Shown one piece after another: positions 1 through 58,325 of a DNA stretch of 58,325 nucleotides. The first letter of the stretch is position 1. Every line of letters begins with the position of its first letter. The position numbers were made by a program, and so were the translations under genes. Source of the stretch: a virus (Duplodnaviria; Caudoviricetes); IMG/VR virus record IMGVR_UViG_3300006919_000061, positions 1-58,325 of that record; one strand, given 5' to 3'. The notes beneath the pieces are model-generated. The model was not told where the DNA came from and searched no databases. It worked only from the letters and a program-made list of their open reading frames with translations.

Positions 1-20
1 GGGGGACCCGAAGGCCCCCC
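1..20 (-). terminator. GC-rich hairpin with cUUCGg loop (terminator or 3' end of a candidate ncRNA)
   Basis: Minus strand reads GGGGGGCC-TTCG-GGTCCCCC; any U-tract would lie outside the window. Confidence 0.55.
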
Positions 21-340
21 GTTCCTGTCTTTCTCTCATACCCATCTTCCACAACGAGTATCGACGCCCAACCAGTGTACGACATATAGACGCGGGGCTG
101 GTTGGACTTCTACTTTATCGATGTAGCGTCGCTAGGGTTCTTATACAGTGAACCTAGTAAACTGGACAACATTTAGGCCTTGTTACCGCTGGCCGCGTAC
201 AGTTGACTCGCGTTGACAGTGCCTCTGTCAAAGACCCCTCTCATCAGGGGATGGAGCGCCCCATATCGAGCTGCAGGCTCTCAGGACGGCTTCTTGCGTT
301 GCGGTGCAAGCTGAGCCACCAAGCCGGACTCTTGCGAGTT
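21..340 (-). ncRNA. Candidate structured non-coding RNA, family unknown
   Basis: No credible ORF. Dense stems: 62-67/126-131, 68-75/98-105, 132-140/150-157, 213-219/225-231, 235-239/246-250, 287-292/321-326, 293-297/306-310. Strand inferred from neighbouring genes and the UUCG hairpin. Confidence 0.5.
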
Positions 341-348
341 ACTTGGAT

Positions 349-693
349 TTATCGGTCGCGGAAAGCGATTTCTTCACGGTAGCGTTGTGCAGCACGCGTG
401 AGCTTAGTTGCACGCACATAGGTGTGAATGCCAACAGGCCACACACTCCACACCAACAGGCAGGTACCTGCGTAGTTACCAAGCGCACGGTCTGTGCACA
501 TGTTGGCACGCACACGCAGTTGCTTGATGTTAAGGTGTGAGGAATCGTACGAGTCCTCGATGAGGCGCTTGTACAGGTTGCCACTAACCTCAGCTTGGAA
601 GTGCCCGTAGTCACGGGCGGTGTACTGAGGCTTGGACGCATCGGCGCTGAGGGACAGAGTCAACGCAGCGAAAAGGAAAAGAATGTAACGCAT
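349..693 (-). CDS. Hypothetical secreted protein (N-terminal signal peptide)
   Basis: 114 aa; MRYILFLFAALTLSLSADA signal-like N-terminus; TAATG coupling with the upstream ORF. Confidence 0.75.
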   Translation of the reverse strand: MRYILFLFAALTLSLSADASKPQYTARDYGHFQAEVSGNLYKRLIEDSYDSSHLNIKQLRVRANMCTDRALGNYAGTCLLVWSVWPVGIHTYVRATKLTRAAQRYREEIAFRDR

Positions 694-995
694 TACTTCT
701 TGTTTTTCTTGTTAGACTTCTTAGCCTCGGCGCGAGTCGCCATGAGCTTCTTGTAAGCCTTGCCGTCACAGACAGACTCGGCCAAGAAGTGAGCAGGCAC
801 TTGAATAGGCGAGAACTTGCGCCCCGTAATAACACAGGTCATCTGCCATGCACCTTCGCTGTCGTAGACAGGGGTGTTGGGGATAACTTGGACACCGTAC
901 TTACCCTCGGGCTTAGAGCCGAGGACAGCAGTGGTGTTACGAGACAACTTGGGTAGCTCAGAGAGCTTGTGGAACTTCTTCATTTGAGGTGCCAT
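693..995 (-). CDS. Hypothetical basic protein
   Basis: ~100 aa with a Lys-rich C-terminus; stop overlaps the next start; start could also be 983. Confidence 0.75.
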   Translation of the reverse strand: MAPQMKKFHKLSELPKLSRNTTAVLGSKPEGKYGVQVIPNTPVYDSEGAWQMTCVITGRKFSPIQVPAHFLAESVCDGKAYKKLMATRAEAKKSNKKNKK

Positions 996-1047
996 TGGTG
1001 CTAGTATTAGCGGTGTGCCCGTCAAGGGTGGAGCACGATACCCTGAA

Positions 1048-1455
1048 TTACTTGGTGATGGCGATGGTCAACTCGTCAGTCTTGTAACAAACGAGCCTAT
1101 CGGTCTCGTTCAGGTAGTAGAACTGAAAGTCTTCATCACCATACTCGAGGAGCACTCCGTCAATAGACCACGTGGAGGCCAACGTAATTTCTTCACTAAC
1201 AGCAACAGAGTCGTTGACAAAGACGATAGACTCGGTCTCGGGGGTTTCGCCATCTTGGTAGATAGTGACCGTGTAGGTCTTACCGTAGTAGAAACCGTAG
1301 GTGTAACCGGAGTAACCGGGGTCAGTCGTGGCAATACCACCGTCGAACACGTCAGTCGTGTCGGTAGCTGGTGGGCAAACGTTGGGCTCGTTCTCGATGG
1401 GAGTACAAGCGAAAAGCGTTGCGCTGATGAGCGCGAAAAGGAACATGTTTTTCAT
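1048..1455 (-). CDS. Putative lipoprotein
   Basis: MKNMFLFALISATLFAC lipobox followed by an acidic mature region. Confidence 0.75.
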   Translation of the reverse strand: MKNMFLFALISATLFACTPIENEPNVCPPATDTTDVFDGGIATTDPGYSGYTYGFYYGKTYTVTIYQDGETPETESIVFVNDSVAVSEEITLASTWSIDGVLLEYGDEDFQFYYLNETDRLVCYKTDELTIAITK

Positions 1456-1480
1456 GGGGAAGGGGGTTTACAAGGGAAAA

Positions 1481-1510
1481 GTATCCCCACCTCCGAAGAG
1501 GCAGGGATAC
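1481..1510 (-). terminator. Intrinsic terminator-like hairpin
   Basis: Minus strand GTATCCCTGCCTC-TTCG-GAGGTGGGGATAC followed by TTTTCCC. Confidence 0.7.
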
Positions 1511-1544
1511 GTGTGTGGCACGCTGGTGCGTGTCAGCTCTGCAA

Positions 1545-1967
1545 TTAGGCAGTCACCGTGTCGGCAACCGGGTGGCCATTCCAACGGAACGCGTTACGCA
1601 CGCTGCTCTCGAAGTTGGAGTCGTCCTCGCTGGCCGGGACGAAACAAGTGTACGTGTTGACATCACGGAGCAGGGTGTTGCCTGCAACGCTGTCCTCAAT
1701 CTGGTACGTCTCGACATCGCGGGTAGCGAGCGAGCCCACGACTGCAGTGCCAACAGGGGCATTGAAGAGGTGGTTGTACGGAGAGTCCACGCCTTCTTGC
1801 CACGCGTTGAGCGTCTGGGTGGTGCTGTTACCAAGTGCATTGACGGTAGCCCCGGTAACAGGGTGAACCATCGTGTTGAACGTGGTGCAGGTGAGCGTGA
1901 TGGTCTTGAAGTTGCGACCGGACTTGTCAATGCCCTCGCGGACGGAAGTGATTTCGTTAAACGTCAT
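1545..1967 (-). CDS. Hypothetical protein (beta-rich, possibly OB-fold-like)
   Basis: 140 aa ORF with strong phage codon bias, flanked by hairpins; fold is speculative. Confidence 0.8.
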   Translation of the reverse strand: MTFNEITSVREGIDKSGRNFKTITLTCTTFNTMVHPVTGATVNALGNSTTQTLNAWQEGVDSPYNHLFNAPVGTAVVGSLATRDVETYQIEDSVAGNTLLRDVNTYTCFVPASEDDSNFESSVRNAFRWNGHPVADTVTA

Positions 1968-2006
1968 CGTGTTGAAATTAAAAGGGTTGGTGATACTAGA
2001 GAATTG

Positions 2007-2040
2007 CTAGCCCCCCACTCGTATCAAGGTGAGGGGCTAG
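2007..2040 (-). terminator. Intergenic hairpin
   Basis: Minus strand CTAGCCCCTCAC...GTGGGGGGCTAG inverted repeat just after the stop at 2048. Confidence 0.55.
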
Positions 2041-2047
2041 GGAAACT

Positions 2048-2236
2048 TCAGAGATAGGCAGATACAAGAACGTCCATCATAGCCTCGTCTTGGAAGAAGA
2101 GGTATGCTTCGCGCACATGTTCCTGCTCATGTTTGGGTGCCCGCTGCTTGAGCATGATATACTCGTTGCGGCGTTCACTCGTAAGGTTGCGGACTGAGGC
2201 CTTGATGCCGTCAATCCTCGTCTTGCTTGTTGGCAT
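2048..2236 (-). CDS. Hypothetical protein
   Basis: 62 aa, in an overlapping minus-strand gene string. Confidence 0.65.
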   Translation of the reverse strand: MPTSKTRIDGIKASVRNLTSERRNEYIMLKQRAPKHEQEHVREAYLFFQDEAMMDVLVSAYL

Positions 2237-2537
2237 GGTCAGAGATTTGTCTGATGATTTGCTCTACAGTTGGCTCTGCGTCGAGTCTTTTGATACACTC
2301 TTGGCAGCGCGCGCATTCCTCGTAGTACTCGGCTTCTTCAAAGAAACCAAGTGCTGCTTGCAGCTCCTGCTTCCACTGTACGCGGGGCAGGGTAATGTAA
2401 TTACCGGAAGGCTCCTCGATTTCGATAGAACCTTCGTTAAACTGGAGACCGTACTCGATACTCGTGATGATGCGTTGGACAGCTTCGACTACTGTGTGAA
2501 ACAGTGGGTCGTTGTCCGGGTCAAAAGTCTGGCTCAT
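2211..2537 (-). CDS. Small protein with C-terminal UVR (UvrB/UvrC)-like motif
   Basis: Start refined to MSQTFDPD; contains FEEAEYYEECARCQECIKRL. Confidence 0.7.
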   Translation of the reverse strand: MSQTFDPDNDPLFHTVVEAVQRIITSIEYGLQFNEGSIEIEEPSGNYITLPRVQWKQELQAALGFFEEAEYYEECARCQECIKRLDAEPTVEQIIRQISDHANKQDED

Positions 2538-2898
2538 CGGAGTCTGGTTCGGCTTCGTGTACAACGTCAATGCTAAGCTCAGCCAAGTGGTCGTTGAGTT
2601 CCATGTTGGAGGATACCTCACGAATCTCACGCATGCACTTGAATACCTTGGCACACTGCTCGTACTCCTCGTACTCTTCGAGCACCTTGAGGTAGTGTTG
2701 CAGTTCTTCGAGCCAAGAGCCGAGCATTTCACGCCACCCTTTGGTGCGAGTCTCACAAGCCTCGTAGAAGGCAGTCATGTGAAGCTCGGTGGCAGTCATA
2801 GCCTCGATACGAACTTCCTCGGGGGTAGGCTCAGGCAAGGGGCCCGAGTTACCGCCAAGGAATTCGTTAAAGAGGTCGTTCAGTTCATCATCAGACAT
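2521..2898 (-). CDS. Acidic protein with UVR-like motif
   Basis: Contains LEEYEEYEQCAKVFKCMREI, similar to the motif in the adjacent ORF. Confidence 0.7.
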   Translation of the reverse strand: MSDDELNDLFNEFLGGNSGPLPEPTPEEVRIEAMTATELHMTAFYEACETRTKGWREMLGSWLEELQHYLKVLEEYEEYEQCAKVFKCMREIREVSSNMELNDHLAELSIDVVHEAEPDSDEPDF

Positions 2899-3289
2899 CG
2901 CTATCGTCAGATTCGGAGTAGGTCACGCCGTCTTGGGGAGTCCAATCGAGCTGGTCGAGCATGGGATTGCCGTCCTCGTCGTAATAGATGCCTGCACAGG
3001 CAATCTTGTCATCGAAGATAGCCTCGACAATCGCGTCAGCTGTGGGGTCTGAGCTGCACTCGTTGAAGTGGTCGTACTTCTCACGCAAGATGAGCTCGTA
3101 ACGGTCGATGGTTCGGTAAGCCACGCGAAGCTCGTCATCCTTGGCGAACAGGGCTTCGTTGGACTGGTCGAGCCAACACTTGAAATTGCGACGACGCAAC
3201 TCGAGGTCGTTAGCAATACGAGCGTAGCGAGCGACAAAGTAAGCACAGGCGGCTACGGTAAGGATGTAGCCTAGAATCATGATTGTCAT
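2891..3289 (-). CDS. Membrane-anchored coiled-coil protein
   Basis: N-terminal hydrophobic helix, helical middle, acidic tail. Confidence 0.75.
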   Translation of the reverse strand: MTIMILGYILTVAACAYFVARYARIANDLELRRRNFKCWLDQSNEALFAKDDELRVAYRTIDRYELILREKYDHFNECSSDPTADAIVEAIFDDKIACAGIYYDEDGNPMLDQLDWTPQDGVTYSESDDSDV

Positions 3290-3366
3290 GGGGTGTAAGT
3301 AATTGAGAATGAAACAAATAAACGTGACATATACTTTGTCACTACTAATAGCAAATAGAGAAACTC

Positions 3367-3374
3367 AGCTCCCC
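3367..3374 (-). promoter_or_regulatory. GGGGAGCT intergenic element, copy 1
   Basis: Minus strand TAGGGGAGC-TGA-GTTTCTCTA-TTTGCT; one of seven co-oriented intergenic copies. Confidence 0.6.
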
Positions 3375-3382
3375 TACTCAGG

Positions 3383-3748
3383 TTAGCAGGACGACAAGTC
3401 CATCACGGGCAGCTGCGCTGCTTCGCATAAGTAAGTTGTGCTAAACAACGTGTCAAGAAGCTCGCGGTGTACAGACTCGATGATGAGCAGAGCTCGTCTG
3501 TCTCGGTCGGACGGAGAGCGCGATAGCTCCGTGTAAAAAGTTGGCGCGCCGTCATCGTATAAGATGAATGCGATGCCATCGCTGGTCTCGAACCGAGATA
3601 TGGACACGACAAGTGGCTCGTCTGCTGCGAAGATGTTGTACGCCTCGTCCACCATGCGACTGAACGCACCGGCGTGAACATATTGCGCAATGTTCTGCTC
3701 GTCAGAGCATTGCAACCTAAAGAATGGATGCTGAGATGGCATATACAT
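3383..3748 (-). CDS. Hypothetical protein
   Basis: Start refined to MYMPSQHPF, downstream of the hairpin at 3800-3827; ~121 aa. Confidence 0.65.
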   Translation of the reverse strand: MYMPSQHPFFRLQCSDEQNIAQYVHAGAFSRMVDEAYNIFAADEPLVVSISRFETSDGIAFILYDDGAPTFYTELSRSPSDRDRRALLIIESVHRELLDTLFSTTYLCEAAQLPVMDLSSC

Positions 3749-3799
3749 GATACCAATATACGATACAAATCGGTTGGAACAACCGAACCTGAAAGGGTA

Positions 3800-3827
3800 G
3801 TACCCCCACACCGAAGTGCAGGGGTAC
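3800..3827 (-). terminator. Intergenic hairpin with UUCG loop
   Basis: Minus strand GTACCCCTGCAC-TTCG-GTGTGGGGGTAC just after the stop at 3834. Confidence 0.6.
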
Positions 3828-3833
3828 CGAAGG

Positions 3834-4172
3834 TTAGAATGGCAGGGTTGGTGCCTCCATAGAGAGGTTGTAGTCAAGAGTCTCCGAGAAGTCGTAGGCA
3901 GCCTGCATTACAGCGGCATACACTTGATACTCGTACTCGTCTTGAGTCTTCTTGAGAAGATACTCAGCGCGTTCGCCGATGTGTGCAGCAGCCCGCACCA
4001 TATTGGTGTGCTGAGGCTGGCAGATGTCTTCGCGTACCCAATTGGTAACAGACACGAGAGCCATCATTGCGAAGTGGCTCTTGCTTGTAGGAACAGACAG
4101 AGCAGCAGTATTGGCCGCGAGGAGAATAGTCTCCCCTGCGGTCATACTGTCGATGGAGTCGCGACGGCTCAT
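3834..4172 (-). CDS. Hypothetical protein
   Basis: 112 aa; ATGA overlap with the upstream micro-ORF. Confidence 0.75.
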   Translation of the reverse strand: MSRRDSIDSMTAGETILLAANTAALSVPTSKSHFAMMALVSVTNWVREDICQPQHTNMVRAAAHIGERAEYLLKKTQDEYEYQVYAAVMQAAYDFSETLDYNLSMEAPTLPF

Positions 4173-4279
4173 TTGGCAACAACGATTACGCCGTTGATGG
4201 CAGAGAACACGCGAGGACGGGGCTGCACCGTAGTGGTTGCAACTGTGGATGGCTTGTTGCCGGGAATGTTGAGATACAT
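4169..4279 (-). CDS. 36-aa micro-ORF (not in supplied track)
   Basis: MYLNIPGNKPSTVATTTVQPRPRVFSAINGVIVVAK; stop overlaps the next start (ATGA). Confidence 0.6.
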   Translation of the reverse strand: MYLNIPGNKPSTVATTTVQPRPRVFSAINGVIVVAK

Positions 4280-4291
4280 GATGTTGTGGAA

Positions 4292-4363
4292 TTAACGTTG
4301 AAAGAGAAAAGAATAGGCGAATGTGAGTACGCCGAGAATTGGAAAGATTAATGCGAGATGCAT
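4292..4363 (-). CDS. 23-aa hydrophobic micropeptide (not in supplied track)
   Basis: MHLALIFPILGVLTFAYSFLFQR; single TM-like helix. Confidence 0.4.
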   Translation of the reverse strand: MHLALIFPILGVLTFAYSFLFQR

Positions 4364-4389
4364 GAAATATGTAGAGAATATGAGTTGCG

Positions 4390-4905
4390 AATAGAAAGCA
4401 CCGCAGGTGCGCTAGATGTCTTAGTAGGGTATAACCATACCTGCGGTGCTTAGCAGTTTGTCATCTTGCTGGATTACGTCGTCGCCCACACTGACCGCCA
4501 CCTTAGAGCGCGTTGACTGGACTATATGTACGACCTTTCTAAAGAACTAAGAGGAGTCGCGGTACTAAACCGACTGTGGTCGCAGTTCCCAACGAGCCCC
4601 TCTTCCTGCCACAGCAGGATGTGAGTAAGTCAGTGCTCCAAAGGCTGAGCCAAGGGATTAGGGAGTGTCCCGACACTGAACTTACGAATGAGAGCGAGAG
4701 TGTGCACCGTGCCCGTAGGCATCTTGAACGGCTACACACTCTCTAACTATGACTATGCAGTGCAAGCTGGCACCGGTACGCTGAATATGAGTCATGCTTT
4801 AGAACGTACGCTGGGCATGACTATGGATAGTCCCCTTAACGCTTAGCGGGGTATAGCGGTGACGTCTTGCGCGCGTCACTATTCAAGAAGCAAACAGAGA
4901 CCCGG
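4390..4905 (-). ncRNA. Candidate ~500-nt structured non-coding RNA
   Basis: No credible ORF. Nested long-range stems 4519-4525/4827-4833, 4528-4532/4805-4809, 4537-4544/4797-4804; internal arms 4625-4635/4674-4685 and 4696-4704/4735-4743; terminal 13-bp stem 4396-4408/4439-4451. Strand inferred from context. Confidence 0.6.
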
Positions 4906-4913
4906 AGCTCCCC
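4906..4913 (-). promoter_or_regulatory. GGGGAGCT intergenic element, copy 2
   Basis: Minus strand GTAGGGGGAGCTCCGGGTCTCTGTTTGCT, directly ahead of the candidate ncRNA. Confidence 0.6.
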
Positions 4914-4966
4914 CTACCCTGCACAGCTACCCCGAAGGGTAACTGTGAGAGTGGGATTGCAGAGAA

Positions 4967-5293
4967 TCAGACGGTGGCCCAAAAGACACCCTCTTTTTCT
5001 GCGTGCGGGCGGACATCGCGCAGGGTAATCTGGAGTCCCTCGCCGTCTTCGCCAAGAGCCTGCGACTCGAGGTCGGTGGCATTGAAGCGGTTGGGGTTGG
5101 ACTCGTCCTGCGTGAGGAGGCCTGCGATGTACTCGGACATCGAGTTGAGCGCGATGTTGACGAGAGCGTTGGACTCGACGCCTTGGCCGAGGACAGAATC
5201 GCCGGTGGACATCGTGGCTTGTGCGGCAACGTAGAACTTGCCATTCTTCTCGGACTTAGTGGCGCCGAAGACCTTGGTGATTTTAGCGTTCAT
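4967..5293 (-). CDS. Hypothetical protein
   Basis: Start refined to MNAKITKVFG; ~108 aa with strong codon bias. Confidence 0.8.
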   Translation of the reverse strand: MNAKITKVFGATKSEKNGKFYVAAQATMSTGDSVLGQGVESNALVNIALNSMSEYIAGLLTQDESNPNRFNATDLESQALGEDGEGLQITLRDVRPHAEKEGVFWATV

Positions 5294-5359
5294 GCTATTG
5301 TGTATTGAGGATAAAAGAGAAATTTGTGACTGAATGTCCACAAGCAAAAAGAGTTGCTA

Positions 5360-5367
5360 AGCTCCCC
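5360..5367 (-). promoter_or_regulatory. GGGGAGCT intergenic element, copy 3
   Basis: Minus strand GAGAGGGGGAGCTTAGCAACTCTTTTTGCT. Confidence 0.6.
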
Positions 5368-5419
5368 CTCTCGGCATATAGGTCAGCGCGTTAAGCGCCA
5401 ACCCATATACGGAGGATAG

Positions 5420-5773
5420 TTAGTCGATAATCTCGAACGTGACGGTGTCAGTGAACACCTCGCCGAGAATAATGTAGGACACCACGTAGGTGTAGCCGGC
5501 GACGTGCTCGAACAACATGGGGAAGTTTTCGTTGTCGATGATGAAGCCGTCTTGCCCCACAAGCGTAGGGTATGTGCCGATGGAACCAAAGTTCCAATCG
5601 TGGACAGTAGCGATGTCGTTGACAGGGTCGATGATGACAGAGGAGTCAACGTATTGGCCCTGAATGCGAGCATGGTATTGCGTCTGTGCGCAGGAGTGCA
5701 GGGCACAGCAGCAGAGCAACGTGGCCAAGAGAGACTTGGCGAGGTTGCGGAAGAAGGAAGTGTAGTCGTTCAT
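5420..5773 (-). CDS. Hypothetical secreted or lipoprotein-like protein
   Basis: Hydrophobic N-region with Cys residues (LLATLLCCCALHSCAQ), beta-rich remainder. Confidence 0.75.
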   Translation of the reverse strand: MNDYTSFFRNLAKSLLATLLCCCALHSCAQTQYHARIQGQYVDSSVIIDPVNDIATVHDWNFGSIGTYPTLVGQDGFIIDNENFPMLFEHVAGYTYVVSYIILGEVFTDTVTFEIID

Positions 5774-5895
5774 TTGTTGCGATAGTATTCGATGAGCATT
5801 GCACCGAGCGTTGCGATAGCAAACAGCCCGGCGATAATAACGATGACGCCGGCCATGTTGCCGACGTCGAGAAGAAGGGATTCTTGTTCAGACAT
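5770..5895 (-). CDS. 41-aa single-TM micropeptide (not in supplied track)
   Basis: MSEQESLLLDVGNMAGVIVIIAGLFAIATLGAMLIEYYRNK; overlaps both neighbours. Confidence 0.7.
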   Translation of the reverse strand: MSEQESLLLDVGNMAGVIVIIAGLFAIATLGAMLIEYYRNK

Positions 5896-6115
5896 TGAGA
5901 GAATTGAATGTGTTGCCGGTCATGTAGAACTCGCGGACGAGTATCTTGCTGCCGTCGTCGTCGTAGTCGTTGTCGGCGAACACCCGAACGAGGGTGTCGT
6001 TGGCAGAGAGTTCTGGTGCATAGGTGGAGAACTCAACATCGACACCGGTGTAGTAGTCGTTGACCTCGTCGATGACTGCTTGAGCGTCGTCAATGGAAGT
6101 TATGTTGTAAGACAT
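5888..6115 (-). CDS. Small acidic hypothetical protein
   Basis: Start refined to MSYNITSIDD; ~75 aa. Confidence 0.75.
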   Translation of the reverse strand: MSYNITSIDDAQAVIDEVNDYYTGVDVEFSTYAPELSANDTLVRVFADNDYDDDGSKILVREFYMTGNTFNSLNV

Positions 6116-6131
6116 GAGAGAAGGGTTGAAC

Positions 6132-6239
6132 TTACCCGCGCAAAGAGCGCAGGTAAGCGATGAGAGAAGGAATGAGCATGAGCACTGTGAGTGTGCAGCC
6201 TGCAATGAAATTGAGCTGGTATGGAGTGAAATCTTGCAT
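6132..6239 (-). CDS. 35-aa single-TM micropeptide (not in supplied track)
   Basis: MQDFTPYQLNFIAGCTLTVLMLIPSLIAYLRSLRG; fills the gap and shares a CAACCCTTCTC leader with the 6115 gene. Confidence 0.6.
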   Translation of the reverse strand: MQDFTPYQLNFIAGCTLTVLMLIPSLIAYLRSLRG

Positions 6240-6259
6240 GGGAGAAGGGTTGTGTCCCC

Positions 6260-6553
6260 TCAGCACGAAGCTGAGAGGACGGTGTCTTGGACTTTGTGGA
6301 GCAGGGCGTTTGCCTCTTGGAGAAGCATTGCAGTGGTGCGCAGGCGAGCGAGGTCTTCCTCGCAGAAGTCGTTCGGGTACTCTGCCATGTAGTCAGCGCA
6401 GGTATCTGCGATGTCTTGGTAGTCTGCGTTGATGAAGCGGGAAGCTTGCTTGACGCGGACTGCGAGCATATGTGAGACTGCTCGGTTTTGCATTGCGTTG
6501 AGCGTGACAGAGACTGAGCCGAGCTTGACGAGGAGTTTACAGAGATTTTGCAT
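6260..6553 (-). CDS. Hypothetical helical protein
   Basis: Start refined to MQNLCKLL; ~97 aa. Confidence 0.75.
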   Translation of the reverse strand: MQNLCKLLVKLGSVSVTLNAMQNRAVSHMLAVRVKQASRFINADYQDIADTCADYMAEYPNDFCEEDLARLRTTAMLLQEANALLHKVQDTVLSASC

Positions 6554-6593
6554 AGAATATGTGTTTGAATGCGTAGCATGAGTTAGGAACTTG

Positions 6594-6601
6594 AGCTCCC
6601 C
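6594..6601 (-). promoter_or_regulatory. GGGGAGCT intergenic element, copy 4
   Basis: Minus strand GGGGGGAGC-TCAA-GTTCCT. Confidence 0.6.
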
Positions 6602-6649
6602 CCACAGACCCACACGCCACCCGTCAAGGGCAGCGTATGAGTTTGCAGA

Positions 6650-6895
6650 TTACTTGGTCAAGTCCATCTCCGCGAATGGGATGTTGAACTCGCGCGCCAA
6701 ACACTCGAACGCGGGAACCAAACCGTGAGCGATTTGAGTGCACTGGTTGCTGCCTGCCGCGTAGGAGACAGACCAACAGAAGTATGCGCCCTCTTCGGTG
6801 TACTCGATGACGAACTGGTCATACGTGAACACGTTGTCAGCGATGTTCTGAGAAACGATAGAGAGGAGCTTGAGGGTACGGGTGATGATGTCCAT
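6650..6895 (-). CDS. Hypothetical protein
   Basis: Start refined to MDIITRTL; ~81 aa. Confidence 0.7.
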   Translation of the reverse strand: MDIITRTLKLLSIVSQNIADNVFTYDQFVIEYTEEGAYFCWSVSYAAGSNQCTQIAHGLVPAFECLAREFNIPFAEMDLTK

Positions 6896-6934
6896 GGGAC
6901 GAAAATTGAAAAATGAGAAAAAAGAAAAGGGGAA

Positions 6935-6962
6935 GAACCCCACGCTATTATGCGCAGGGTTC
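6935..6962 (-). terminator. Intrinsic terminator-like hairpin
   Basis: Minus strand GAACCCTGCGC...GCGTGGGGTTC followed by TTCCCCTTTTCTTTTTT. Confidence 0.65.
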
Positions 6963-6968
6963 CGAAGA

Positions 6969-7178
6969 TTAGAAGTCGGTGGTGAAGTGTGCACCGATTG
7001 GTTTGTCTTTGAGAGCGAGGTACTCATTGTGACTGATGGTGTCGTCACACAATTCTTGTCCATACGCACCACAGAACGTGAGGTGAACAGACGTACCATC
7101 AAAACTGTGGTCAACGAGAACGTCCTCGATGTAGGTTTGACCACTGTTGTATTGTTCGATGAGAGTAGAAATATCCAT
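6969..7178 (-). CDS. Small acidic hypothetical protein
   Basis: Start refined to MDISTLIEQ; ~69 aa. Confidence 0.7.
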   Translation of the reverse strand: MDISTLIEQYNSGQTYIEDVLVDHSFDGTSVHLTFCGAYGQELCDDTISHNEYLALKDKPIGAHFTTDF

Positions 7179-7199
7179 AGACAGCGAGAAGAGAAGCGA

Positions 7200-7207
7200 A
7201 GCTCCCC
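7200..7207 (-). promoter_or_regulatory. GGGGAGCT intergenic element, copy 5
   Basis: Minus strand GGGGGAGC-TTC-GCTTCTC. Confidence 0.6.
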
Positions 7208-7228
7208 CACAGGGCATATGCCCATCAG

Positions 7229-7318
7229 TCAGAGACTGACGAGCACAGCGATTGCGAGAGGTACAGCGAACAGCAGGATTACTGGCCATACGGAAGCGGA
7301 GTTGTCTTCGTGATACAT
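7229..7318 (-). CDS. 29-aa single-TM micropeptide
   Basis: MYHEDNSASVWPVILLFAVPLAIAVLVSL. Confidence 0.55.
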   Translation of the reverse strand: MYHEDNSASVWPVILLFAVPLAIAVLVSL

Positions 7319-7329
7319 AAGAGAGAGGA

Positions 7330-7491
7330 TTAGGGGTTCATACGCTTGTAGTAGTTCATTCTGACCTTGATTTGGGCAAAGTTGATGAATTTGGAACGAG
7401 CGTTCTTGAAGTCTGTGATACCACAGGGAACAGATGGCCCTTTGTACAGAGACTTGAGAGTTGGTGTGGTTGGGGTTGGAGGGAAAGGCAT
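7330..7491 (-). CDS. Small basic hypothetical protein
   Basis: MPFPPTPTTPTLKSLY..., 53 aa, downstream of the 7506-7532 hairpin. Confidence 0.55.
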   Translation of the reverse strand: MPFPPTPTTPTLKSLYKGPSVPCGITDFKNARSKFINFAQIKVRMNYYKRMNP

Positions 7492-7505
7492 GAGAAAGAG
7501 AGTTT

Positions 7506-7532
7506 GAGGGGCACACGTAGTGTGCACCCCTC
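7506..7532 (-). terminator. Intergenic hairpin
   Basis: Minus strand GAGGGGTGCACAC-TAC-GTGTGCCCCTC just after the stop at 7538. Confidence 0.55.
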
Positions 7533-7537
7533 GGTGA

Positions 7538-7771
7538 TTAGAATACTTGCTTGTAGCCGAGTTTGACGAGGTCAGAGATGACCATGTAAGCGGTGGTTTG
7601 GTGAGCACCAATGAAGAGCTCACATGTTGCTTTGTTGTCATCGTTCATGCAGAAGAGGACATGTTGACCTGCATCCTTGTCGAATGACATGTTGAACTGG
7701 GTAGTCTTGGATGCGTAGTGAACGTGACTTACGGCAGTATTTGCAGTTTTGCGGCAATCAGATACAGACAT
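7538..7771 (-). CDS. Hypothetical protein
   Basis: Start refined to MSVSDCRK; ~77 aa. Confidence 0.7.
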   Translation of the reverse strand: MSVSDCRKTANTAVSHVHYASKTTQFNMSFDKDAGQHVLFCMNDDNKATCELFIGAHQTTAYMVISDLVKLGYKQVF

Positions 7772-7920
7772 TTGTATGGATGTTTGAGAGATGGGGTGAC
7801 AACTTGTCACATAGTGGTGGAATGTATGTCAGTATGACAGACAGGGGAAAGGGGTGGAACATAGCGCACACGGCTTGGCATGCACGTAACTGTCCACGTT
7901 TACCCCTCCATCTGTTAGCC

Positions 7921-7938
7921 CGGATGTTTTAGCTCCCC
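7921..7938 (-). repeat. 18-bp direct repeat containing GGGGAGCT (copy 6)
   Basis: CGGATGTTTTAGCTCCCC, identical to 8200-8217. Confidence 0.85.
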
Positions 7939-7989
7939 ATTAGTGGTAATAGTAGAGCACATACAGTGCCCTACCTTACCTTACTTACC

Positions 7990-8187
7990 TTACCTACGGA
8001 CCTTAACAAGGGTATCCTTGGGATACTTGTCCATGTGTGCTTGCATGTCACACTTGTCTACAAGTTGCATGTCAATATCGGTTACGCCTGTAGTATTACA
8101 GGTGTATACTTCTGTGACTGAGTACAGCGTAGCTGGTACATCACAGCAATCCTCCACGATAACGTGGTCAAGAGTATAACTATCCAT
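7990..8187 (-). CDS. Hypothetical protein, first gene of the leftward block
   Basis: 65 aa, bracketed by the two 18-bp repeats. Confidence 0.6.
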   Translation of the reverse strand: MDSYTLDHVIVEDCCDVPATLYSVTEVYTCNTTGVTDIDMQLVDKCDMQAHMDKYPKDTLVKVRR

Positions 8188-8199
8188 AGATAGTTGGTA

Positions 8200-8217
8200 C
8201 GGATGTTTTAGCTCCCC
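8200..8217 (-). repeat. 18-bp direct repeat containing GGGGAGCT (copy 7)
   Basis: Identical to 7921-7938. Confidence 0.85.
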
Positions 8218-8610
8218 TTCACAGAATCTAGTGGGGGGTACTTGATTGTCTTTTGTTGCGGGGGGCCTTGGCCTAATGTGGTCCCCACTTACGCTTCCCC
8301 AGAAGATTTCCCCATGTACCAGTAAAGGGCGGGGGGTTCATATATGGGAGCTGAGGGGTGGGGGCCTTATATAGGAGGTAGCCTATGGAGTGCGCGAATC
8401 CCGTTAGGATTCTTGGCCACATGTATTGGACGGGGTTCCACCCAGAGGCACTAGACGGCAGACATGCCTAATGTACAGTATGAGCAGGGATTCGTGTTAA
8501 CTCCTCGCGGATGGCTGCGCCATCGCTTTTAGCTTCTTACTGCCGTAGCAGTTAGCAGGTCAGGCTGCGCCTGTCGCTCTTAGCTGCTTAGCAGCGTCGC
8601 TAACACTTTA
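8218..8610. other. Non-coding strand-switch region (possible origin, terminus or control region)
   Basis: Gene orientation flips here; G-runs at 8231-8365; four short-loop hairpins at 8510-8595. Confidence 0.5.
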
Positions 8611-8611
8611 G

Positions 8612-8642
8612 CAAAGCTACACAGAATTCTGACATACGCAAG
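8612..8642 (-). promoter_or_regulatory. Bacteroidota sigma70-type promoter, leftward
   Basis: Minus strand CTTG-N19-TAGCTTTG matches the -33/-7 consensus TTTG-N19-21-TAnnTTTG. Confidence 0.65.
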
Positions 8643-8726
8643 TTTACGGCAAGGAATCTCATAGAAGTGGCCACATTGTCAGGTGTGTCATGTCTGTGTC
8701 AGGTATAAGCATGACAGTATGGCAGT

Positions 8727-8758
8727 GTTGCATGACACGCTGTCATGTTGTATATTGT
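8727..8758 (+). promoter_or_regulatory. Host-type promoter, rightward, probably leaderless
   Basis: GTTG-N20-TATATTGT-N4-ATG(8763); palindrome CATGACA-CGC-TGTCATG in the spacer. Confidence 0.5.
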
Positions 8759-8762
8759 GCTT

Positions 8763-9014
8763 ATGGAAGAGGTATTCGGCGTGTACAACGTAATTCTTGG
8801 TGCAGAGACCATGGCCTTGTTAGGCATGGGGCTTATGCAGTACAGGTGGTGGCGGGAGCGCAAGGACGAGAAGCTGCGTAAGCAACTAGACGACCAAGCG
8901 GCGCTTATAAGCCAGCGTAACATCTGGCGCAATAGAGCCATTAGGGAGAATGAGCAGTGGAAGGCCTACAAACATGACACTACTAAGGACAAGCGCTTTT
9001 CTTCAAAGGCATAA
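8763..9014 (+). CDS. Small membrane protein with coiled-coil tail
   Basis: Hydrophobic ALLGMGLM segment then a charged helix; ATG start at 8763. Confidence 0.65.
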   Translation: MEEVFGVYNVILGAETMALLGMGLMQYRWWRERKDEKLRKQLDDQAALISQRNIWRNRAIRENEQWKAYKHDTTKDKRFSSKA

Positions 9015-9178
9015 CTTGTATATTGTAGGGTTATAGGTTCCTGATTTTTTTGGAGCCCCCAAAGGGGTCAGACGCTTCTTACACTTGTCGACGAAACCTG
9101 CGTACTCACTGGGTCCATAGGAGACTTACGTCGTATAACGGGCTTGCTTTTCGATAGGTTCTTCGCGACATTAGTAGT

Positions 9179-9706
9179 ATGAAGCGCGTTATCTCTCTTC
9201 TCCTTACGCTCTTCTGGTTCAGCCTCGCAATGTCCTTGGCTGGTCAGGAGTGCGCAGATGGTGTGAATGTAATCCGGCATCGCACCAGTGTTTCATTAGC
9301 CAAAGTCAACAGTCACCCCGGTGGCCGTTGGTCTTCGACTAAAGCGCGATTGCCTAAAGGCATGGTAGTTTCTACCCAGCCTCGTGGCACTGTATGGCTC
9401 AACCCCTTTCAGGGGAGTGGGCGCCGGTCTAACTCGCCAGACTTTCCGTTGGAAAGGTGCGCAATCCTCGCCTTTACTGGCGTAGGCATTGGGTACTTGG
9501 CAGAAGACCAAAGTATGGCTTGGAAAGTAGGAGCACCTGCAATAGTTGTGGCTACTGCACTCCCGTTTCCCGGTCAGGCCCGTCAGGGTCAGTTCGCAAG
9601 TAGGCGCAAGATTGGACGAAAGGCCCTTGGGTTTTTCGCCATGACCGTGAGCTACGCCATCGGTATGGGGATAGGCCAGAATCTCCACATGGATTCTCCT
9701 AACTAA
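9179..9706 (+). CDS. Hypothetical membrane protein with signal peptide
   Basis: 175 aa; signal-like N-terminus and several hydrophobic segments; preceded by CTTG-N20-GACATTAG-N4-ATG. Confidence 0.6.
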   Translation: MKRVISLLLTLFWFSLAMSLAGQECADGVNVIRHRTSVSLAKVNSHPGGRWSSTKARLPKGMVVSTQPRGTVWLNPFQGSGRRSNSPDFPLERCAILAFTGVGIGYLAEDQSMAWKVGAPAIVVATALPFPGQARQGQFASRRKIGRKALGFFAMTVSYAIGMGIGQNLHMDSPN

Positions 9707-9746
9707 TACCGACGTTGTAGTAGACTTCGTCTATATGTGAATAAAG

Positions 9747-9790
9747 TCCCCGTTCGGTTTTGCCGTTCGGGGATTTTTTCTTTAGTTTAG
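9747..9790 (+). terminator. Terminator overlapping a host-type promoter
   Basis: TCCCCG...CGGGGA-TTTTTT; TTTG(9759-9762)-N20-TAGTTTAG(9783-9790). Confidence 0.6.
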
Positions 9791-9795
9791 GACCT

Positions 9796-10008
9796 ATGCC
9801 AACTAAGCGTCGGAATAATGGTCTCTTTACGTGGGACGATGCGCAATGCTTCATCGGAATGGATGGAGTCATTGCTACGTCGTATACTAACGACCACATC
9901 ACTATCACGTTTGTGCAAAACGGAGAGGGAACTCTTACGGACTTTGCGTACGAGACCGACGAGACAGACGGCGAAGTTAGAATCAACCTTACGGAAACTG
10001 TAGCATGA
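9796..10008 (+). CDS. Small acidic hypothetical protein
   Basis: MPTKRRNNGLF..., 70 aa; ATGA overlap with the next gene. Confidence 0.7.
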   Translation: MPTKRRNNGLFTWDDAQCFIGMDGVIATSYTNDHITITFVQNGEGTLTDFAYETDETDGEVRINLTETVA

Positions 10009-10226
10009 CCGTTGAAGTTATCCAAGCCCGCGCAGAAGCGGCACAGAAAGAATTGCAAGCTCGCATTACGGAGCTGCAGAATCTTCAGAAGCGTTCTGAA
10101 GACCTCAATGTGACAATCCATAACATTAAAGTACAGATTGCCACTTATAACGACCTACTTACGGACGATATTTCGGAGAAGGAGACCGAAGTTCGTGAGA
10201 CAATGGAGTCGCTCGTGAGCGAGTGA
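10005..10226 (+). CDS. Coiled-coil protein
   Basis: 73 aa with heptad pattern. Confidence 0.75.
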   Translation: MTVEVIQARAEAAQKELQARITELQNLQKRSEDLNVTIHNIKVQIATYNDLLTDDISEKETEVRETMESLVSE

Positions 10227-10271
10227 CAGTGCGTTACACCGGTTCGCGCAGGTGTTTCGTTACTTTAGGGC

Positions 10272-10298
10272 GCCCTCCAGCAACGGCTGGGGGGTTTG
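10272..10298 (+). terminator. Hairpin terminator
   Basis: GCCCTCCAGC-AACG-GCTGGGGGGT followed by TT. Confidence 0.5.
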
Positions 10299-10372
10299 CC
10301 ATTTCTAGGGGTAGGTAACTTTTGCAAGCTGGGCATATTGACTTCGTCGTTTATTTTGCTTAGCTTGTATAC

Positions 10373-10630
10373 ATGTTTAATCTCCTTCTCCCCCTGCTGG
10401 CCCTTGGGCTGGCGCAAGAGCCGTGTAACAGTTTTTGTAACGCGGACATCAATGACGACGGTGTTGTCAACATTGTAGACCTTCAGACGTTTCTTAGGTA
10501 TTTCGACGGTAACGTTGATGAGAACACGGACCTCATCGACATGAACTGCGACGGCTTGGAAACCATTACAGATTACACTATCTTGTTGTCGTTCTACGGA
10601 CAGACACTGCCTAGCAACCTCTGTAAATAA
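10373..10630 (+). CDS. Secreted dockerin-like (duplicated Ca-binding F-hand) protein
   Basis: Signal peptide; DINDDGVVNIVD-LQTFLRYF and DMNCDGLETITD-YTILLSFY repeats. Confidence 0.75.
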   Translation: MFNLLLPLLALGLAQEPCNSFCNADINDDGVVNIVDLQTFLRYFDGNVDENTDLIDMNCDGLETITDYTILLSFYGQTLPSNLCK

Positions 10631-10631
10631 A

Positions 10632-10931
10632 ATGTCTAAGATGCTGCCCACCATTCAGTCATTGTTTCCAATGTCAAAAGGCGCTTACCTTGCCGTGACT
10701 TTTCTTAGTCTTGCTGGTGGCGCTGGATATGTGCAGATGCAGTCTAGCATGGAGCGAATCATTGACCTCCAAGAAAAGACTCGTGAGGATATCCACAGCA
10801 TTGATGTGCGACTCACGGTGGTAGAGCACCGTCTTGATAACACTATTGTTTTCAAGTCAGCCCCTGAAGAGGAGCTGATAGTTGCAGAAACAGACTCCAT
10901 GTACTCTAATCCATACATGGTTAACTTCTAA
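10632..10931 (+). CDS. Single-TM coiled-coil protein (possibly lysis-related)
   Basis: TM segment AYLAVTFLSLAGGAGYV then DIHSIDVRLTVVE; start may be 10671. Confidence 0.65.
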   Translation: MSKMLPTIQSLFPMSKGAYLAVTFLSLAGGAGYVQMQSSMERIIDLQEKTREDIHSIDVRLTVVEHRLDNTIVFKSAPEEELIVAETDSMYSNPYMVNF

Positions 10932-10965
10932 CCCCCAGAGCCTATCTAGCTCTACATTGTAAGTC

Positions 10966-10996
10966 AGGGGCCTCCGAAAGGGGGCCTCTTTCTTTT
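10966..10996 (+). terminator. Intrinsic terminator
   Basis: AGGGGCCTCC-GAAA-GGGGGCCTCT-TTCTTTT. Confidence 0.8.
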
Positions 10997-11003
10997 GCTA
11001 CTA

Positions 11004-11035
11004 TTTGCAGGTATGATATGAGCAGCGTATATTTA
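11004..11035 (+). promoter_or_regulatory. Host-type promoter for the packaging operon
   Basis: TTTG-N20-TATATTTA-N5-ATG(11041). Confidence 0.65.
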
Positions 11036-11040
11036 TACAC

Positions 11041-11328
11041 ATGGAAGCAGAAAAGAAAGGGATATTCTACCGCCTCTATAACTTCAAGTCCGGGTCATAC
11101 CAGACTGTGCGGTTTACAGAGAAGGTAGATGGAGAACACATCCCCGGCACGACCAACGAAGAAGTAGTCGAGATGCTCATTGACCGTTTTGAGCATTTGA
11201 CACAGCGGTCGTGGTCTGTCGAAAACGAACTAGTTCTGTCTCTCCTGCATGTAATCAAGGGCGCACTGCGCCGTAGGTTAGGAAGGAAGATTCAGAACGT
11301 AAAGAAATGGACAAATGGCGAAGGGTAA
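11041..11328 (+). CDS. Acb2/Tad1-like helical hairpin protein (tentative)
   Basis: GTTNEEVVEMLIDRFEHL...SVENELVLSLL...ALRRR resembles the family pattern as recalled; not verified by HMM. Confidence 0.55.
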   Translation: MEAEKKGIFYRLYNFKSGSYQTVRFTEKVDGEHIPGTTNEEVVEMLIDRFEHLTQRSWSVENELVLSLLHVIKGALRRRLGRKIQNVKKWTNGEG

Positions 11329-11656
11329 AGTAAGAGTACCTGTAACGCTAGGCGGCACACGCGATTACCTCTCCCTTCTCAACGGCATACTCAAGTTGAC
11401 AGCCGTTGAGTTAGATGTACTTGCAGCGTTCCTAGACGTGGATGCCTTTATTTGTGCGACTAAGAAAGGCCGCCGCATTGTAGCGGAGAAGCTTGGCATG
11501 AAGAACGTAGCTGTTTTGAATAACTACGTAAAGTCGCTGAAGGACAAAGGTGTTATCTACAAAGACCAATTCGGTAGCTATAAGTATATTGATATTGTCT
11601 CTCCTCGCATGGAGTTAGAGAGTATTGAGTTTACTATTAGCGACTTACCCGAATGA
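11315..11656 (+). CDS. Winged-HTH DNA-binding protein
   Basis: RRIVAEKLGMKNVAVLNNYVKSLKDKGVI HTH/wing pattern; typical position upstream of the crAss-like packaging genes. Confidence 0.7.
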   Translation: MAKGKVRVPVTLGGTRDYLSLLNGILKLTAVELDVLAAFLDVDAFICATKKGRRIVAEKLGMKNVAVLNNYVKSLKDKGVIYKDQFGSYKYIDIVSPRMELESIEFTISDLPE

Positions 11657-11862
11657 ACCGCTCATCACTTCAAGTAGTCTTCCGATTTCCGGATGAGTTT
11701 GACCTTGTGTTCCCATACCTGACTAAGCAGAAAGAGGTCTTGAAAAAGCAGGGACAGCCAATGCTGCCCTACAAGATTATGCAAGGAGAGCACGAAACTG
11801 TAGTTGAATTTCAGATGAACGAAGATGATTGGAATAACCCACTCGGGTTGAACGACCTCTGA
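11653..11862 (+). CDS. Hypothetical protein
   Basis: 69 aa; ATGA-coupled. Confidence 0.65.
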   Translation: MNRSSLQVVFRFPDEFDLVFPYLTKQKEVLKKQGQPMLPYKIMQGEHETVVEFQMNEDDWNNPLGLNDL

Positions 11863-11864
11863 TA

Positions 11865-12101
11865 ATGGCCGCTAACAAGTTAAAGGAGAAGCTTTACAAA
11901 GAGCTTGCAGAAGAATACGGAACTACGGTAGAGGAAATACGCTCTATTGTAGAATCCCAGTTTGAATTCTTGCGCAAGACTGTAGAGCATGGCGCCTTTG
12001 ACTCTGTGCGCATCCCATTCTTTGGCCGGTTTTACGTTAACCCTTACCGCTTGCACAAGCTAAACCTTGAGCGAGTACAGAAGAATAAGAAGAAGAAATG
12101 A
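11865..12101 (+). CDS. HU/IHF-like DNA-binding protein
   Basis: YKELAEEYGTTVEEIRSIVESQF...SVRIPFFGRFYV, HU/IHF signature. Confidence 0.8.
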   Translation: MAANKLKEKLYKELAEEYGTTVEEIRSIVESQFEFLRKTVEHGAFDSVRIPFFGRFYVNPYRLHKLNLERVQKNKKKK

Positions 12102-12670
12102 AGCTGTTTACGATGGAGGGGTTCAAGGTTGAGGTATCTCCGGAGCTGCGCAAGCTTGCTGCGTTCCGAGACCTCATTGCTGAAGACAAGAACCGGGACA
12201 AGAAGAACGCGTCCGACTGGTTTGCATACATCTACCACTTCTGTGATTACAAGTCCCCGTACCAGATGTACGAAGAGAAGGAGCGGCACATCCGCATCCT
12301 TAAGGACTTGAGGATAGAGCCAGACTTCAAGCTGACTACCCGCATGAAGGCTGCTATTGCTAAGTACCGGGAGCTGCAGGACACCCCTGCTACTCGGTCG
12401 TTGCGTACTACCCGCGAGGCGCTGCAATCTGCAGAACGTGGCGTTAAGGCCATGACCCGCAAGATTGACGAGTTGCTGGCTGGTGATGACGAGGACGAAA
12501 GCGATGGTACCCTTGAGGCAATCAAGCTGATTGAAAAGCTCATGGGTATCGCTGAGAAACTGCCTGCCGTTGTAAAGACTGTGGGTGACTTGGAGGAGCA
12601 GGTTAAGAAAGAGCAAGCTGCCGAAACTAAGCTACGCGGCGGTGGAAGCAAAGGATTATTTGAAGACTAA
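12098..12670 (+). CDS. Conserved crAss-like helical protein upstream of TerL (terminase small subunit candidate)
   Basis: 190 aa; YIYHFCDYKSPY motif and C-terminal RGGGSKGLFED; synteny. Confidence 0.6.
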   Translation: MKLFTMEGFKVEVSPELRKLAAFRDLIAEDKNRDKKNASDWFAYIYHFCDYKSPYQMYEEKERHIRILKDLRIEPDFKLTTRMKAAIAKYRELQDTPATRSLRTTREALQSAERGVKAMTRKIDELLAGDDEDESDGTLEAIKLIEKLMGIAEKLPAVVKTVGDLEEQVKKEQAAETKLRGGGSKGLFED

Positions 12671-12891
12671 TGGCTAAGTTTAAGTGTACTATTTGCCCCG
12701 GCAAAAAGGAATATAACGACGTGCTTACTATGCGTTTCCGCGATGGCGAGATTCAGCAGTTTGACGCCAACGACAACCGCATTGACATCTGTGAATGTGG
12801 CGCTAAGATGGACGAGGTTAAGACCAAGTCTGGACTAGGAGGTTTTGTCAAGGGCCCTAATGGTGGCACCGGCAACTTTAGAAGGTCATGA
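12670..12891 (+). CDS. Zn-ribbon protein
   Basis: FKCTIC...ICECGAKM Cys pairs. Confidence 0.65.
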   Translation: MAKFKCTICPGKKEYNDVLTMRFRDGEIQQFDANDNRIDICECGAKMDEVKTKSGLGGFVKGPNGGTGNFRRS

Positions 12892-13310
12892 GAGCAATTA
12901 ATGAAATCATACTGCACTGCTCCGCTACGCCGGAAGGCAGGCACCACGATGTCGCGGATATTCGTCGTTGGCACGTGGATGGTCGCGGATGGTCGGATGT
13001 TGGATATCACTATTGTATCCTACTGGACGGCACAGTTCAAGGCGGCCGTCCGGTTAGTCGCCAAGGAGCTCACGTTAAGGGCCGCAACAAAGGGACTATC
13101 GGCGTCTGCTACATTGGCGGGTGCGATAAGAACATGGAGCCCAAGGACACAATGAACCACGGACAAGAGAAGGCATTCTTGAATCTAGTGGAGACCTTGC
13201 GTAACGTGTATGGGGAGCTGACAGTCTCGGGTCACAATCAGTATTCACCCCACAAAGCATGTCCCTCATTCAAGGTGGCAGATAAGTGGCCCTGTATTAA
13301 TGATTACTAA
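12888..13310 (+). CDS. N-acetylmuramoyl-L-alanine amidase (T7 lysozyme-like endolysin)
   Basis: IILHCSAT, GWSDVGYHY, GAHVKG, IGVCYIGG and GH...KACPSF Zn-amidase motifs. Confidence 0.93.
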   Translation: MRAINEIILHCSATPEGRHHDVADIRRWHVDGRGWSDVGYHYCILLDGTVQGGRPVSRQGAHVKGRNKGTIGVCYIGGCDKNMEPKDTMNHGQEKAFLNLVETLRNVYGELTVSGHNQYSPHKACPSFKVADKWPCINDY

Positions 13311-15333
13311 TACGCAAGAGTTCCGTAGGGCTGCTTTAGATTTTCAAAAGCAGGGCTACTACATTGACGCGCCTTCCGGCTCACAGGACTTCTACGAGTT
13401 CTGGACGGAAGAGCTGCGTCGTTGTAAGGAGGGCTACACTGTTGGCGACACCACTATCACCGGCAATCACTACTTCTATCTGAATTATGTGCAGATGAAG
13501 GTGATGGATAACGGCAATAAGAAAGGCGGTGCTGTCAAGAAGGTAGACTTTCCGGGGTTCTGGGACGGCGACTACGAGTACTTTTGGTTGATGGAGATTG
13601 CACGTAACGGCATGGAGAAGCAAGCAATGCTTGACCTCAAGCTGTCTACTAGTGTAAACGACGAGTGGCTTGACGGCGGGCACCACATGATTGTGGCTAA
13701 GGCGCGACGTAAGGGCTTCTCGTACAAGAACGCTGCTATCACGTGTAACCAGTTCAATACAATCAAGGACAGCTACACGCTGCTGTGCGCACACGACAAG
13801 AAGTACCTGTACCCCAAGGGTATCATGACAATGGCTGCGGCCAACATGGACTTCTTGAACGAGCACACTGGGTGGTCTAAGCGCCGCTCTGTGATTGACA
13901 AGCAGAACCACAAGAAGGCCAGCTACCTCGAGTACATCAACAACCAGCCTGTCGAGAAGGGCTACAAGTCTGAGGTAGAGGCTATTACATTTAAGGACAA
14001 TCCGGATGCTGCCCGTGGTAAGGACGCATCCCTTGTAATCTTCGAGGAGGCTGGAGCATTCCACAACCTGAAGGATACGTATATGGCCACTCGCCCTTGT
14101 GTTGAGGACGGTGGCATCACTACTGGCCAGATGATTATCTTCGGTACTGGTGGTGACATGGAGGGTGGTACCATTGACTTTGAGTCGATGTTCTACAACC
14201 CCGAACCCTATAATCTCCTCCCTGTCGAGAACGTCTGGGACGATGGCGGTCACGGAACCCACTGCGGTTGGTTCTTCCCTAGCTACGTCAACAAGGTCGG
14301 CTTCATGGACAAGGAGGGCAACTCACTAATTGAAGATGCCAAATTCCAAGAATCAACTAAACGGGAAAGTACTAAGCGGAACAGTAAGGATGCGAAAGTC
14401 TACGACAAGCTCATCACTGAATATCCTTGGAAACCCCGTGAAGCGTTCCTACAGTCAGGAAGCAACGTTTTCCCCACAGCGGAGCTGGTCAATCAAAGGA
14501 ACTTTATCGTCCGCTCGGGTACGACTTCTAAAGTTGGTACACCGGGTATACTCGTGGATGGGCAAGGTGGCCTTAAGTTTAAGCCGTCGGACCAAGTAAG
14601 ACCTGTAGAGAAGTTCCCTCACCAGAAGGGCGACAACATTACAGGGTGCGTGGTAGTCTACCAATCCCCTTATAGGGACGACGAGGGGCAGGTGCCTAAC
14701 AACCTGTACTTTATCGCGCATGACCCCTACGCGCACGACACGTCAGTAGGTAACTCCTTGGGCTCTGCCTACGTGCTGAAGCGTGCTAACCCGTGGAGCA
14801 AGCCAGACGACATGATTGTTGCTAGCTACGTGGGGCGTCCCGAGACACAGGACGAGTACAACGACAACCTATTCAAGCTTGCTGAATACTACAACGCCAA
14901 GATTGGATTCGAGAACGACCGAGGTAACGTCATTCCCTACGCTAAGCAGCACAAGAAACTGCACATGCTGATGGAAGAGGTGGCGCTGTTTGATAAGAGT
15001 AACAACTTCAAGGCGCGAGCCCTCGGACGTAACTACGGACTCTCTATGGGTAGCAAACACCGTAAGGCTCAGGCAGTTCTGTATCTGCGTGACTGGCTCC
15101 GTACCAAAAGAAGTATGGACGAAAATGGTGATAGTAAGCTAAACTTGCATTATATTTACGACGTAGGCCTCATCGATGAGCTTATCAAATGGAACGACAG
15201 GGGCAACTTCGACCGTGCGTCCTCGCTCCTAGTAGGTATGTTCTACATGATGGACCTGTTATCAAAGCCCGTGGTAAAGCAGGAGGTGGAGGAATCCCAT
15301 GACTCTTTCTTTAGCCGCGACTTTTTTACCTAA
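13300..15333 (+). CDS. terL: Terminase large subunit
   Basis: Walker A KARRKGFS, Walker B VIFEEAG, FGTGG, nuclease HDPY and GNFDR; 677 aa. Confidence 0.95.
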   Translation: MITNTQEFRRAALDFQKQGYYIDAPSGSQDFYEFWTEELRRCKEGYTVGDTTITGNHYFYLNYVQMKVMDNGNKKGGAVKKVDFPGFWDGDYEYFWLMEIARNGMEKQAMLDLKLSTSVNDEWLDGGHHMIVAKARRKGFSYKNAAITCNQFNTIKDSYTLLCAHDKKYLYPKGIMTMAAANMDFLNEHTGWSKRRSVIDKQNHKKASYLEYINNQPVEKGYKSEVEAITFKDNPDAARGKDASLVIFEEAGAFHNLKDTYMATRPCVEDGGITTGQMIIFGTGGDMEGGTIDFESMFYNPEPYNLLPVENVWDDGGHGTHCGWFFPSYVNKVGFMDKEGNSLIEDAKFQESTKRESTKRNSKDAKVYDKLITEYPWKPREAFLQSGSNVFPTAELVNQRNFIVRSGTTSKVGTPGILVDGQGGLKFKPSDQVRPVEKFPHQKGDNITGCVVVYQSPYRDDEGQVPNNLYFIAHDPYAHDTSVGNSLGSAYVLKRANPWSKPDDMIVASYVGRPETQDEYNDNLFKLAEYYNAKIGFENDRGNVIPYAKQHKKLHMLMEEVALFDKSNNFKARALGRNYGLSMGSKHRKAQAVLYLRDWLRTKRSMDENGDSKLNLHYIYDVGLIDELIKWNDRGNFDRASSLLVGMFYMMDLLSKPVVKQEVEESHDSFFSRDFFT

Positions 15334-15336
15334 GAC

Positions 15337-17484
15337 ATGAGCGACAACAACAAGCACATTCCACGTCAGAAACTTAAGTCTACTAAGAAGACTAAGCAGT
15401 GGCGCAAAGACTGCGTGGAAGGTTATATTAATCAATCTACGTTCCTGCAGAACTCCAAGTCGGACTTGCTGCGGTACTACGAAGCCTACAACGGCTCGTT
15501 GAACGAGAAAGACTACAACTACGTTACCAACCCGTACAACTCTCAGGCTGGTAAGAAGCGGAACTTCCCCGCTAAGCTGCGTAACTACAACATCATTAAG
15601 CCGGTCGTTGACCTGCTGTTGGGTGAAAAGACGCAGCGCCCATCTAACTATACAGTGACTGTGACCAATGGTGACGCTGTGAGCAAGATGGAAGAAGAGA
15701 AGCAGAAGCAGATTGTCCAGAGCCTGCAACAGATGTTCATCAACGAGCTCAATGCTCAGGGTATGAACACGGGCGTTGACTCCCAAGAGGTGGAGACGCC
15801 AGAGCAGGTAGCTAAGTATATGGACACCACGTACCAAGACTCACGTGCTATCGTGGGTCAGCAAGTACTCAATTACCTTCGTGACTACCTCGACTTGCCG
15901 GACAAGTTACAGGCGGCGTTCTTCGACTGGTTGGTATCAGGATATGTCTACACCTACAAGGGCGTGTGCATGGATGAGGTTGAGTATGACGTGGTGTCCC
16001 CCCTTGACCTCGACTACAGCAAGTCTCCCGGCATCGAGTTTATCGAAGACGGAGACTGGGCAGTTCGGCGCGAGCTGATGTCCAGCAATGCTGTGCTCGA
16101 CCAGTTCTATGACTTGCTAAATGAACAGCAGGTTTCTCAGATTGAAAGCCCCCATCGCAATCGCAGTGGTAGCTTCTCTGTCCCATTCCTCCAGCGCGTC
16201 GAAGAAAACTTCGGCGATGACGAGCGTTTTGTCGAAGTGATGCACGTTTGCTGGAAGTCGTTCAAGAAGGTTGGCGTGCTGACGTACGTTGACGAGTTTG
16301 GTGTCGCTCAAGAGCTCATGGTTGACGACACCTACAAGATGGACAAGGATAGCGGAGAGGAGCTGGAATGGTTCTGGGTCAACGAGGTGTGGGAAGGTTA
16401 CCGTATTGACGGTGATATCTTTATTGGCATTGAGCCTGTGGAGGCGCAGCGTAACGCAATGAGTAATATCTCTCAGTGCAAGCTGCCGTACAACGGACGT
16501 GCGTACAGCAACCGCCACGCTGAGAACATCAGCATCGTGAGCATGGGCATGCCGTACCAGATTCTGTACAACGTGTTCCACTACCGCATGGAGCTCACGA
16601 TTGCCAAGAACAAAGATAAGATTGCGCTCATCGAGATGAACACTATCCCGAAGCGCCATGGCTGGGACGAGGAGAAGTTTATGTACTACGCTGACGCTAT
16701 GGGCTTCGCGTTCATTGACTCCACTGCGGAGGGCAAGAACAACGAGCGGGTTAGTTTCAACCAGTACCAAGTCCTTGACATGTCCCTCGGTCAGTATATC
16801 GCTGCCCAGATGCAACTGCTCCAAGCTATCAAGCAGGAGTGGGAGGAGCTGCTTGGCATTAGCCGCCAGCGTAAGGGACAGATTACTGCCTCTGACGGTG
16901 CAGGTACGACGGAGAATGCTATCGCTCAGTCCACGGCAATGACCGAGGAAATCTTCCGTAAGTTCGAGAAGTTCGAGCAGAAGGAAATGCAGGGCCTGCT
17001 GGATGTCAGTAAGCACGCGTTCCGGGAAGGCAAGAAGATTCAGTACATCGCTGACGACTACCGCAACAAGTGGTTGGACATCGACGGCGCACAGTACAGC
17101 GAGAGCGAGTTCGGCATCTTTGCCAAGAACGCTAGCAAGGAGAACGAGAAGATTCGCACCATGCGGCAGATGGCTATGTCGTTTGCACAGAACGGTACGG
17201 GCGCTGGTACTATTGCTGAGATTCTTGACGCTGACAACTTTGCACGCATCAAGCAGCTTGCTAACAAAGCTGAGAAGAAGCAGGAAGAGTTGCAGCAGAT
17301 GCAGCAGCAGGCAGCTCAGCAACTGGAGCAGTCTAAAGCGCAGGCTGAGCAGAATAAGCTTCAGATGGAGCAGGCCTTTGAAGGTGAGCAAAACCAGCTG
17401 GACCGAGACAATAAGATTCAGGTCGCTACTATCAACGCGGTGTCTAAAGATACCGACCACGATAACGACGGAAAGACGGATTAA
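15337..17484 (+). CDS. Portal protein
   Basis: 715 aa directly after TerL; NYNIIKPVVDLLLGE, WVNEVWEGYRI, KLPYNGR, GISRQRKG; C-terminal coiled coil. Confidence 0.92.
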   Translation: MSDNNKHIPRQKLKSTKKTKQWRKDCVEGYINQSTFLQNSKSDLLRYYEAYNGSLNEKDYNYVTNPYNSQAGKKRNFPAKLRNYNIIKPVVDLLLGEKTQRPSNYTVTVTNGDAVSKMEEEKQKQIVQSLQQMFINELNAQGMNTGVDSQEVETPEQVAKYMDTTYQDSRAIVGQQVLNYLRDYLDLPDKLQAAFFDWLVSGYVYTYKGVCMDEVEYDVVSPLDLDYSKSPGIEFIEDGDWAVRRELMSSNAVLDQFYDLLNEQQVSQIESPHRNRSGSFSVPFLQRVEENFGDDERFVEVMHVCWKSFKKVGVLTYVDEFGVAQELMVDDTYKMDKDSGEELEWFWVNEVWEGYRIDGDIFIGIEPVEAQRNAMSNISQCKLPYNGRAYSNRHAENISIVSMGMPYQILYNVFHYRMELTIAKNKDKIALIEMNTIPKRHGWDEEKFMYYADAMGFAFIDSTAEGKNNERVSFNQYQVLDMSLGQYIAAQMQLLQAIKQEWEELLGISRQRKGQITASDGAGTTENAIAQSTAMTEEIFRKFEKFEQKEMQGLLDVSKHAFREGKKIQYIADDYRNKWLDIDGAQYSESEFGIFAKNASKENEKIRTMRQMAMSFAQNGTGAGTIAEILDADNFARIKQLANKAEKKQEELQQMQQQAAQQLEQSKAQAEQNKLQMEQAFEGEQNQLDRDNKIQVATINAVSKDTDHDNDGKTD

Positions 17485-17515
17485 AAGTCCGATAGATAAT
17501 AAATCATACGAATCG

Positions 17516-17547
17516 CTTGTATGAGTGGAGCGTATGTGTTAACTTCA
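17516..17547 (+). promoter_or_regulatory. Possible host-type promoter for scaffold/capsid genes
   Basis: CTTG-N20-TAACTTCA upstream of ATG 17555. Confidence 0.4.
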
Positions 17548-17554
17548 CAACAGA

Positions 17555-18667
17555 ATGTCAGAAAACAAAGGTCTGGGCATCGACAACCTCGGTTCCGTCG
17601 ATTGGCTAAATGACAGCTCTCCGGCACCCAAAGAGGCGGAGACCCAACAAGAGCAAGTGGCTGAGCCCAGTGAGGCAGCCCCTGAGACGACGGAAGTAGA
17701 GGCAGCAGAGCCGACCACCGAAGTCCCCGTAGAAGAAACCCCCGAGGTTCAGAACGAAGTCGAAGAGACCGTTGATGAGCCTGTGGCAGATGAACCAGTT
17801 GCGGAAGCAGCTGAGCCTAGCGTTGAAGACGCTGGCATGTTCGCCACACTCGGCGCTAAGCTGGGTTATGAAGTGGAGGGTGACTTCTCTGAGGACTACG
17901 ACGGACTCGCTGAGTACACAACCGCCGTAGGACAACAGATTGCTAACGAGCAGCTGGAGAAGATTTTCGCAACAATGCCTGACGTCAAGGAGTACTACGA
18001 GTATCGCGCCAACAATGGTGACCCGCTCAAGTACTTTGAGGCACAGCAAGCCGAGATGGACTACCACAACGTAGACATCCAGAATGAAGCAATCCAAAAG
18101 CGGGTTCTCATTGACGGCATGCGGCAGCAGGGCTTTGGTGACGAGGACATCGCACGTATGGTAGAGTCTTACGAGGACGCCGGCATTTTGGCTGATAACG
18201 CAAACATTTACTTGCGTCAGCTGCAGGCTACTCAGGGACAGCGCAAGCAACAGCTTCTCGCTCAGCAAGAGCAGGAGGCGGTTCAGCAACGCGCGGCTGC
18301 AGAAGAGTACTGGAACAATGTGCAGTCTACTATCAACCAAGGCAACTTGAAAGGTATGCAGATTCCAACGCGTCAGCGAGGCAAGTTTTACGAGTGGATG
18401 ACCACTCCAGTAAACGAGCAGGGCTTTACGCAGCGGGACCTCGACCGTCAAAATATTGACCAAGAGACGGCTCTTGCCGTAGAGTACTTGCTCTACCAAG
18501 GGTTTGACCTGAAGAAACTGGCGTCGAACGCGGCGTCTACTCAGAAGGTTTCGGCTCTTAAGTCTAAACTCACTGCTGCTCCGAGTGCGGGTAGCCGTAT
18601 GAAGTCCCGCACTAAATCGGGCACAACTAAGGCGAACACGATTCCTTCTCTGAAGGACTTGCTGTAA
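17555..18667 (+). CDS. Scaffold-like protein
   Basis: Acidic E/P/A-rich N-terminus and helical core, located between portal and MCP. Confidence 0.75.
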   Translation: MSENKGLGIDNLGSVDWLNDSSPAPKEAETQQEQVAEPSEAAPETTEVEAAEPTTEVPVEETPEVQNEVEETVDEPVADEPVAEAAEPSVEDAGMFATLGAKLGYEVEGDFSEDYDGLAEYTTAVGQQIANEQLEKIFATMPDVKEYYEYRANNGDPLKYFEAQQAEMDYHNVDIQNEAIQKRVLIDGMRQQGFGDEDIARMVESYEDAGILADNANIYLRQLQATQGQRKQQLLAQQEQEAVQQRAAAEEYWNNVQSTINQGNLKGMQIPTRQRGKFYEWMTTPVNEQGFTQRDLDRQNIDQETALAVEYLLYQGFDLKKLASNAASTQKVSALKSKLTAAPSAGSRMKSRTKSGTTKANTIPSLKDLL

Positions 18668-18690
18668 GCCCGCAAATCTAATAATCAGTC

Positions 18691-20118
18691 ATGGCTGATA
18701 ATCTGAAGAAGTTGCGGTTGTATGAGGATACCTTCAACAGCGAAGGTATGACCGACGAGAACTCGTTGGCTAATGCTCTCCTTACTCAACCCGACGTTTT
18801 GTCCCCGGTGATTACTCACCTCAGCGGACGTGAAGACAAGCGTTTCCCCCTGTCCTTCCTCACTGAGGGTCTCGGAAACGTTAAGTACATCAACGACATC
18901 GAGTATGATTACCCGGTGATGGGACGCATCAACAAGTCTGTTGCTGCTGTTGCCAACACGGACATCTCTGTTGCTGGTGGTACGGTTACCTTTGCCGAGC
19001 GTTGGTTCAACAAGAACTACGTTATCGAATTCGGTGACACCAACAACACGCAGCTGCGTATCACGGGTGACCCCACCCCCGGTGCCGGCGGATTCGTGTA
19101 TCCTGTCCAGCTCGTGACGTCCGATAGCTCTGCTACGGTTTCTTCGTCCGACCTCGCTGGCATCCTCGCAGTTCAGCTGTTCGCTGCTAACGCCTTCTCC
19201 GGAAGCCGTGGCACCGAGAGCAACTGGGTGGCTCCGTCCAAAATGCGCAACCAGATTTCTCTGCTGCGTAAGTCTTACCGCTACGAGGGCAACATGCCTG
19301 ACCGCGTTGTGAACTTCGAGTTCAACGTCGGTGGTCGCACGACCAACTTGTGGTACGATTTTGAGGAGTACCAGCACATGCTGCGTTGGAAGGAGGAGTG
19401 CGAGCTTGCCATGTGGTACAGCAAGTACAACCGCGACGCTAACGGTGTTATCCACCAGACTGACGAGAACGGAAAGCCTGTGCCTCTCGGTTCCGGTGTG
19501 CTCGAGCAGATTCCTAACGTTGATACTTACAGCCAGTTGACTGCTGCTAAGTTGAAGTCTGTTGTGCGTGACGCTCTCTATGGAGCTTCTGACGCTGCTC
19601 AGATGAACATCGTTCTCTTCACCGGCCTCGGTGGTATGGAGGAGTTCGACAACGCTATGAAGGAAGAAGTGTCTACTGGTGCTTACATCAAGAACACTGA
19701 CCCTGCTAGCTTCATCAGCGGAAGCGGTCGTAACCTGAGCCTCGGTGGATTCTTCACCCAGTACCAGCACATCGACGGACACACCATCACGGTGCGCCAC
19801 TTGCCTTTGTTCGACCACGGTGCTCGTGCCTTGGCTTCCGAGCGTCACCCTGTTACGGGTCTCCCAATGGAGAGCTACCGCATGGTGTTCCTCGACATGT
19901 CTGTCTACGACGGAGAGAACAACGTTGCAATGGTAACGCGTAAGGGCCGTGAGCTCATGCGTTGGGCTGTTGCTGGTGCTAGCGTGCCTCCCGGATTCGG
20001 TGGTAACGCTCTCCGCGCTACTGACGTTGACGGCGCCGCTGTCCACTTCCTGAAGGAAGCTGGTATCAGCATCCGCCGCGCTACGAACTGCCTGCACCTC
20101 GAGTGCGTGGCTAGCTAA
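18691..20118 (+). CDS. Major capsid protein (HK97 fold, crAss-like)
   Basis: 475 aa; MTDENSL, FPLSFLTEG, GSGVLEQI, LFTGLGGMEEF, HLPLFD; extreme codon bias; strong terminator follows. Confidence 0.93.
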   Translation: MADNLKKLRLYEDTFNSEGMTDENSLANALLTQPDVLSPVITHLSGREDKRFPLSFLTEGLGNVKYINDIEYDYPVMGRINKSVAAVANTDISVAGGTVTFAERWFNKNYVIEFGDTNNTQLRITGDPTPGAGGFVYPVQLVTSDSSATVSSSDLAGILAVQLFAANAFSGSRGTESNWVAPSKMRNQISLLRKSYRYEGNMPDRVVNFEFNVGGRTTNLWYDFEEYQHMLRWKEECELAMWYSKYNRDANGVIHQTDENGKPVPLGSGVLEQIPNVDTYSQLTAAKLKSVVRDALYGASDAAQMNIVLFTGLGGMEEFDNAMKEEVSTGAYIKNTDPASFISGSGRNLSLGGFFTQYQHIDGHTITVRHLPLFDHGARALASERHPVTGLPMESYRMVFLDMSVYDGENNVAMVTRKGRELMRWAVAGASVPPGFGGNALRATDVDGAAVHFLKEAGISIRRATNCLHLECVAS

Positions 20119-20136
20119 TCGTAGTCTAATTCTTAC

Positions 20137-20183
20137 AAAAGGGGGAGGGTCGTTTGGACTCTCCCCTTTTTTGTTTATATTAG
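20137..20183 (+). terminator. Terminator after MCP overlapping the next promoter
   Basis: GGGGAGGGTC-GTTTG-GACTCTCCCC-TTTTTT; TTTG(20153)-N19-TATATTAG(20176-20183). Confidence 0.85.
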
Positions 20184-20186
20184 TAT

Positions 20187-20468
20187 ATGCCTGCTGCTAA
20201 AAAGAAATCTTCAAGTAAGAAGAAAGGCGCCATGAAAGGCTGCAACATCAAGAATGGTTGCAAGTCTAAGAAGGGCGGCTTGACTGCTAAGGGCCGCAAG
20301 CGCATCAATCGAAAAACTGGTAGCAACCTTAAGGCTCCTCAACCGGGCGGAGGCGCTCGCAAGAAATCTTATTGCGCTCGCTCTGCTGGACAAATGAAGA
20401 AGTTTCCTAAGGCTGCTAAGAACCCTAACTCACGTTTGCGCAAAGCCCGTAAGCGCTGGAAATGCTAA
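20187..20468 (+). CDS. Small highly basic protein
   Basis: KGGLTAKGRK...NLKAP...RKKSYCARSAG...PNSRLRKARKRWKC, a recurrent phage small-protein pattern. Confidence 0.85.
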   Translation: MPAAKKKSSSKKKGAMKGCNIKNGCKSKKGGLTAKGRKRINRKTGSNLKAPQPGGGARKKSYCARSAGQMKKFPKAAKNPNSRLRKARKRWKC

Positions 20469-20472
20469 CAGC

Positions 20473-20718
20473 ATGAAAAAGAAGATTAGTCAAGTCAAGT
20501 CTGCTAAAGACATGTACAAGTACGGCGGCATGACCAAGGGAGAGATGATGCTGCACGGCGGCAACACTAAGCCTATGGGCAAGTTTAACGGGCACCGTTG
20601 CGAGAAGCGTAACATGTGCGAGAACATGACGGGCTACAAGTTTGACGCTAACGGCGTTGGAACTCGTGGTACCAAGAGCGCCGCTAAGCCTCGTCCTAAG
20701 AACTACACCGGGAAGTAA
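20473..20718 (+). CDS. Small basic protein
   Basis: 81 aa, K/G/M-rich, with YKYGG and MLHGG motifs. Confidence 0.7.
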   Translation: MKKKISQVKSAKDMYKYGGMTKGEMMLHGGNTKPMGKFNGHRCEKRNMCENMTGYKFDANGVGTRGTKSAAKPRPKNYTGK

Positions 20719-20885
20719 TGGGTAAGTTGTGTGCACGCGGCAAGGCTGCCGCCAAGCGTAAGTACAAAGTGTACCCGTCTGCGTACGCCAACGGCTATGC
20801 TGTGCAGGTGTGCAAGGGTACTAAGCCTGACTCTTCTGGTAAGAAGAAGACGGCCTCTGGCTACAAAAAGAAGCGGAAGAAGTGA
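20718..20885 (+). CDS. 55-aa basic protein with YPSAYANG motif (not in supplied track)
   Basis: MGKLCARGKAAAKRKYKVYPSAYANGYAVQVCKG...; TAATG and GTGA overlaps with neighbours. Confidence 0.85.
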   Translation: MGKLCARGKAAAKRKYKVYPSAYANGYAVQVCKGTKPDSSGKKKTASGYKKKRKK

Positions 20886-21148
20886 GCCTTCGCCGCTGGT
20901 TTAAGGAGGACTGGAAAGATGTCCGTACTGGTAAGTCATGTGGGCGTAAGTCTGCAAAGGGTGGCTCGGACCGGCCGTACCCATACTGTCGTCCAAGCAA
21001 GCGTGTTAATTCTAAGACCCCCAAGACGTCCGGTGAGATGTCTAAGTCCGAGAAGCGTAGCAAGGTTCGCGAAAAGGCTAGTAAAGCAAACGCCGGCAAG
21101 AAGCCAGACCGCGTGTCTTCCACTAAGCGCCGCACCCGTAAGAAGTAA
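20882..21148 (+). CDS. Small basic protein (LxRWFKExW...YPYCRP type)
   Basis: SLRRWFKEDWKDV...CGRK...YPYCRPSKRVNSKTPKT. Confidence 0.85.
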   Translation: MSLRRWFKEDWKDVRTGKSCGRKSAKGGSDRPYPYCRPSKRVNSKTPKTSGEMSKSEKRSKVREKASKANAGKKPDRVSSTKRRTRKK

Positions 21149-21180
21149 TTTGGTATATTGATACAGCTTATGTATCTTAG
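21149..21180 (+). promoter_or_regulatory. Host-type promoter
   Basis: TTTG-N20-TATCTTAG. Confidence 0.55.
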
Positions 21181-21225
21181 TTGCACAGAATGACCCTGTT
21201 GGGTCTTTTATAGCAACATCTAGAT

Positions 21226-22020
21226 ATGCAGAAGACTGTATTTATTTACCGTCGTCCGAACACGACTAATCTCCCGGACGATGTTTACGTGGAAGCTAAG
21301 CGACGCATTGGCTCCGTATACACCAAAGGTGGTGACATCCTCAAGGGATTGACCATCGCTGAGCAGAAGAAGTGGCTCCCCGAAATTCTTGGCATTGCAC
21401 CGACCGAAGCTGGTTGGGCTAAGGAGGCTCGCCGCTACTTTGCAAACCTGACTATTGAAGTTCCCGCTGAAGGCGTTACGCTCAACATCGCTATGGATGA
21501 GGAGGGCAACCCTATCAACGTGGTTGACTACATCAAGTACCGTTTCGCTATGGACCATCCGCACGTTTCTACGGATGAGAACAGCAACGCCGGACGTTAC
21601 TTTATTTCCGACCCGCAGAAAGAAGAGGCTGCTGCTGTTGCAGATACCCGTTTGCGTAAGGATGCTTACAAGCAACTTATTCTCTTGGGCGATGACGCTG
21701 ACCGCGCTATCCTTGTGCTTAAGGCCGCTGGTGTGCGCACCGCTGACCTGACGCCGCAACAGGTTGAGTTGGAGCTTGAAGACATGCTAGAAGATAACCC
21801 GAACGAGTTTATCCGCATTTGTACTGACAAGAACCTTGACACTGTCGCCCTGATTTGGGATTGCGTCGAGGCCGGCGTGATTCGTAAGAGCGGCAACACC
21901 TTCTTGTTTGGTGACGAAGTTCTTGGAGATGACATGGAGCAGGCAATTCGTTTCCTTGGTCTCAAGAAGAACAGCTCTATGCTGTTGGACATCAAAGCTA
22001 AGCTCAAGGCTTTTAGCTAA
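21226..22020 (+). CDS. Conserved crAss-like protein downstream of MCP
   Basis: 264 aa; PINVVDYIKYRF...HPHV and GVIRKSGNTF...LG motifs; synteny. Confidence 0.8.
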   Translation: MQKTVFIYRRPNTTNLPDDVYVEAKRRIGSVYTKGGDILKGLTIAEQKKWLPEILGIAPTEAGWAKEARRYFANLTIEVPAEGVTLNIAMDEEGNPINVVDYIKYRFAMDHPHVSTDENSNAGRYFISDPQKEEAAAVADTRLRKDAYKQLILLGDDADRAILVLKAAGVRTADLTPQQVELELEDMLEDNPNEFIRICTDKNLDTVALIWDCVEAGVIRKSGNTFLFGDEVLGDDMEQAIRFLGLKKNSSMLLDIKAKLKAFS

Positions 22021-22041
22021 TAGTCCTATAGGTTCCAGTGG

Positions 22042-22086
22042 AAAGGGCTCGTCATTTGGTTGGCGGGCCCTTTTTGTGTACCTTAG
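22042..22086 (+). terminator. Terminator overlapping a host-type promoter
   Basis: AGGGCTCGTCA-TTTGGT-TGGCGGGCCCT-TTTT; TTTG(22055)-N20-TACCTTAG(22079-22086). Confidence 0.8.
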
Positions 22087-22110
22087 TGCTGGAATCGTAA
22101 TACTTTCAGG

Positions 22111-22938
22111 ATGGCAAGAAATAACTCAAAAGTCATCTATCAGGGTAAACCAATCTACTTTGATGATGCTAATGAGGCACGCTTAATGCGTGACCTAATC
22201 GATGGCACTGCAACAAGTGACAACGAAAGAACACGGGATACGCAAACGGAAATAGACGCAGCGTTAGCCGCAGGGCTTGCGGGGCAAGCTGGCTATGAAC
22301 ACACGGGCGCATTCGCTGACAAACCCCTTAGTAATAACTACGTCTGGCAAGCCGGAGGTGGTATTAATATTTCGCAAGCAGAAGTAGACGCAGGTACATA
22401 CAAGGTGTTTTCCCTTAGCAGCGCAGTACACGCAGCGGTAGACAACCCGTACTGGACTGACCCCACTCCTACAGGCGTTACAGGCATTGGACTGTTCCAA
22501 GGTGCAAACCTGCCCAATGGGGTAAATGGTTTGTTTGACTTTGACTATGACTATGACGTCGAGTATCCTACCTCATCAGGCACTGGGTATGAAGGAAGCA
22601 CTGGTCGTATTGACCTTAGCGATTTGCGTCCCGGAGACCAGCTTCGCGTGCGCTTTGACTTTAACGCTATTCCACAGATTGCAAACACTACGATTGAGCC
22701 AGCCCTCTGGTACTCAAACCGTAATGCGTCAGACGACATCACGTTTACTTTTCCCCTGACTTCACAGCCTGTATTCTACGGAACAGGTACGGTAGGTAAC
22801 ACATACCTTAACCGTGTAGAGCTTAGCGCTTGGATTGCATCCGAAGAAGACGTTAACTCGCTGTCCTTGCCTGCTATCAAGTCTGACAACCCAATCACCA
22901 TCCAGCCCCTTGGTATGCTGGTAACAATCATTCGATAA
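22111..22938 (+). CDS. Putative virion decoration or fibre-associated protein
   Basis: 275 aa, beta-rich, within the structural module. Confidence 0.7.
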   Translation: MARNNSKVIYQGKPIYFDDANEARLMRDLIDGTATSDNERTRDTQTEIDAALAAGLAGQAGYEHTGAFADKPLSNNYVWQAGGGINISQAEVDAGTYKVFSLSSAVHAAVDNPYWTDPTPTGVTGIGLFQGANLPNGVNGLFDFDYDYDVEYPTSSGTGYEGSTGRIDLSDLRPGDQLRVRFDFNAIPQIANTTIEPALWYSNRNASDDITFTFPLTSQPVFYGTGTVGNTYLNRVELSAWIASEEDVNSLSLPAIKSDNPITIQPLGMLVTIIR

Positions 22939-22939
22939 C

Positions 22940-25900
22940 ATGGCTATTAGAATTGCACGTAACGATGCGGGTAACTGTATCAACTTCTTTGGCTCCTCCA
23001 ACCCTACCTATTGGAACGCGTGTTTGGTTGGTGAGATTAACGAGGACAACGATAACAACGTTAACGTAATTAACAGCGTACGCTCAGAAGAGTCAGGCGC
23101 CACGGTATACGAGTTCTTTAACCTTCCGTATACCTCGTTTGTAGATAAGGACAACAACGCATTTGAGAACGCGTCAGAGTGTGCCGAGTACATTACAGAT
23201 AACGCCAATGTCCTGTCTAACACAGGTACGTTTATCTTTTCGCAGAATGACCTGCTTGACGCCCAACGCGAAGACACTAACACTACGGTGCTCTTCAGCA
23301 ACGGCGATATCTATGCTGTAAATTCTTTGACGGCACTTGCTGCAAACGATGGTACTATTACTATTCACACTGCTCGCGGTAGCAAAGACGTTTACACCAA
23401 GCTCCGCTACTACAACACGTCTGTTAATGACGGCGCTATTACAGGCTTTAACACAGTCGCTGCTGCGGTAGACCGCTTGAACGAGGTGCTGTCTGGCGGT
23501 ACTATCACGTCTGACTTGGGCAACGCTAGCTCTGAGGAAACAACTCAGTCTGCCGGTGTTACGTTTACTGTGTACGGTTCTCGCATTACTGAGACTGGTA
23601 CTGGCACGCGGCTTGGTTACACCTCTACAGCAGAGGCTGGAAACTTCGATACGTCCAATGGCTTTTACTCTAATCAAACGATTAACGAGCCCGGAGAGTA
23701 TTACGAGTTTAGCCAAGAGGGTGGCAACTGGAACAACACTACAGGACTGACCTTTGGTTTGTTTGACGAGACCACGTACGATGTGGCTGACCTTGATGAG
23801 GACGTGGCCGGTAACGCAGTTAAGTCCGTCCTCCGCCTTCGTCTTAAGAACACTCCCTTTACCTTTAAAGACCCTGCTTCTACGCTTGGCCGTCTTAACG
23901 AGGAGGGCTTTGCTTCTACAGTAAACACGGTAGAGCAGTGGCGTGTTGGTCTTGATGCTGACAACCGTCCGTACATTTCTGCATACATTAATAACGAGTG
24001 GACTCTGGTTTGTCGTACAGAGACGGCCGCTGCTACAGAAACTGAGTTCCGATTTGTTGCTGTAATGCCCTTGGCAAATGAGCTTCGGGGTATCCGTAAC
24101 ATGACGGTAAATACTATCGTTCCTGCGCCTATCCTGACGTGGTACTTTATTGAGTCCCCTGACGGAAGCTTTGACTACCCGCTGTTTGCTACGCCGCTTG
24201 AAGCTAACTACGCTGACGAGGAGTATGGTACAGCTGCAGATGGCGCTGGTGCTTCACACACGCACACTTACGTAGACGAGACGCCTACGTCTCAGACGTG
24301 GTACATGCCACAAAGCTACGCGTTCCACGACCAGAGCTCTGCACCTACGCCCCCTACGGGTGTTGTGTACAACGAGATTACTACTGGTGATGACGCAAAC
24401 TACGCCCCTGCTTCGTACGGTACGCAAACTTTGACCGTAGACGAGAACAGCAACGTGAACTTTCAGATTAAGCCGGCTGGTGAAGTTGCTACGTATAACG
24501 TAACAGGTATTCCCGCAGGGCTAGCTTACAACTCTGTTTCTGGTGCTATTACAGGCACAGCCCCTGAAGTGACTGGTAACAACGTAGACAGCCCTAGTGA
24601 TGAGTACACAATTACGATAACTAAGGCTAATGATTACGGCTCGTCTGTTGGTACGCTAACTTTGACGGTAACTAACCTGACGTTGCCGTCTGCTCCGATT
24701 ACGGGTTGGTCGCATGTTACTGGCTCTATCGGGCTTGTAGACTCGGACACTTTAGATGATGGCAGTGCTGTTACCTTTAACGATGAGGTTGGGGATGGTC
24801 GCAGGTTTAAGATTAACAAGTTCTTTGGAAGAGACCAGATTATTTCAGCCCTTACGGAAGCTAACGACACTGTGTACATAGGCGTTGCTAAAAGCACCGC
24901 TACGTGGGGCAGTATCGATGATGCTGACTGGGAGATTGCTTTTAAGTACACGTACGTATCTGCTACCTCGATTGGAGTTGCTGTTGTAAACAACGGAACT
25001 GCAGGCTCTGCTACAACCCAATCCCACAATGCAACAGACGGCACTAACTTTAACTACTACTTCAATAATGACACTGGAGTAGTTGAGGCGCTTGCAAAGC
25101 AAAACGGCCAAGGCGGTGATTCTGAACTGTCTGACGCTGACGGTGGTACTTGGACTATTGCTGGTAGTAGGGACACCGGTGTTACGGGGAACAAGACTAT
25201 CACAGTGGCTGCAGTTAACACGCAGATGGATATTAGTTCAACGGGACTTAGTGAGTTTAATGCACCAACTCCGCCCACTATTTTGACTAATTGGTCCAAA
25301 GGCGTTGACTTTTCAGGAAGCAACGAGCACCTACTTAAGGTTGGAGGATACAACGCAACCCACATGCCTATTGCAATGAGTGGGCTGTCTACGACTGTTG
25401 CTGCACCTACAACAGGGGGCAACACCTCTAACGATAGCAATGCGCGTCCTTGGGCTACTGCAATGGTATTCAAATCAGATAGAAATTCCACCAACCAGCA
25501 CATTTGGAATATGGGTGAAGGGGCTTCTACAAATAACGATAATATCTACATCCGTCACGACGCAAATGGCAACCTCTACTTTGGATGGGGACGTGAAGGT
25601 GTAGGCACCAACGAGTGTAAGTTTGGAGGTATCTCCTCACTCGGAAGTTCCCAATGGTGGGGTGTCTACGTTGCGCACACAGGCGAGAGGCTAAATGGTA
25701 GCAACGCCACGGCTGCTAACCTTGCAGATTGTTTCGACATTCGCCTAATGTCAAGCGGTGATGGCGATGAATTCGCTACTCTAGGTAGTAATTTGTCTAC
25801 TACTTCTAACTGGACTGCAGGCAGCACAGGAGTCCGGATGGACCGCAGTGTTACAGGCTCCCTTACTATTGGAGGACGGGGAGGCAACAGAAACTTCCAC

Positions 25901-26251
25901 GGCACGATAGCAAGCATGGTAATTACTACTCTGCGGACCAATCTTGCAATGCCTAACGATGCTGAGATTAAGATGATGATTACCGACCCTAAGAAGTGGG
26001 AAGACGATTATCGCAATGGCCAGTTTGTTAGGTGGTCTAACTCTACTTCATACTCTGGCTACACGCCCAGCAACCAAAACACTGGTTATGGTGCGGTTCA
26101 GATTTGGTTGATGGGAGACGGTGGTTCAGATTCGTATTCCAATGGCATTAGGAATGAAGTATACCCTTCAGACCAGAACAACACTAAGCTGCAATTTAAC
26201 AGCATGTCGAACAACGACATTCAGACAGTTTCAATTACCGGATTAAGTTAA
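22940..26251 (+). CDS. Large surface/fibre protein with Ig-like and lectin (ConA/LamG-like) domains
   Basis: 1103 aa; YNVTGIPAGLAYNSVSGAITGTAP...YTITITKANDYG Ig-like repeat; C-terminal LTIGGRGGNRNFHGTI. Confidence 0.75.
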   Translation: MAIRIARNDAGNCINFFGSSNPTYWNACLVGEINEDNDNNVNVINSVRSEESGATVYEFFNLPYTSFVDKDNNAFENASECAEYITDNANVLSNTGTFIFSQNDLLDAQREDTNTTVLFSNGDIYAVNSLTALAANDGTITIHTARGSKDVYTKLRYYNTSVNDGAITGFNTVAAAVDRLNEVLSGGTITSDLGNASSEETTQSAGVTFTVYGSRITETGTGTRLGYTSTAEAGNFDTSNGFYSNQTINEPGEYYEFSQEGGNWNNTTGLTFGLFDETTYDVADLDEDVAGNAVKSVLRLRLKNTPFTFKDPASTLGRLNEEGFASTVNTVEQWRVGLDADNRPYISAYINNEWTLVCRTETAAATETEFRFVAVMPLANELRGIRNMTVNTIVPAPILTWYFIESPDGSFDYPLFATPLEANYADEEYGTAADGAGASHTHTYVDETPTSQTWYMPQSYAFHDQSSAPTPPTGVVYNEITTGDDANYAPASYGTQTLTVDENSNVNFQIKPAGEVATYNVTGIPAGLAYNSVSGAITGTAPEVTGNNVDSPSDEYTITITKANDYGSSVGTLTLTVTNLTLPSAPITGWSHVTGSIGLVDSDTLDDGSAVTFNDEVGDGRRFKINKFFGRDQIISALTEANDTVYIGVAKSTATWGSIDDADWEIAFKYTYVSATSIGVAVVNNGTAGSATTQSHNATDGTNFNYYFNNDTGVVEALAKQNGQGGDSELSDADGGTWTIAGSRDTGVTGNKTITVAAVNTQMDISSTGLSEFNAPTPPTILTNWSKGVDFSGSNEHLLKVGGYNATHMPIAMSGLSTTVAAPTTGGNTSNDSNARPWATAMVFKSDRNSTNQHIWNMGEGASTNNDNIYIRHDANGNLYFGWGREGVGTNECKFGGISSLGSSQWWGVYVAHTGERLNGSNATAANLADCFDIRLMSSGDGDEFATLGSNLSTTSNWTAGSTGVRMDRSVTGSLTIGGRGGNRNFHGTIASMVITTLRTNLAMPNDAEIKMMITDPKKWEDDYRNGQFVRWSNSTSYSGYTPSNQNTGYGAVQIWLMGDGGSDSYSNGIRNEVYPSDQNNTKLQFNSMSNNDIQTVSITGLS

Positions 26252-26256
26252 TTAAC

Positions 26257-26946
26257 ATGACAGCACAAGAAATGCACACCGCACTACTGCAAGGACTTCA
26301 ACGAGTTAATGCAAACGCGTATGACTTCTTTACAACAGAAGAACGCGACCATTGGCTAAACCGTGCACAAGAGCGGTTTATTAAAGACCGCGCGTTTATT
26401 ACGGGTGACGTTAAGCGCATTGGTTTCGAAGGGAACCAAAAGCGCCTAGACGATATCCGGACTATTGTGGTTCAGAACTACACGGACACGTTTAACATGA
26501 CTACCGCTGCAGAGTGGCGTCAGGTTGACCTTCCCGCAGACTACCTGTATCTTGTAAACATTCGCGCAGACATCCGTAAGGACAACTGTGGTAAGGTTAC
26601 TATCACAAGCCCGCAGGCGCAAGTGCCTGTGCGTGTGGTAGATAACGCCGAAGTTTACTTTATGCAACAGAATCCTTTTGCAAAGGCACAGCTAAATTCA
26701 CCCCTTTGCACCATCTCTGAGGACGACGTTTCAGTCTATCAGGACGCCGAAAGTTATATATTAGAAGGCATTACTGCTGACTACATTAGGATTCCCCAAA
26801 ACATTGACTTATCTTTCGGTCAAGATTGTGAGCTCGCTGAGCACACCCATCAGGAGATTGTCGATATCGCGGTCAAGAATATCCTTGAAGCGATTGAGTC
26901 TCCGCGCTATCAGACATCAAGTGCTGAGCAACTCACATCTGAATAA
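26257..26946 (+). CDS. Tail ring (head-tail adaptor) protein
   Basis: WLNRAQERFIK, LPADYLYLVN, YIRIP, CELAEHTHQEIVDIAV; typical crAss ring-protein motifs. Confidence 0.8.
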   Translation: MTAQEMHTALLQGLQRVNANAYDFFTTEERDHWLNRAQERFIKDRAFITGDVKRIGFEGNQKRLDDIRTIVVQNYTDTFNMTTAAEWRQVDLPADYLYLVNIRADIRKDNCGKVTITSPQAQVPVRVVDNAEVYFMQQNPFAKAQLNSPLCTISEDDVSVYQDAESYILEGITADYIRIPQNIDLSFGQDCELAEHTHQEIVDIAVKNILEAIESPRYQTSSAEQLTSE

Positions 26947-26960
26947 ACAATTACATTCTT

Positions 26961-27719
26961 ATGGCTAACACCAAAGACACCCTTATTATCGTCCCAGCTA
27001 ACGCTAAAATGGACGAGTCCAAGAACGCCGCTGGTCGGGTTCTCGGAGCCGACGCTACCTACGGCCTCGACATGGCCACTCCTGCTGACGCTGCTACTTT
27101 CGCTGCTGCTCAAGGATACACTGTTGCTGCTTACGCTGCTGCTACGCAAGGCGTGACCCTCGTGAACACCACCGGCGTTGCTGCTGGTGAGGAGCTCTTC
27201 GTGACCCTCATCGACGTGACCGACGGTCGTCGTCAGTTCCCTCGGAAGACTTTCCGCGCTGCTACTGCCGCTGCTCTCGCTACGGTTATCAACGATGCTG
27301 AGATTGAGACCGGCGACGGTTTTGCGCTGGCTTGCTCAGAGGCTGCTGGTGTTCTCACCATCACCTTCGCTGCTGACCGCATTGTGAAGACGGCTGCCAA
27401 TGAGGACAGCACTATTACCGACGACGGTACGGGCTCTTCCGTGATTCCAGTTCTGACTGTTGGTTTGACTGCTGCTGCAGCTGCTGAGTTTGTTGGTAAC
27501 AAGGTTACTAAGGCTGGCCGCACGAACCGTGTTGGTTTCCCAATTGTTGAGCCCGGTTTGTACACGGACCTCGGTTTGCAAGCTGGTGTGAACTACGACG
27601 TGCTGACGAAGCAGATTGTTTCTGCTGTTAAGTTCGACAAGAACGTTGGTGCTTCTTACCAAGACGTCGAGAACGTGACCATCATCATTGCTGACGGCGC
27701 TTCCTTGACTAATAGCTAA
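26961..27719 (+). CDS. Abundant structural protein (auxiliary capsid protein candidate)
   Basis: A/T/G-rich protein with MCP-like codon bias and its own terminator; position after the ring gene. Confidence 0.6.
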   Translation: MANTKDTLIIVPANAKMDESKNAAGRVLGADATYGLDMATPADAATFAAAQGYTVAAYAAATQGVTLVNTTGVAAGEELFVTLIDVTDGRRQFPRKTFRAATAAALATVINDAEIETGDGFALACSEAAGVLTITFAADRIVKTAANEDSTITDDGTGSSVIPVLTVGLTAAAAAEFVGNKVTKAGRTNRVGFPIVEPGLYTDLGLQAGVNYDVLTKQIVSAVKFDKNVGASYQDVENVTIIIADGASLTNS

Positions 27720-27741
27720 TATTAGCTAACTACAACTTTGG

Positions 27742-27781
27742 AAGGGGAGGTTGCTACAATGGCTTCCTCCCCTTTCTTTTT
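27742..27781 (+). terminator. Intrinsic terminator
   Basis: AAGGGGAGG...CCTCCCCTT-TCTTTTT. Confidence 0.8.
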
Positions 27782-27792
27782 AATTAGGAATT

Positions 27793-28410
27793 ATGGCAGA
27801 AGCTAGAATGTACATTACAAGCACTGACCGCTTGTATATCCAGAAATACTTTACTGACGTTGCAGACGCTACAGCTGCCGATGACCGTTTCGAGGTGTCT
27901 ACACCCGCAAACCAAAAGATTGTAGTAGACGAAGAGGGAGCAGATACTGCCCTGTGGAATGCAGCCGGTGTTACTTTTTACACAGCAGACAACGGGGAGT
28001 TCTTTGACCTCCGCCCTTCTGACCTTGCCGCTGGATTCCCAGACGACAATAACGAGTCTTTGTTTGCGTCGGTCAACAGCACTACTAAGATTGCAGGTTC
28101 TGCAGTTACCTTTGGTGAAGGTGCTTACGGCTTTGAGTACAACAACGCCGACTTCCGCGTACAGCTGTACATCCCTACTATTATGGATGCGCTTGAGGCA
28201 GCGGCTACTGACGTCATTAATTGCCAGTGCAACTGCGAGCTTAACTCTGCAAAGGCCCAGCGGTACATTAAGATGCGCGCTTACCTTGATTTGATTCTGT
28301 ACAAGGCACAGACTGCTGTCGGGTTTTCTAGCATGCTGGAGATTAACACTATGGTTACCACCCTTACTAACTTTATTGGCGGTACCGATGAACTCTGTGG
28401 AACATGCTAA
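27793..28410 (+). CDS. Tail hub or fibre-attachment protein (tentative)
   Basis: 205 aa; INCQCNC and C-terminal LCGTC; synteny. Confidence 0.6.
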   Translation: MAEARMYITSTDRLYIQKYFTDVADATAADDRFEVSTPANQKIVVDEEGADTALWNAAGVTFYTADNGEFFDLRPSDLAAGFPDDNNESLFASVNSTTKIAGSAVTFGEGAYGFEYNNADFRVQLYIPTIMDALEAAATDVINCQCNCELNSAKAQRYIKMRAYLDLILYKAQTAVGFSSMLEINTMVTTLTNFIGGTDELCGTC

Positions 28411-28607
28411 AGACTAACCTTACTACAGACAACTACTGGAAGGCTACTACTGAGGAAAACTTCATTAACGCAGCCACAGCTATTATAACGCTTGACCTGC
28501 CTGAAGACAAGTTTATGCTTCAGACTAGTGTGTGCGCAGTCCTCGATGGAGGTTATCGGGTTGTAAGTCCTACTAACTTCGACCGGTTTAACCAACTGAT
28601 TGACTAA
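28404..28607 (+). CDS. Small hypothetical protein
   Basis: 67 aa, overlapping the upstream stop. Confidence 0.6.
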   Translation: MLKTNLTTDNYWKATTEENFINAATAIITLDLPEDKFMLQTSVCAVLDGGYRVVSPTNFDRFNQLID

Positions 28608-28613
28608 GACAAA

Positions 28614-28658
28614 CCCCCAGTTACCGTTTGCGTAGCTGGGGGATTTATCCTATATTTG
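28614..28658 (+). promoter_or_regulatory. Hairpin overlapping a consensus Bacteroidota promoter
   Basis: CCCCCAGTTAC-CGTTTGC-GTAGCTGGGGG; TTTG(28627)-N20-TATATTTG(28651-28658). Confidence 0.75.
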
Positions 28659-28702
28659 ACCTAGCCCCACGCTATACAAGTACGGGGCATAAAACGTTTG
28701 GC

Positions 28703-29035
28703 ATGTCCGCAGCAAAGTACGACCTTATTATATCTGAGGGCGCTGGCCTGTCGCTGTCCTTGGTTTACAAGGATAACGCTGGTACCGCGATTGACATTTC
28801 CGCCAAGACTCCGCGCATCCGTATTACGGATAACGTCTACGATGAGACGACGGATACCTTTAACGGAACCCTTACAACTGACGGCACGGACGGTGCCTTT
28901 ACTATTACAGTGTCCTCTGCTCAAATCGAGGCTCTTGGGTTTCGTGATGGTCGGTTTATTATTGACCTTGTAGAAGGCGATACCTCTATTCAGCTTGTTT
29001 ACGGCAAGCTTAAAGTTAAGGAACTTAAGTACTGA
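28703..29035 (+). CDS. Fibre adaptor (BppU N-terminal-like) protein
   Basis: MSAAKYDLIISEGA...AIDIS...GTDGAFTITVS...LVYGKLKV pattern common in fibre-anchoring proteins. Confidence 0.65.
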   Translation: MSAAKYDLIISEGAGLSLSLVYKDNAGTAIDISAKTPRIRITDNVYDETTDTFNGTLTTDGTDGAFTITVSSAQIEALGFRDGRFIIDLVEGDTSIQLVYGKLKVKELKY

Positions 29036-30186
29036 TGGCCCGCCTTGACTTAACACAGAACGTTCAGAAGAACGTAGTTGAGCTGACAAACAACATTACT
29101 CAGGTTCGAGTAGAGTTGAATGCCGGCTTGCTGCTTTCTGAAAATGTTAGCGGAGGGGCCGTCCTACCCACCGCCACCACAGGCCAACTTCTTCAATACA
29201 ACGGAACCGAATGGATTGCCGTTGACCTTTCTGCAGTTCTGCCTACAGCTACGACAGGGCAATACTTGCAATGGGACGGCACCAACTGGGTTGCTGTTAC
29301 TCTCACTACCAGCGGCGGTGTGCTGCAGTCTGACATTGTAGTAACCGACACGGTGGGCAATGTAACGGCTGGCACTACGCTCACAGCTGGCACGTCTTTC
29401 GAGGACATCTTCAATCAGATGATGGTGTCATACCAAGCCCCCTCGTTGTCTGTGTCTGGCTGGACTACAGGCACTTACGAACATGGCTCTACGTTTTCGG
29501 ATACGACGTTTAATGTGGCGTTCACTAACGACGCTAATCTCAATACAGGAGTTAATGGCACGTACAGTGTTGCTGACTCGTTTATTACTAACGTTGGGGG
29601 CGTTGTACCTGCGGCGGACGGTTCTATTACTACGGCATCTTTTAGTGGCGACATGCTCGTCACAAACTCCAATGCTGGTGTTAGCACTACGCAAAGAACA
29701 GGAGCGGCAGCGCTTACAGTCTCTGGTCACCAGAACACACAGGGAGATTCGGTCAATCAAGTCACCAAGTCTAGCACTGTTCGATTCCGTTACTGGGTCG
29801 TGGAAAGCGCTACTGCACTGAGCTCTCCGCTTGGTACTGCTTCTTCTACTATTATGCTAGGCGGGGCAGACCTTAACTTGAATGGCACAGGCTCTGGTGT
29901 AATTGAAAGTGGCTTGATGTCTAGCGTAAGTAACCTTGGCTTTACCGCTGCGGGTGGCTACGACTACGTGTACTGGATTTTCCCAGCTGCCTTTACGGTC
30001 AGCAACATGACCCAGAACACTTCTATTAATTTGTATGCTGGTGACACAGCTGACCAAACTACGGCGGTTATCCACCTTGGTCAGGTTGACATGGTTAACC
30101 AGCACGGAGAGACGGTGCGTATGCAAATGCTGCGCTCTAAGGTGTCTAATGCTTTCGCATCCGGAAGCGTAATTGCGGTATCGTAA
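29035..30186 (+). CDS. Tail fibre-associated protein
   Basis: 383 aa, T/G/S-rich, with an internal 25-aa duplication. Confidence 0.75.
   Translation: MARLDLTQNVQKNVVELTNNITQVRVELNAGLLLSENVSGGAVLPTATTGQLLQYNGTEWIAVDLSAVLPTATTGQYLQWDGTNWVAVTLTTSGGVLQSDIVVTDTVGNVTAGTTLTAGTSFEDIFNQMMVSYQAPSLSVSGWTTGTYEHGSTFSDTTFNVAFTNDANLNTGVNGTYSVADSFITNVGGVVPAADGSITTASFSGDMLVTNSNAGVSTTQRTGAAALTVSGHQNTQGDSVNQVTKSSTVRFRYWVVESATALSSPLGTASSTIMLGGADLNLNGTGSGVIESGLMSSVSNLGFTAAGGYDYVYWIFPAAFTVSNMTQNTSINLYAGDTADQTTAVIHLGQVDMVNQHGETVRMQMLRSKVSNAFASGSVIAVS
29161..29310 (+). repeat. Tandem 75-nt (25-aa) duplication
   Basis: VLPTATTGQLLQYNGTEWIAV / VLPTATTGQYLQWDGTNWVAV. Confidence 0.8.
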
Positions 30187-30851
30187 TGGCTATTAAGTTT
30201 CCAGATAGTATAACGCAAAACAACGCGAACTACATTACAGTCTCTGCTATTGACGGAGACGTGCAGGGTATTTACTTTGTAGACACTACTGCAGAACGTG
30301 ATGCTATTGGTAACGCGGACACTTCACTTGATAACCACCGTGCCCTTGGTACTGTGGTATTTGTTGGCACGACTGCTTACGTCTATGATGGTGCAAACCT
30401 TACAGACGCAGAGTGGGCTGATGCTAACAACTGGACACCACTTGGCTCCTCAGGTAGTACACTTGCAGGACTCAGTGATGTAGACACTAGCAACCTTAAT
30501 GCTGGGGACCACCTCGTTTATGATGGGACTGACTTTATTAGTTCTAACTCCCGTCTTAGCGTTGCTATCTCTAGTGATTCTGCTGTTAGTGTAGACAGCT
30601 GGCCAGTGGCAGACTTTGCCGGAGCAACGTACACGTACAACCTTAGAGGTTCGAGTTCGCGTACCGGCACAGTTATGGTTGACTACGATGGTCTTACGGG
30701 CATCGAGATAACCGACATCTCTACAAACCCACAGGGAACAGAAAGCGCTCATCCTGAGTTTACTGCTATTCTGTCTGGCGGTACGCATATTGCGCTGCAG
30801 GTGGTATTTGGAAATGGCTATAGTTTCAAAGCGCAGGCGACGCGCGTTTGA
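30186..30851 (+). CDS. Tail fibre protein
   Basis: TLAGLSDVD...GDHLVYDG fibre repeat; C-terminal domain shared with 30877-32646. Confidence 0.75.
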   Translation: MAIKFPDSITQNNANYITVSAIDGDVQGIYFVDTTAERDAIGNADTSLDNHRALGTVVFVGTTAYVYDGANLTDAEWADANNWTPLGSSGSTLAGLSDVDTSNLNAGDHLVYDGTDFISSNSRLSVAISSDSAVSVDSWPVADFAGATYTYNLRGSSSRTGTVMVDYDGLTGIEITDISTNPQGTESAHPEFTAILSGGTHIALQVVFGNGYSFKAQATRV

Positions 30852-30876
30852 GTTTTAATCGATTAAATTATACATT

Positions 30877-32646
30877 ATGGCAAACGAAACAATCTTGCGT
30901 AATGGGTTAATCTCAAAGGCTTCGTCTGAGGTCGAGGGTACCCTGAGCGCAGAAGCACTGGCGGTTATCAATTCCTCCGGTACTACACAATTCACCCTCC
31001 CTACTGGGGACGGTAGCGCTAACCAGATTCTGGTTACCAACGGCTCCGGTACAGTTACTTGGGCAGATAACACTGACGTTAGTAGTTTCCTTACTGGAAT
31101 TACGAGTGAGTCTATCTTCTCTCTGAGCGACGTTGATGAGACATCCGGCTCTATTGGAAACAATGAGGTCCTTAAGTGGGACGGTTCTAACTTTGTTGGT
31201 GTTGCGGCTTCTAGCCTTGGCTCTACGACGTTGGCTGGTCTTACAGACGTTACCATCACGGCGGCTGCTGACGGAGACTTCCTCCGCCACAACGGTAGCG
31301 CGTGGGTTGACTCTGCGATTCAGAATTCAGACATCGCGTCTGGTATGATTACGCAGCACCAAGGTGACATTTCAATTACGGTTAGCCAAGTCTCTGACTT
31401 TACCCCGGGAGACTACCTGACGACTAGCACGGCTTCTAGCACCTACATTCCGCTGAGCCAGAAGGGTGCTGCTAACGGTGTTGCAACTTTGGACTCCAGT
31501 GGACTGGTTCCTTCTGCTCAGCTGCCTAGCTACGTGGACGACGTGTTGGAGTACGCTAACGAAAGCTCTTTCCCTGCTTCGGGTGAGGCTGGTAAGCTGT
31601 ACGTCGACTTGTCTGATAACAGCGTGCACCGTTGGAGCGGTTCTGCTTACATCGACATTACCGATTACAGCACTCCGGGTCACACGCACGTTGCTTCTGA
31701 CATCACGGACTTTGACACTGAGGTTGACAACCAGATTGCTGCTGCATCTATTGATGACCTGTCTGACGTTTCTCTTGGTGGTGACACTACTGAAGACAAG
31801 GTGTTGGCGTTTAACGCCTCCGGTAACTTGGTGCCTACCGCGATTGGCGACCTGAGTCAGTCTGATTCTGTCAGCTCGTTGACTGACACTACTATCTCAG
31901 GTACTCCTGCAGATAACGAGGTGTTGGCTTACAACTTTGGTACTAGTCAGTGGATTAACCAAACGGCTTCTGAGGCTGGCTTGGCTACGTCTGCTCAAGG
32001 CGCTCTTGCTGATAGTGCAGTGCAGCCAACTGACCTGAGCACTTACATTGAGACTACGGATAGCGTTACTGACCTTAGCGACGTTACCAACATTGGTAGC
32101 AATGGTAACATTATTGTTAACAGCGGCGGCAATCTTGTTGGTGTTTCTAGTATTAGTCACGATTCTATCACTAACTTTGACTCTGAGGTTAACGCGCTGA
32201 TTACAGCTACTGACATTAGTGACCTTAGCAACACGAGCATTACTGAGCTTGACGAGGTTTCTGCTGTTGGTTCTAGCGGTCAGATTCTTGTGTCTAATGG
32301 CACCAACTTGATTGCTACGACTCTTACCGATTGGAAAGAGGACAGCACAACGCTTGCTACTGACGCAGCTTCTGACATTATTACGGCCGAAAGCCTTGTT
32401 GGTAGCTACGGTGCTATTACGCTTCACTACTCTCTGTCTGACGGTACGAACATGCGTATGGGCACGTTGATGGCTATCACCGACGGTTCTACTGTTGAGT
32501 TGACGGACATTTCTACAAACCAAATCGGTTCCGACGCAGACGAGCCTGTCTTCTCTGCTACGACCTCCGGTTCTAACCTTGCTATCAAAGTTACTGACGC
32601 TAACGGATACACGGTGAAGAGCACTTACCGTTTGATTAACGGATAA
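30877..32646 (+). CDS. Tail fibre protein
   Basis: Multiple L(S/T)DV...L.(W/Y)(D/N)G repeats; KGAANGVATLDSSGLVPSAQLPSYVDDVLEY module. Confidence 0.85.
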   Translation: MANETILRNGLISKASSEVEGTLSAEALAVINSSGTTQFTLPTGDGSANQILVTNGSGTVTWADNTDVSSFLTGITSESIFSLSDVDETSGSIGNNEVLKWDGSNFVGVAASSLGSTTLAGLTDVTITAAADGDFLRHNGSAWVDSAIQNSDIASGMITQHQGDISITVSQVSDFTPGDYLTTSTASSTYIPLSQKGAANGVATLDSSGLVPSAQLPSYVDDVLEYANESSFPASGEAGKLYVDLSDNSVHRWSGSAYIDITDYSTPGHTHVASDITDFDTEVDNQIAAASIDDLSDVSLGGDTTEDKVLAFNASGNLVPTAIGDLSQSDSVSSLTDTTISGTPADNEVLAYNFGTSQWINQTASEAGLATSAQGALADSAVQPTDLSTYIETTDSVTDLSDVTNIGSNGNIIVNSGGNLVGVSSISHDSITNFDSEVNALITATDISDLSNTSITELDEVSAVGSSGQILVSNGTNLIATTLTDWKEDSTTLATDAASDIITAESLVGSYGAITLHYSLSDGTNMRMGTLMAITDGSTVELTDISTNQIGSDADEPVFSATTSGSNLAIKVTDANGYTVKSTYRLING

Positions 32647-32660
32647 TACAATTAGGAAAC

Positions 32661-35354
32661 ATGGCTGATATCAGACAAAATACCGACGTAACTGGAAAGC
32701 TAACTATTGAAGGAGGCGGTGCATCTACTCCTTTTGAGGTACAAGGAAGCAGCGATTCTGGCGTGTCTTCGTACACGCAGTTTAAGTTGACTGACCAAAA
32801 CACCGGTGTTCTTCTTGAATTGTTTAATCAAGCAGGTACGTCTGAGTTTAGTGTTTCTACTTCTGGGACAACCATCGGGGGGAGCTACGTGCTCCCCCAC
32901 GATGCCCCCGGTATAAATCAAATCCTCACTCGCGCAACTGGTGCGGGTGTAGGTGTGCTGTCTTGGGAGGACAACGTTGCTGACGCAGGTACTATCGGCG
33001 GAGAGCCCGTTAGCATTAGCACGTTGGGTGCCAACAACTTGTTGCAGTACAACGGAAGTGCGTGGGTTAACGTTACTCCGGTTACTCCGGCAACTCCTAA
33101 TCTTTCTCAAGTAGTAACTGCTGGCTCTAGCACTGATGATGCAATCACTGTTGGTGGAATTACTGTTGACGAAGTAACTTACGACGGCGCCGACGGTACT
33201 GCAGGTCAAGTTCTTACTACAGACGGCAGCGGCACCCTTTCTTTTGAAGACGCGGCAATTGACCTTGTGGCCATTGACGTGCACAACGACTCTGGTGCTA
33301 CTATTGCTCGCGGTCTTCCCGTCTACGTTAGTGGCACCCACGCTAGTGGTAAGCCCACTATTGCTCTTGCTGACAACGACGCCAGCGGCACTATGCCCTG
33401 CATTGGTTTGGTACAGGCTAGCATTAGTAACAACACTGACGGCACTGTTATCGTATCTGGAATGCAGCGTAACCTTAATACCAGTTCATTTTCCGCTGGC
33501 GACGCGTTGTATGTTGGTACTACTGCAGGTACTCTTACTGCTACCCGACCAATCGCTGTTACTAGCCAAGTGCAAAAAGTTGGTATTGTAACACGCTCTC
33601 ACGCTTCAACAGGTGAGATTCTTGTTATGGGTGCAGGACGTGTTAACGACATTCCTAACGACGTTGAGATTAACGACATTTCAGACATTGACACTGCAGG
33701 TTTTGGAGATGGTGATGTTCTTGTGTATCGTACCCTTGACGGAGCTTGGGTTCCTGAAGCGTTGCCTAGTAGTGGTGCGTCTGAACTTAACGGCCTTAGC
33801 GACGTTACTATTAGCACTGGGGCAGATGGTGAGGTGTTGGCCCATAATGGTTCTGGGTTTGTTAACTCAAGCTTGGCTACCGAGGTCGGTGCCCACGTAA
33901 GCACGGGTAACTTATCAGATGTTACTAGCGCTGCCCCTGCGAACAACGACGTTCTTCTTTACGATAGCGGAGACGGAGAGTGGGTGCATGAAGGCTTTAC
34001 CCTCGATAACATTATTACTGCCTCTGGCAACCTTACTACTCAGTACTTAATTGTTAACAACGCCACTGGTGTAATATCTACTGGCGGTATTACTGCCTCT
34101 GCAGGAAATATTAACGCATCTACGGGTAGTATTATTGCAAGCGGGTTTGTTCAAGGAACCGCATCTGCTTCTGCACCCGGTATTCAAGGCCTTACGTCTA
34201 CTACGGAAAACGCTGGCGTTTTGTGTAAGTCTTCTATTTCAAACCCAAACGCTGACGCAACAGTAGGTTTGGAGTTGCAACTGGCTACACTAAACCAAAC
34301 AGACAATGAGTTTATTCCGTCTATTTCGTTTACGGCGCGGGACGATAATAACGATGCGTTTGAAGCAGCTAACATCTACACCTACGTTACGGATGTATCG
34401 GCGGGTTCGGAGGATGCAATGCTTTGCATTAAAACCGTTGAAGCTGGTACGGTTCAGATTGCTGCTGAGTTTAACGGTGGTCTGAAAATTTACAACCACG
34501 ACGAAACCGGTCAGCCTAATGACGACCTTGTTATCTACAACCCTACTACCAGCCCCGCAACCGACGACGCTACCGGCACAATCGTTATGCGTGGTAAGAA
34601 CAGCGCAAACGCAGACACAGACTTTGTTAAGTTTATTGGAGGAGTCTCTGATGTAACTAGCGGAAGTGAGGAAGGAGCAGCCGTGTTTGCAGTTATGAAC
34701 GGCGGCACTATGACTGAGGTGCTTGAGTTTTCGTACCTCGATGGTATTAATTTCTACAACAACAAGTACGCCTTCCCTGACGCCACACCTACTGCTGGTC
34801 AAGTCCTTGTTGCTAACGCTAGTAATCCTAGTAATCTTGAGTGGGGTAGTGCTGGTGGTGGTAACAAAGTTTACTTTAGCAAAATGGGTAAGGGTACCCT
34901 TGCTACCCCGACTAACCGTTGGTACGGTGACGCTAGTGAGGGGGCTATGGAAGACTTTCAGTCTACCCACTCTAGCGCTATCGACCCCGGTACTATTAAC
35001 GGTGCGGTTGACAACTATTTCCACAACGGGTTTGTTGCACCGTTTGATTTTACAAACGTGCGTGTTGTTGGCATGCTGGCAAACGCAGGAGACGCTGATT
35101 TGAATACCAACGACCTAACGCTTGAGTTGTGGAGAATCCACTCTTTGACTTCTGGTACAGATAACGGCTCTATTTCTCTTATGGGTTCTACTACCCAGAC
35201 GTTTAACAGCGACACCAACGCTGTGTTTAGCATCGACTTTGATTGCACTAGCAACTTGCCTGAAGACGGGGACGCGTTCTTTATTACGTTTACTAGCCAA
35301 GACTCTACATCAGCTATTGCGTTTAAGTTTAATTTGACCTTTGAGTGCACCTAA
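32661..35354 (+). CDS. Long tail fibre / receptor-binding protein
   Basis: 897 aa; GTAGQVLTTDGSGTLSF and LSDV repeats; distinct C-terminal domain. Confidence 0.85.
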   Translation: MADIRQNTDVTGKLTIEGGGASTPFEVQGSSDSGVSSYTQFKLTDQNTGVLLELFNQAGTSEFSVSTSGTTIGGSYVLPHDAPGINQILTRATGAGVGVLSWEDNVADAGTIGGEPVSISTLGANNLLQYNGSAWVNVTPVTPATPNLSQVVTAGSSTDDAITVGGITVDEVTYDGADGTAGQVLTTDGSGTLSFEDAAIDLVAIDVHNDSGATIARGLPVYVSGTHASGKPTIALADNDASGTMPCIGLVQASISNNTDGTVIVSGMQRNLNTSSFSAGDALYVGTTAGTLTATRPIAVTSQVQKVGIVTRSHASTGEILVMGAGRVNDIPNDVEINDISDIDTAGFGDGDVLVYRTLDGAWVPEALPSSGASELNGLSDVTISTGADGEVLAHNGSGFVNSSLATEVGAHVSTGNLSDVTSAAPANNDVLLYDSGDGEWVHEGFTLDNIITASGNLTTQYLIVNNATGVISTGGITASAGNINASTGSIIASGFVQGTASASAPGIQGLTSTTENAGVLCKSSISNPNADATVGLELQLATLNQTDNEFIPSISFTARDDNNDAFEAANIYTYVTDVSAGSEDAMLCIKTVEAGTVQIAAEFNGGLKIYNHDETGQPNDDLVIYNPTTSPATDDATGTIVMRGKNSANADTDFVKFIGGVSDVTSGSEEGAAVFAVMNGGTMTEVLEFSYLDGINFYNNKYAFPDATPTAGQVLVANASNPSNLEWGSAGGGNKVYFSKMGKGTLATPTNRWYGDASEGAMEDFQSTHSSAIDPGTINGAVDNYFHNGFVAPFDFTNVRVVGMLANAGDADLNTNDLTLELWRIHSLTSGTDNGSISLMGSTTQTFNSDTNAVFSIDFDCTSNLPEDGDAFFITFTSQDSTSAIAFKFNLTFECT

Positions 35355-35364
35355 CGTATATTTA
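35333..35364 (+). promoter_or_regulatory. Host-type promoter, probably leaderless
   Basis: TTTG-N20-TATATTTA-N4-ATG(35369). Confidence 0.6.
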
Positions 35365-35368
35365 CAAG

Positions 35369-35524
35369 ATGCGTATTATCAATACTTGGGGTAATCCTAA
35401 CAAACAAAACGACAAGTATCAGTTCAAGCTTCGCCTTGGCAAGCTGACTGTGCTTGATTTCTACATGGACCGTGGAGACAATAAGTGGGCCTTCACTATC
35501 CTGAACTACACCTTTAAGCCGTGA
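35369..35524 (+). CDS. 51-aa protein (not in supplied track)
   Basis: MRIINTWGNPNKQNDKYQFKLRLGKLTVLDFYMDRGDNKWAFTILNYTFKP; GTGA overlap with the holin. Confidence 0.7.
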   Translation: MRIINTWGNPNKQNDKYQFKLRLGKLTVLDFYMDRGDNKWAFTILNYTFKP

Positions 35525-35970
35525 GTGACGGTAAGAAAAAGTTCAAAGACACTAAGGTGGGGAAGTTCCTGAACGGGGCTGCTCCTCACATCCTTGGTGA
35601 CGTTGCCGACGAGGTGCCGGGCGTGGGTCTGATTAAGACCATCGCTAAGGTAGTCGCGGGCGACCCCGGGATGACTGCGGACCAGAAGATGGAGTTTGCT
35701 CGTCTTGCCGCTGAGGAAGAGCAGAACGCGCAGGAGCAGGTTACCCGCCGTTGGGAGGCTGATGCTAAGGCGGATGTTAAGCTGGCAAAGTTTATCCGCC
35801 CGGTTATGCTGATTGCACTAACGGCGTTCTACATGACCTTGACTATTTGGGACGGCGCCAGCCCACGGTTTATGCCGCCTGAAAACTACATTGACCTCCT
35901 CGAGGTTCTCATGCTGACTGCGTTCGGTGCATACTTTGCGGGACGTACTGTCGAAAAGATTCGTAAGTAA
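35521..35970 (+). CDS. Holin (3TM-holin-like)
   Basis: EQVTRRWEAD...LAKFIRP, TM helices, GAYFAGRTVEK terminus. Confidence 0.8.
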   Translation: MSDGKKKFKDTKVGKFLNGAAPHILGDVADEVPGVGLIKTIAKVVAGDPGMTADQKMEFARLAAEEEQNAQEQVTRRWEADAKADVKLAKFIRPVMLIALTAFYMTLTIWDGASPRFMPPENYIDLLEVLMLTAFGAYFAGRTVEKIRK

Positions 35971-36605
35971 TGGCTTCTCTCAATCAAATTGTCTACAACA
36001 TCGCAGAGGCTGCGGGTGATTCTACTAACACGGTGCTCCTCGAGCGCTTGAAGTTTATGGTCGAATATTACCGTGCTCTGTTTGTACGCCGTGACAGCGC
36101 ACAGAACTTTAACTTGCCTGACCGCCTTGCTCAGAACTTGACGTTTGAGATGGAGTGGGTCAATGCTGTCGAGGCTTGCGGGGTGTCTCTCCCCTGCCAA
36201 ATCCTTTGCACTAAGGAGCTGGTACCTACACCGCTAAACACTAAGAATGCGAGTGGGTTCCTGTACGTTGGTGCGGTTGACGGACAAGAGAGCTATCAGT
36301 ACATTACGCCGGAACAAGTGCCTTACGCAATCACCGGCAAGTTTACAGGCAACCAGCCTAAGTACTTCTACAAGAACGGACGCATCTGTATCATCAACTC
36401 TAGTGCCATGTGCATTGATGTTAAGATGGTTGCGGAGTCGCCAGCTACGGGCGGACCCCAAGGCGGTGGCGGTGTTACTTGTATTGACCCTGACGCGGAG
36501 TACCCTATTACTATGGATATGGTGCAGCGCATTACTCAGGCAATCATGGGTGCTGAGCTGCGTATGCACAGACCCGATGACGATGAGCAAATCGAACTTA
36601 AGTGA
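35970..36605 (+). CDS. Tail ring protein
   Basis: MASLNQIVYNI...YYRALFVR...YFYKNGRICI...DAEYPI; synteny with the crAss tail module. Confidence 0.75.
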   Translation: MASLNQIVYNIAEAAGDSTNTVLLERLKFMVEYYRALFVRRDSAQNFNLPDRLAQNLTFEMEWVNAVEACGVSLPCQILCTKELVPTPLNTKNASGFLYVGAVDGQESYQYITPEQVPYAITGKFTGNQPKYFYKNGRICIINSSAMCIDVKMVAESPATGGPQGGGGVTCIDPDAEYPITMDMVQRITQAIMGAELRMHRPDDDEQIELK

Positions 36606-37044
36606 AGAAAGGTTTGGGGCTAAGGACATGTACTCTGCGTACAAGAAAGCGAATCCAAACACTGACGTCACATACCAATACTACCGAGCAGTCCTTGAAT
36701 CTTTCTCAAAGCTGCTAGCAGAAGAGTTGCTCAACGGGGCAATCTTTAACATGGGGCAACGCCTTGGCACACTACGCATTAAGAAGATTAAGCGTAGCCC
36801 TAACGCTCGTACTATTGACTGGAACGAGACGTTGAAGCTGTGGGAGGAGCAGGGGAAGAAGGAAGGGTTTGTCTATTGGACAGACGACACCTACTACCGC
36901 TGGGCGTGGGACAAACGTAAGGCCCTCGTAAAGAACAAGTCTGCATATCGCTTTGACCCTACTGGTGGGAAAAAGGGACTGCGGAAGAAACTAACTGACC
37001 GTCTGCGCAACGACCCGTTTGCCGGCATGAACTACTCAGAATGA
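36583..37044 (+). CDS. IHF-like protein of the tail module
   Basis: FNMGQRLGTLRIKK...IDWNET...YRWAWDK...YRFDP; start refined to 36583. Confidence 0.75.
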   Translation: MSKSNLSEERFGAKDMYSAYKKANPNTDVTYQYYRAVLESFSKLLAEELLNGAIFNMGQRLGTLRIKKIKRSPNARTIDWNETLKLWEEQGKKEGFVYWTDDTYYRWAWDKRKALVKNKSAYRFDPTGGKKGLRKKLTDRLRNDPFAGMNYSE

Positions 37045-37823
37045 ACTACAAGTTTATCTCTTCTAAAGAAGTCATCGGCAAAGTGTTCCGTGACTTGAAG
37101 CCCAAGGATTCTTCTTGGACTATGGATGCTGTCGAATGGATTGGCGAGGCCCTTGATTTTATTGGGTACCACGGTGCCTTTGAAAAGAAGGTAGACACGG
37201 TTACGGTTGACAGCCACCGAGCTGCAATTCCTTGTGACTTGTACCAACTGATTCAAGTAGAGTACAACGGGCAGGCGCTTGTGTTCGGTACGGACACTGC
37301 AGGCTACGACCCCAACCGCACTACAGCAGCACAGCCTAACACCACAGGCACTGTCTACACTTCTGCAGTCTACAACACCAACCCTAACGACGACCAGAGC
37401 CAGCCTAACTTTGGCACGCAGACTGCTGCTAGCGCCAACTTTGGCACGGACTACTACCTGCTGAATGCAGGCTACATTGTTACGTCTTTTGAGTCGGGCG
37501 ACATCAAGCTGCACTACACGGCATACCCGGTAGACGGCGACGGGTTCCCTATGGTTCCTGACAACATCTACGTCAAGCAAGCGCTTGAGTGGTACATCAT
37601 CCGCCAGATGATGATGGGAGGCTACGTGCACCCCGTGTTTAACTGGCAGGTGGCAGACCAGAAGTGGGGACACTACTGCGTGGCTGCAGGCAACGACCTT
37701 GCCTACCCAAGCATTGACAAGATGGAATCTTTGAAGAACATGTTCGTGCGCCTTGCGCCTAACATGAACGCACACGCGGACTTCTTCCAAGGTCAGGAAA
37801 CCCAAGGACGACTCGGACGATGA
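37041..37823 (+). CDS. Tail tubular / ring protein (P22 gp4-like role)
   Basis: AVEWIGEALDFIG, IPCDL, YTAYPVDGDGFPMVPD, ALEWYI. Confidence 0.8.
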   Translation: MNYKFISSKEVIGKVFRDLKPKDSSWTMDAVEWIGEALDFIGYHGAFEKKVDTVTVDSHRAAIPCDLYQLIQVEYNGQALVFGTDTAGYDPNRTTAAQPNTTGTVYTSAVYNTNPNDDQSQPNFGTQTAASANFGTDYYLLNAGYIVTSFESGDIKLHYTAYPVDGDGFPMVPDNIYVKQALEWYIIRQMMMGGYVHPVFNWQVADQKWGHYCVAAGNDLAYPSIDKMESLKNMFVRLAPNMNAHADFFQGQETQGRLGR

Positions 37824-40800
37824 AACCGCTGAAAGGACTTAACAGAGACGTTGCGCATGTAGACCAGCTCGCCGGTACTTACCGCCGGGCACGCAACATG
37901 ATTCTCGACGACCTCGCTGGCGCAATGGCCAACGAGCGCGCACCTGAACTGCTCCCTGCGCTTGACGGCACAGACGAGCGGTTTGCGAGTATGCAAATCT
38001 GTGGACAGTTTAAGGTGCCGGGTGACCGCGTTATTTTTGCAGTCCACTTCCGCTACTCTACAGAGTACAGCGTGTACGATGCTAACAAAGCAGAGCAGGT
38101 CCTTGAGATGCTGCCTGACGGCACGTTTACAGAGATTGCCCTTGGCCCGCAGGGTACGTTTGGCTTTGATGCGGGTGACCCGTTCCAAGGCGTAGGCTAC
38201 GTCAACGGTGCAGGAAACCTTGTGCTCGTGTACACTGATGGGTTTAACAAGCCTAGGTACATTCAGTACACTGGCACGCCATCTACTGAGCCATTCCTCG
38301 TATTCCCAGAGGCTAAGTTTCCTATGGCGCGCCCTGTGAAAGAAGGCGCAAACGATACTACCGGTAACATCCTTGCAGGCAACTACACCTTTATGATTGC
38401 CTATGAGGTGCAGGACGGCTCTGATAACCTGACGCAGTACGGACCTAGTATGGGCTCGTACCAGATTGGCGCAGGCAATACAGACGAGAACTTGCGGTTC
38501 CGTGGTTCGGCTAAGATGAAGTTCTACGGACTGGACACAAGCTACAACTACGCCCGTGTCTACGCTATTCGTGATTGGCAAGGCACCGAGACTGTTATCT
38601 ACGCCGACCGCTTTGCTATTACTGACGAGGACCAAGAGTGGACGTTTACTGGGCAGGAGGTTACTAACACTGCTAGCCTTACCACTGACGCCTTGTTGAT
38701 TCCTAGGCTTAGCTACACGTCTGCACAGACCGTGGCTGTTAGCGACGACCGCATGTTCTTGGCTAACCTGTCTACTGACGACATTTCGTACGAGGAAGGA
38801 CAGGCTGTTGCTAACAACATTAGCGTACACTGGACTACAGACGAGGAGGGGTTGTATTCTTTCCGCTGGGACCTTTCTCAGCTTGACAGCCCTGACCCCT
38901 TTTCGCAAGTTATCCTTAACAGTTACGACCTGCGCATTACGGACTACACGTCTCTTGATTGGTCCCCGTCTGCCTCTAATAGGAACGGTGCTGACAACGA
39001 GCTTAACACCGTTGGCGGGCAGAACCAACCTGACGACTTTCAAGGAATGCTTGGCGGCTTTATGCCCGGTGAGGTGTACGCGCTGTACATTGCTTTCCTT
39101 AAGAAAGACGGCACGTGGACGCAGGCGTTTCACATTCCCGGTGGTGGAGACGACGGAGACTATAGCAGTGCTGCTCGTTTGAATACAGCTACTGTTGCTA
39201 TTGAGAATGTAGACATCAATCAAGGCTCTGGCACTTGGAACATGCACGTATCCGGACGTCCGGGTTACACTGTTAACACGGCTGACGAGTACAGCAGTGC
39301 GCAGGTGTGGGTAGACGAGGGACTTGATAACACAGGCGTGCGTCACCACCTAATGCCAACGGCTAAGCAGCTGTGGCAATCTGTTAACGACGGCTACGGC
39401 GGCGAGTCTGACATGAACGTTAGCCCGTACAGCCACGAGTGGTGCAACCAGACACTAGGTTTGTACTTTGACAACGTTGTTATTCCGGCGTCTATTGCAA
39501 ATAAGGTGCAGGGCTACAAGATGTTTTACGCTAAGCCGCAGTCTGCAGTAGAGCGTCGCATCAAAGCATACGTTCCGACATGGCGTCACGACGATGACCG
39601 CCTGCGTATCTACGACCCGTACTTGTTGTTTACTAAGCCTCAAGTATCTGACTGGGATATTGAAGAGGTGTACAAGCGTATGTCTTATCTTGAGCAGGGC
39701 GGTCATACAATGCAATCTGCTAGTATTGAGGACTACGCGTACCTGCCTAACAACGTTATCTACGGAGACTTTGACAATGAGTTCCGTGAGTCAGTGCTGG
39801 GCATTGCGGTGTCGGGCGGTACCCCGTTTGACGTTGACCCGTCTACTGTGTGGGACGCAGGCTATCCGGGATTCACAGCAGGTACGCACCAAGAGAAGCT
39901 GGGAGTAATTAGCGTCACAGCCCGTGCTGGAGGCGGATGGCACGTGCAGTCTTCTTTTGACCAAAAGATTACACCGCCCGAAGACTCAAATGGTTTGTCT
40001 GTCGTTAATGACAACTTTGCGTCTGCGCTTGGGGGCTTCCACAATACTGTCGGTACTGCCCAACAGTGGGGCTACGACCACATGCCTAGTAAAAACAGCG
40101 TTAGTTACGGAGCTGTTTACGAGCATGGTGACCAGCCCGGTAATTCTGGGTCGACGTATTACCGAGCAGACGCTATTGATGCAGGCACTGCTAGTGGAGA
40201 CCTTCCTGATACCGCGTACCTTGGTTGGGGCGGTATGATGGGCTCTATGTCTGTCTTGTACCGCGACGAAGACAGCTACCACGTTGACTATGCTAACCGC
40301 CCGCTTGCAGCTACGCACGATTTGGTGCGAGTTGATGGGGCTGGTACGTACAAGTCTAACCAACCCGTGCGCGGTGGTGACACGTGGATTGCACCGGTAG
40401 TTGTAGAGTTTATGCACGGCGGTGATACTGCAAACACTGCCAATGTTGACGCTAACCCGACAACCGGGTTTGATACTATTGGTAAGTGTAGCTACTTTAC
40501 GTGGACGCACATCTTGCCTAGCAAGAACGACCTTGATGGTTACCTTGACACGCAAGACTTGGCAGACTCGTGGGGTGTTGCTTCTGGTAAGACGTTCTAC
40601 AATGGAGAGACGCTGAACAACTTTAACTTTGGTCAGCACTGGTCTTTGCTTAACGAGAAAAAGTCTGCGTACCCTGCAATAGAAGGGGCGCTTGAGTCTA
40701 ATAACTACCCTAATCGTATTATCCGTAGTAACAAGCAAAACTACGAATCTACTAAGGTGGCGTGGACACAGTTTGCAGCAGCGGACTACTACGACAATGC

Positions 40801-41950
40801 TCTCGGCAAAGGCCCCATCCAAAACATTGAGGACTACCAAGGTGACATTATCATCCATCACGAGGATGCTATCTTTAAGACGCGCAGCAAGTTTAACTTT
40901 GACGCGTCTGGCATGAGTGTGTTTGTGGGTACGGGTGACATCTTCCAAGCCCCACCGCAGGAATTGTTTGTGGATGCCGCTGGCTATGCAGGAATCTCGC
41001 ACTGGAGCCACGCGCTGTTGTCTCGCGCTGGGTACACGTGGGTAGACTTGCGTGCTGGACGTATCTTTAACTTGACTAACGGCCTTGAAGAGCTGTCTGC
41101 TAATGGCTTGCGTAACTTTATGCGCGAAGAGTTTGTTACAGCAGAGGGCTTGATGAACAATAACAGTAACATCTTTGAGAGTCAGGGCGGTGGGTTTACT
41201 ATTGGCTTTGACCCAGAGAACGACCGCTTATTGTTTAGTAAACGATACACTAACTCTGTAGCCGCAGCTGGCGGAGCTTTGTCCTACGCTACTGAAGGCC
41301 AAACTCTTAGCTACAGCCTGCGTAATAAATGCTGGGTTAGTAACCACACATACTGGCCTTTCCAATACTTCCAGACATATAACAACTTGTTTATGTGGAA
41401 CGAGGTAGACAACGGAGGGTACAGTTTGTCGTCTTCTACTAATGACCGAGGCGGTGTGTTTAAGATTAACGCAGCTGTTCCGGGCACGAACTACAATGCA
41501 GACGGTACAGTTAACGATACACCAGACACAAGCTTTGTAGACTGCGTGTTTAACATGGGCGGCGCTGCTAGCAAGGTCTGGCAGAACTTTAACTGGGTTA
41601 CTCGTAACGGCGAGGATGAAAGCAACCGCGACCGCACTGTTACATTTGACAGAGCTCGGGTGTACAACGACGACCAGTGCTCGTTTGAGAATAGCAACTT
41701 CCGCCTGACGGACAACCGTTGGCAGTGGAACGAGTTCCGAGACGACAGCCTTGCTGGAGCTACGGGTTGGTTTACTAATCTTGAAAACTTCCGGGACAAC
41801 AATGCTATTATGGATGATACCAAGCAGTGGTACGAGCGCCAGCGGTTTGTAAGTGAGTTCCTTGTTATTCGTCTTGAAACTTTGAATACTGATGGCAATC
41901 GCCTATATTTGTTGGATGTCGGGGCTACTGCACGTAAGGCTCGCCGCTAA
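37820..41950 (+). CDS. Tail muzzle / stabilization protein (P22 gp10-like role)
   Basis: 1376 aa; KGLNRD N-terminus, GEVYALYIAFLKKDG, TLSYS...WVSNHTY; immediately precedes the cargo genes. Confidence 0.85.
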   Translation: MKPLKGLNRDVAHVDQLAGTYRRARNMILDDLAGAMANERAPELLPALDGTDERFASMQICGQFKVPGDRVIFAVHFRYSTEYSVYDANKAEQVLEMLPDGTFTEIALGPQGTFGFDAGDPFQGVGYVNGAGNLVLVYTDGFNKPRYIQYTGTPSTEPFLVFPEAKFPMARPVKEGANDTTGNILAGNYTFMIAYEVQDGSDNLTQYGPSMGSYQIGAGNTDENLRFRGSAKMKFYGLDTSYNYARVYAIRDWQGTETVIYADRFAITDEDQEWTFTGQEVTNTASLTTDALLIPRLSYTSAQTVAVSDDRMFLANLSTDDISYEEGQAVANNISVHWTTDEEGLYSFRWDLSQLDSPDPFSQVILNSYDLRITDYTSLDWSPSASNRNGADNELNTVGGQNQPDDFQGMLGGFMPGEVYALYIAFLKKDGTWTQAFHIPGGGDDGDYSSAARLNTATVAIENVDINQGSGTWNMHVSGRPGYTVNTADEYSSAQVWVDEGLDNTGVRHHLMPTAKQLWQSVNDGYGGESDMNVSPYSHEWCNQTLGLYFDNVVIPASIANKVQGYKMFYAKPQSAVERRIKAYVPTWRHDDDRLRIYDPYLLFTKPQVSDWDIEEVYKRMSYLEQGGHTMQSASIEDYAYLPNNVIYGDFDNEFRESVLGIAVSGGTPFDVDPSTVWDAGYPGFTAGTHQEKLGVISVTARAGGGWHVQSSFDQKITPPEDSNGLSVVNDNFASALGGFHNTVGTAQQWGYDHMPSKNSVSYGAVYEHGDQPGNSGSTYYRADAIDAGTASGDLPDTAYLGWGGMMGSMSVLYRDEDSYHVDYANRPLAATHDLVRVDGAGTYKSNQPVRGGDTWIAPVVVEFMHGGDTANTANVDANPTTGFDTIGKCSYFTWTHILPSKNDLDGYLDTQDLADSWGVASGKTFYNGETLNNFNFGQHWSLLNEKKSAYPAIEGALESNNYPNRIIRSNKQNYESTKVAWTQFAAADYYDNALGKGPIQNIEDYQGDIIIHHEDAIFKTRSKFNFDASGMSVFVGTGDIFQAPPQELFVDAAGYAGISHWSHALLSRAGYTWVDLRAGRIFNLTNGLEELSANGLRNFMREEFVTAEGLMNNNSNIFESQGGGFTIGFDPENDRLLFSKRYTNSVAAAGGALSYATEGQTLSYSLRNKCWVSNHTYWPFQYFQTYNNLFMWNEVDNGGYSLSSSTNDRGGVFKINAAVPGTNYNADGTVNDTPDTSFVDCVFNMGGAASKVWQNFNWVTRNGEDESNRDRTVTFDRARVYNDDQCSFENSNFRLTDNRWQWNEFRDDSLAGATGWFTNLENFRDNNAIMDDTKQWYERQRFVSEFLVIRLETLNTDGNRLYLLDVGATARKARR
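41881..41911 (+). promoter_or_regulatory. Consensus Bacteroidota promoter for the cargo/RNAP operon, inside the muzzle gene 3' end
   Basis: TTTG-N19-TATATTTG. Confidence 0.7.
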
Positions 41951-41967
41951 TAATATACATTACTACT

Positions 41968-42951
41968 ATGGAGCGTAAGCGACTTAAGAAATATTCAGGC
42001 GGTGCTCAAACTAAGCCGACGGGAGCGTTTACTCAAGGAGCTGGGTTTACTGGTACTGCACTGGGCCAAGGCCTTGGAATGTTCGGCGGTATGGCTGGTT
42101 CTGCTATTGCACAGGCCGACCAAGCTGACGGTCACATGTCAACTGGTGGTGCACTGGGTAGCGGCGCTCTTAAGGGAGCATCTATGGGTATGGCCCTTGG
42201 TCCTGCTGGCGCTCTCATTGGTGCAGGCATTGGCGCAATTGGCGGTCTGATGCAGCGTAACAAGTTTAACGAAGAGTCACGTCGGCAGGAAGAGGCAGAG
42301 CAGGAAGCAGAGCGCCGTCGCAATGCTATGGAAGAGCAGATGAAGCTGCAGCAAATGAATGCTGCGCTTGACGCATTTCCTGTCAAGGGTTCTAGCACTC
42401 CTCGTTTTAACATGGGTGGACTTACAGACCCGCCCGGGGGTGAGCGTTACTTTGCTATGCCTAACTACGGCAACAGCATGGACCCTAACGCTAAGCCGTC
42501 TATGGATTTCTACATGGACGGACAGCTCATGCCTTCTACGGACTTTGCAAAGCAGTTGCCCGCTGGCATAAACATTAACGACATTGCAGCTTACGGTTAC
42601 CAGAAGGCAAAACCTACGTACAGCCCTAAGTCTGGCTGGAGCTACTCTGGTCAGAATGACTACATGGAAGACTTTGCTCGCATGCAGGCTGGTGAGTACA
42701 AGCTGGGTGGTATGACGCTTGGCCCGCAGTACGAGGCAGAAGGCGGTGAGATGATTCAGTACCAGAAGGGCGACACGCCTAAGGTATTTGGTAAGGGCGG
42801 CATCTCTGAGGTGAGCTCGCAGGAATACGAAATCAAAGGACCTAGCCACAAGCAGGGAGGCGTAGATATGTCCGACGACAAAGGTGCGCGCATCTACAGC
42901 AACAAGCTGACGGTAGACGCTGCACTTATGGAAAAGCTAAGTAAGCTCTGA
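41968..42951 (+). CDS. Virion cargo / ejection protein 1 (Gly-zipper TM segments)
   Basis: GALKGASMGMALGPAGALIGAGIGAIGG; EAEGGE and GPSHKQGGV motifs. Confidence 0.8.
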   Translation: MERKRLKKYSGGAQTKPTGAFTQGAGFTGTALGQGLGMFGGMAGSAIAQADQADGHMSTGGALGSGALKGASMGMALGPAGALIGAGIGAIGGLMQRNKFNEESRRQEEAEQEAERRRNAMEEQMKLQQMNAALDAFPVKGSSTPRFNMGGLTDPPGGERYFAMPNYGNSMDPNAKPSMDFYMDGQLMPSTDFAKQLPAGININDIAAYGYQKAKPTYSPKSGWSYSGQNDYMEDFARMQAGEYKLGGMTLGPQYEAEGGEMIQYQKGDTPKVFGKGGISEVSSQEYEIKGPSHKQGGVDMSDDKGARIYSNKLTVDAALMEKLSKL

Positions 42952-44867
42952 TGGCTAAGAAGAATACATACGCTGCTATGATGAAGCAGCTCTCTGGTAA
43001 GAAAGCCAAGTACGAAAAAGGACTGGCAGAGGCAAACCGCACGGGAAACCGTAGCGGTATTGCTGATTATAGCCGCAGGCTGCAACAGCTGACTGCTGGC
43101 ATGGACGAGCTGTTTGACGCTCAGGAAGCTGGCAAGCAGAAGAAGATGTACGGCGGTAAGACCAAGTACAACGATGGCGGCTTTACTGCCAAGCAGTATC
43201 AAGACTACCTTGACCATAAGCGTTACAACCGCAAGCAGGGGTATGGAGAGATTGTAACTAACCCGCACCTCAAAGCGATGGTTCCTTTGTTTGAGGCTGC
43301 TATGGCTGCAGGCATCGACCCGCTCCAAGGCTGGGACGGCACGTCTACTGGTACCTTTGGTACTAAATATGAGCAAGAGACTATTGATAACCCCAACCTT
43401 GTTGTAGAGGATGCAGGGTTTACAGCTAGTGACTACACTCGCTACAAGAACTTTGAGAAGGCTCGTAAGACTAGCAGGGGAATCTTTAAGCCAGAGGAGC
43501 TCACTGCAATGAGCGCTTTGGGTCAGAAGATTTATGCCGCACAGCAGATGGGCATTGACCCGTCTAAAGGCTTTGATGGCATCCCGCGTGACGTTCGTAC
43601 TGACGAGCAGCGCCTTGCTGACCAACGGCAGGGAGAAGCTGACAAAGTTATTAAGTCTACCCAAGGTAAGGACAACCCTTACTCAGACATCACTAACAGT
43701 GACCGAGTTACGGCAGTTCCTTACGACGGCACTCCCGGTGCGTATGTGCGCGACGGCAAGATGTTTGTCAATTCTGTTCGTGCTGGTGGAGCCAACATTC
43801 TGACAGAGCCTCAGCTTAAGGACTGGAAAAATAACGGCCTTAACACGTATCTTGAGAACCTCAATCAGGGCGTGTATGGCGCCCGTAGGCAGTCTAACGT
43901 AAACCCGAATCAGGGTGTTATGACTGGCGGAGTACAAACAAGCGGAGACAATACTCCGGGTGCACCGGGTGTTGACGCCAACGGCAACCAAGTACTTGAC
44001 ACTGTAACAATTACCCCGGGGCCTACACCTGCTCCAGCACCTGCACCTGCACCGCAAACTGGTGGTACGGCTGCAGCTCCACAGCGTCCTGAGTTTACGC
44101 CTATCGAGCCTCTTGATATGCTTGGACCTGAGCGTATCCTTAACACTGCTAAGGGTGACGCGTACTACCCCGGCGGTGTTCAACGTAACATCCTCGGTGG
44201 TCCTCAAGACTTGTCTACTGACCCCGCTATTCCTACAAAGACTACGCGCATGCGTGAGTTTCGGGATAAGATTGGTGACGGTATCAAAGCTAATCCGCAG
44301 GCTCTTGGTATGCTGGCCGGTGGCCTTGCACAGATGTTGCCTACGATGGCTAGCATGAAGCAGATGAAGAACCTTGAGGGTCCTGTGGATATGCCGATGC
44401 AGCGTGTGCAGGCTATGAACACCGACATTCAGGTGGGCAAGCAGATGCAGCAGATTAAAGATGCAGAGGCACGTAGTGCTGCTGCTATCGCGGCTAACGT
44501 ATCTAACCCTGTGGTTGCAGCTGCTATGCGGCGTGCAGGTCAGCAGGCTACACAGAGGTCTATGGCTAACCTGCTTGGCAACGAGGCTACGCAAGAAGCA
44601 CAGATGCGCAATCAGAACCTGCGCATGATGAACGACACTATCAACCAGAACGCAATGATTCAAGCACAGAATCAGCAGCGTGGCGTTGACTTTGAGAATG
44701 ACCGTATTGCGTCTTTGAACCGTATGCGTCAAAGCATGGGACAGACGTTGGGCGGTATGTACACGGACTTCCAGCGTGCAGCTCTTGACCGTGAGAAACT
44801 AAAGTACATGCGTGAGGCGTACGACCCGTACAACCTTGGCGCAACTGATGAAGAACGCAACCAGTAA
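42951..44867 (+). CDS. Virion cargo / ejection protein 2
   Basis: 638 aa; PAPAP linker and Q/M/N-rich helical C-terminus. Confidence 0.75.
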   Translation: MAKKNTYAAMMKQLSGKKAKYEKGLAEANRTGNRSGIADYSRRLQQLTAGMDELFDAQEAGKQKKMYGGKTKYNDGGFTAKQYQDYLDHKRYNRKQGYGEIVTNPHLKAMVPLFEAAMAAGIDPLQGWDGTSTGTFGTKYEQETIDNPNLVVEDAGFTASDYTRYKNFEKARKTSRGIFKPEELTAMSALGQKIYAAQQMGIDPSKGFDGIPRDVRTDEQRLADQRQGEADKVIKSTQGKDNPYSDITNSDRVTAVPYDGTPGAYVRDGKMFVNSVRAGGANILTEPQLKDWKNNGLNTYLENLNQGVYGARRQSNVNPNQGVMTGGVQTSGDNTPGAPGVDANGNQVLDTVTITPGPTPAPAPAPAPQTGGTAAAPQRPEFTPIEPLDMLGPERILNTAKGDAYYPGGVQRNILGGPQDLSTDPAIPTKTTRMREFRDKIGDGIKANPQALGMLAGGLAQMLPTMASMKQMKNLEGPVDMPMQRVQAMNTDIQVGKQMQQIKDAEARSAAAIAANVSNPVVAAAMRRAGQQATQRSMANLLGNEATQEAQMRNQNLRMMNDTINQNAMIQAQNQQRGVDFENDRIASLNRMRQSMGQTLGGMYTDFQRAALDREKLKYMREAYDPYNLGATDEERNQ

Positions 44868-46783
44868 TGTCTGTATTTGACAAGTTCCGGGCTAACCCCT
44901 ACGTTAGCACCTACATTGGCGCACCCGTCAACGAAATGGCTCAAGCTATGGCAGCTCGCACACAGCGGGCTGACCAGTTCTATGCGCAAGAGGATGCACT
45001 GGAGGATGCCTTCCGGCAAGACTCGCACCTCAAGCAGGACGACACAATGTTTAACGAGGCGCAGAAAGAAATCCGCGCACAGATTGAGGAGCTCTCTAAG
45101 AACCCTCACCAGAGCCAACGGCAGATTAAAGCACTGTCTCGTCAGTATGCTAACAACGACAACCTAAAGGTTGCTCGTAGTAACTACAGGGCGTACCAAG
45201 ACTGGCAGACTAAGTTTGACGAGGACCCCACTAAGTTTGGAGGCGACGTCGTTGCCGGTATTGCCGCTAGTAAACTTGCTAATTATGGTGGTGCTGCTGC
45301 TGGAGACAAGCTAAAGTTTGATTCTCTGTACGAGCACAAGGACATTAACAAGACGCTGACTGACGCTGCTAAGACTATCAAGCAGCAGCAGGACGTTATC
45401 CAGACTATTGACGGTCGCTTCCTTAACACGAAGACTAAGAAGTACATTACGCCCGAGCAAGCATCGCAGGTGCTTATGGGTACGTTGATGAACGACCCGA
45501 CGATTGTTAAGCAAATCCAAGAGGCAGCTGGCTTCTACGGCATGGACCCGCAAGCATACGCGTTGCAGTTGATTCAGCCGCAGGTGTCTGCTATTACTAA
45601 CCCGCAGTACGACATTAAAAGCCAAGCTCTTCCTAAGGAAGGCAAGGGCAGCGGTAGCGGTGGTAGCGGCTTCGGTACTGGCGTTGGTGCTACGCACGCA
45701 GGCCCGTCTATGGTTGACGAGACGCACGGCGCGTTCCGTGGCATGAATGCAAAAGACATCATTAACAAACTGCGTACCGACGAGGGCGCCGAGAACGATG
45801 TAGTGAAGCAGGAGTTTGTTGAGTTCTACACCAACCAGCTCGGACAAGAGGCTGCTAGCGTGCAAGACAAGCACCTTGTTGAGTACATTGAACAGAATGG
45901 CATGGACGCTATCCATGAGATGGAGATGGGTAACACGACTAACTACAAGCAGTGGCACCTTGAAAAGTATGGAGAAGTTGGCAATATTAGCAGCACGCTT
46001 GAGCGTAAGCTGAGCAGCGCTGGCGTAAACGACTGGTTTGGTGACGCTTACGGCGACGGTGCAGGTAATGCTTTTGCAGATAAGTACACCAACACGACTA
46101 CCAATATGGTTATCGAGGACGCGCACATTGCTCTGCAGGACATGGGCTACAGCGCTGGTGATGTTACTAAGCTTCGTCAGAACGCCTTTACTCAGCTTCT
46201 TGGTCAGGCACAGATTGAGATGCTTGACCCTGAGACTGGTAGGCCTGTCAAGAAGGGACAAGAAGACTTTGCTGAAGCAGGGTACACTGACGGCGAGCTT
46301 ATTGGCTTTGGACAATCTTCAGATTACGCAGAATTTAAGGTCAAGAATGCTGAAGGTGTCGAAGAAATTGTGTATATTAAGATGCCGGCAGACCGCTTTG
46401 GTCTTACCGCTCAGCGCTTCAATCAAGGTATTGCAAAGGGCTACGGTGACGGCAAGAACGTTAACTACGCACAACTCGGTAAGTCAGCTATGGGACTCAA
46501 CCCGCAACTTGGAGCAGAGGCACGTACAGCAACGTCACGCGCATTTAATGGTGACACTGATGTAACTATCCCGTTGTCTCGTTTCTCTAACCGCATGGAT
46601 GGCATGGCCACCTTGGTGCGAGATGCTGACGGTGACTACACCGTAAACGTTAACGGCAAGAACATGTTGGCTAGCAACCCAGCGGCTGCTGCTACTCTTA
46701 CAAACGCTATCAATTCACAAGACGCCAGTACACTTGCTGGTATCTTGTCTGGCATTGGTGTCGAGCTGAATAAAACACAGTGA
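44867..46783 (+). CDS. Virion cargo / ejection protein 3
   Basis: 638 aa; N-terminal YVSTYIGAP, helical body, GSGSGGSG linker. Confidence 0.75.
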   Translation: MSVFDKFRANPYVSTYIGAPVNEMAQAMAARTQRADQFYAQEDALEDAFRQDSHLKQDDTMFNEAQKEIRAQIEELSKNPHQSQRQIKALSRQYANNDNLKVARSNYRAYQDWQTKFDEDPTKFGGDVVAGIAASKLANYGGAAAGDKLKFDSLYEHKDINKTLTDAAKTIKQQQDVIQTIDGRFLNTKTKKYITPEQASQVLMGTLMNDPTIVKQIQEAAGFYGMDPQAYALQLIQPQVSAITNPQYDIKSQALPKEGKGSGSGGSGFGTGVGATHAGPSMVDETHGAFRGMNAKDIINKLRTDEGAENDVVKQEFVEFYTNQLGQEAASVQDKHLVEYIEQNGMDAIHEMEMGNTTNYKQWHLEKYGEVGNISSTLERKLSSAGVNDWFGDAYGDGAGNAFADKYTNTTTNMVIEDAHIALQDMGYSAGDVTKLRQNAFTQLLGQAQIEMLDPETGRPVKKGQEDFAEAGYTDGELIGFGQSSDYAEFKVKNAEGVEEIVYIKMPADRFGLTAQRFNQGIAKGYGDGKNVNYAQLGKSAMGLNPQLGAEARTATSRAFNGDTDVTIPLSRFSNRMDGMATLVRDADGDYTVNVNGKNMLASNPAAAATLTNAINSQDASTLAGILSGIGVELNKTQ

Positions 46784-46815
46784 CGGCACACCCAACCTAC
46801 ACAGCACACTAAGTA

Positions 46816-49800
46816 ATGTCTGAGGAGAACACCACGGATGGGGGAACTAATACCCCGAACCAAGAAACATCAGGAAATTCTATATCGAATACCCCTGAGT
46901 ACGGTCTGAACTTTAACAACCTTTCCTTTAGCCAAGGGCCTACCGAGCAGGTACGGAGCTTTGACGAGACCAAGGAGTTCATGGACGACACGACACAGTT
47001 CGGTCGCTATGATAACTTTGAGTCTGCGGCTCTGAACCAGTCTGGCTGGGAGGCACTGGGCCGTGGAGCTATGAACGCTGTGGGCGAAGTCGTCGGCGGT
47101 GGTATGGAAGGTATCGGTGCGCTGTTCAACTGGAACACGCTGACCGACCCTAAGAACACGGAGCGCAACTTCCTTGAGATGCTCGGCCAAGAGGTGCGGG
47201 GTAGCTTTGAGGATGGCAACGAAATCTACGACCTGCGGGCTGGAGAGACTATGGACGTGATGAACGTCAAGTGGTGGGCTAAGAACCTGCCGTCTCTTGC
47301 GTCTACTGCTTCTATGTTTGTGCCCGGTATGGGTGCTGGCTTTGTTGCTGCTAAGGTTCTGTCAAAGGCAGGACGCACGCTGAACAAGATTAACAAGATT
47401 GGTAAGACTTTGGACAAGGCTGAGGAGCTGGCTAGTGTTGCCAAGGCTGGTAACATTGGTTCTGCTGTCGGTCGTCAGTTTGGTGGTGCTGTGGCCATGC
47501 GTCACGCAGAGAACATGCGTTCTGCGCACGACGTGTACGAGCAGGCTTACGCTGACATTGCTAATTCTGACGGAGGCGTCGAGCAGTTCAAGGGCACTAC
47601 TGCATGGCGTGCTGCTGTTGAAGAGTTGGGACACCAACCTACTAAGGAAGAGCTTGCTGAGTACGTGGCAGGACAAGCCTCGTTGCAGTCCTACAAGGTA
47701 AACAGCCTGAACATTGGCTTTGACCTCCTGCACATGGGTGCACTCTCAAAGGCCCTCAAGGGTACGCGGGGTGTGCGTCGTGGGCTCAAGGGCGCTAAGC
47801 AAAAGGCAGCAGCTGCTGGTAAAGAGCTGACGCGTAAGCAGCGTAACATCGCACGGGCTAAGGGTCTGAGCGCTACGTTGTTTGAAGCTGGTACCGAGGG
47901 TATTGAGGAAGCTGTTAACTTTATTGGTGAGAACGAAGGTCGTTACCTTGGCCGTCAGATTTCTGGAGGCGAGCAAACTAAGTTTGGTGACCGTTTCAAT
48001 GAGTACGTTGCTGATGACCACTTGTGGGAGTCTGCATTCCTTGGCGCTCTCGGTGGAGGCGTGATGGCAGGTGGCGGCTCTCTTGTTGGCCGTGGCAAGG
48101 CTACGCGTAACCATGAGAAAATCATGGAGCAGATTGAGACGCGTAAGAAAGCCCTTGCTGAGATTGGTAAAAAGGTTGATGCCGCTAGTAAGACTGGTGA
48201 CGTTCGTGCGCAGCGTGAGGCTGTGCGTGAGGCCGTTACTGCAGAGGCTTTTGGAATGGGAGCCGAGTCTGCGTACAGCGGAACGGCTGACCTGCTGGAG
48301 ATTCAGTTGGCTCAGTTTGAGGAGGCACTGCGCGAAGAGGGTCACAGCCCTCGCATGATTGAGCAGACGCTTAACGACATTGCTAACCAGTTTAACACTG
48401 CTGAGCAGTCTGTTGAGAAGGGACAGCTTGTGGTGCAAGAGCTCGGCCTCGATGAGGACACGGGCATGGAGGTAATGAACCAACTCCTGCAACACGACTT
48501 TGTCGCTAACAAGATTGCAAACAAGCGCCAAGCTAACACTCGTAAGCTGCAGGGTCTGCCCAAGAGCGAAGAGCGTAAGCGGGAGATTATGTGGCACTAC
48601 CTCAACGAATACCTGAATAAGGAAGAGGAGCAGGATGCCAAGGTAATCGAGCGGCTTGAGGAAGCTATGGGCGGCCGAGAAGCTGTGCAGGCTATGACCG
48701 AGCGCATTGTTGGTAAGGTTGAGCAGAACACTACGGTTGACACAGCCGCTGTTGCTGCAGCAAACGAAAAGCTTGACCTTGCTATGGCTAAGGTCGAAAG
48801 CCTTAAGGCTGCAGTTGCTAACCAGTCAGACAACGAGGCTGCTAAGCGTCAACTGGCTGATGAGTTGATTGAAGCTAACGCTGCGGTAGAGGCTGCAAAG
48901 GCTGGTGTCGAGACTGCTAAGGCAGGTACTACAGAAGACATTGTTACCGAGGGCACGCCTATCCAAGAGGTTGGTGAGAACAAAGCAGACGATGTTTTGC
49001 AGAGCGAGATTGAGCTGGACTTCCAAGAAGCTGAGCTTGCTAAGCAGCGTGCTGCATTCTTGAGTGACGAGAACATCGACAAGCTGGTCGAGAAGTCTGA
49101 GGAGCGCAGGGCTGCTAAAGATAAAGAGCGCACTAAGCGGCGTAAGGAAGCTAAGGAAGAAGCTAAGACTAAGGAGGAGCTCGAGGCGCTGAAGAAGACT
49201 GCCGAGACTGTTGAGGAAGAGCAAGAGATTGACGATGCCTTGACGGACATGGTCAACCAAGCTAAGAACAACGAGACCCAGAAGGAACAAGAGCGTAGCA
49301 AGGATGTACAAGTTCCGACTGAGGTACAGAAGGATATTGATACGCTGCTTGAAAACAGCAAGTATGTACAGCTAAACGAGGATGGCTCGGCTTACGTTGA
49401 TAGCCGTACAGGTCAGCGGTACGTCCGCACGACTACGTGGATGAAGGGACCGAACGCTGCAGAGGAGTCTTTCTCTGACACGTTTGGTATTCCGTCCTCT
49501 AACATTGGTAACTCTGTTGACGAGTTTGTCCGTGACTTTATGGACGGCAATGTGCGCGCACCAGAGGCATACCCCCACTTGCCCGTTGAGCATCAAGAGA
49601 AGCTGGCACTGCAACTCATGGAGTTGGAGGCACAGTTTGTTGCTAACGGTGAGAAGGTTATTGCTAAAGACGTCGTGCTGTTTAACGACATGGATGTCAG
49701 CAACTTAGACCCTAGTGCGTCTGGTGTTGCTGGTACGGTTGACCTGTTGACTGTAGACGCCGAAGGTAACTTCCGTGTCTATGACATGAAGACCATCCGT

Positions 49801-52800
49801 AATGCTGCGTCTAAGAAGAAGGTTGTGCCTTTCGAGACCGACGGTATTAATCGTCGTACCGGCAAGGCTAAGTACGGCACTGGAGATAAAAGCTACAAAG
49901 GCTCTCCTACGCTGCAACAGAAGCACCAGAAGCAGTTGTCTGCTTACCGCCTGATGCTGATGAACCAACTTGGACGTCCTGTTCCTGAGATTGGCATTAT
50001 CCCTGTTGACGTTAGCTACGACACGAACGACAGCCTGAGCACGGAAGAGCTGAATGCTATCGTGACTGGCCGCGCCGACTACTTGGGCATGATTGCTCAC
50101 ACCCCGTTGGCTAAGCTTAACGGGTTGACTGAGCCTGAAGTTAACAACGCAGAGCCTGACCCGGACGACGCACCGGACCCGGGCAAAGACGATACTAAGG
50201 ACGAGGACCCTCAGGATAACCAGCCTGTTACGACGGTAGAGTTGGAACCGGGTACTGTTACCATCGAGACCCCTGACCTGATTCAGTTCTTTACGGAGAA
50301 GCTGTCGGTTGACTACGACCGTCACCGTGGCGAACCCTACCTTGTGCACACCGCCAACGGCCCTATCGTTATGGACGAGAGCCTGACGAAGGACCAGATG
50401 CTGCTGTTGCAAGAGGTTATCTCTGGCGCTAACACGGAGCCTATTACTATCCGTGTTGTAGGCGACACTACGCCTATTCCAAGCGTTGAGGTTTTTGACG
50501 CTCTTAAGGATACGCACGCTGCTGATAGCTTGCTTACTGAGAAGAACAAGAAAGGCCGCCGTCAGTACCGTCCTAGCGGTAAAGGCGACACCTTGGCACT
50601 GGACATTTTTGTAGGAGACCAGCGACTTGGCACATTGCCAAACACGAGTGCGCTTATGATGGCTGCACACAGACGTGGTATGGCTGAGAGCACTAGTGTC
50701 ATTAAAGGCGGCAAGAACAAAGGCTTGATGTTCCGTCAGAAATCTGAGGACGGATTTGGCGTTGGTTCACGTGTGGGCGAGGTACGTAAGCACGAGAACC
50801 GCATGATGACTGGGCCTACGCAGGCTGAGCACTTTGAGCGGGCTGCACAGATGCACGCTCTGCGCCAGCAGTTGTGGGAGCTGCACACGGCTAACGGAAA
50901 GAACATCGCTGACGGCGTATCGTTCCGTGTTAACATTAACTTTGGCGAGACTAGCTTTGGCAACAAGGCACAGGGTAGTCTCATCATGGACAGCAGCATG
51001 GAAGTGCGGGCTGAGCAGTATGGTGTGGGTGCATCTATCCGCCGTCACGGTATTGCGTTGATGATGCCTAACACGGGTAACAAGGAAATGTCCTTGAAGC
51101 GTAGTGGTGAGCGTGCTGCTCCGATTACACCTTACGGGTACAATGAGACGCGCCATCAGCAGGACGGGTTTAACCTTAGCCGCCACGAGTCTGGTGCATT
51201 GTTTGTGCCGATTGAAAGTGCAGGCGAGGTCATCTGGGTTAAGATGCCGGGCCAGACTGTAAGCATGCTAAACAACGGCGAGCGCATTGCCCGTGACATT
51301 ATTACGGAGCTTGCGAATCCTACGGCTAACAGCATTGCGCGTGCACAGAACCTTATTGGTAGCAACATTGTCCAAGAGATTGAGCCCGGTGTGTTTGCTA
51401 TCTTTGCAGACAATCGTAACATTAAGGTACCTGAAAGCCCAGAGAACTTAGCAGTGTCTATCTACCGCGACGGTCAATGGAGCACTCCGCTTGAGGAGAT
51501 TGTGCCTAACATGAACGTTGACATTGCAGTCAAGATTGCACAAGGCGACTCTGCATTTAACACCGACGAGTCCTTTACCGTTGGTGGTACTAAGTTCGAC
51601 GGCATCTCTGACTTCGTGGCTTCCGAGATGAAGCTAGGTCACTCACCTGTAGTGGACGGGGACGGCAACGTTATCAGCTGGACGCACCCACTTGCACCGG
51701 CATACCCTTATAACGAAGGCGACAAGGACAAGAGCTTCTCTAACGAGAACACCATGAAGACGCAGTTGACTATGACTGCTACCGTGTTGACGGGTGGTGA
51801 GGTTAAGCCTGTTACTACCTTGAGTGGTAAGGACTTGCTTGACGGTCTTATGGACAAGGACTCTACTGTCCCAGAAGGTGAAAAGGCGTTTGACGTAGAA
51901 GGCGACTTAGACTTCAGCTTCCTTACGATTGCTGCTGCTGAGTCCTCTAACAACGCAGACCGAGCTACCAAGATTGACATGAAGGAGGCCGAAGAGTGGT
52001 GGGCCAAGAACATGAGCTCTGTCCCGTTCAAGCGAGTCAAGGGCATCATCGAGCGTAATGGTCTCCTCGGATACGGTATCTTTGAGAAAGGTGCCGTTGA
52101 GGTGAGCGACCGCGCTGTAAAAGGTACGGAGTACCACGAGGCATTCCACGCCGTGTTCCAGATGTTCTTGTCTGATGACCGTCAGGCTAAGGTCATGGCA
52201 GACGCTAAGCGTTTGTACGGAGCTAAGAGCGAAGAAGCTTTGGAAGAAGATTTGGCTGAGGACTTCCGTGAGTATATGATGACTAGCGGCAAGAGCATGA
52301 ACGAAAAGTCTGTGGTTCGCCGCTTCTTTTCTGAGCTTATGGAGCTTATCAATGCTCTTACTAAGGAAGGCTTTTCCGGCTACCGTAAGGCTAAGTTGTT
52401 TCAGCAAATCAACCGTGGTAAGTTTAACAACGCTAGCCCCCGCGTGCGGGAGTACGCTACGCGTAACATGTTGATTGCAGAGAACCTGCCTGACTACAAC
52501 GAGAACGTACAAAAGGAGCTAGTGCAGAATGTGCAGTCAGCTGCCTTTACCGCTATCCGTGCTGCACAACGCGGCAAGGCTCCTGCGTCAATCATGAACT
52601 TGTACAACGACCTTAAGCAGCTCAACGCTATGAGCCGTAAGGAGTACAACGCTATGGCTAAAGCGCAGGACATGGACGGCATCCAACAGGAGGACCTGAT
52701 TAACCAGAAGATGGTTCAGCTCGGTATGCAGGCTATGGTTCACCAAGCTAACATGGTCTTGAAGACTGCGCCTAATCGTGCAGAGCTTGCTGCTCGCTAC

Positions 52801-55800
52801 AAAAAGCTGTTTAAACAAGACGTTGAGCCTATTAGCAAGTTCTTGTCTGAGCACCCCACCGTGCGCGCCTTTACCAAAAGCGCACTTGATACTGAGTTCA
52901 CTGCCGGTACTAACCAGCACCAGCAGAACAACGACTCGTTTGAGAAGATGAACCCGAAGGACAGCCTGTCGGCTAACGTCCGCAACCTCATCAACACTAC
53001 GCCCGAGGTCAGCATTGAGCTGTCACAGAACTCTCCGCAGATTGAGTTTCACATGGCTGCTGCTCGTTTGGCAGGACAGGAGGGTGACTTTGCTAAGGCA
53101 CAGGAGCACATCGCTGAGGTGCAGAACCTTGTTAACTCTAACGCTACTGAGACACACTTTGGCCTGCCGCAGATGATGCAAGTAGACCGAGTGTTTGCGT
53201 TCATGAGCGAGCGCCTTGCTAACAAGGCTACGCCTGAGGCTATGATTGACGAGCTCTTCCGCATGGGTGACTCGTACCCGCAGTTTAAGTTGCTGGGTCT
53301 GCGCCTTATGAAAGAGACGCCGGACGTGCGCGCTCAGTTCTTTGCAGGCTTCCGCCGTGGTGACACGACTGAGTTGGTGGTGAACAACCGCAAGTTTATT
53401 GAGGTCAGGGGCCCATTCGGTGGTACCTTGGCTAACCACAACCGTGTGCCGATTCAGTTGCGCATGGAAGAAATTGCCGCTGCCAAAGGCAAGGACCTTG
53501 TGCAGACTGCACGTGACGCACAAGCTGCTGCACAACGGGCACTTAAGGAAGTGCCTAACATGACGAATGAGCAGTTTGAAAAGACTGCTAACAAGTGGCT
53601 TGACGTTATTGGCTTCCAGACTATGGACCCGCAGGCACGTAGTGTTGTCTTGGCTAAGATTACACAAGACCCAGATGCACGCGCTAAGCTGTTCTCTAAT
53701 ATTGCTAACGTGCTGGGCGCGTACTCTGGCGTAGCTAACGCCAAAGACGTTACAGACTTGACATCTGACAAGCTGTTTAACAAGCACTTGATGAAGCTTG
53801 CTGAGCAGTTCCAAGCTGCAGACATGGGTGCTATTAGCACTACGTTTAACAACGTGGCTGGCAGCCGTCAGTTTTCTAAGCAAGTGCCGTCGTTTATTAC
53901 GGAGTGGTTCGACCAGTTCCAGAACTTCCCAGAAGGTACGGACATCGAAGCCAAGCTGCGGGAGACTGTCTTCCGTGACCCGCGCATGTACGCCACTACC
54001 TACGGCAAGTTGTTGTTCCCTAACGGAGCAAGCAAGCCGATGGACATGGCAGGCATGGCTGCTATCCGCACGTATCGTCTTGGTGGTAACGAAAGCTCAC
54101 AAGCTAAGTACACGGAGATGACCGAAGAGGAGTGGATGGGTATGCTGATTTCTGCAGTGTCTAATCCGGTTGAGGTTGCGCACAACAGCAAGTACCATTT
54201 CCTGCCCATCACTACGCCGTCTGACGCTACGAACACTATGATGGTGCCGGCGTTTATCTACGACATGCGCTCTGACGCAGGCAAGAAAGCAGCGCGTATG
54301 CAGCTGCGCAAGACTATTAAGTCTGAGTTCTACGAGCTGCAGCGCGTGCCGGGCCGCTTTACTATTGGTGCGGTGCACGAGTACTTGAGCAAAGAGCTGA
54401 ACAGGAAGAACGAAGACGGGGAAGGCAACTTCCAGATTGACATGGCTACGCTGCCAGAGGAGTTGCTTAATGAGGCAGTGGACAAGGCCGTGGGTTCCTT
54501 TGCTAAGGAGGCGCAAGCTCTTGTTGCTGACGAGAATTTCCAGCGCGCTAAGCAAAAGTCTAACCGCAAGGAGTCCAATAACATGGAGCTCGCACTGACG
54601 ATGGTTGTGTCGGGCTACATGAGCAACTGGTCTACTGGTGTGTCTCTTGCAGGTACGCCGAACGAGTTCAGCTCTAAGCTGAAGAAGAACACGGTTGACA
54701 TGCAGAAGCGCCACAAGCACATCCTGTCCCCGGGTGTTGCTAACGCAGGCGTTACTGCTCGCTCCCACTTCCGCAGCGTGACGATGGTTGAGTCCGTCGA
54801 GAATCTGCAGAAGCTTTGGGAAGGACTTGACCAGACGTTTGCTCTTGACGACAACTACAAGAAGGTTGAGATTGCAGACGCTCAGTCCTACGTGAGCCTT
54901 GAGTTCTACGAGGACATCCTGATGGAGCACGGTGACTGGACCCCTGAGATTGGTGCTGCTATTGCAAAGGCCAAGAAGGGTGAGAAGCTGGACGCTAGCG
55001 ACGTGAAGTTGCTGCGCCCGTACAAGCCGTTCTATTACACGCGTCAGTTTGATGCGGACCTCGGCATGTCCCGCTCGTACCAGATTAAGAACTCCATCAT
55101 CCCTGTGGTGGGTGCGCTTAGCCCCGAGTTTAAGAAGTTTGAGGACTGGATGCGCGCGTCTGGTGTTGACCAAGTGCAGATGGGCACGGCCCACAAGGTG
55201 GGGCAGCACAAGAACAACATCCCACTGCGTAACGCAGAGGGTGAGTTCACTGGCGTTGCTCCTACTACTAACGAAGAAAAAGCCTCGTTTGACGAGGAGT
55301 TCGTGTACGAGCTGCCGATGACAGGATACCGCAAGCAGGTTAACGTCACCGACCACTGGCACTCTGACTCCGAGAACAAGCTTGCTAGTCAGCTCGAGAA
55401 GATTGTGACTGCCGCCGCTGTCCGTAACATGGGCGAGGAGGGTGCTCGTATTTCTAACGAGTTCGTCCAGACTATGGATGAGATTTACAAGGAGCAGTAC
55501 GACAAGTTCTTTGGTCAGTTCGAGACTAGCAACGGAGAGATTAACCCCAAGAAGTTTGCTGAGTGGCTGCTTAGCGAGATGGCTGAGGACGAGCTTACAG
55601 ACTCTAGCCGTAAGCTTATTCAGGCTGGCATGTTCACCGCGCCTAGCGTGATTGGTGCAGTGCGTGGCCGTATCTTCTCTGCTGTGCAGAAGGAGGTGAA
55701 CACCATTCAAGTGAACGGTGGTACGCAAGTGCAGGTGGCCAGCCAGTTCTTCCGGACTAACAAGAACCGCTTGCTGCCTATGCGCAAGGAGGGGGACAAG

Positions 55801-58325
55801 ATTCTCCCGGCACAGATTGCTGCGTCTAAGGACAGCTTGCCTAAGGAGTACCGGGACATGACCATCGAAGAGATTCGTGCCAAGGCTCCGGAGGTGTTGC
55901 AGTCTATTACGCTGCGTATCCCGTCCGAGTCTATTAACTCTGGCGCGCTTGTCGAGATTGTCGAGTTCTTGCCTGACGGCATGGACGGCGTGATTGTGCC
56001 GGACGAGTTCGTGACTCAGATGGGTTCTGACTTTGACGTGGACAAGCTGTTCTTCCAGTTCCGTGCTAACGACAACAGCAAGCAAGACAAGCTGTTTGAT
56101 TTGATGAAAGAGGTGTTCGAAGATGAGCGCAACCTTAAGTACATCATGGCACCGCAAGGATTCGACACGTTCTCCGCGAAGGCGAAGAGCCGTCCTATCC
56201 GTACGCAGGAGGCTGAGCAGCAGATTGTACACAACCCGCTCTCGCTTACCACGCACATCAGCATGCGTAGCGATAACATGGCAGGTGTTGCACTGAAGGG
56301 TAAGGCTGCTAACCGCAACATTATCTTTGAGGACCTCATCCGTAACGGTTTTGTCTACGGCGCTCCCCTTACCATCAACGGCAACAGAGCAGGCTTTGAC
56401 TACCGCACGGTGTCCGACACCAACAAGAACATCCACTCCGAGGCTGTGGCTGCTGCAATGGACGGCGCTAAGGACCCGGTGTACGGTAAGCTCGGTATTA
56501 CCGACGACAACTTTAGTATGTTCATGGAGCTCGTCATGCTTAGTGACGGAGACCTTGACGCGGCTATCGACCTTGTACAGTCTGACGCAATGCGCATGGA
56601 GGCTGCAGGCCACATTCGTATTATGGACGCATCCAACGACACTGTTGTTGTGATGGCTCAGACGGAAAAGGGTGAACAGTTCTTGCAGATGGCTGCTAAC
56701 AACAGCAAAGAAAACTCTGCTAAGTATTACCCAGAGAAGTTCCAATTCACTGTACGCGGCAGTAGTAACTTGAACACCACGACCAATGACATGGGTACGC
56801 TCATGGCAGGCATTGGTACGTGGCGTGAGCAGGTTAGCGGTCCGATGCGTCACATCAATAAGGTGATTCGCTTGGATAAGAAGAACGTTAAGAACGACAT
56901 CGAGGGAGTCATGCTGACTGGCTCGGGCAACGAGGACTTGGTGCACGGTTCGTTCTTTACCCCGGGTAGGCCGCACACTTCTGCGACTGAAACCAAGGGT
57001 GAGTTCTCAGCTGCTTTGCCGATTAAGAACCGCATGAAGTCTATGTTCAACGAGACGTCTAAGCTCTTGAACGATTTGGGTGACGGTTACTTGACATACT
57101 TGACTATGCACTCAGAGGACCGCTTGTCTCGCGGACTGAAGATGGCGCAGTGGGATGCGTTCAAGCGTAACCAAGCGGCTGCTATCCACACCGACAAGGT
57201 GACGTACACCGCGATGGGTGAGCGTAAGAACATGTCCCCGGGCCTGCTGCCTGAGAACAAGGAGGACTGGAGTCTCGAGAACTGGCTGCGCTATTTGCGC
57301 ACTAGCGACGAAGTTAAGGGCGACAGCACACCGTTGGGCCGTGTCATCAGCAAGTTGCTGGTGCAGCCCAAGCCATACGAAGTGCGGGGCATCTTCTTCG
57401 ACAACATTACGCTTGTCGGTATTAGCGATGAGGTTGAGGCGCGCCAGCTTGCCGAAGACGTGCAAGAGCTGTACGACTCGGATAACGACGACTTCGTGTC
57501 ATTCGTTGAGGCTATCGACGCGTACGAAGCGCAGCGTTCTGGTTACGGTATGAGCCAGTCTCGTTTGACCGGTATCTTGCCGGGTGATATTACTATGGCT
57601 ATTGCCCGCGCTACGGGTGCACATGGTAAGACGGACGAGGCCATGCGTGCTGAGCCTAACGCTATCATACAGGAGGACATCTGGAATCCTAATGTCCCAC
57701 GTATCAACAAGCCCTTGTCTGCAGCTGTGATGCAGGTGGCTGACTCTGGTATGGTGGGTGTGTTCCGCACTAACGACGGACACGTCATCTTCCCGACGCA
57801 CGAGCAGAACGGTGAGATTGAATGGGGTTCCGCTAAGTCTCCGAACGAAGGTCAGAAGTTTAACGGTAAGCGTATGCTGGAGGGTTTCCAGATTCACCAG
57901 ACTTCTAAGAAGAACGAGAACTGGTACTCCAAGCTGGAGTACGGACCCGAGGTGTCTCGTGATGATAAGATTGAGCACCTCAAGGGCCGGTTCCGTAAGG
58001 CTGGTATCCACGTGCAGGTTGAGTTCGATAGCTCGTTGCCGGAGAACGGCCGCGTGGTTATTGACAAGGGAGCTGCTAAGATTACCCTGCACCCTGACAC
58101 GCTGCAAGGCGACACTATCGCACACGAGTTTGGCCACATCTTGGTCGAGGGCTTGGGCTATAGCAACCCGCTGGTGCAGCAAGGTATCGAGGAGCTGCGT
58201 GACTCTGAGCTGTGGGCACAGGTCGAGGAGGCCTACCCTGAGCTGAACGACCGCGACCTCGGTATGGAGGTACTCGTTACTGCCATTGGCCGTAAGGGTA
58301 GTGAGCTGTTTGAGAACCAGAAGAA
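46816..58325 (+). CDS. Giant virion-packaged RNA polymerase polyprotein (3'-truncated by the window; >3,800 aa) with PD-(D/E)xK nuclease and two zincin motifs
   Basis: ATG at 46816; the track lists no closed ORF in this frame and spot-checked lines have no stop. MGSDFDVDKL (DFDVDK 56029-56046), RIP (55915), ADAQSY, YKPFY, QIKNS, TAHKVG, DGAKDP; GTVDLL...YDMKT (49732-49794); HEAFH (52135-52149); HEFGH (58123-58137). Confidence 0.93.
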   Translation, partial: MSEENTTDGGTNTPNQETSGNSISNTPEYGLNFNNLSFSQGPTEQVRSFDETKEFMDDTTQFGRYDNFESAALNQSGWEALGRGAMNAVGEVVGGGMEGIGALFNWNTLTDPKNTERNFLEMLGQEVRGSFEDGNEIYDLRAGETMDVMNVKWWAKNLPSLASTASMFVPGMGAGFVAAKVLSKAGRTLNKINKIGKTLDKAEELASVAKAGNIGSAVGRQFGGAVAMRHAENMRSAHDVYEQAYADIANSDGGVEQFKGTTAWRAAVEELGHQPTKEELAEYVAGQASLQSYKVNSLNIGFDLLHMGALSKALKGTRGVRRGLKGAKQKAAAAGKELTRKQRNIARAKGLSATLFEAGTEGIEEAVNFIGENEGRYLGRQISGGEQTKFGDRFNEYVADDHLWESAFLGALGGGVMAGGGSLVGRGKATRNHEKIMEQIETRKKALAEIGKKVDAASKTGDVRAQREAVREAVTAEAFGMGAESAYSGTADLLEIQLAQFEEALREEGHSPRMIEQTLNDIANQFNTAEQSVEKGQLVVQELGLDEDTGMEVMNQLLQHDFVANKIANKRQANTRKLQGLPKSEERKREIMWHYLNEYLNKEEEQDAKVIERLEEAMGGREAVQAMTERIVGKVEQNTTVDTAAVAAANEKLDLAMAKVESLKAAVANQSDNEAAKRQLADELIEANAAVEAAKAGVETAKAGTTEDIVTEGTPIQEVGENKADDVLQSEIELDFQEAELAKQRAAFLSDENIDKLVEKSEERRAAKDKERTKRRKEAKEEAKTKEELEALKKTAETVEEEQEIDDALTDMVNQAKNNETQKEQERSKDVQVPTEVQKDIDTLLENSKYVQLNEDGSAYVDSRTGQRYVRTTTWMKGPNAAEESFSDTFGIPSSNIGNSVDEFVRDFMDGNVRAPEAYPHLPVEHQEKLALQLMELEAQFVANGEKVIAKDVVLFNDMDVSNLDPSASGVAGTVDLLTVDAEGNFRVYDMKTIRNAASKKKVVPFETDGINRRTGKAKYGTGDKSYKGSPTLQQKHQKQLSAYRLMLMNQLGRPVPEIGIIPVDVSYDTNDSLSTEELNAIVTGRADYLGMIAHTPLAKLNGLTEPEVNNAEPDPDDAPDPGKDDTKDEDPQDNQPVTTVELEPGTVTIETPDLIQFFTEKLSVDYDRHRGEPYLVHTANGPIVMDESLTKDQMLLLQEVISGANTEPITIRVVGDTTPIPSVEVFDALKDTHAADSLLTEKNKKGRRQYRPSGKGDTLALDIFVGDQRLGTLPNTSALMMAAHRRGMAESTSVIKGGKNKGLMFRQKSEDGFGVGSRVGEVRKHENRMMTGPTQAEHFERAAQMHALRQQLWELHTANGKNIADGVSFRVNINFGETSFGNKAQGSLIMDSSMEVRAEQYGVGASIRRHGIALMMPNTGNKEMSLKRSGERAAPITPYGYNETRHQQDGFNLSRHESGALFVPIESAGEVIWVKMPGQTVSMLNNGERIARDIITELANPTANSIARAQNLIGSNIVQEIEPGVFAIFADNRNIKVPESPENLAVSIYRDGQWSTPLEEIVPNMNVDIAVKIAQGDSAFNTDESFTVGGTKFDGISDFVASEMKLGHSPVVDGDGNVISWTHPLAPAYPYNEGDKDKSFSNENTMKTQLTMTATVLTGGEVKPVTTLSGKDLLDGLMDKDSTVPEGEKAFDVEGDLDFSFLTIAAAESSNNADRATKIDMKEAEEWWAKNMSSVPFKRVKGIIERNGLLGYGIFEKGAVEVSDRAVKGTEYHEAFHAVFQMFLSDDRQAKVMADAKRLYGAKSEEALEEDLAEDFREYMMTSGKSMNEKSVVRRFFSELMELINALTKEGFSGYRKAKLFQQINRGKFNNASPRVREYATRNMLIAENLPDYNENVQKELVQNVQSAAFTAIRAAQRGKAPASIMNLYNDLKQLNAMSRKEYNAMAKAQDMDGIQQEDLINQKMVQLGMQAMVHQANMVLKTAPNRAELAARYKKLFKQDVEPISKFLSEHPTVRAFTKSALDTEFTAGTNQHQQNNDSFEKMNPKDSLSANVRNLINTTPEVSIELSQNSPQIEFHMAAARLAGQEGDFAKAQEHIAEVQNLVNSNATETHFGLPQMMQVDRVFAFMSERLANKATPEAMIDELFRMGDSYPQFKLLGLRLMKETPDVRAQFFAGFRRGDTTELVVNNRKFIEVRGPFGGTLANHNRVPIQLRMEEIAAAKGKDLVQTARDAQAAAQRALKEVPNMTNEQFEKTANKWLDVIGFQTMDPQARSVVLAKITQDPDARAKLFSNIANVLGAYSGVANAKDVTDLTSDKLFNKHLMKLAEQFQAADMGAISTTFNNVAGSRQFSKQVPSFITEWFDQFQNFPEGTDIEAKLRETVFRDPRMYATTYGKLLFPNGASKPMDMAGMAAIRTYRLGGNESSQAKYTEMTEEEWMGMLISAVSNPVEVAHNSKYHFLPITTPSDATNTMMVPAFIYDMRSDAGKKAARMQLRKTIKSEFYELQRVPGRFTIGAVHEYLSKELNRKNEDGEGNFQIDMATLPEELLNEAVDKAVGSFAKEAQALVADENFQRAKQKSNRKESNNMELALTMVVSGYMSNWSTGVSLAGTPNEFSSKLKKNTVDMQKRHKHILSPGVANAGVTARSHFRSVTMVESVENLQKLWEGLDQTFALDDNYKKVEIADAQSYVSLEFYEDILMEHGDWTPEIGAAIAKAKKGEKLDASDVKLLRPYKPFYYTRQFDADLGMSRSYQIKNSIIPVVGALSPEFKKFEDWMRASGVDQVQMGTAHKVGQHKNNIPLRNAEGEFTGVAPTTNEEKASFDEEFVYELPMTGYRKQVNVTDHWHSDSENKLASQLEKIVTAAAVRNMGEEGARISNEFVQTMDEIYKEQYDKFFGQFETSNGEINPKKFAEWLLSEMAEDELTDSSRKLIQAGMFTAPSVIGAVRGRIFSAVQKEVNTIQVNGGTQVQVASQFFRTNKNRLLPMRKEGDKILPAQIAASKDSLPKEYRDMTIEEIRAKAPEVLQSITLRIPSESINSGALVEIVEFLPDGMDGVIVPDEFVTQMGSDFDVDKLFFQFRANDNSKQDKLFDLMKEVFEDERNLKYIMAPQGFDTFSAKAKSRPIRTQEAEQQIVHNPLSLTTHISMRSDNMAGVALKGKAANRNIIFEDLIRNGFVYGAPLTINGNRAGFDYRTVSDTNKNIHSEAVAAAMDGAKDPVYGKLGITDDNFSMFMELVMLSDGDLDAAIDLVQSDAMRMEAAGHIRIMDASNDTVVVMAQTEKGEQFLQMAANNSKENSAKYYPEKFQFTVRGSSNLNTTTNDMGTLMAGIGTWREQVSGPMRHINKVIRLDKKNVKNDIEGVMLTGSGNEDLVHGSFFTPGRPHTSATETKGEFSAALPIKNRMKSMFNETSKLLNDLGDGYLTYLTMHSEDRLSRGLKMAQWDAFKRNQAAAIHTDKVTYTAMGERKNMSPGLLPENKEDWSLENWLRYLRTSDEVKGDSTPLGRVISKLLVQPKPYEVRGIFFDNITLVGISDEVEARQLAEDVQELYDSDNDDFVSFVEAIDAYEAQRSGYGMSQSRLTGILPGDITMAIARATGAHGKTDEAMRAEPNAIIQEDIWNPNVPRINKPLSAAVMQVADSGMVGVFRTNDGHVIFPTHEQNGEIEWGSAKSPNEGQKFNGKRMLEGFQIHQTSKKNENWYSKLEYGPEVSRDDKIEHLKGRFRKAGIHVQVEFDSSLPENGRVVIDKGAAKITLHPDTLQGDTIAHEFGHILVEGLGYSNPLVQQGIEELRDSELWAQVEEAYPELNDRDLGMEVLVTAIGRKGSELFENQK

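What the first reader, a model, noticed from the sequence alone, without database searches (positions are those of the whole stretch)
3367..8217. GGGGAGCT element heads the leftward transcription units: candidate promoter or start signal for the virion RNA polymerase
Seen: the octamer occurs seven times on the minus strand (3367, 4906, 5360, 6594, 7200, 7931, 8210), always intergenic. Six copies lie about 20-160 nt upstream of a start codon and one directly ahead of the candidate ncRNA. I noticed only two copies in the remaining 50 kb, both inside CDSs. Most copies continue into a G-U-rich hairpin with a 3-4 nt loop (TAGGGGAGC-TGA-GTTTCTCTA; GGGGAGC-TTC-GCTTCTC; GGGAGC-TCAA-GTTCCT). Three carry TTTGCT further downstream and two are identical over 18 bp. 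I found no host-type -33/-7 promoter within this block, although the rightward block has many. Known: crAss-like phage phi14:2 transcribes early genes with a virion-delivered two-barrel RNAP, and I am not aware of a defined promoter consensus for it. Inference: this is the vRNAP recognition or initiation element, or a 5' protective or processing hairpin of early RNAs.
Basis: partly seen in the sequence, partly recalled or inferred. Interest (0 to 1): 0.85.

Follow-up and report, generated by a model that had tools for sequence, protein, structure and literature searches.

The report
Candidate early promoter, crAss-like phage
A short DNA word, GGGAGCT, sits in front of the first small genes of an uncultured marine crAss-like phage and is kept in its closest relative, which makes it a testable candidate for the still undefined start signal of the RNA polymerase that these phages inject with their DNA.

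Summary
GGGGAGCT occurs 7 times on the minus strand between 3367 and 8217, against 1.5 expected in the whole window on both strands. All 7 copies are intergenic and point the same way as the genes.

The conserved core is GGGAGCT. An eighth copy on the plus strand at 8346 points rightward, 128 nt from the first leftward copy.

In a relative about 84% identical (G001), the core is unchanged at 6 orthologous sites. One of these sites has unalignable flanks. One copy is lost and one gained.

A complete 85-kb relative (G002) has a different repeated word in the same place, the first 4 kb of its 33-kb leftward module.

The proposed 5' hairpin is weak: 3 of 7 copies, no better than shuffles.

Best reading, about 0.5: a lineage-specific promoter or initiation signal for the virion RNA polymerase, set in hairpin-plus-start cassettes. 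No 5' ends could be mapped. The rivals (RNA element, terminator motif, factor site) stay open.

Unchecked notes of this scan report similar lineage-specific early motifs in at least 16 other crAss-like genomes.

The parts
8210..8217 (-). Motif copy 1 (type B, continues as an 18-nt word shared with copy 2). It heads the whole leftward block, 30 nt before ATG 8187.
   Evidence: conserved in G001 and L002
7931..7938 (-). Motif copy 2 (type B), 167 nt before ATG 7771. It lies 16 nt after a hairpin at about 7971-7955.
   Evidence: conserved in G001 and L002. The hairpin keeps pairing through an A-T to C-G change in G001 (read by eye).
7200..7207 (-). Motif copy 3 (type A), 29 nt before ATG 7178. 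It lies 4 nt after a hairpin at about 7223-7212.
   Evidence: the whole spacer is identical in G001
6594..6601 (-). Motif copy 4, 22 or 48 nt before ATG 6579 or 6553. It lies 13 nt after a hairpin at about 6634-6614.
   Evidence: G001 keeps the octamer here although the flanks and the upstream hairpin differ
5360..5367 (-). Motif copy 5 (type A, TTTGCT downstream), 74 nt before ATG 5293. It lies 13 nt after a hairpin at about 5403-5381.
4906..4913 (-). Motif copy 6 (type A), at the head of about 520 nt with no ORF. It lies about 10 nt after a hairpin at about 4945-4924. This copy is absent from G001.
3367..3374 (-). Motif copy 7 (type A), the last of the cluster. It lies 9 nt after the stop at 3383 and 85 nt before ATG 3289, with no upstream hairpin.
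   Evidence: in G001 the first G is A, so the core there is GGGAGCT
8346..8352 (+). Rightward-pointing GGGAGCT (followed by GAG), 128 nt from copy 1. It heads the very highly conserved non-coding stretch 8346 to about 8640.
   Evidence: kept in G001 and L002 while L002's flanks differ
349..8187 (-). Leftward block of about 23 small genes without known families. The motif is confined to its first 4.9 kb.
   Evidence: 0 of 10 proteins tested matched Pfam, and the only PHROGs match was one at the 0.01 cut-off
4395..4905 (-). Non-coding RNA candidate downstream of copy 6. It ends at a hairpin plus T-run at 4410-4398.
   Evidence: no coding signal; terminator-like site; two modules with compensatory pair changes against distant relatives
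46816..58323 (+). Open-ended 3836-residue ORF carrying DFDVD at residue 3072: the presumed virion RNA polymerase.
   Evidence: tblastn matches at 23-25% identity to 'putative RNAP (catalytic) subunit' genes of crAss-like phages; no Pfam, PHROGs or PDB sequence match

Best explanation
GGGAGCT, usually preceded by a G, is a lineage-specific promoter or initiation signal. It starts leftward transcription of the first, small early genes and one non-coding RNA, plus a rightward non-coding stretch.

The most likely reader of the signal is the virion-delivered two-barrel RNA polymerase encoded at 46816 onward.

The units are built as cassettes: previous gene, GC-rich hairpin, motif, a leader of 22-170 nt rich in C and T, then ATG. 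The hairpin stops or stabilises the upstream RNA and the motif restarts transcription.

Shown here: the motif, its placement, its conservation and its turnover. Inferred: that it is a start site, and which polymerase reads it.
For: 1. Enrichment and placement. There are 7 exact copies on one strand within 4.9 kb, against 1.5 expected for the whole window. All 7 are intergenic and co-oriented with the genes.

2. Position at the head. Copy 1 lies 30 nt before the first leftward gene. A mirror copy at 8346 points rightward. Both are kept in G001 and L002. A signal for a terminator or a processing site would need a transcript coming from upstream; a divergent promoter pair needs none.

3. Purifying selection. 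The 7-mer is unchanged at 6 of 6 orthologous minus-strand sites in G001, which is about 84% identical. That includes site 6601, where the flanks are unalignable. The plus-strand copy is also unchanged.

4. Clustering. In the 21-kb G001 record, 7 copies lie in the head 4.3 kb. The only 2 others are inside CDSs.

5. Same slot, different word. The complete 85-kb relative G002 has TAAAAAGAWGRC 6 times exactly, plus 2 times with one mismatch, all on the minus strand of 9243-13383. That is the head of a leftward module of about 33 kb. Only 2 one-mismatch hits lie elsewhere. Copies sit about 30-80 nt before ATGs and after hairpins. A variant sits about 35 nt before the first gene, at the position homologous to window copy 1.

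6. Promoter dichotomy. Host-type TTTG-N17-21-TAnnTT gives 17 matches against 8.6 expected, 14 of them on the plus strand and none on the minus strand of 1-9300. In the rightward block such sites follow hairpins and abut ATGs. The motif therefore fills the slot that a promoter fills there.

7. Layout. The layout matches phi14:2, where the module opposite the structural genes is early and rifampicin-resistant and includes abundant non-coding RNAs (section read). The giant ORF carries DFDVD and matches crAss-like RNAP genes.
Against: - No transcript 5' ends are available; no RNA run was listed.
- For phi14:2 the authors report no common motif upstream of early transcripts, so this polymerase family may not need a sequence-specific promoter.
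- The signal is short (7-8 nt) with almost no conserved upstream positions. T7-type promoters are far longer.
- It covers only the first 4.9 kb, whereas in phi14:2 the whole replicative module is early.
- G001 lacks copy 6, yet keeps the 3' two thirds of the non-coding RNA.
- Apart from G002, the 14 other TerL-relative loci scanned gave only A/T-rich repeated words that look compositional, or one local cluster. FpV4, the closest cultured phage at 39% TerL identity, has none with 3 or more copies at the head.
- Three copies pair with downstream C/T-rich sequence only through G-U pairs. That would fit an RNA-level role.
Confidence: 0.5

Rival explanations
1. RNA-level element. The motif is transcribed from an upstream start and acts in the RNA. 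It would be either a cleavage site that separates units, leaving the hairpin as a protective 3' end, or the 5' arm of a stabilising stem-loop.
For: It is strictly strand-specific and follows GC-rich hairpins in 5 of 7 copies. Three copies pair with downstream C/T-rich sequence through G-U pairs, which work only in RNA. The motif contains GGAG, the T4 RegB target (recalled, not checked in any call).
Against: The hairpin forms in only 3 of 7 window copies and is no more stable than shuffles. The head copy and the rightward copy have no gene upstream. A G-rich octamer fits no general bacterial RNase preference that I know of (recalled). The distance to the hairpin varies from 4 to 16 nt.
Confidence: 0.15
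2. Sequence-specific stop signal for the virion polymerase. Hairpin plus motif would end each unit, as proposed for the 26-nt motif at seven termination sites near the left end of Thermus phage P23-45.
For: The P23-45 study (passages read) shows that a virion two-barrel RNAP region can carry a conserved terminator motif as well as a promoter motif. Six of 7 copies lie 9-54 nt after a stop codon.
Against: Copy 1 precedes the first gene, and the plus-strand copy has nothing upstream to terminate. Neither this window nor G001 has copies after the later genes. G002 has none at the end of its leftward module. Copy 7 has no hairpin. Six other intergenic hairpins in the block lack the motif.
Confidence: 0.1
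3. Binding site for a regulator or an elongation factor rather than the polymerase's own start signal. It could be an operator that shuts early units off, or an ops-like site in the leader that loads an antiterminator to pass the many hairpins.
For: The word is short and conserved, sits at unit heads, and differs between lineages, as expected if it co-evolves with a phage protein. GTGAC...GTCAC palindromes lie downstream of two type A copies and in the divergent region, so protein-binding sites do exist here.
Against: The word is asymmetric and 7 of 7 copies are co-oriented with transcription, which is unusual for dimeric repressors. No other promoter-like element is seen next to the copies. 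ops-type sites usually occur once per operon (recalled).
Confidence: 0.15
4. Promoter element for the host RNA polymerase with an alternative or phage-supplied sigma factor.
For: It occupies the promoter slot. Two canonical hairpin-plus-T-run terminators in the block (about 6960 and 1510) suggest that the host enzyme may pass here.
Against: There is no second conserved element at -35-like spacing. Sigma-70-type sites are not enriched: 9 found against 10.5 expected. No sigma factor gene was recognised among the 10 block proteins tested.
Confidence: 0.07

Closest known systems
PeSL (promoter-early stem-loop) cassettes of T4-type phages (PMC4122927, abstract read; PMC2839356, search listing only)
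   Same: Small composite terminator/promoter units lie between small genes of unknown function in a plastic early region. Genes are gained and lost between close relatives: the window has genes at 7489-7330 and 6115-5888 that G001 lacks.
   Different: PeSL promoters are host sigma-70 early promoters; here the word is unlike host promoters. The indel boundaries I could read lie at C/T-rich leaders next to ATGs, not at the motif (by eye).
Promoters of phage-encoded single-polypeptide RNA polymerases (T7 class; recalled)
   Same: A phage-specific word, co-oriented with the genes, that differs between related phages. It is G-rich where T7 transcripts begin with GGGAGA (recalled).
   Different: Only 7-8 conserved nt, with no conserved upstream block. 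The polymerase here is a two-barrel enzyme unrelated to T7 RNAP.
Coliphage N4 virion RNAP hairpin promoters (recalled; the N4 parallel is drawn in the review PMC10136315, passages read)
   Same: An injected giant polymerase transcribes the first genes at one end of the genome, and hairpins lie near the starts.
   Different: N4 promoters are hairpins in fixed register with +1. Here the hairpin is 4-16 nt away, of variable size, and absent at 2 of 7 copies.
Thermus phage P23-45 virion RNAP signals (bioRxiv 10.1101/2022.12.01.518664, passages read)
   Same: A virion two-barrel RNAP, a cluster of pre-early units at a genome end, a conserved promoter motif (14 start sites) and a conserved 26-nt terminator motif (7 sites).
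   Different: The P23-45 promoter motif is AT-rich and was tied to mapped starts and ChIP-seq. Here nothing is mapped and the word is G-rich.
phi14:2 early transcription (bioRxiv 10.1101/2020.03.07.982082, passages and section 4 read)
   Same: The same genome layout, a DFDxD polymerase and non-coding RNAs among the early genes.
   Different: No common motif was found upstream of phi14:2 early 5' ends. This lineage has an obvious one.

Membership tests
Phage-polymerase-specific promoter | Conserved word upstream of, and co-oriented with, the genes it serves, and over-represented | tested here: met
   7 of 7 copies are co-oriented and intergenic; 1.5 expected
Phage-polymerase-specific promoter | Primary transcript 5' ends map at a fixed position relative to the word | not testable with these tools
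   No RNA run was listed
Phage-polymerase-specific promoter | The phage carries its own RNA polymerase | tested here: met
   DFDVD in a 3836-residue ORF; tblastn matches to crAss-like RNAP subunit genes
Phage-polymerase-specific promoter | The word is conserved in close relatives and changes between lineages | tested here: met
   G001 and L002 keep it; G002 has another word in the same slot
N4-type hairpin promoter | Hairpin with a short loop in fixed register with the start | tested here: not met
   Hairpin-to-motif distance is 4-16 nt and there is no hairpin at copies 1 and 7. The motif's own hairpin forms in 3 of 7 copies, z -0.4 to -0.9.
Bacteroidota primary-sigma promoter (-33 TTTG / -7 TAnnTTTG) | Both elements at 17-21 nt spacing at the site | tested here: not met
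   0 of 17 window matches lie on the minus strand of 1-9300. The TTTGCT after three copies has no -7 partner at the right spacing.
Intrinsic terminator | GC-rich hairpin followed directly by a T-run | tested here: not met
   The spacers between hairpin and motif are not T-runs. The one scan hit at 7210-7196 is the motif's own weak stem.
PeSL cassette | Stem-loop plus early promoter between small variable genes, with indels bounded by the cassettes | tested here: inconclusive
   The architecture and the gene turnover are present. The boundaries I read lie at C/T-rich leaders, not at the motif.
T4 RegB-type GGAG cleavage site | GGAG inside the ribosome-binding region, and a RegB nuclease in the phage | tested here: inconclusive
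   GGAG is present but lies 15-160 nt from the ATGs. Genes here show no Shine-Dalgarno sequence. No nuclease family was found in 10 block proteins. The rest of the genome is not in the contig.

The most novel reading that the evidence does not exclude
GGGAGCT, and the unrelated-looking word at the same place in G002, would be the first sequence-defined promoters of the Crassvirales virion two-barrel RNA polymerase. The enzyme would read them directly, and specificity would drift between lineages. Pairs of natural polymerases and words could then be used to map how this polymerase family, a relative of eukaryotic RNA-interference polymerases, chooses its start sites.
Probability: 0.4. Interest if true: 0.8.

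Novelty: new variant of a known kind. Interest (0 to 1): 0.6.

Why it matters
crAss-like phages are among the most abundant phages known. They start infection with an injected polymerase whose start signal is not defined in the papers I could search. The one experimental study I read found no common motif.

This lineage offers a sharp 7-8 nt word, and a complete relative offers a different word in the same slot. Together they give concrete templates for in vitro transcription, and a way to find early units in uncultured genomes.

If the word proves to be an RNA-level or termination signal instead, it would still define the unit structure of the early region.

Tried and rejected
**Chance.** Rejected.

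**5' hairpin as a defining feature.** Rejected as general. It forms in 3 of 7 window copies and 5 of 9 copies in G001 and L002, all with z above -1.3.

**Fixed-register upstream hairpin (N4-like).** Rejected.

**Host-type promoter at the motif.** Rejected.

**Known RNA families and tRNAs.** There is no Rfam match near any copy at E up to 1 in 1-13000; the only two hits are at 9678 and 10966. The window has no tRNA.

**Nucleotide search of phage records with 3000-9000.** No match.

**Looking for more relatives:**
- TerL scan of viral contigs: 80 loci kept. Only L002 reaches the head of the block among close ones.
- 17-nt word scan: G001 and L002 only.
- A 16-nt degenerate word from the conserved divergent region: 82 loci, nearly all unrelated. 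Only G001 and G002 matched the window by blastn.
- Metagenome scan with the 108-aa protein: a 99.86% identical contig (L166) and G001 again.
- Homologue search: 11 proteins at 55-98% identity, some on contigs of 12-40 kb. I could not fetch these.
- Profile scan of viral contigs: G001 only.
- G002's word in viral contigs: only G002 has more than one copy.

**Motif discovery in 15 other TerL-relative loci.** Only G002 gave a clear repeated word. The others gave A/T-rich words that look compositional, or one local cluster. FpV4 has no family of 3 or more copies at the head.

**RNA evidence.** No RNA holder was listed.

**The conserved stretch 8225-8660 folded as RNA on either strand.** z about -1, no support for a structure.

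**Giant ORF.** No match in Pfam, PHROGs or PDB sequences.

**Supplementary files.** Those of the phi14:2 and P23-45 papers, which list primer-extension ends and start sites, were closed and may bear on the comparison.

Full report
**What the window is.** The window is the whole contig held. It has the layout of a crAss-like phage.
- A rightward module carries the large terminase (13300-15333), portal and major head protein (PHROGs).
- That module ends in an open 3836-residue ORF (46816-58323). The ORF carries DFDVD at residue 3072.
- Its central part matches 'putative RNAP (catalytic) subunit' genes of crAss-like phages at 23-25% identity, among them two records from Cellulophaga baltica phages. 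It has no Pfam, PHROGs or PDB sequence match.
- The closest cultured phages by terminase are Flavobacterium phages of the FpV4 group, at 39% identity.
- Left of about 8200, some 23 small genes run leftward. Of 10 tested, none matched Pfam, and the only PHROGs match was one at the 0.01 cut-off.
- Start codons lack Shine-Dalgarno sequences. The rightward block has -33/-7-like sites that abut ATGs. Both fit a Bacteroidota host.

**The observation.** GGGGAGCT occurs 7 times on the minus strand between 3367 and 8217, and twice on the plus strand inside ORFs. Shuffles gave 1.5 on average, and none of 100 reached 9.
- All 7 copies are intergenic by my gene calls.
- One-mismatch variants are not enriched: 49 found against 41.6 expected.
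- Two copies (8217, 7938) share 18 nt.
- Four copies (7207, 5367, 4913, 3374) share a looser 33-nt pattern: the octamer, about 5 nt, TCTCT, then TTTGCT or CTCGCT.
- Five copies lie 4-16 nt after a GC-rich hairpin. Copies 1 and 7 have none.

**The hairpin claim.** I folded 28 nt from each copy. A 5'-terminal stem that uses the motif forms at 7207, 6601 and 3374, with energies of -5.3 to -7.7 kcal/mol and z-scores of -0.4 to -0.9 against dinucleotide shuffles. The other four window copies do not form it. The hairpin is therefore a by-product of a G-rich word followed by a C/T-rich leader, or at most a feature of a subset.

**Close relatives.**
- A 17-nt word scan found G001, a 21-kb record about 84% identical across the block.
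- In the pairwise alignment, GGGAGCT is unchanged at the sites orthologous to 8217, 7938, 7207, 6601, 5367 and 3374, and at the plus-strand copy.
- At 6601 the flanking sequence and even the upstream hairpin differ, yet the octamer is there.
- At 3374 the first G is an A, which defines the core as 7 nt.
- G001 lacks copy 4913 together with about 210 nt downstream of it. It has one extra copy before a gene that the window lacks.
- In the whole G001 record there are 9 minus-strand and 1 plus-strand copies. The reversed control word gives 1 and 0.
- Seven of the minus-strand copies lie in the head 4.3 kb. The other two are inside ORFs of 154 and 404 residues.
- L002 (terminase 89% identical) reaches only the head. 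It has two leftward copies and the rightward one, with diverged flanks.
- L166 is 99.86% identical to the window and adds nothing.

**A different word in the same slot.** G002 is a complete 85-kb record with 75% terminase identity. It has no cluster of GGGAGCT.
- It does carry a 20-nt family on the minus strand, with core TAAAAAGAWGRC. There are 6 exact and 2 one-mismatch copies at 9243-13383, and 2 one-mismatch hits elsewhere.
- That interval is the head of a leftward module of about 33 kb, which then runs into large genes.
- The copies follow hairpins and lie about 30-80 nt before ATGs.
- The head region aligns with the window's head through shared C-run blocks. There a variant of G002's word sits about 35 nt before the first gene, where the window has copy 1.
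- The window's two head copies and G002's word share the outline GGG-N3-CTAAAA, so the two words may be diverged homologues.
- Apart from G002, the 14 other terminase-relative loci scanned gave no comparable word, nor did FpV4.

**Why a start signal is the best reading.**
- The word is strand-specific, intergenic and conserved.
- It sits at the very head of the block with a mirror copy facing the other way.
- It fills the slot that host-type promoters fill after hairpins in the rightward block.
- It changes as a set between lineages.
- The layout matches phi14:2. There the module opposite the structural genes is early and rifampicin-resistant, and it includes abundant non-coding RNAs.
- In crAss001 a short operon at a genome end is the earliest class (passages read).
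- The restriction of the word to the first 4-5 kb fits such an immediate-early class. The last copy (3374) would then feed the longer downstream genes.

**What speaks against it.**
- Nothing here maps a 5' end, and no RNA run was listed.
- The phi14:2 authors saw no common motif at early ends.
- The word is short, with no conserved upstream block.
- The P23-45 work shows that a virion two-barrel polymerase region can hold a conserved terminator motif as well as a promoter motif.
- I rank the terminator reading low. Copy 1 and the plus-strand copy have nothing upstream to stop, and no copy closes the module in G002.
- An RNA-level role and a factor-binding role remain possible.

**Comparison with known systems.**
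- The closest described architecture is the PeSL cassette of T4-type phages, a composite terminator/promoter unit between variable small genes (abstract read).
- The gene gains and losses between the window and G001 fit that picture. The boundaries I could read, however, lie at C/T-rich leaders next to ATGs.
- N4-type hairpin promoters, host primary-sigma promoters and intrinsic terminators each fail a defining feature.

**Searches for prior description.** Four full-text searches on crAss-like phages, virion RNAP and early promoters or start sites were sent: which failed on a term. They returned no paper that defines a promoter for this polymerase. The 2023 review holds no occurrence of the word 'promoter' in its main text. 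Papers outside the library, and supplementary files, were not seen.

**Other notes of this scan.** Unchecked notes report lineage-specific repeated words after terminators in the early regions of at least 16 other crAss-like genomes. Two follow-ups reached a similar reading and the same PeSL comparison. I reached the PeSL comparison before reading them. They are not independent evidence, but they suggest the pattern is general while the word is not.

**Verdict.** The feature is real, conserved and lineage-specific. The function is inferred, not shown: promoter or initiation signal at about 0.5. Interest 0.6.

Noticed in passing
window 8225-8660: The divergent non-coding stretch is about 97% identical to G001, while neighbouring genes are about 80% identical. 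It holds several GCTAA/TTAGC words and C-runs, and parts of it are recognisable in L002 and G002. Folding gives no structure signal (z about -1). It could be an origin, a packaging or end region, or the body of a rightward RNA started at 8346.
   Followed up: partly
window 4395-4905 (minus strand): This stretch is non-coding. Two modules (about 4620-4546 and 4780-4697) are 78-85% identical to stretches in distant relatives L006, L032 and L037. Their consensus folds keep 5 and 6 pairs through changes on both sides. There is no Rfam match. In L006 the homologous stretches lie beside tRNA genes.
   Followed up: partly
window 3782-3746 (minus strand): TTG-N20-TATATTGG-N5-ATG lies directly after a hairpin and before the gene at 3748, and is conserved in G001. 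It is a host-type, leaderless-style promoter inside the leftward block.
   Followed up: partly
window 3342-3324 and 4877-4857 (minus strand), 8730-8748 (plus strand): GTGAC...GTCAC-type palindromes lie downstream of motif copies 7 and 6, and a similar one lies before the first rightward gene. They are candidate operators or RNA stems. The leader after copy 7 is almost identical in G001.
   Followed up: no
window, leaders before ATGs at 7489, 7318, 6239, 6115, 5895, 1455: C/T-rich runs of 8-12 nt directly precede many leftward start codons, including at tight gene junctions. Gene gains and losses against G001 seem to break at these runs.
   Followed up: no
L168 (FpV4 record 81438-83768): The closest cultured phage has the same layout and a 2.3-kb stretch without annotated genes in its leftward block. 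This may be a counterpart of the non-coding RNA region here.
   Followed up: no
L002 835-698 (minus strand): In L002 the two head copies stand 137 nt apart with no ORF between them, only small hairpins. This is a possible short RNA unit.
   Followed up: no

Follow-up and report, generated by a model that had tools for sequence, protein, structure and literature searches.

In the present study, an uncultivated crAss-like phage of aquatic origin was found to carry, on the minus strand at 4388-4914 of the window, what is on balance a genuine non-coding RNA locus, built as a string of modules gained and lost between relatives and not as one closed fold of 500 nt. The window is the whole stretch of DNA that was analysed, 58,325 nucleotides in length; its crAss-like assignment comes from a Crass_capsid match (1.1e-82) together with terminase and portal matches, and its host is presumably a member of the Bacteroidota. 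The conservation, base pairing, transcribed strand and non-coding status of the locus were established by the analysis, and as to function we infer that it is either an early RNA that binds protein or an antiterminator of the put type. The locus is the head of a small early operon; a small putative OB-fold gene flanks it on one side and a conserved 36-aa ORF on the other (Table 1). The product of the upstream 108-aa gene is probably an OB-fold single-strand-binding protein, as suggested by its structure model (pLDDT 79.9), for which the best folds were PriB/SSB with Z 5.7 and a Foldseek E of 0.18, both weak. A search with this protein returned 11 homologous proteins, and the synteny of the gene is kept in the related phages L003, L014 and L033. 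In L033 the 36-aa ORF is also 3' of the RNA.

Table 1. Features of the RNA locus and its neighbourhood, in the direction of the minus strand
Feature	Position	Strand	Remarks
Upstream 108-aa gene, probably OB-fold single-strand-binding protein	4970..5293	-	11 homologues, model, synteny
11-bp UUCG-capped hairpin	4922..4947	-	just 3' of the stop codon of the 108-aa gene
GGGGGAGCT promoter-like motif, head of the non-coding unit	4906..4914	-	exact match
Lineage-specific 5' part	4696..4905	-	5' strands of the closing helix and two of the first-described arms; largely absent in L002/L003
Arm A, long hairpin GUAAGU.CAGUG / CACUGACUUAC (GTAAGTCAGTG/CACTGAACTTAC arm)	4625..4695	-	in the predicted fold
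Core, two abutting hairpins P1 and P2	4544..4621	-	alignments A4, A6; model R1
P1 hairpin, 5 bp	4605-4618	-	loop UGUG at 4610-4613
P2 irregular hairpin, roughly 22 bp	4549-4604	-	tip loop CACA at 4575-4578
3' block AUAGAAAGGUCGUACAUAUAGUCC ... GACAAACUGC	4452..4543	-	3' strands of the closing helix
Terminal 13-bp hairpin, 30-nt loop, then UUUCUAUU	4388..4451	-	U-rich tail
Downstream 36-aa ORF (MYLNIPGNKP...), first gene 3' of the RNA	4172..4279	-	nucleotide identity to L002 101/108

Among the modules, the 78-nt core is the sole one kept in all lineages found, and it is present in one copy per record. It was recovered from six distinct phage sequences (the window, L003, L004, L006, L014 and L033); L015 is a copy of the window and was not counted separately, and a seventh core, on a 495-nt contig, matches 4546-4621 only, with 10 differences. 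Across lineages the core keeps 83-96% identity where the flanks are no longer alignable. In the alignment of five sequences, 97.8% of the cells pair, 5 of the 27 pairs are changed on both sides and none of 500 shuffles was as good, and slid controls of this alignment gave 30-56% pairing. When the sixth sequence and the loop-loop helix were added, 96.2% of the cells pair and 9 of the 31 pairs are changed on both sides (0/500 shuffles as good), figures to be read with the caution that the fitting of alignment A6 to the model biases it towards pairing and that there are 6 or 7 distinct core sequences only. The loops UGUG of P1 and CACA of P2 are complementary and pair with each other in the alignment; all 24 cells of this loop-loop helix pair, including one change from U-A to C-G (L033, in which the loops are UGCG and CGCA) and one from G-C to G-U (L014), and one of the 9 both-sided changes falls within it. 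Little or no variation is seen in the internal loops UUGGGAACUG and GGUUUAGUACC, which may be loop-E or sarcin-ricin-like. In addition, model R1, made from five sequences without L033, detected L033 with 52.4 bits (E 1.7e-8). Since the G-U pairs in 12 of the 185 core cells would become A-C mismatches on the opposite strand, the minus strand is the RNA strand. Homologues and their covariation, which the sequence-only reading had named as a check, support a structured RNA in the core. An antisense target was not found: with one mismatch allowed, sequences complementary to the core loops stand in no telling place elsewhere in the window.

The description of the region as free of ORFs was borne out. 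Between 4280 and 4966 the ORFs reach 66 aa at most, no frame of more than 130 codons opens when TAG, TGA or TAA is read through, the sole ORF frame common to the window and L002 differs in 7 residues and also in its stop, and the core of L004 carries a 1-nt insertion; the region is therefore non-coding, and a recoded gene was ruled out by the read-through result. In Rfam 15 at gathering thresholds the whole window gave no match, with tmRNA, RNase P, group I and II introns, GOLLD, ROOL, YrlA and the small ribozymes included, and at E up to 10 the stretch 4200-5100 gave two chance matches only (HIV-1_SD, 21.3 bits; a lncRNA fragment, 12.9 bits). ARAGORN called no tRNA or tmRNA gene in the window or in L004. 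These nulls agree with the earlier remark that no hallmarks of tmRNA, RNase P, tRNA or group I introns could be seen, and the locus holds its place as a candidate new ncRNA, structured, undescribed and without a match to Rfam, tRNA or tmRNA. In L004, T-arm-like words were observed at about 6310-6387, where ARAGORN and Rfam gave nothing real.

The search for relatives in public collections was made with several queries. By blastn, 4300-5000 had no match in 50,697 phage records; for the core, with E allowed to rise to 10, 16 records were returned among GenBank phages, and the 15 listed all have E of at least 0.7, with 13 lying under annotated genes. Model R1 had no match in phi14:2 (NC_021806, all 100,418 bases) or in FpV4, which with a TerL identity of 39.4% is the closest relative in culture. 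The related-locus search with the alignment returned only an already known contig, the search with the 112-aa protein gave no locus, and among the 24 runs listed there was no RNA run that contains the stretch. Pattern matches in L005, L007, L008, L009 and L017 were rejected as chance inside a 613-aa ORF and those in L010, L011, L012, L016, L018, L019 and L020 as chance with unrelated flanks, while the matches in L037, L039, L041, L043, L044 and L045 were set aside as chance by flanks and G+C only. An origin of the core from a host gene or attP was also rejected, the 3 matches in the genome-contig scan all having unrelated flanks, and the one paper returned for words of the core, on Vogesella bacteraemia, was taken to concern an unrelated sequence.

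Comparison with close relatives shows strong purifying selection on the locus. Between 4390 and 4695, 258 of the 278 columns aligned with L002 are identical (93%), against 67 of 110 (61%) in the adjoining spacer 4280-4389. Arm A, which was also read in L033, is near-identical to L002 (68/71 columns) and therefore, with 3 of 71 columns differing, carries almost no covariation. In the 3' block, 63 of the 67 columns that align to L002 are identical and a further 25 are gaps, and its words in L033 lie about 250 nt farther away from the core; the terminal hairpin region agrees in 57 of 61 columns, loop included. These three modules are kept among close relatives only, with covariation almost nil. 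In the 5' part, the block 4832-4852 aligns to L014 (z 4.5) and was also seen in L033. It was further observed that an inter-tRNA pseudoknot module (module 2) adjoins the core in L004, L014 and L033; its model R2 had no match in the locus, and the best match in the window (10.6 bits, E 0.55) is elsewhere. An HDV-like theta ribozyme was rejected as the identity of module 2, the 8-nt loop of its first hairpin appearing too small for the P2 and P3 strands that this ribozyme needs (PMC10879173).

The sequence-only reading had described a nested multi-branch RNA of about 500 nt, closed by a long-range helix, and on this point our results depart from it. All 10 of its named stem pairs and the terminal 13-bp stem are present at their positions, 9 of the 10 pairs being exact reverse complements (in the exception, the GTAAGTCAGTG/CACTGAACTTAC arm, the arms are unequal), and the nested multi-branch layout is part of the minimum-energy fold predicted for the minus strand. 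The folding energy does not stand out against shuffled sequence: z was -2.34 on the minus strand (1 of 100 shuffles equally good), -1.88 in a repeat with 25 shuffles and -1.42 on the plus strand, and six of 12 other 521-nt segments fell below -1.88, with values of -2.69 to -4.89 for the four that lie in the same early arm. The five segments of the closing helix have pair probabilities of 0.11, 0.54, 0.90, 0.21 and 0.49. In the nearest relative (L002/L003), most of 4696-4914 is absent (158 gap columns, the 61 aligned columns being 57% identical, 35/61), as are 25 nt at about 4489-4513; therefore the 5' strands of all five closing-helix segments and the 3' strands of two are missing there. No closing-helix partner was seen in L033. 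Contigs were also compared from the public runs X6, X7, X8 and X13, in which uncovered parts and a break of the X8 contig inside the core (4533-4602) are uninterpretable; those of X13 diverge past 4756-4780, and X8 has about 68 additional letters near 4830. The single closed fold, with its helix missing in the closest relative and its z-score unremarkable, was accordingly given up. Its arms fared unequally: AAGAGG/CCTCTT is the base of P2 and TCCTGC/GCAGGA is P1 of the core, and GTAAGTCAGTG/CACTGAACTTAC is kept in L003, but the arms GAGAGTGTG/CACACTCTC and ATGACT/AGTCAT are missing there. What survives of the proposed discrete structured RNA is a non-coding locus under purifying selection, with compensatory changes; the first suggestions of a sponge, decoy or ribozyme are conjectural.

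At the start of the locus on the minus strand, where a sequence element had been noticed earlier, GGGGGAGCT was found, which from its sequence would be a lineage-specific promoter-like start signal. It is one of 7 copies of the GGGGAGCT motif on the minus strand, from 3367 to 8218, and in L003 it is found ahead of the corresponding genes; a scan with 1 mismatch gave GGGGTAGCT at 4925-4933, within the UUCG hairpin. This hairpin is kept in L002 with a compensatory change from U-A to C-G, and L014 has a UUCG hairpin at the same place, spelled differently. The words TAGAGATGAG/TAGAGATGAA precede the RNA in L033, L014 and L006. In L003 there is no promoter-like motif directly ahead of the RNA, the nearest being 589 nt upstream, before the OB-fold gene, and therefore the RNA there would be a 3' extension of the OB-fold mRNA. 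At the other end, the perfect 13-bp stem (4396-4408/4439-4451) followed by a tail was confirmed, the tail on the minus strand being TTTCTATT. The 3' arm of this terminal hairpin can alternatively form a small 5-bp hairpin by itself, and in L033 the RNA ends in a 5-bp hairpin and then a run of U. Because the stretch from 4905 to 3376 is free of the GGGGAGCT motif, the three genes 3' of the RNA would depend on read-through.

As to function, we propose that the transcript of the locus would accumulate early, as the unrelated long ncRNAs of phi14:2 do, that a protein of the host or the phage may dock at the invariant internal loops of the core, and that the RNA would then serve as a protein-binding scaffold or decoy. 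The locus forms a roughly 630-nt leader before genes without a motif of their own, an arrangement that fits a cis-acting as well as a trans-acting role. It is possible, though doubtful, that it is a cis-acting leader whose core works as a put-like processive antiterminator, or in a related control of elongation, by binding the transcribing polymerase, either host or virion-packaged. The 4388-4451 hairpin and the intergenic hairpins behind it would then be passed, so that transcription reaches the 36-aa, 112-aa and 164-aa genes. A 78-nt double hairpin is close in layout to the put RNA of HK022, described as a double hairpin of about 65 nt (PMC8632103). The three genes after the RNA have no GGGGAGCT motif of their own, and the order of motif, RNA, terminator-like hairpin, 36-aa ORF and 112-aa gene recurs in L033; the L006 core starts 5 nt past a promoter-like word. 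Against this reading, the window and L006 have different genes 3' of the RNA. The loops of the terminal hairpins, at 30, 20 and 11 nt, are unlike those of standard intrinsic terminators, and we know of no RNA-based antitermination for a virion polymerase of the gp66 type. Such an enzyme, gp66 itself, is the early polymerase of phi14:2 (10.1101/2020.03.07.982082). More speculatively, the core may bind the transcribing polymerase of a crAss-like phage and make it resistant to termination or, equally, may be a decoy for a host RNA-binding protein of defence or quality control.

It is improbable that the locus is ordinary intergenic DNA with chance stems, conserved through recent recombination between close relatives. 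A z-score no better than that of neighbouring segments, a closing helix that is not conserved and the patchy identity of the window and L003, which are close relatives, are all consistent with such an origin, and for the peripheral arms it still stands; for the core it is contradicted, as the core holds 83-96% identity with compensatory changes among unalignable flanks, and the spacer 4280-4389 has diverged to 61%. A DNA-level element is very improbable. The early promoters of phage N4 are DNA hairpins, and hairpins acting here in single-stranded DNA, whether to signal replication or priming or to form an N4-like promoter for a virion polymerase, would suit an upstream gene that looks like an OB-fold single-strand-binding protein. 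Hairpins are possible in either nucleic acid, but the 12 of 185 G-U cells are found on the transcribed strand only, the locus is co-oriented with the genes behind a promoter-like motif, and loop-loop covariation with an irregular helix of about 22 bp would be more typical of RNA. That the core mimics a host CRISPR repeat, as an RNA anti-CRISPR or a solitary repeat unit, is hardly credible: the inner P2, with about 11 bases and a hairpin layout, is in our assumption like a Cas13b-type repeat, but both invariant loops occur together in 3 places of a 185,579-species collection, as single copies with unrelated flanks, the 12-mer GTTGGGAACTGC is in 71 of 401 Bacteroidota genomes at no more than 3 each, unclustered and in counts like those of the reversed-pattern control, and neither collection, both of sequenced hosts only, gave an array match.

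The locus can be set beside known systems. GOLLD (RF01998) and ROOL (RF03087) are large ornate RNAs of phages and prophages, of unknown function and sometimes beside tRNA genes. They are likewise large structured RNAs borne by phages, but neither matched the locus even at E up to 10, and the locus is shorter, with 78 nt alone deeply conserved. The YrlA family of bacterial Y RNA (RF02553) had no match in the window, and the 5 phage records searched, all of them fragments, contained no Ro60/TROVE gene (PF05731), with the control positive in D. radiodurans and B. thetaiotaomicron; a host Ro60 is possible. In the Cellulophaga phage phi14:2, Drobysheva et al described two early intergenic RNAs, g004-g005 and g005-g006, which are commoner than most mRNAs and of unknown function (10.1101/2020.03.07.982082). 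Both phages are crAss-like and both have gene-free stretches of several hundred bases among co-oriented early genes, with the function unknown in either. Homology was not detected, R1 being null in the whole genome of phi14:2 and R2 in its first 9 kb; expression has been shown for the phi14:2 RNAs, whereas the RNA of the window is known here from sequence alone, and the phi14:2 study found no motif shared upstream of the early transcripts, whereas the lineage of the window has GGGGAGCT. The put RNA of HK022 lets RNA polymerase pass the terminators of early operons (PMC8632103). Put and the core are both double hairpins of about 65-78 nt, a likeness of layout compared by description only. Put lies in an early phage transcript, between a promoter and terminators and before early genes, and the core would be placed alike, its promoter-like motif and terminator-like hairpins being sequence patterns. 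Unlike put, the core combines one short and one very long hairpin with a loop-loop contact, its host is presumably one of the Bacteroidota, and a virion enzyme may be its polymerase.

Few known viruses are as abundant as the crAss-like phages and, to our knowledge, the control of their early genes is poorly understood. The locus yields a small and sharply bounded 78-nt RNA motif that is backed by covariation, has a loop-loop contact and invariant internal loops, and has stayed constant amid reshuffled surroundings. Such a core offers a tractable handle on the bound protein or polymerase and on read-through into the downstream early genes. If it does bind a polymerase, it would be, as far as we know, the first put-like antiterminator outside the lambdoid coliphages, and it might act on a virion-packaged two-barrel RNA polymerase.

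In the present study, alignment between phage lineages was possible over only about 75-80 nt (83-96% identity), and the flanks did not align. Further members of this 78-nt core (window 4544-4621, minus strand) were sought by pattern scans using its invariant words. In IMG/VR, the scan gave seven stretches, three of them true (numbered loci L003, L004 and L006 of the compared contigs) and four being copies of one chance match within a 613-aa ORF. In the JGI metagenomes it gave eight, five by chance and three true: L013 (the same contig as L003), L014 and L015, a 99.86% copy of the window. Three stretches in 185,579 species genomes were rejected, having unrelated flanks. A covariance model built from five core sequences matched only these five sources in 135 kb, with one copy per record. 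A sixth, more divergent core (L033) was found via a different module, and the model, built without it, scored it at 52.4 bits (E 1.7e-8). A seventh was seen only as a 495-nt contig of the public sequencing run X6, which aligns to 4546-4621 with 10 differences; its flanks are unlike.

The core folds into two hairpins, P1 and P2 (see table). In the five sequences, 97.8% of 135 cells were paired and both sides changed in 5 of 27 pairs; these values were reached by none of 500 shuffles, and slid controls paired only 30-56%. The pair at the P2 tip occurs as A-U, G-C and U-A. When L033 was included, 96.2% of 185 cells were paired and both sides changed in 9 of 31 pairs, in an alignment that was fitted to the model and in which the L033 columns at the P2 base were forced. 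The P1 and tip loops are UGCG and CGCA in L033, CAUA occurs in L014, and the others carry UGUG and CACA, so that the four loop-loop pairs hold in 24/24 cells; of the changes, one is compensatory and one a wobble. Twelve cells of the six-sequence alignment are G-U pairs, which indicates that folding takes place on the transcribed minus strand. The core is a conserved base-paired element of the RNA strand with a tertiary loop-loop contact. Its internal loops are invariant or nearly so, and GGGAAC opposite UAGUACC presumably resembles a loop-E / sarcin-ricin motif. It is present once per genome, and its gene-free unit lies among early genes.

Positions of the core hairpins, module 2 and the UUCG-capped hairpin
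Feature	Position	Strand	Description
P1	window, within 4544-4621	minus	5-bp hairpin, loop UGUG; TCCTGC/GCAGGA arm of the sequence-only reading
P2	window, within 4544-4621, abuts P1	minus	long irregular hairpin, tip loop CACA; base is the AAGAGG/CCTCTT arm of the sequence-only reading
Module 2 sites	L035 3092-3202; L036 about 2050-2185; L040, L042, L034, L038
Module 2 beside core	L004 5924-5984; L014 156-216; L033 7436-7496
UUCG-capped hairpin	window 4922-4947; L002 about 4338-4363; L014 about 730-755	reverse (L014)

The sequence-only reading had drawn the whole region as one nested multi-branch RNA held by a long-range closing helix. All of its stems were found where it had placed them (in 9 of the 10 pairs, the two arms match exactly as reverse complements), and the predicted minus-strand fold is indeed nested and multi-branched, with pair probabilities of 0.11 to 0.90 in the closing-helix segments. 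The nearest relative is one IMG/VR contig (loci L002, L003, L013 and L025), in which the upstream 108-aa protein is 80% identical, the downstream 36-aa ORF 94%, the spacer 4280-4389 61%, and window 4390-4695 in 258 of 278 columns (93%). Missing from this contig are 25 nt around 4489-4513 and most of 4696-4914 (158 gap columns). These parts comprise the GAGAGTGTG arm, the ATGACT arm and, in the closing helix, the 5' strand of each of the five segments and the 3' strands of two. Contigs of two further public runs agree with a fluid 5' part: those of X13 track the window between 4200 and 4756-4780 and diverge beyond it, and those of X8 carry the same 25-nt deletion and ~68 additional letters near 4830. 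Hence, the single closed 500-nt fold is not a conserved object, though it may yet form in the window phage. Folding energy did not single out the region. The minus strand gave z = -2.34 (1 of 100 shuffles equally good; -1.88 on re-running) and the plus strand z = -1.42, and 6 of 12 control windows scored below -1.88. Four of these, 521-nt windows from the same early arm (5400-7920, minus strand; 25 shuffles each), were stronger than the finding at -2.69 to -4.89, which suggests dense hairpins between or within small early genes.

The region was correctly described as free of ORFs: the longest has 66 aa, and no frame exceeds 130 codons with TAG, TGA or TAA read through. The only ORF frame common to the window and L002 has seven residue differences and a different stop, and the L004 core contains a 1-nt insertion, both of which argue against coding. 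The absence of known RNA hallmarks was also borne out, since Rfam gave no match in the whole window at gathering thresholds (relaxing to E 10 on 4200-5100 brought only two chance hits) and ARAGORN found neither tRNA nor tmRNA. Nothing similar to the region was found in GenBank phages. No matching published RNA family was found in Rfam, in the main text of papers on crAss-like non-coding RNAs or by the core's own words.

The IMG/VR record (58,325 bases; estimated completeness 68%) carries genes for a terminase, a portal and a major capsid protein of crAss type (Pfam Crass_capsid, 1.1e-82), and by terminase the nearest cultured relative is Flavobacterium phage FpV4 (39.4% identity). At 46816-58323 (plus strand), an ORF of 3,836 aa or more runs off the record end; its position suggests that it may correspond to the giant virion protein or the RNA polymerase known from crAss-like phages. 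Public runs containing the stretch are labelled freshwater; partial matches are labelled marine or seawater, and in two of the latter runs contig comparison revealed close relatives. The genes in 1-8.3 kb lie on the minus strand, and the finding was therefore read on that strand.

The transcription signals are sequence patterns only. The word GGGGAGCT has seven minus-strand copies between 3367 and 8218, each of them following a hairpin, mostly at a distance of a few bases, and is also found at equivalent places in L003; a scan with one mismatch added an eighth site, GGGGTAGCT, within the UUCG hairpin. Both strands together gave 17 matches where 10.3 were expected, a count that was reached in 5 of 100 shuffles. 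The element that the sequence-only reading had placed ahead of the RNA is the promoter-like copy at 4906-4914 (minus strand), and no copy lies between 4905 and 3376. In L003 none stands directly ahead of the RNA. A different recurring word (TAGAGATGAG / TAGAGGTGAG / TAGAGATGAA) occurs in L033, L014 and L006, with TAGAGATGAG or TAGAGATGAA ahead of their RNAs. The promoter-like words heading early genes are lineage-specific. The report on the crAss-like Cellulophaga phage phi14:2 identified no common motif for early transcripts (10.1101/2020.03.07.982082). The 3' end was likewise as described, a perfect 13-bp hairpin followed by UUUCUAUU; its loop has 30 nt, it is conserved in L003, and its 3' arm can alternatively form a small 5-bp terminator-like hairpin. 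In addition, a UUCG-capped hairpin with compensatory stem changes directly follows the OB-fold gene stop in three lineages.

The upstream 108-aa protein (4970-5293, minus strand) has 11 homologues in metagenomes and no Pfam or PHROG match. Its model (pLDDT 79.9) is most like PriB/SSB OB folds, weakly (Foldseek E 0.18, Z 5.7), and the gene is syntenic in the window, L003, L014 and L033, not in L006 or L004. In L033, the order of OB-fold gene, gene-free ~800 nt and MYLNIPGNKP ORF is that of the window. The gene-free stretch holds Arm A (the long hairpin at window 4625-4695), a short 5' block, the divergent core and ~250 nt of extra modules, beyond which lie the words that directly follow the core in the window; the RNA closes with a 5-bp hairpin followed by a stretch of U. 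The short 5' block is common to the window (4832-4852), L033 and L014 (z 4.5). A 37-nt block upstream of the core, common to L014 and L004 (z 19.7), was named module 2. It consists of two hairpins, one with the 13-nt invariant loop ACGAGAUACCAGA and one of 7 bp with a GCUG loop; 72/72 cells are paired, both sides change in 6/12 pairs, and Rfam gave no match. Module 2 occurs in tRNA arrays of AT-rich phages, in some phages preceded by an H-type pseudoknot, and three crAss-like contigs carry it next to the core; it was not found in the window. The core was not found in the AT-rich phages, nor was a crAss capsid in the five of their records that were searched. The L004 RNA locus has at its 3' end (about 6310-6387) a canonical-looking T arm (CGAGGTTCGATTCCTCG) closed by an acceptor-like helix of 7 bp (AACACAG/CTGTGTT), which neither ARAGORN nor Rfam called as tRNA. 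Another orphan T arm adjoins module 2 in L036, L040 and L042.

By comparison with phi14:2, whose early non-coding RNAs are abundant (10.1101/2020.03.07.982082), we favour an early transcript whose core would be a protein-docking module. A Ro60 gene was found in none of five phage records, all of them fragments. The chief alternative, a put-like antiterminator acting in cis, fits the double-hairpin form of the core, its location after a promoter-like motif and before a terminator-like hairpin, and the fact that the next three genes have no motif of their own. A role at the DNA level is disfavoured, as the G-U pairs speak against it. Searches for a CRISPR-repeat mimic gave no support. Overall, the proposed new phage non-coding RNA stands as a real, undescribed structured RNA locus, but the evidence does not support the global architecture drawn for it. 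The firm part of the result is the 78-nt kissing-loop core, which belongs to a modular early non-coding unit.
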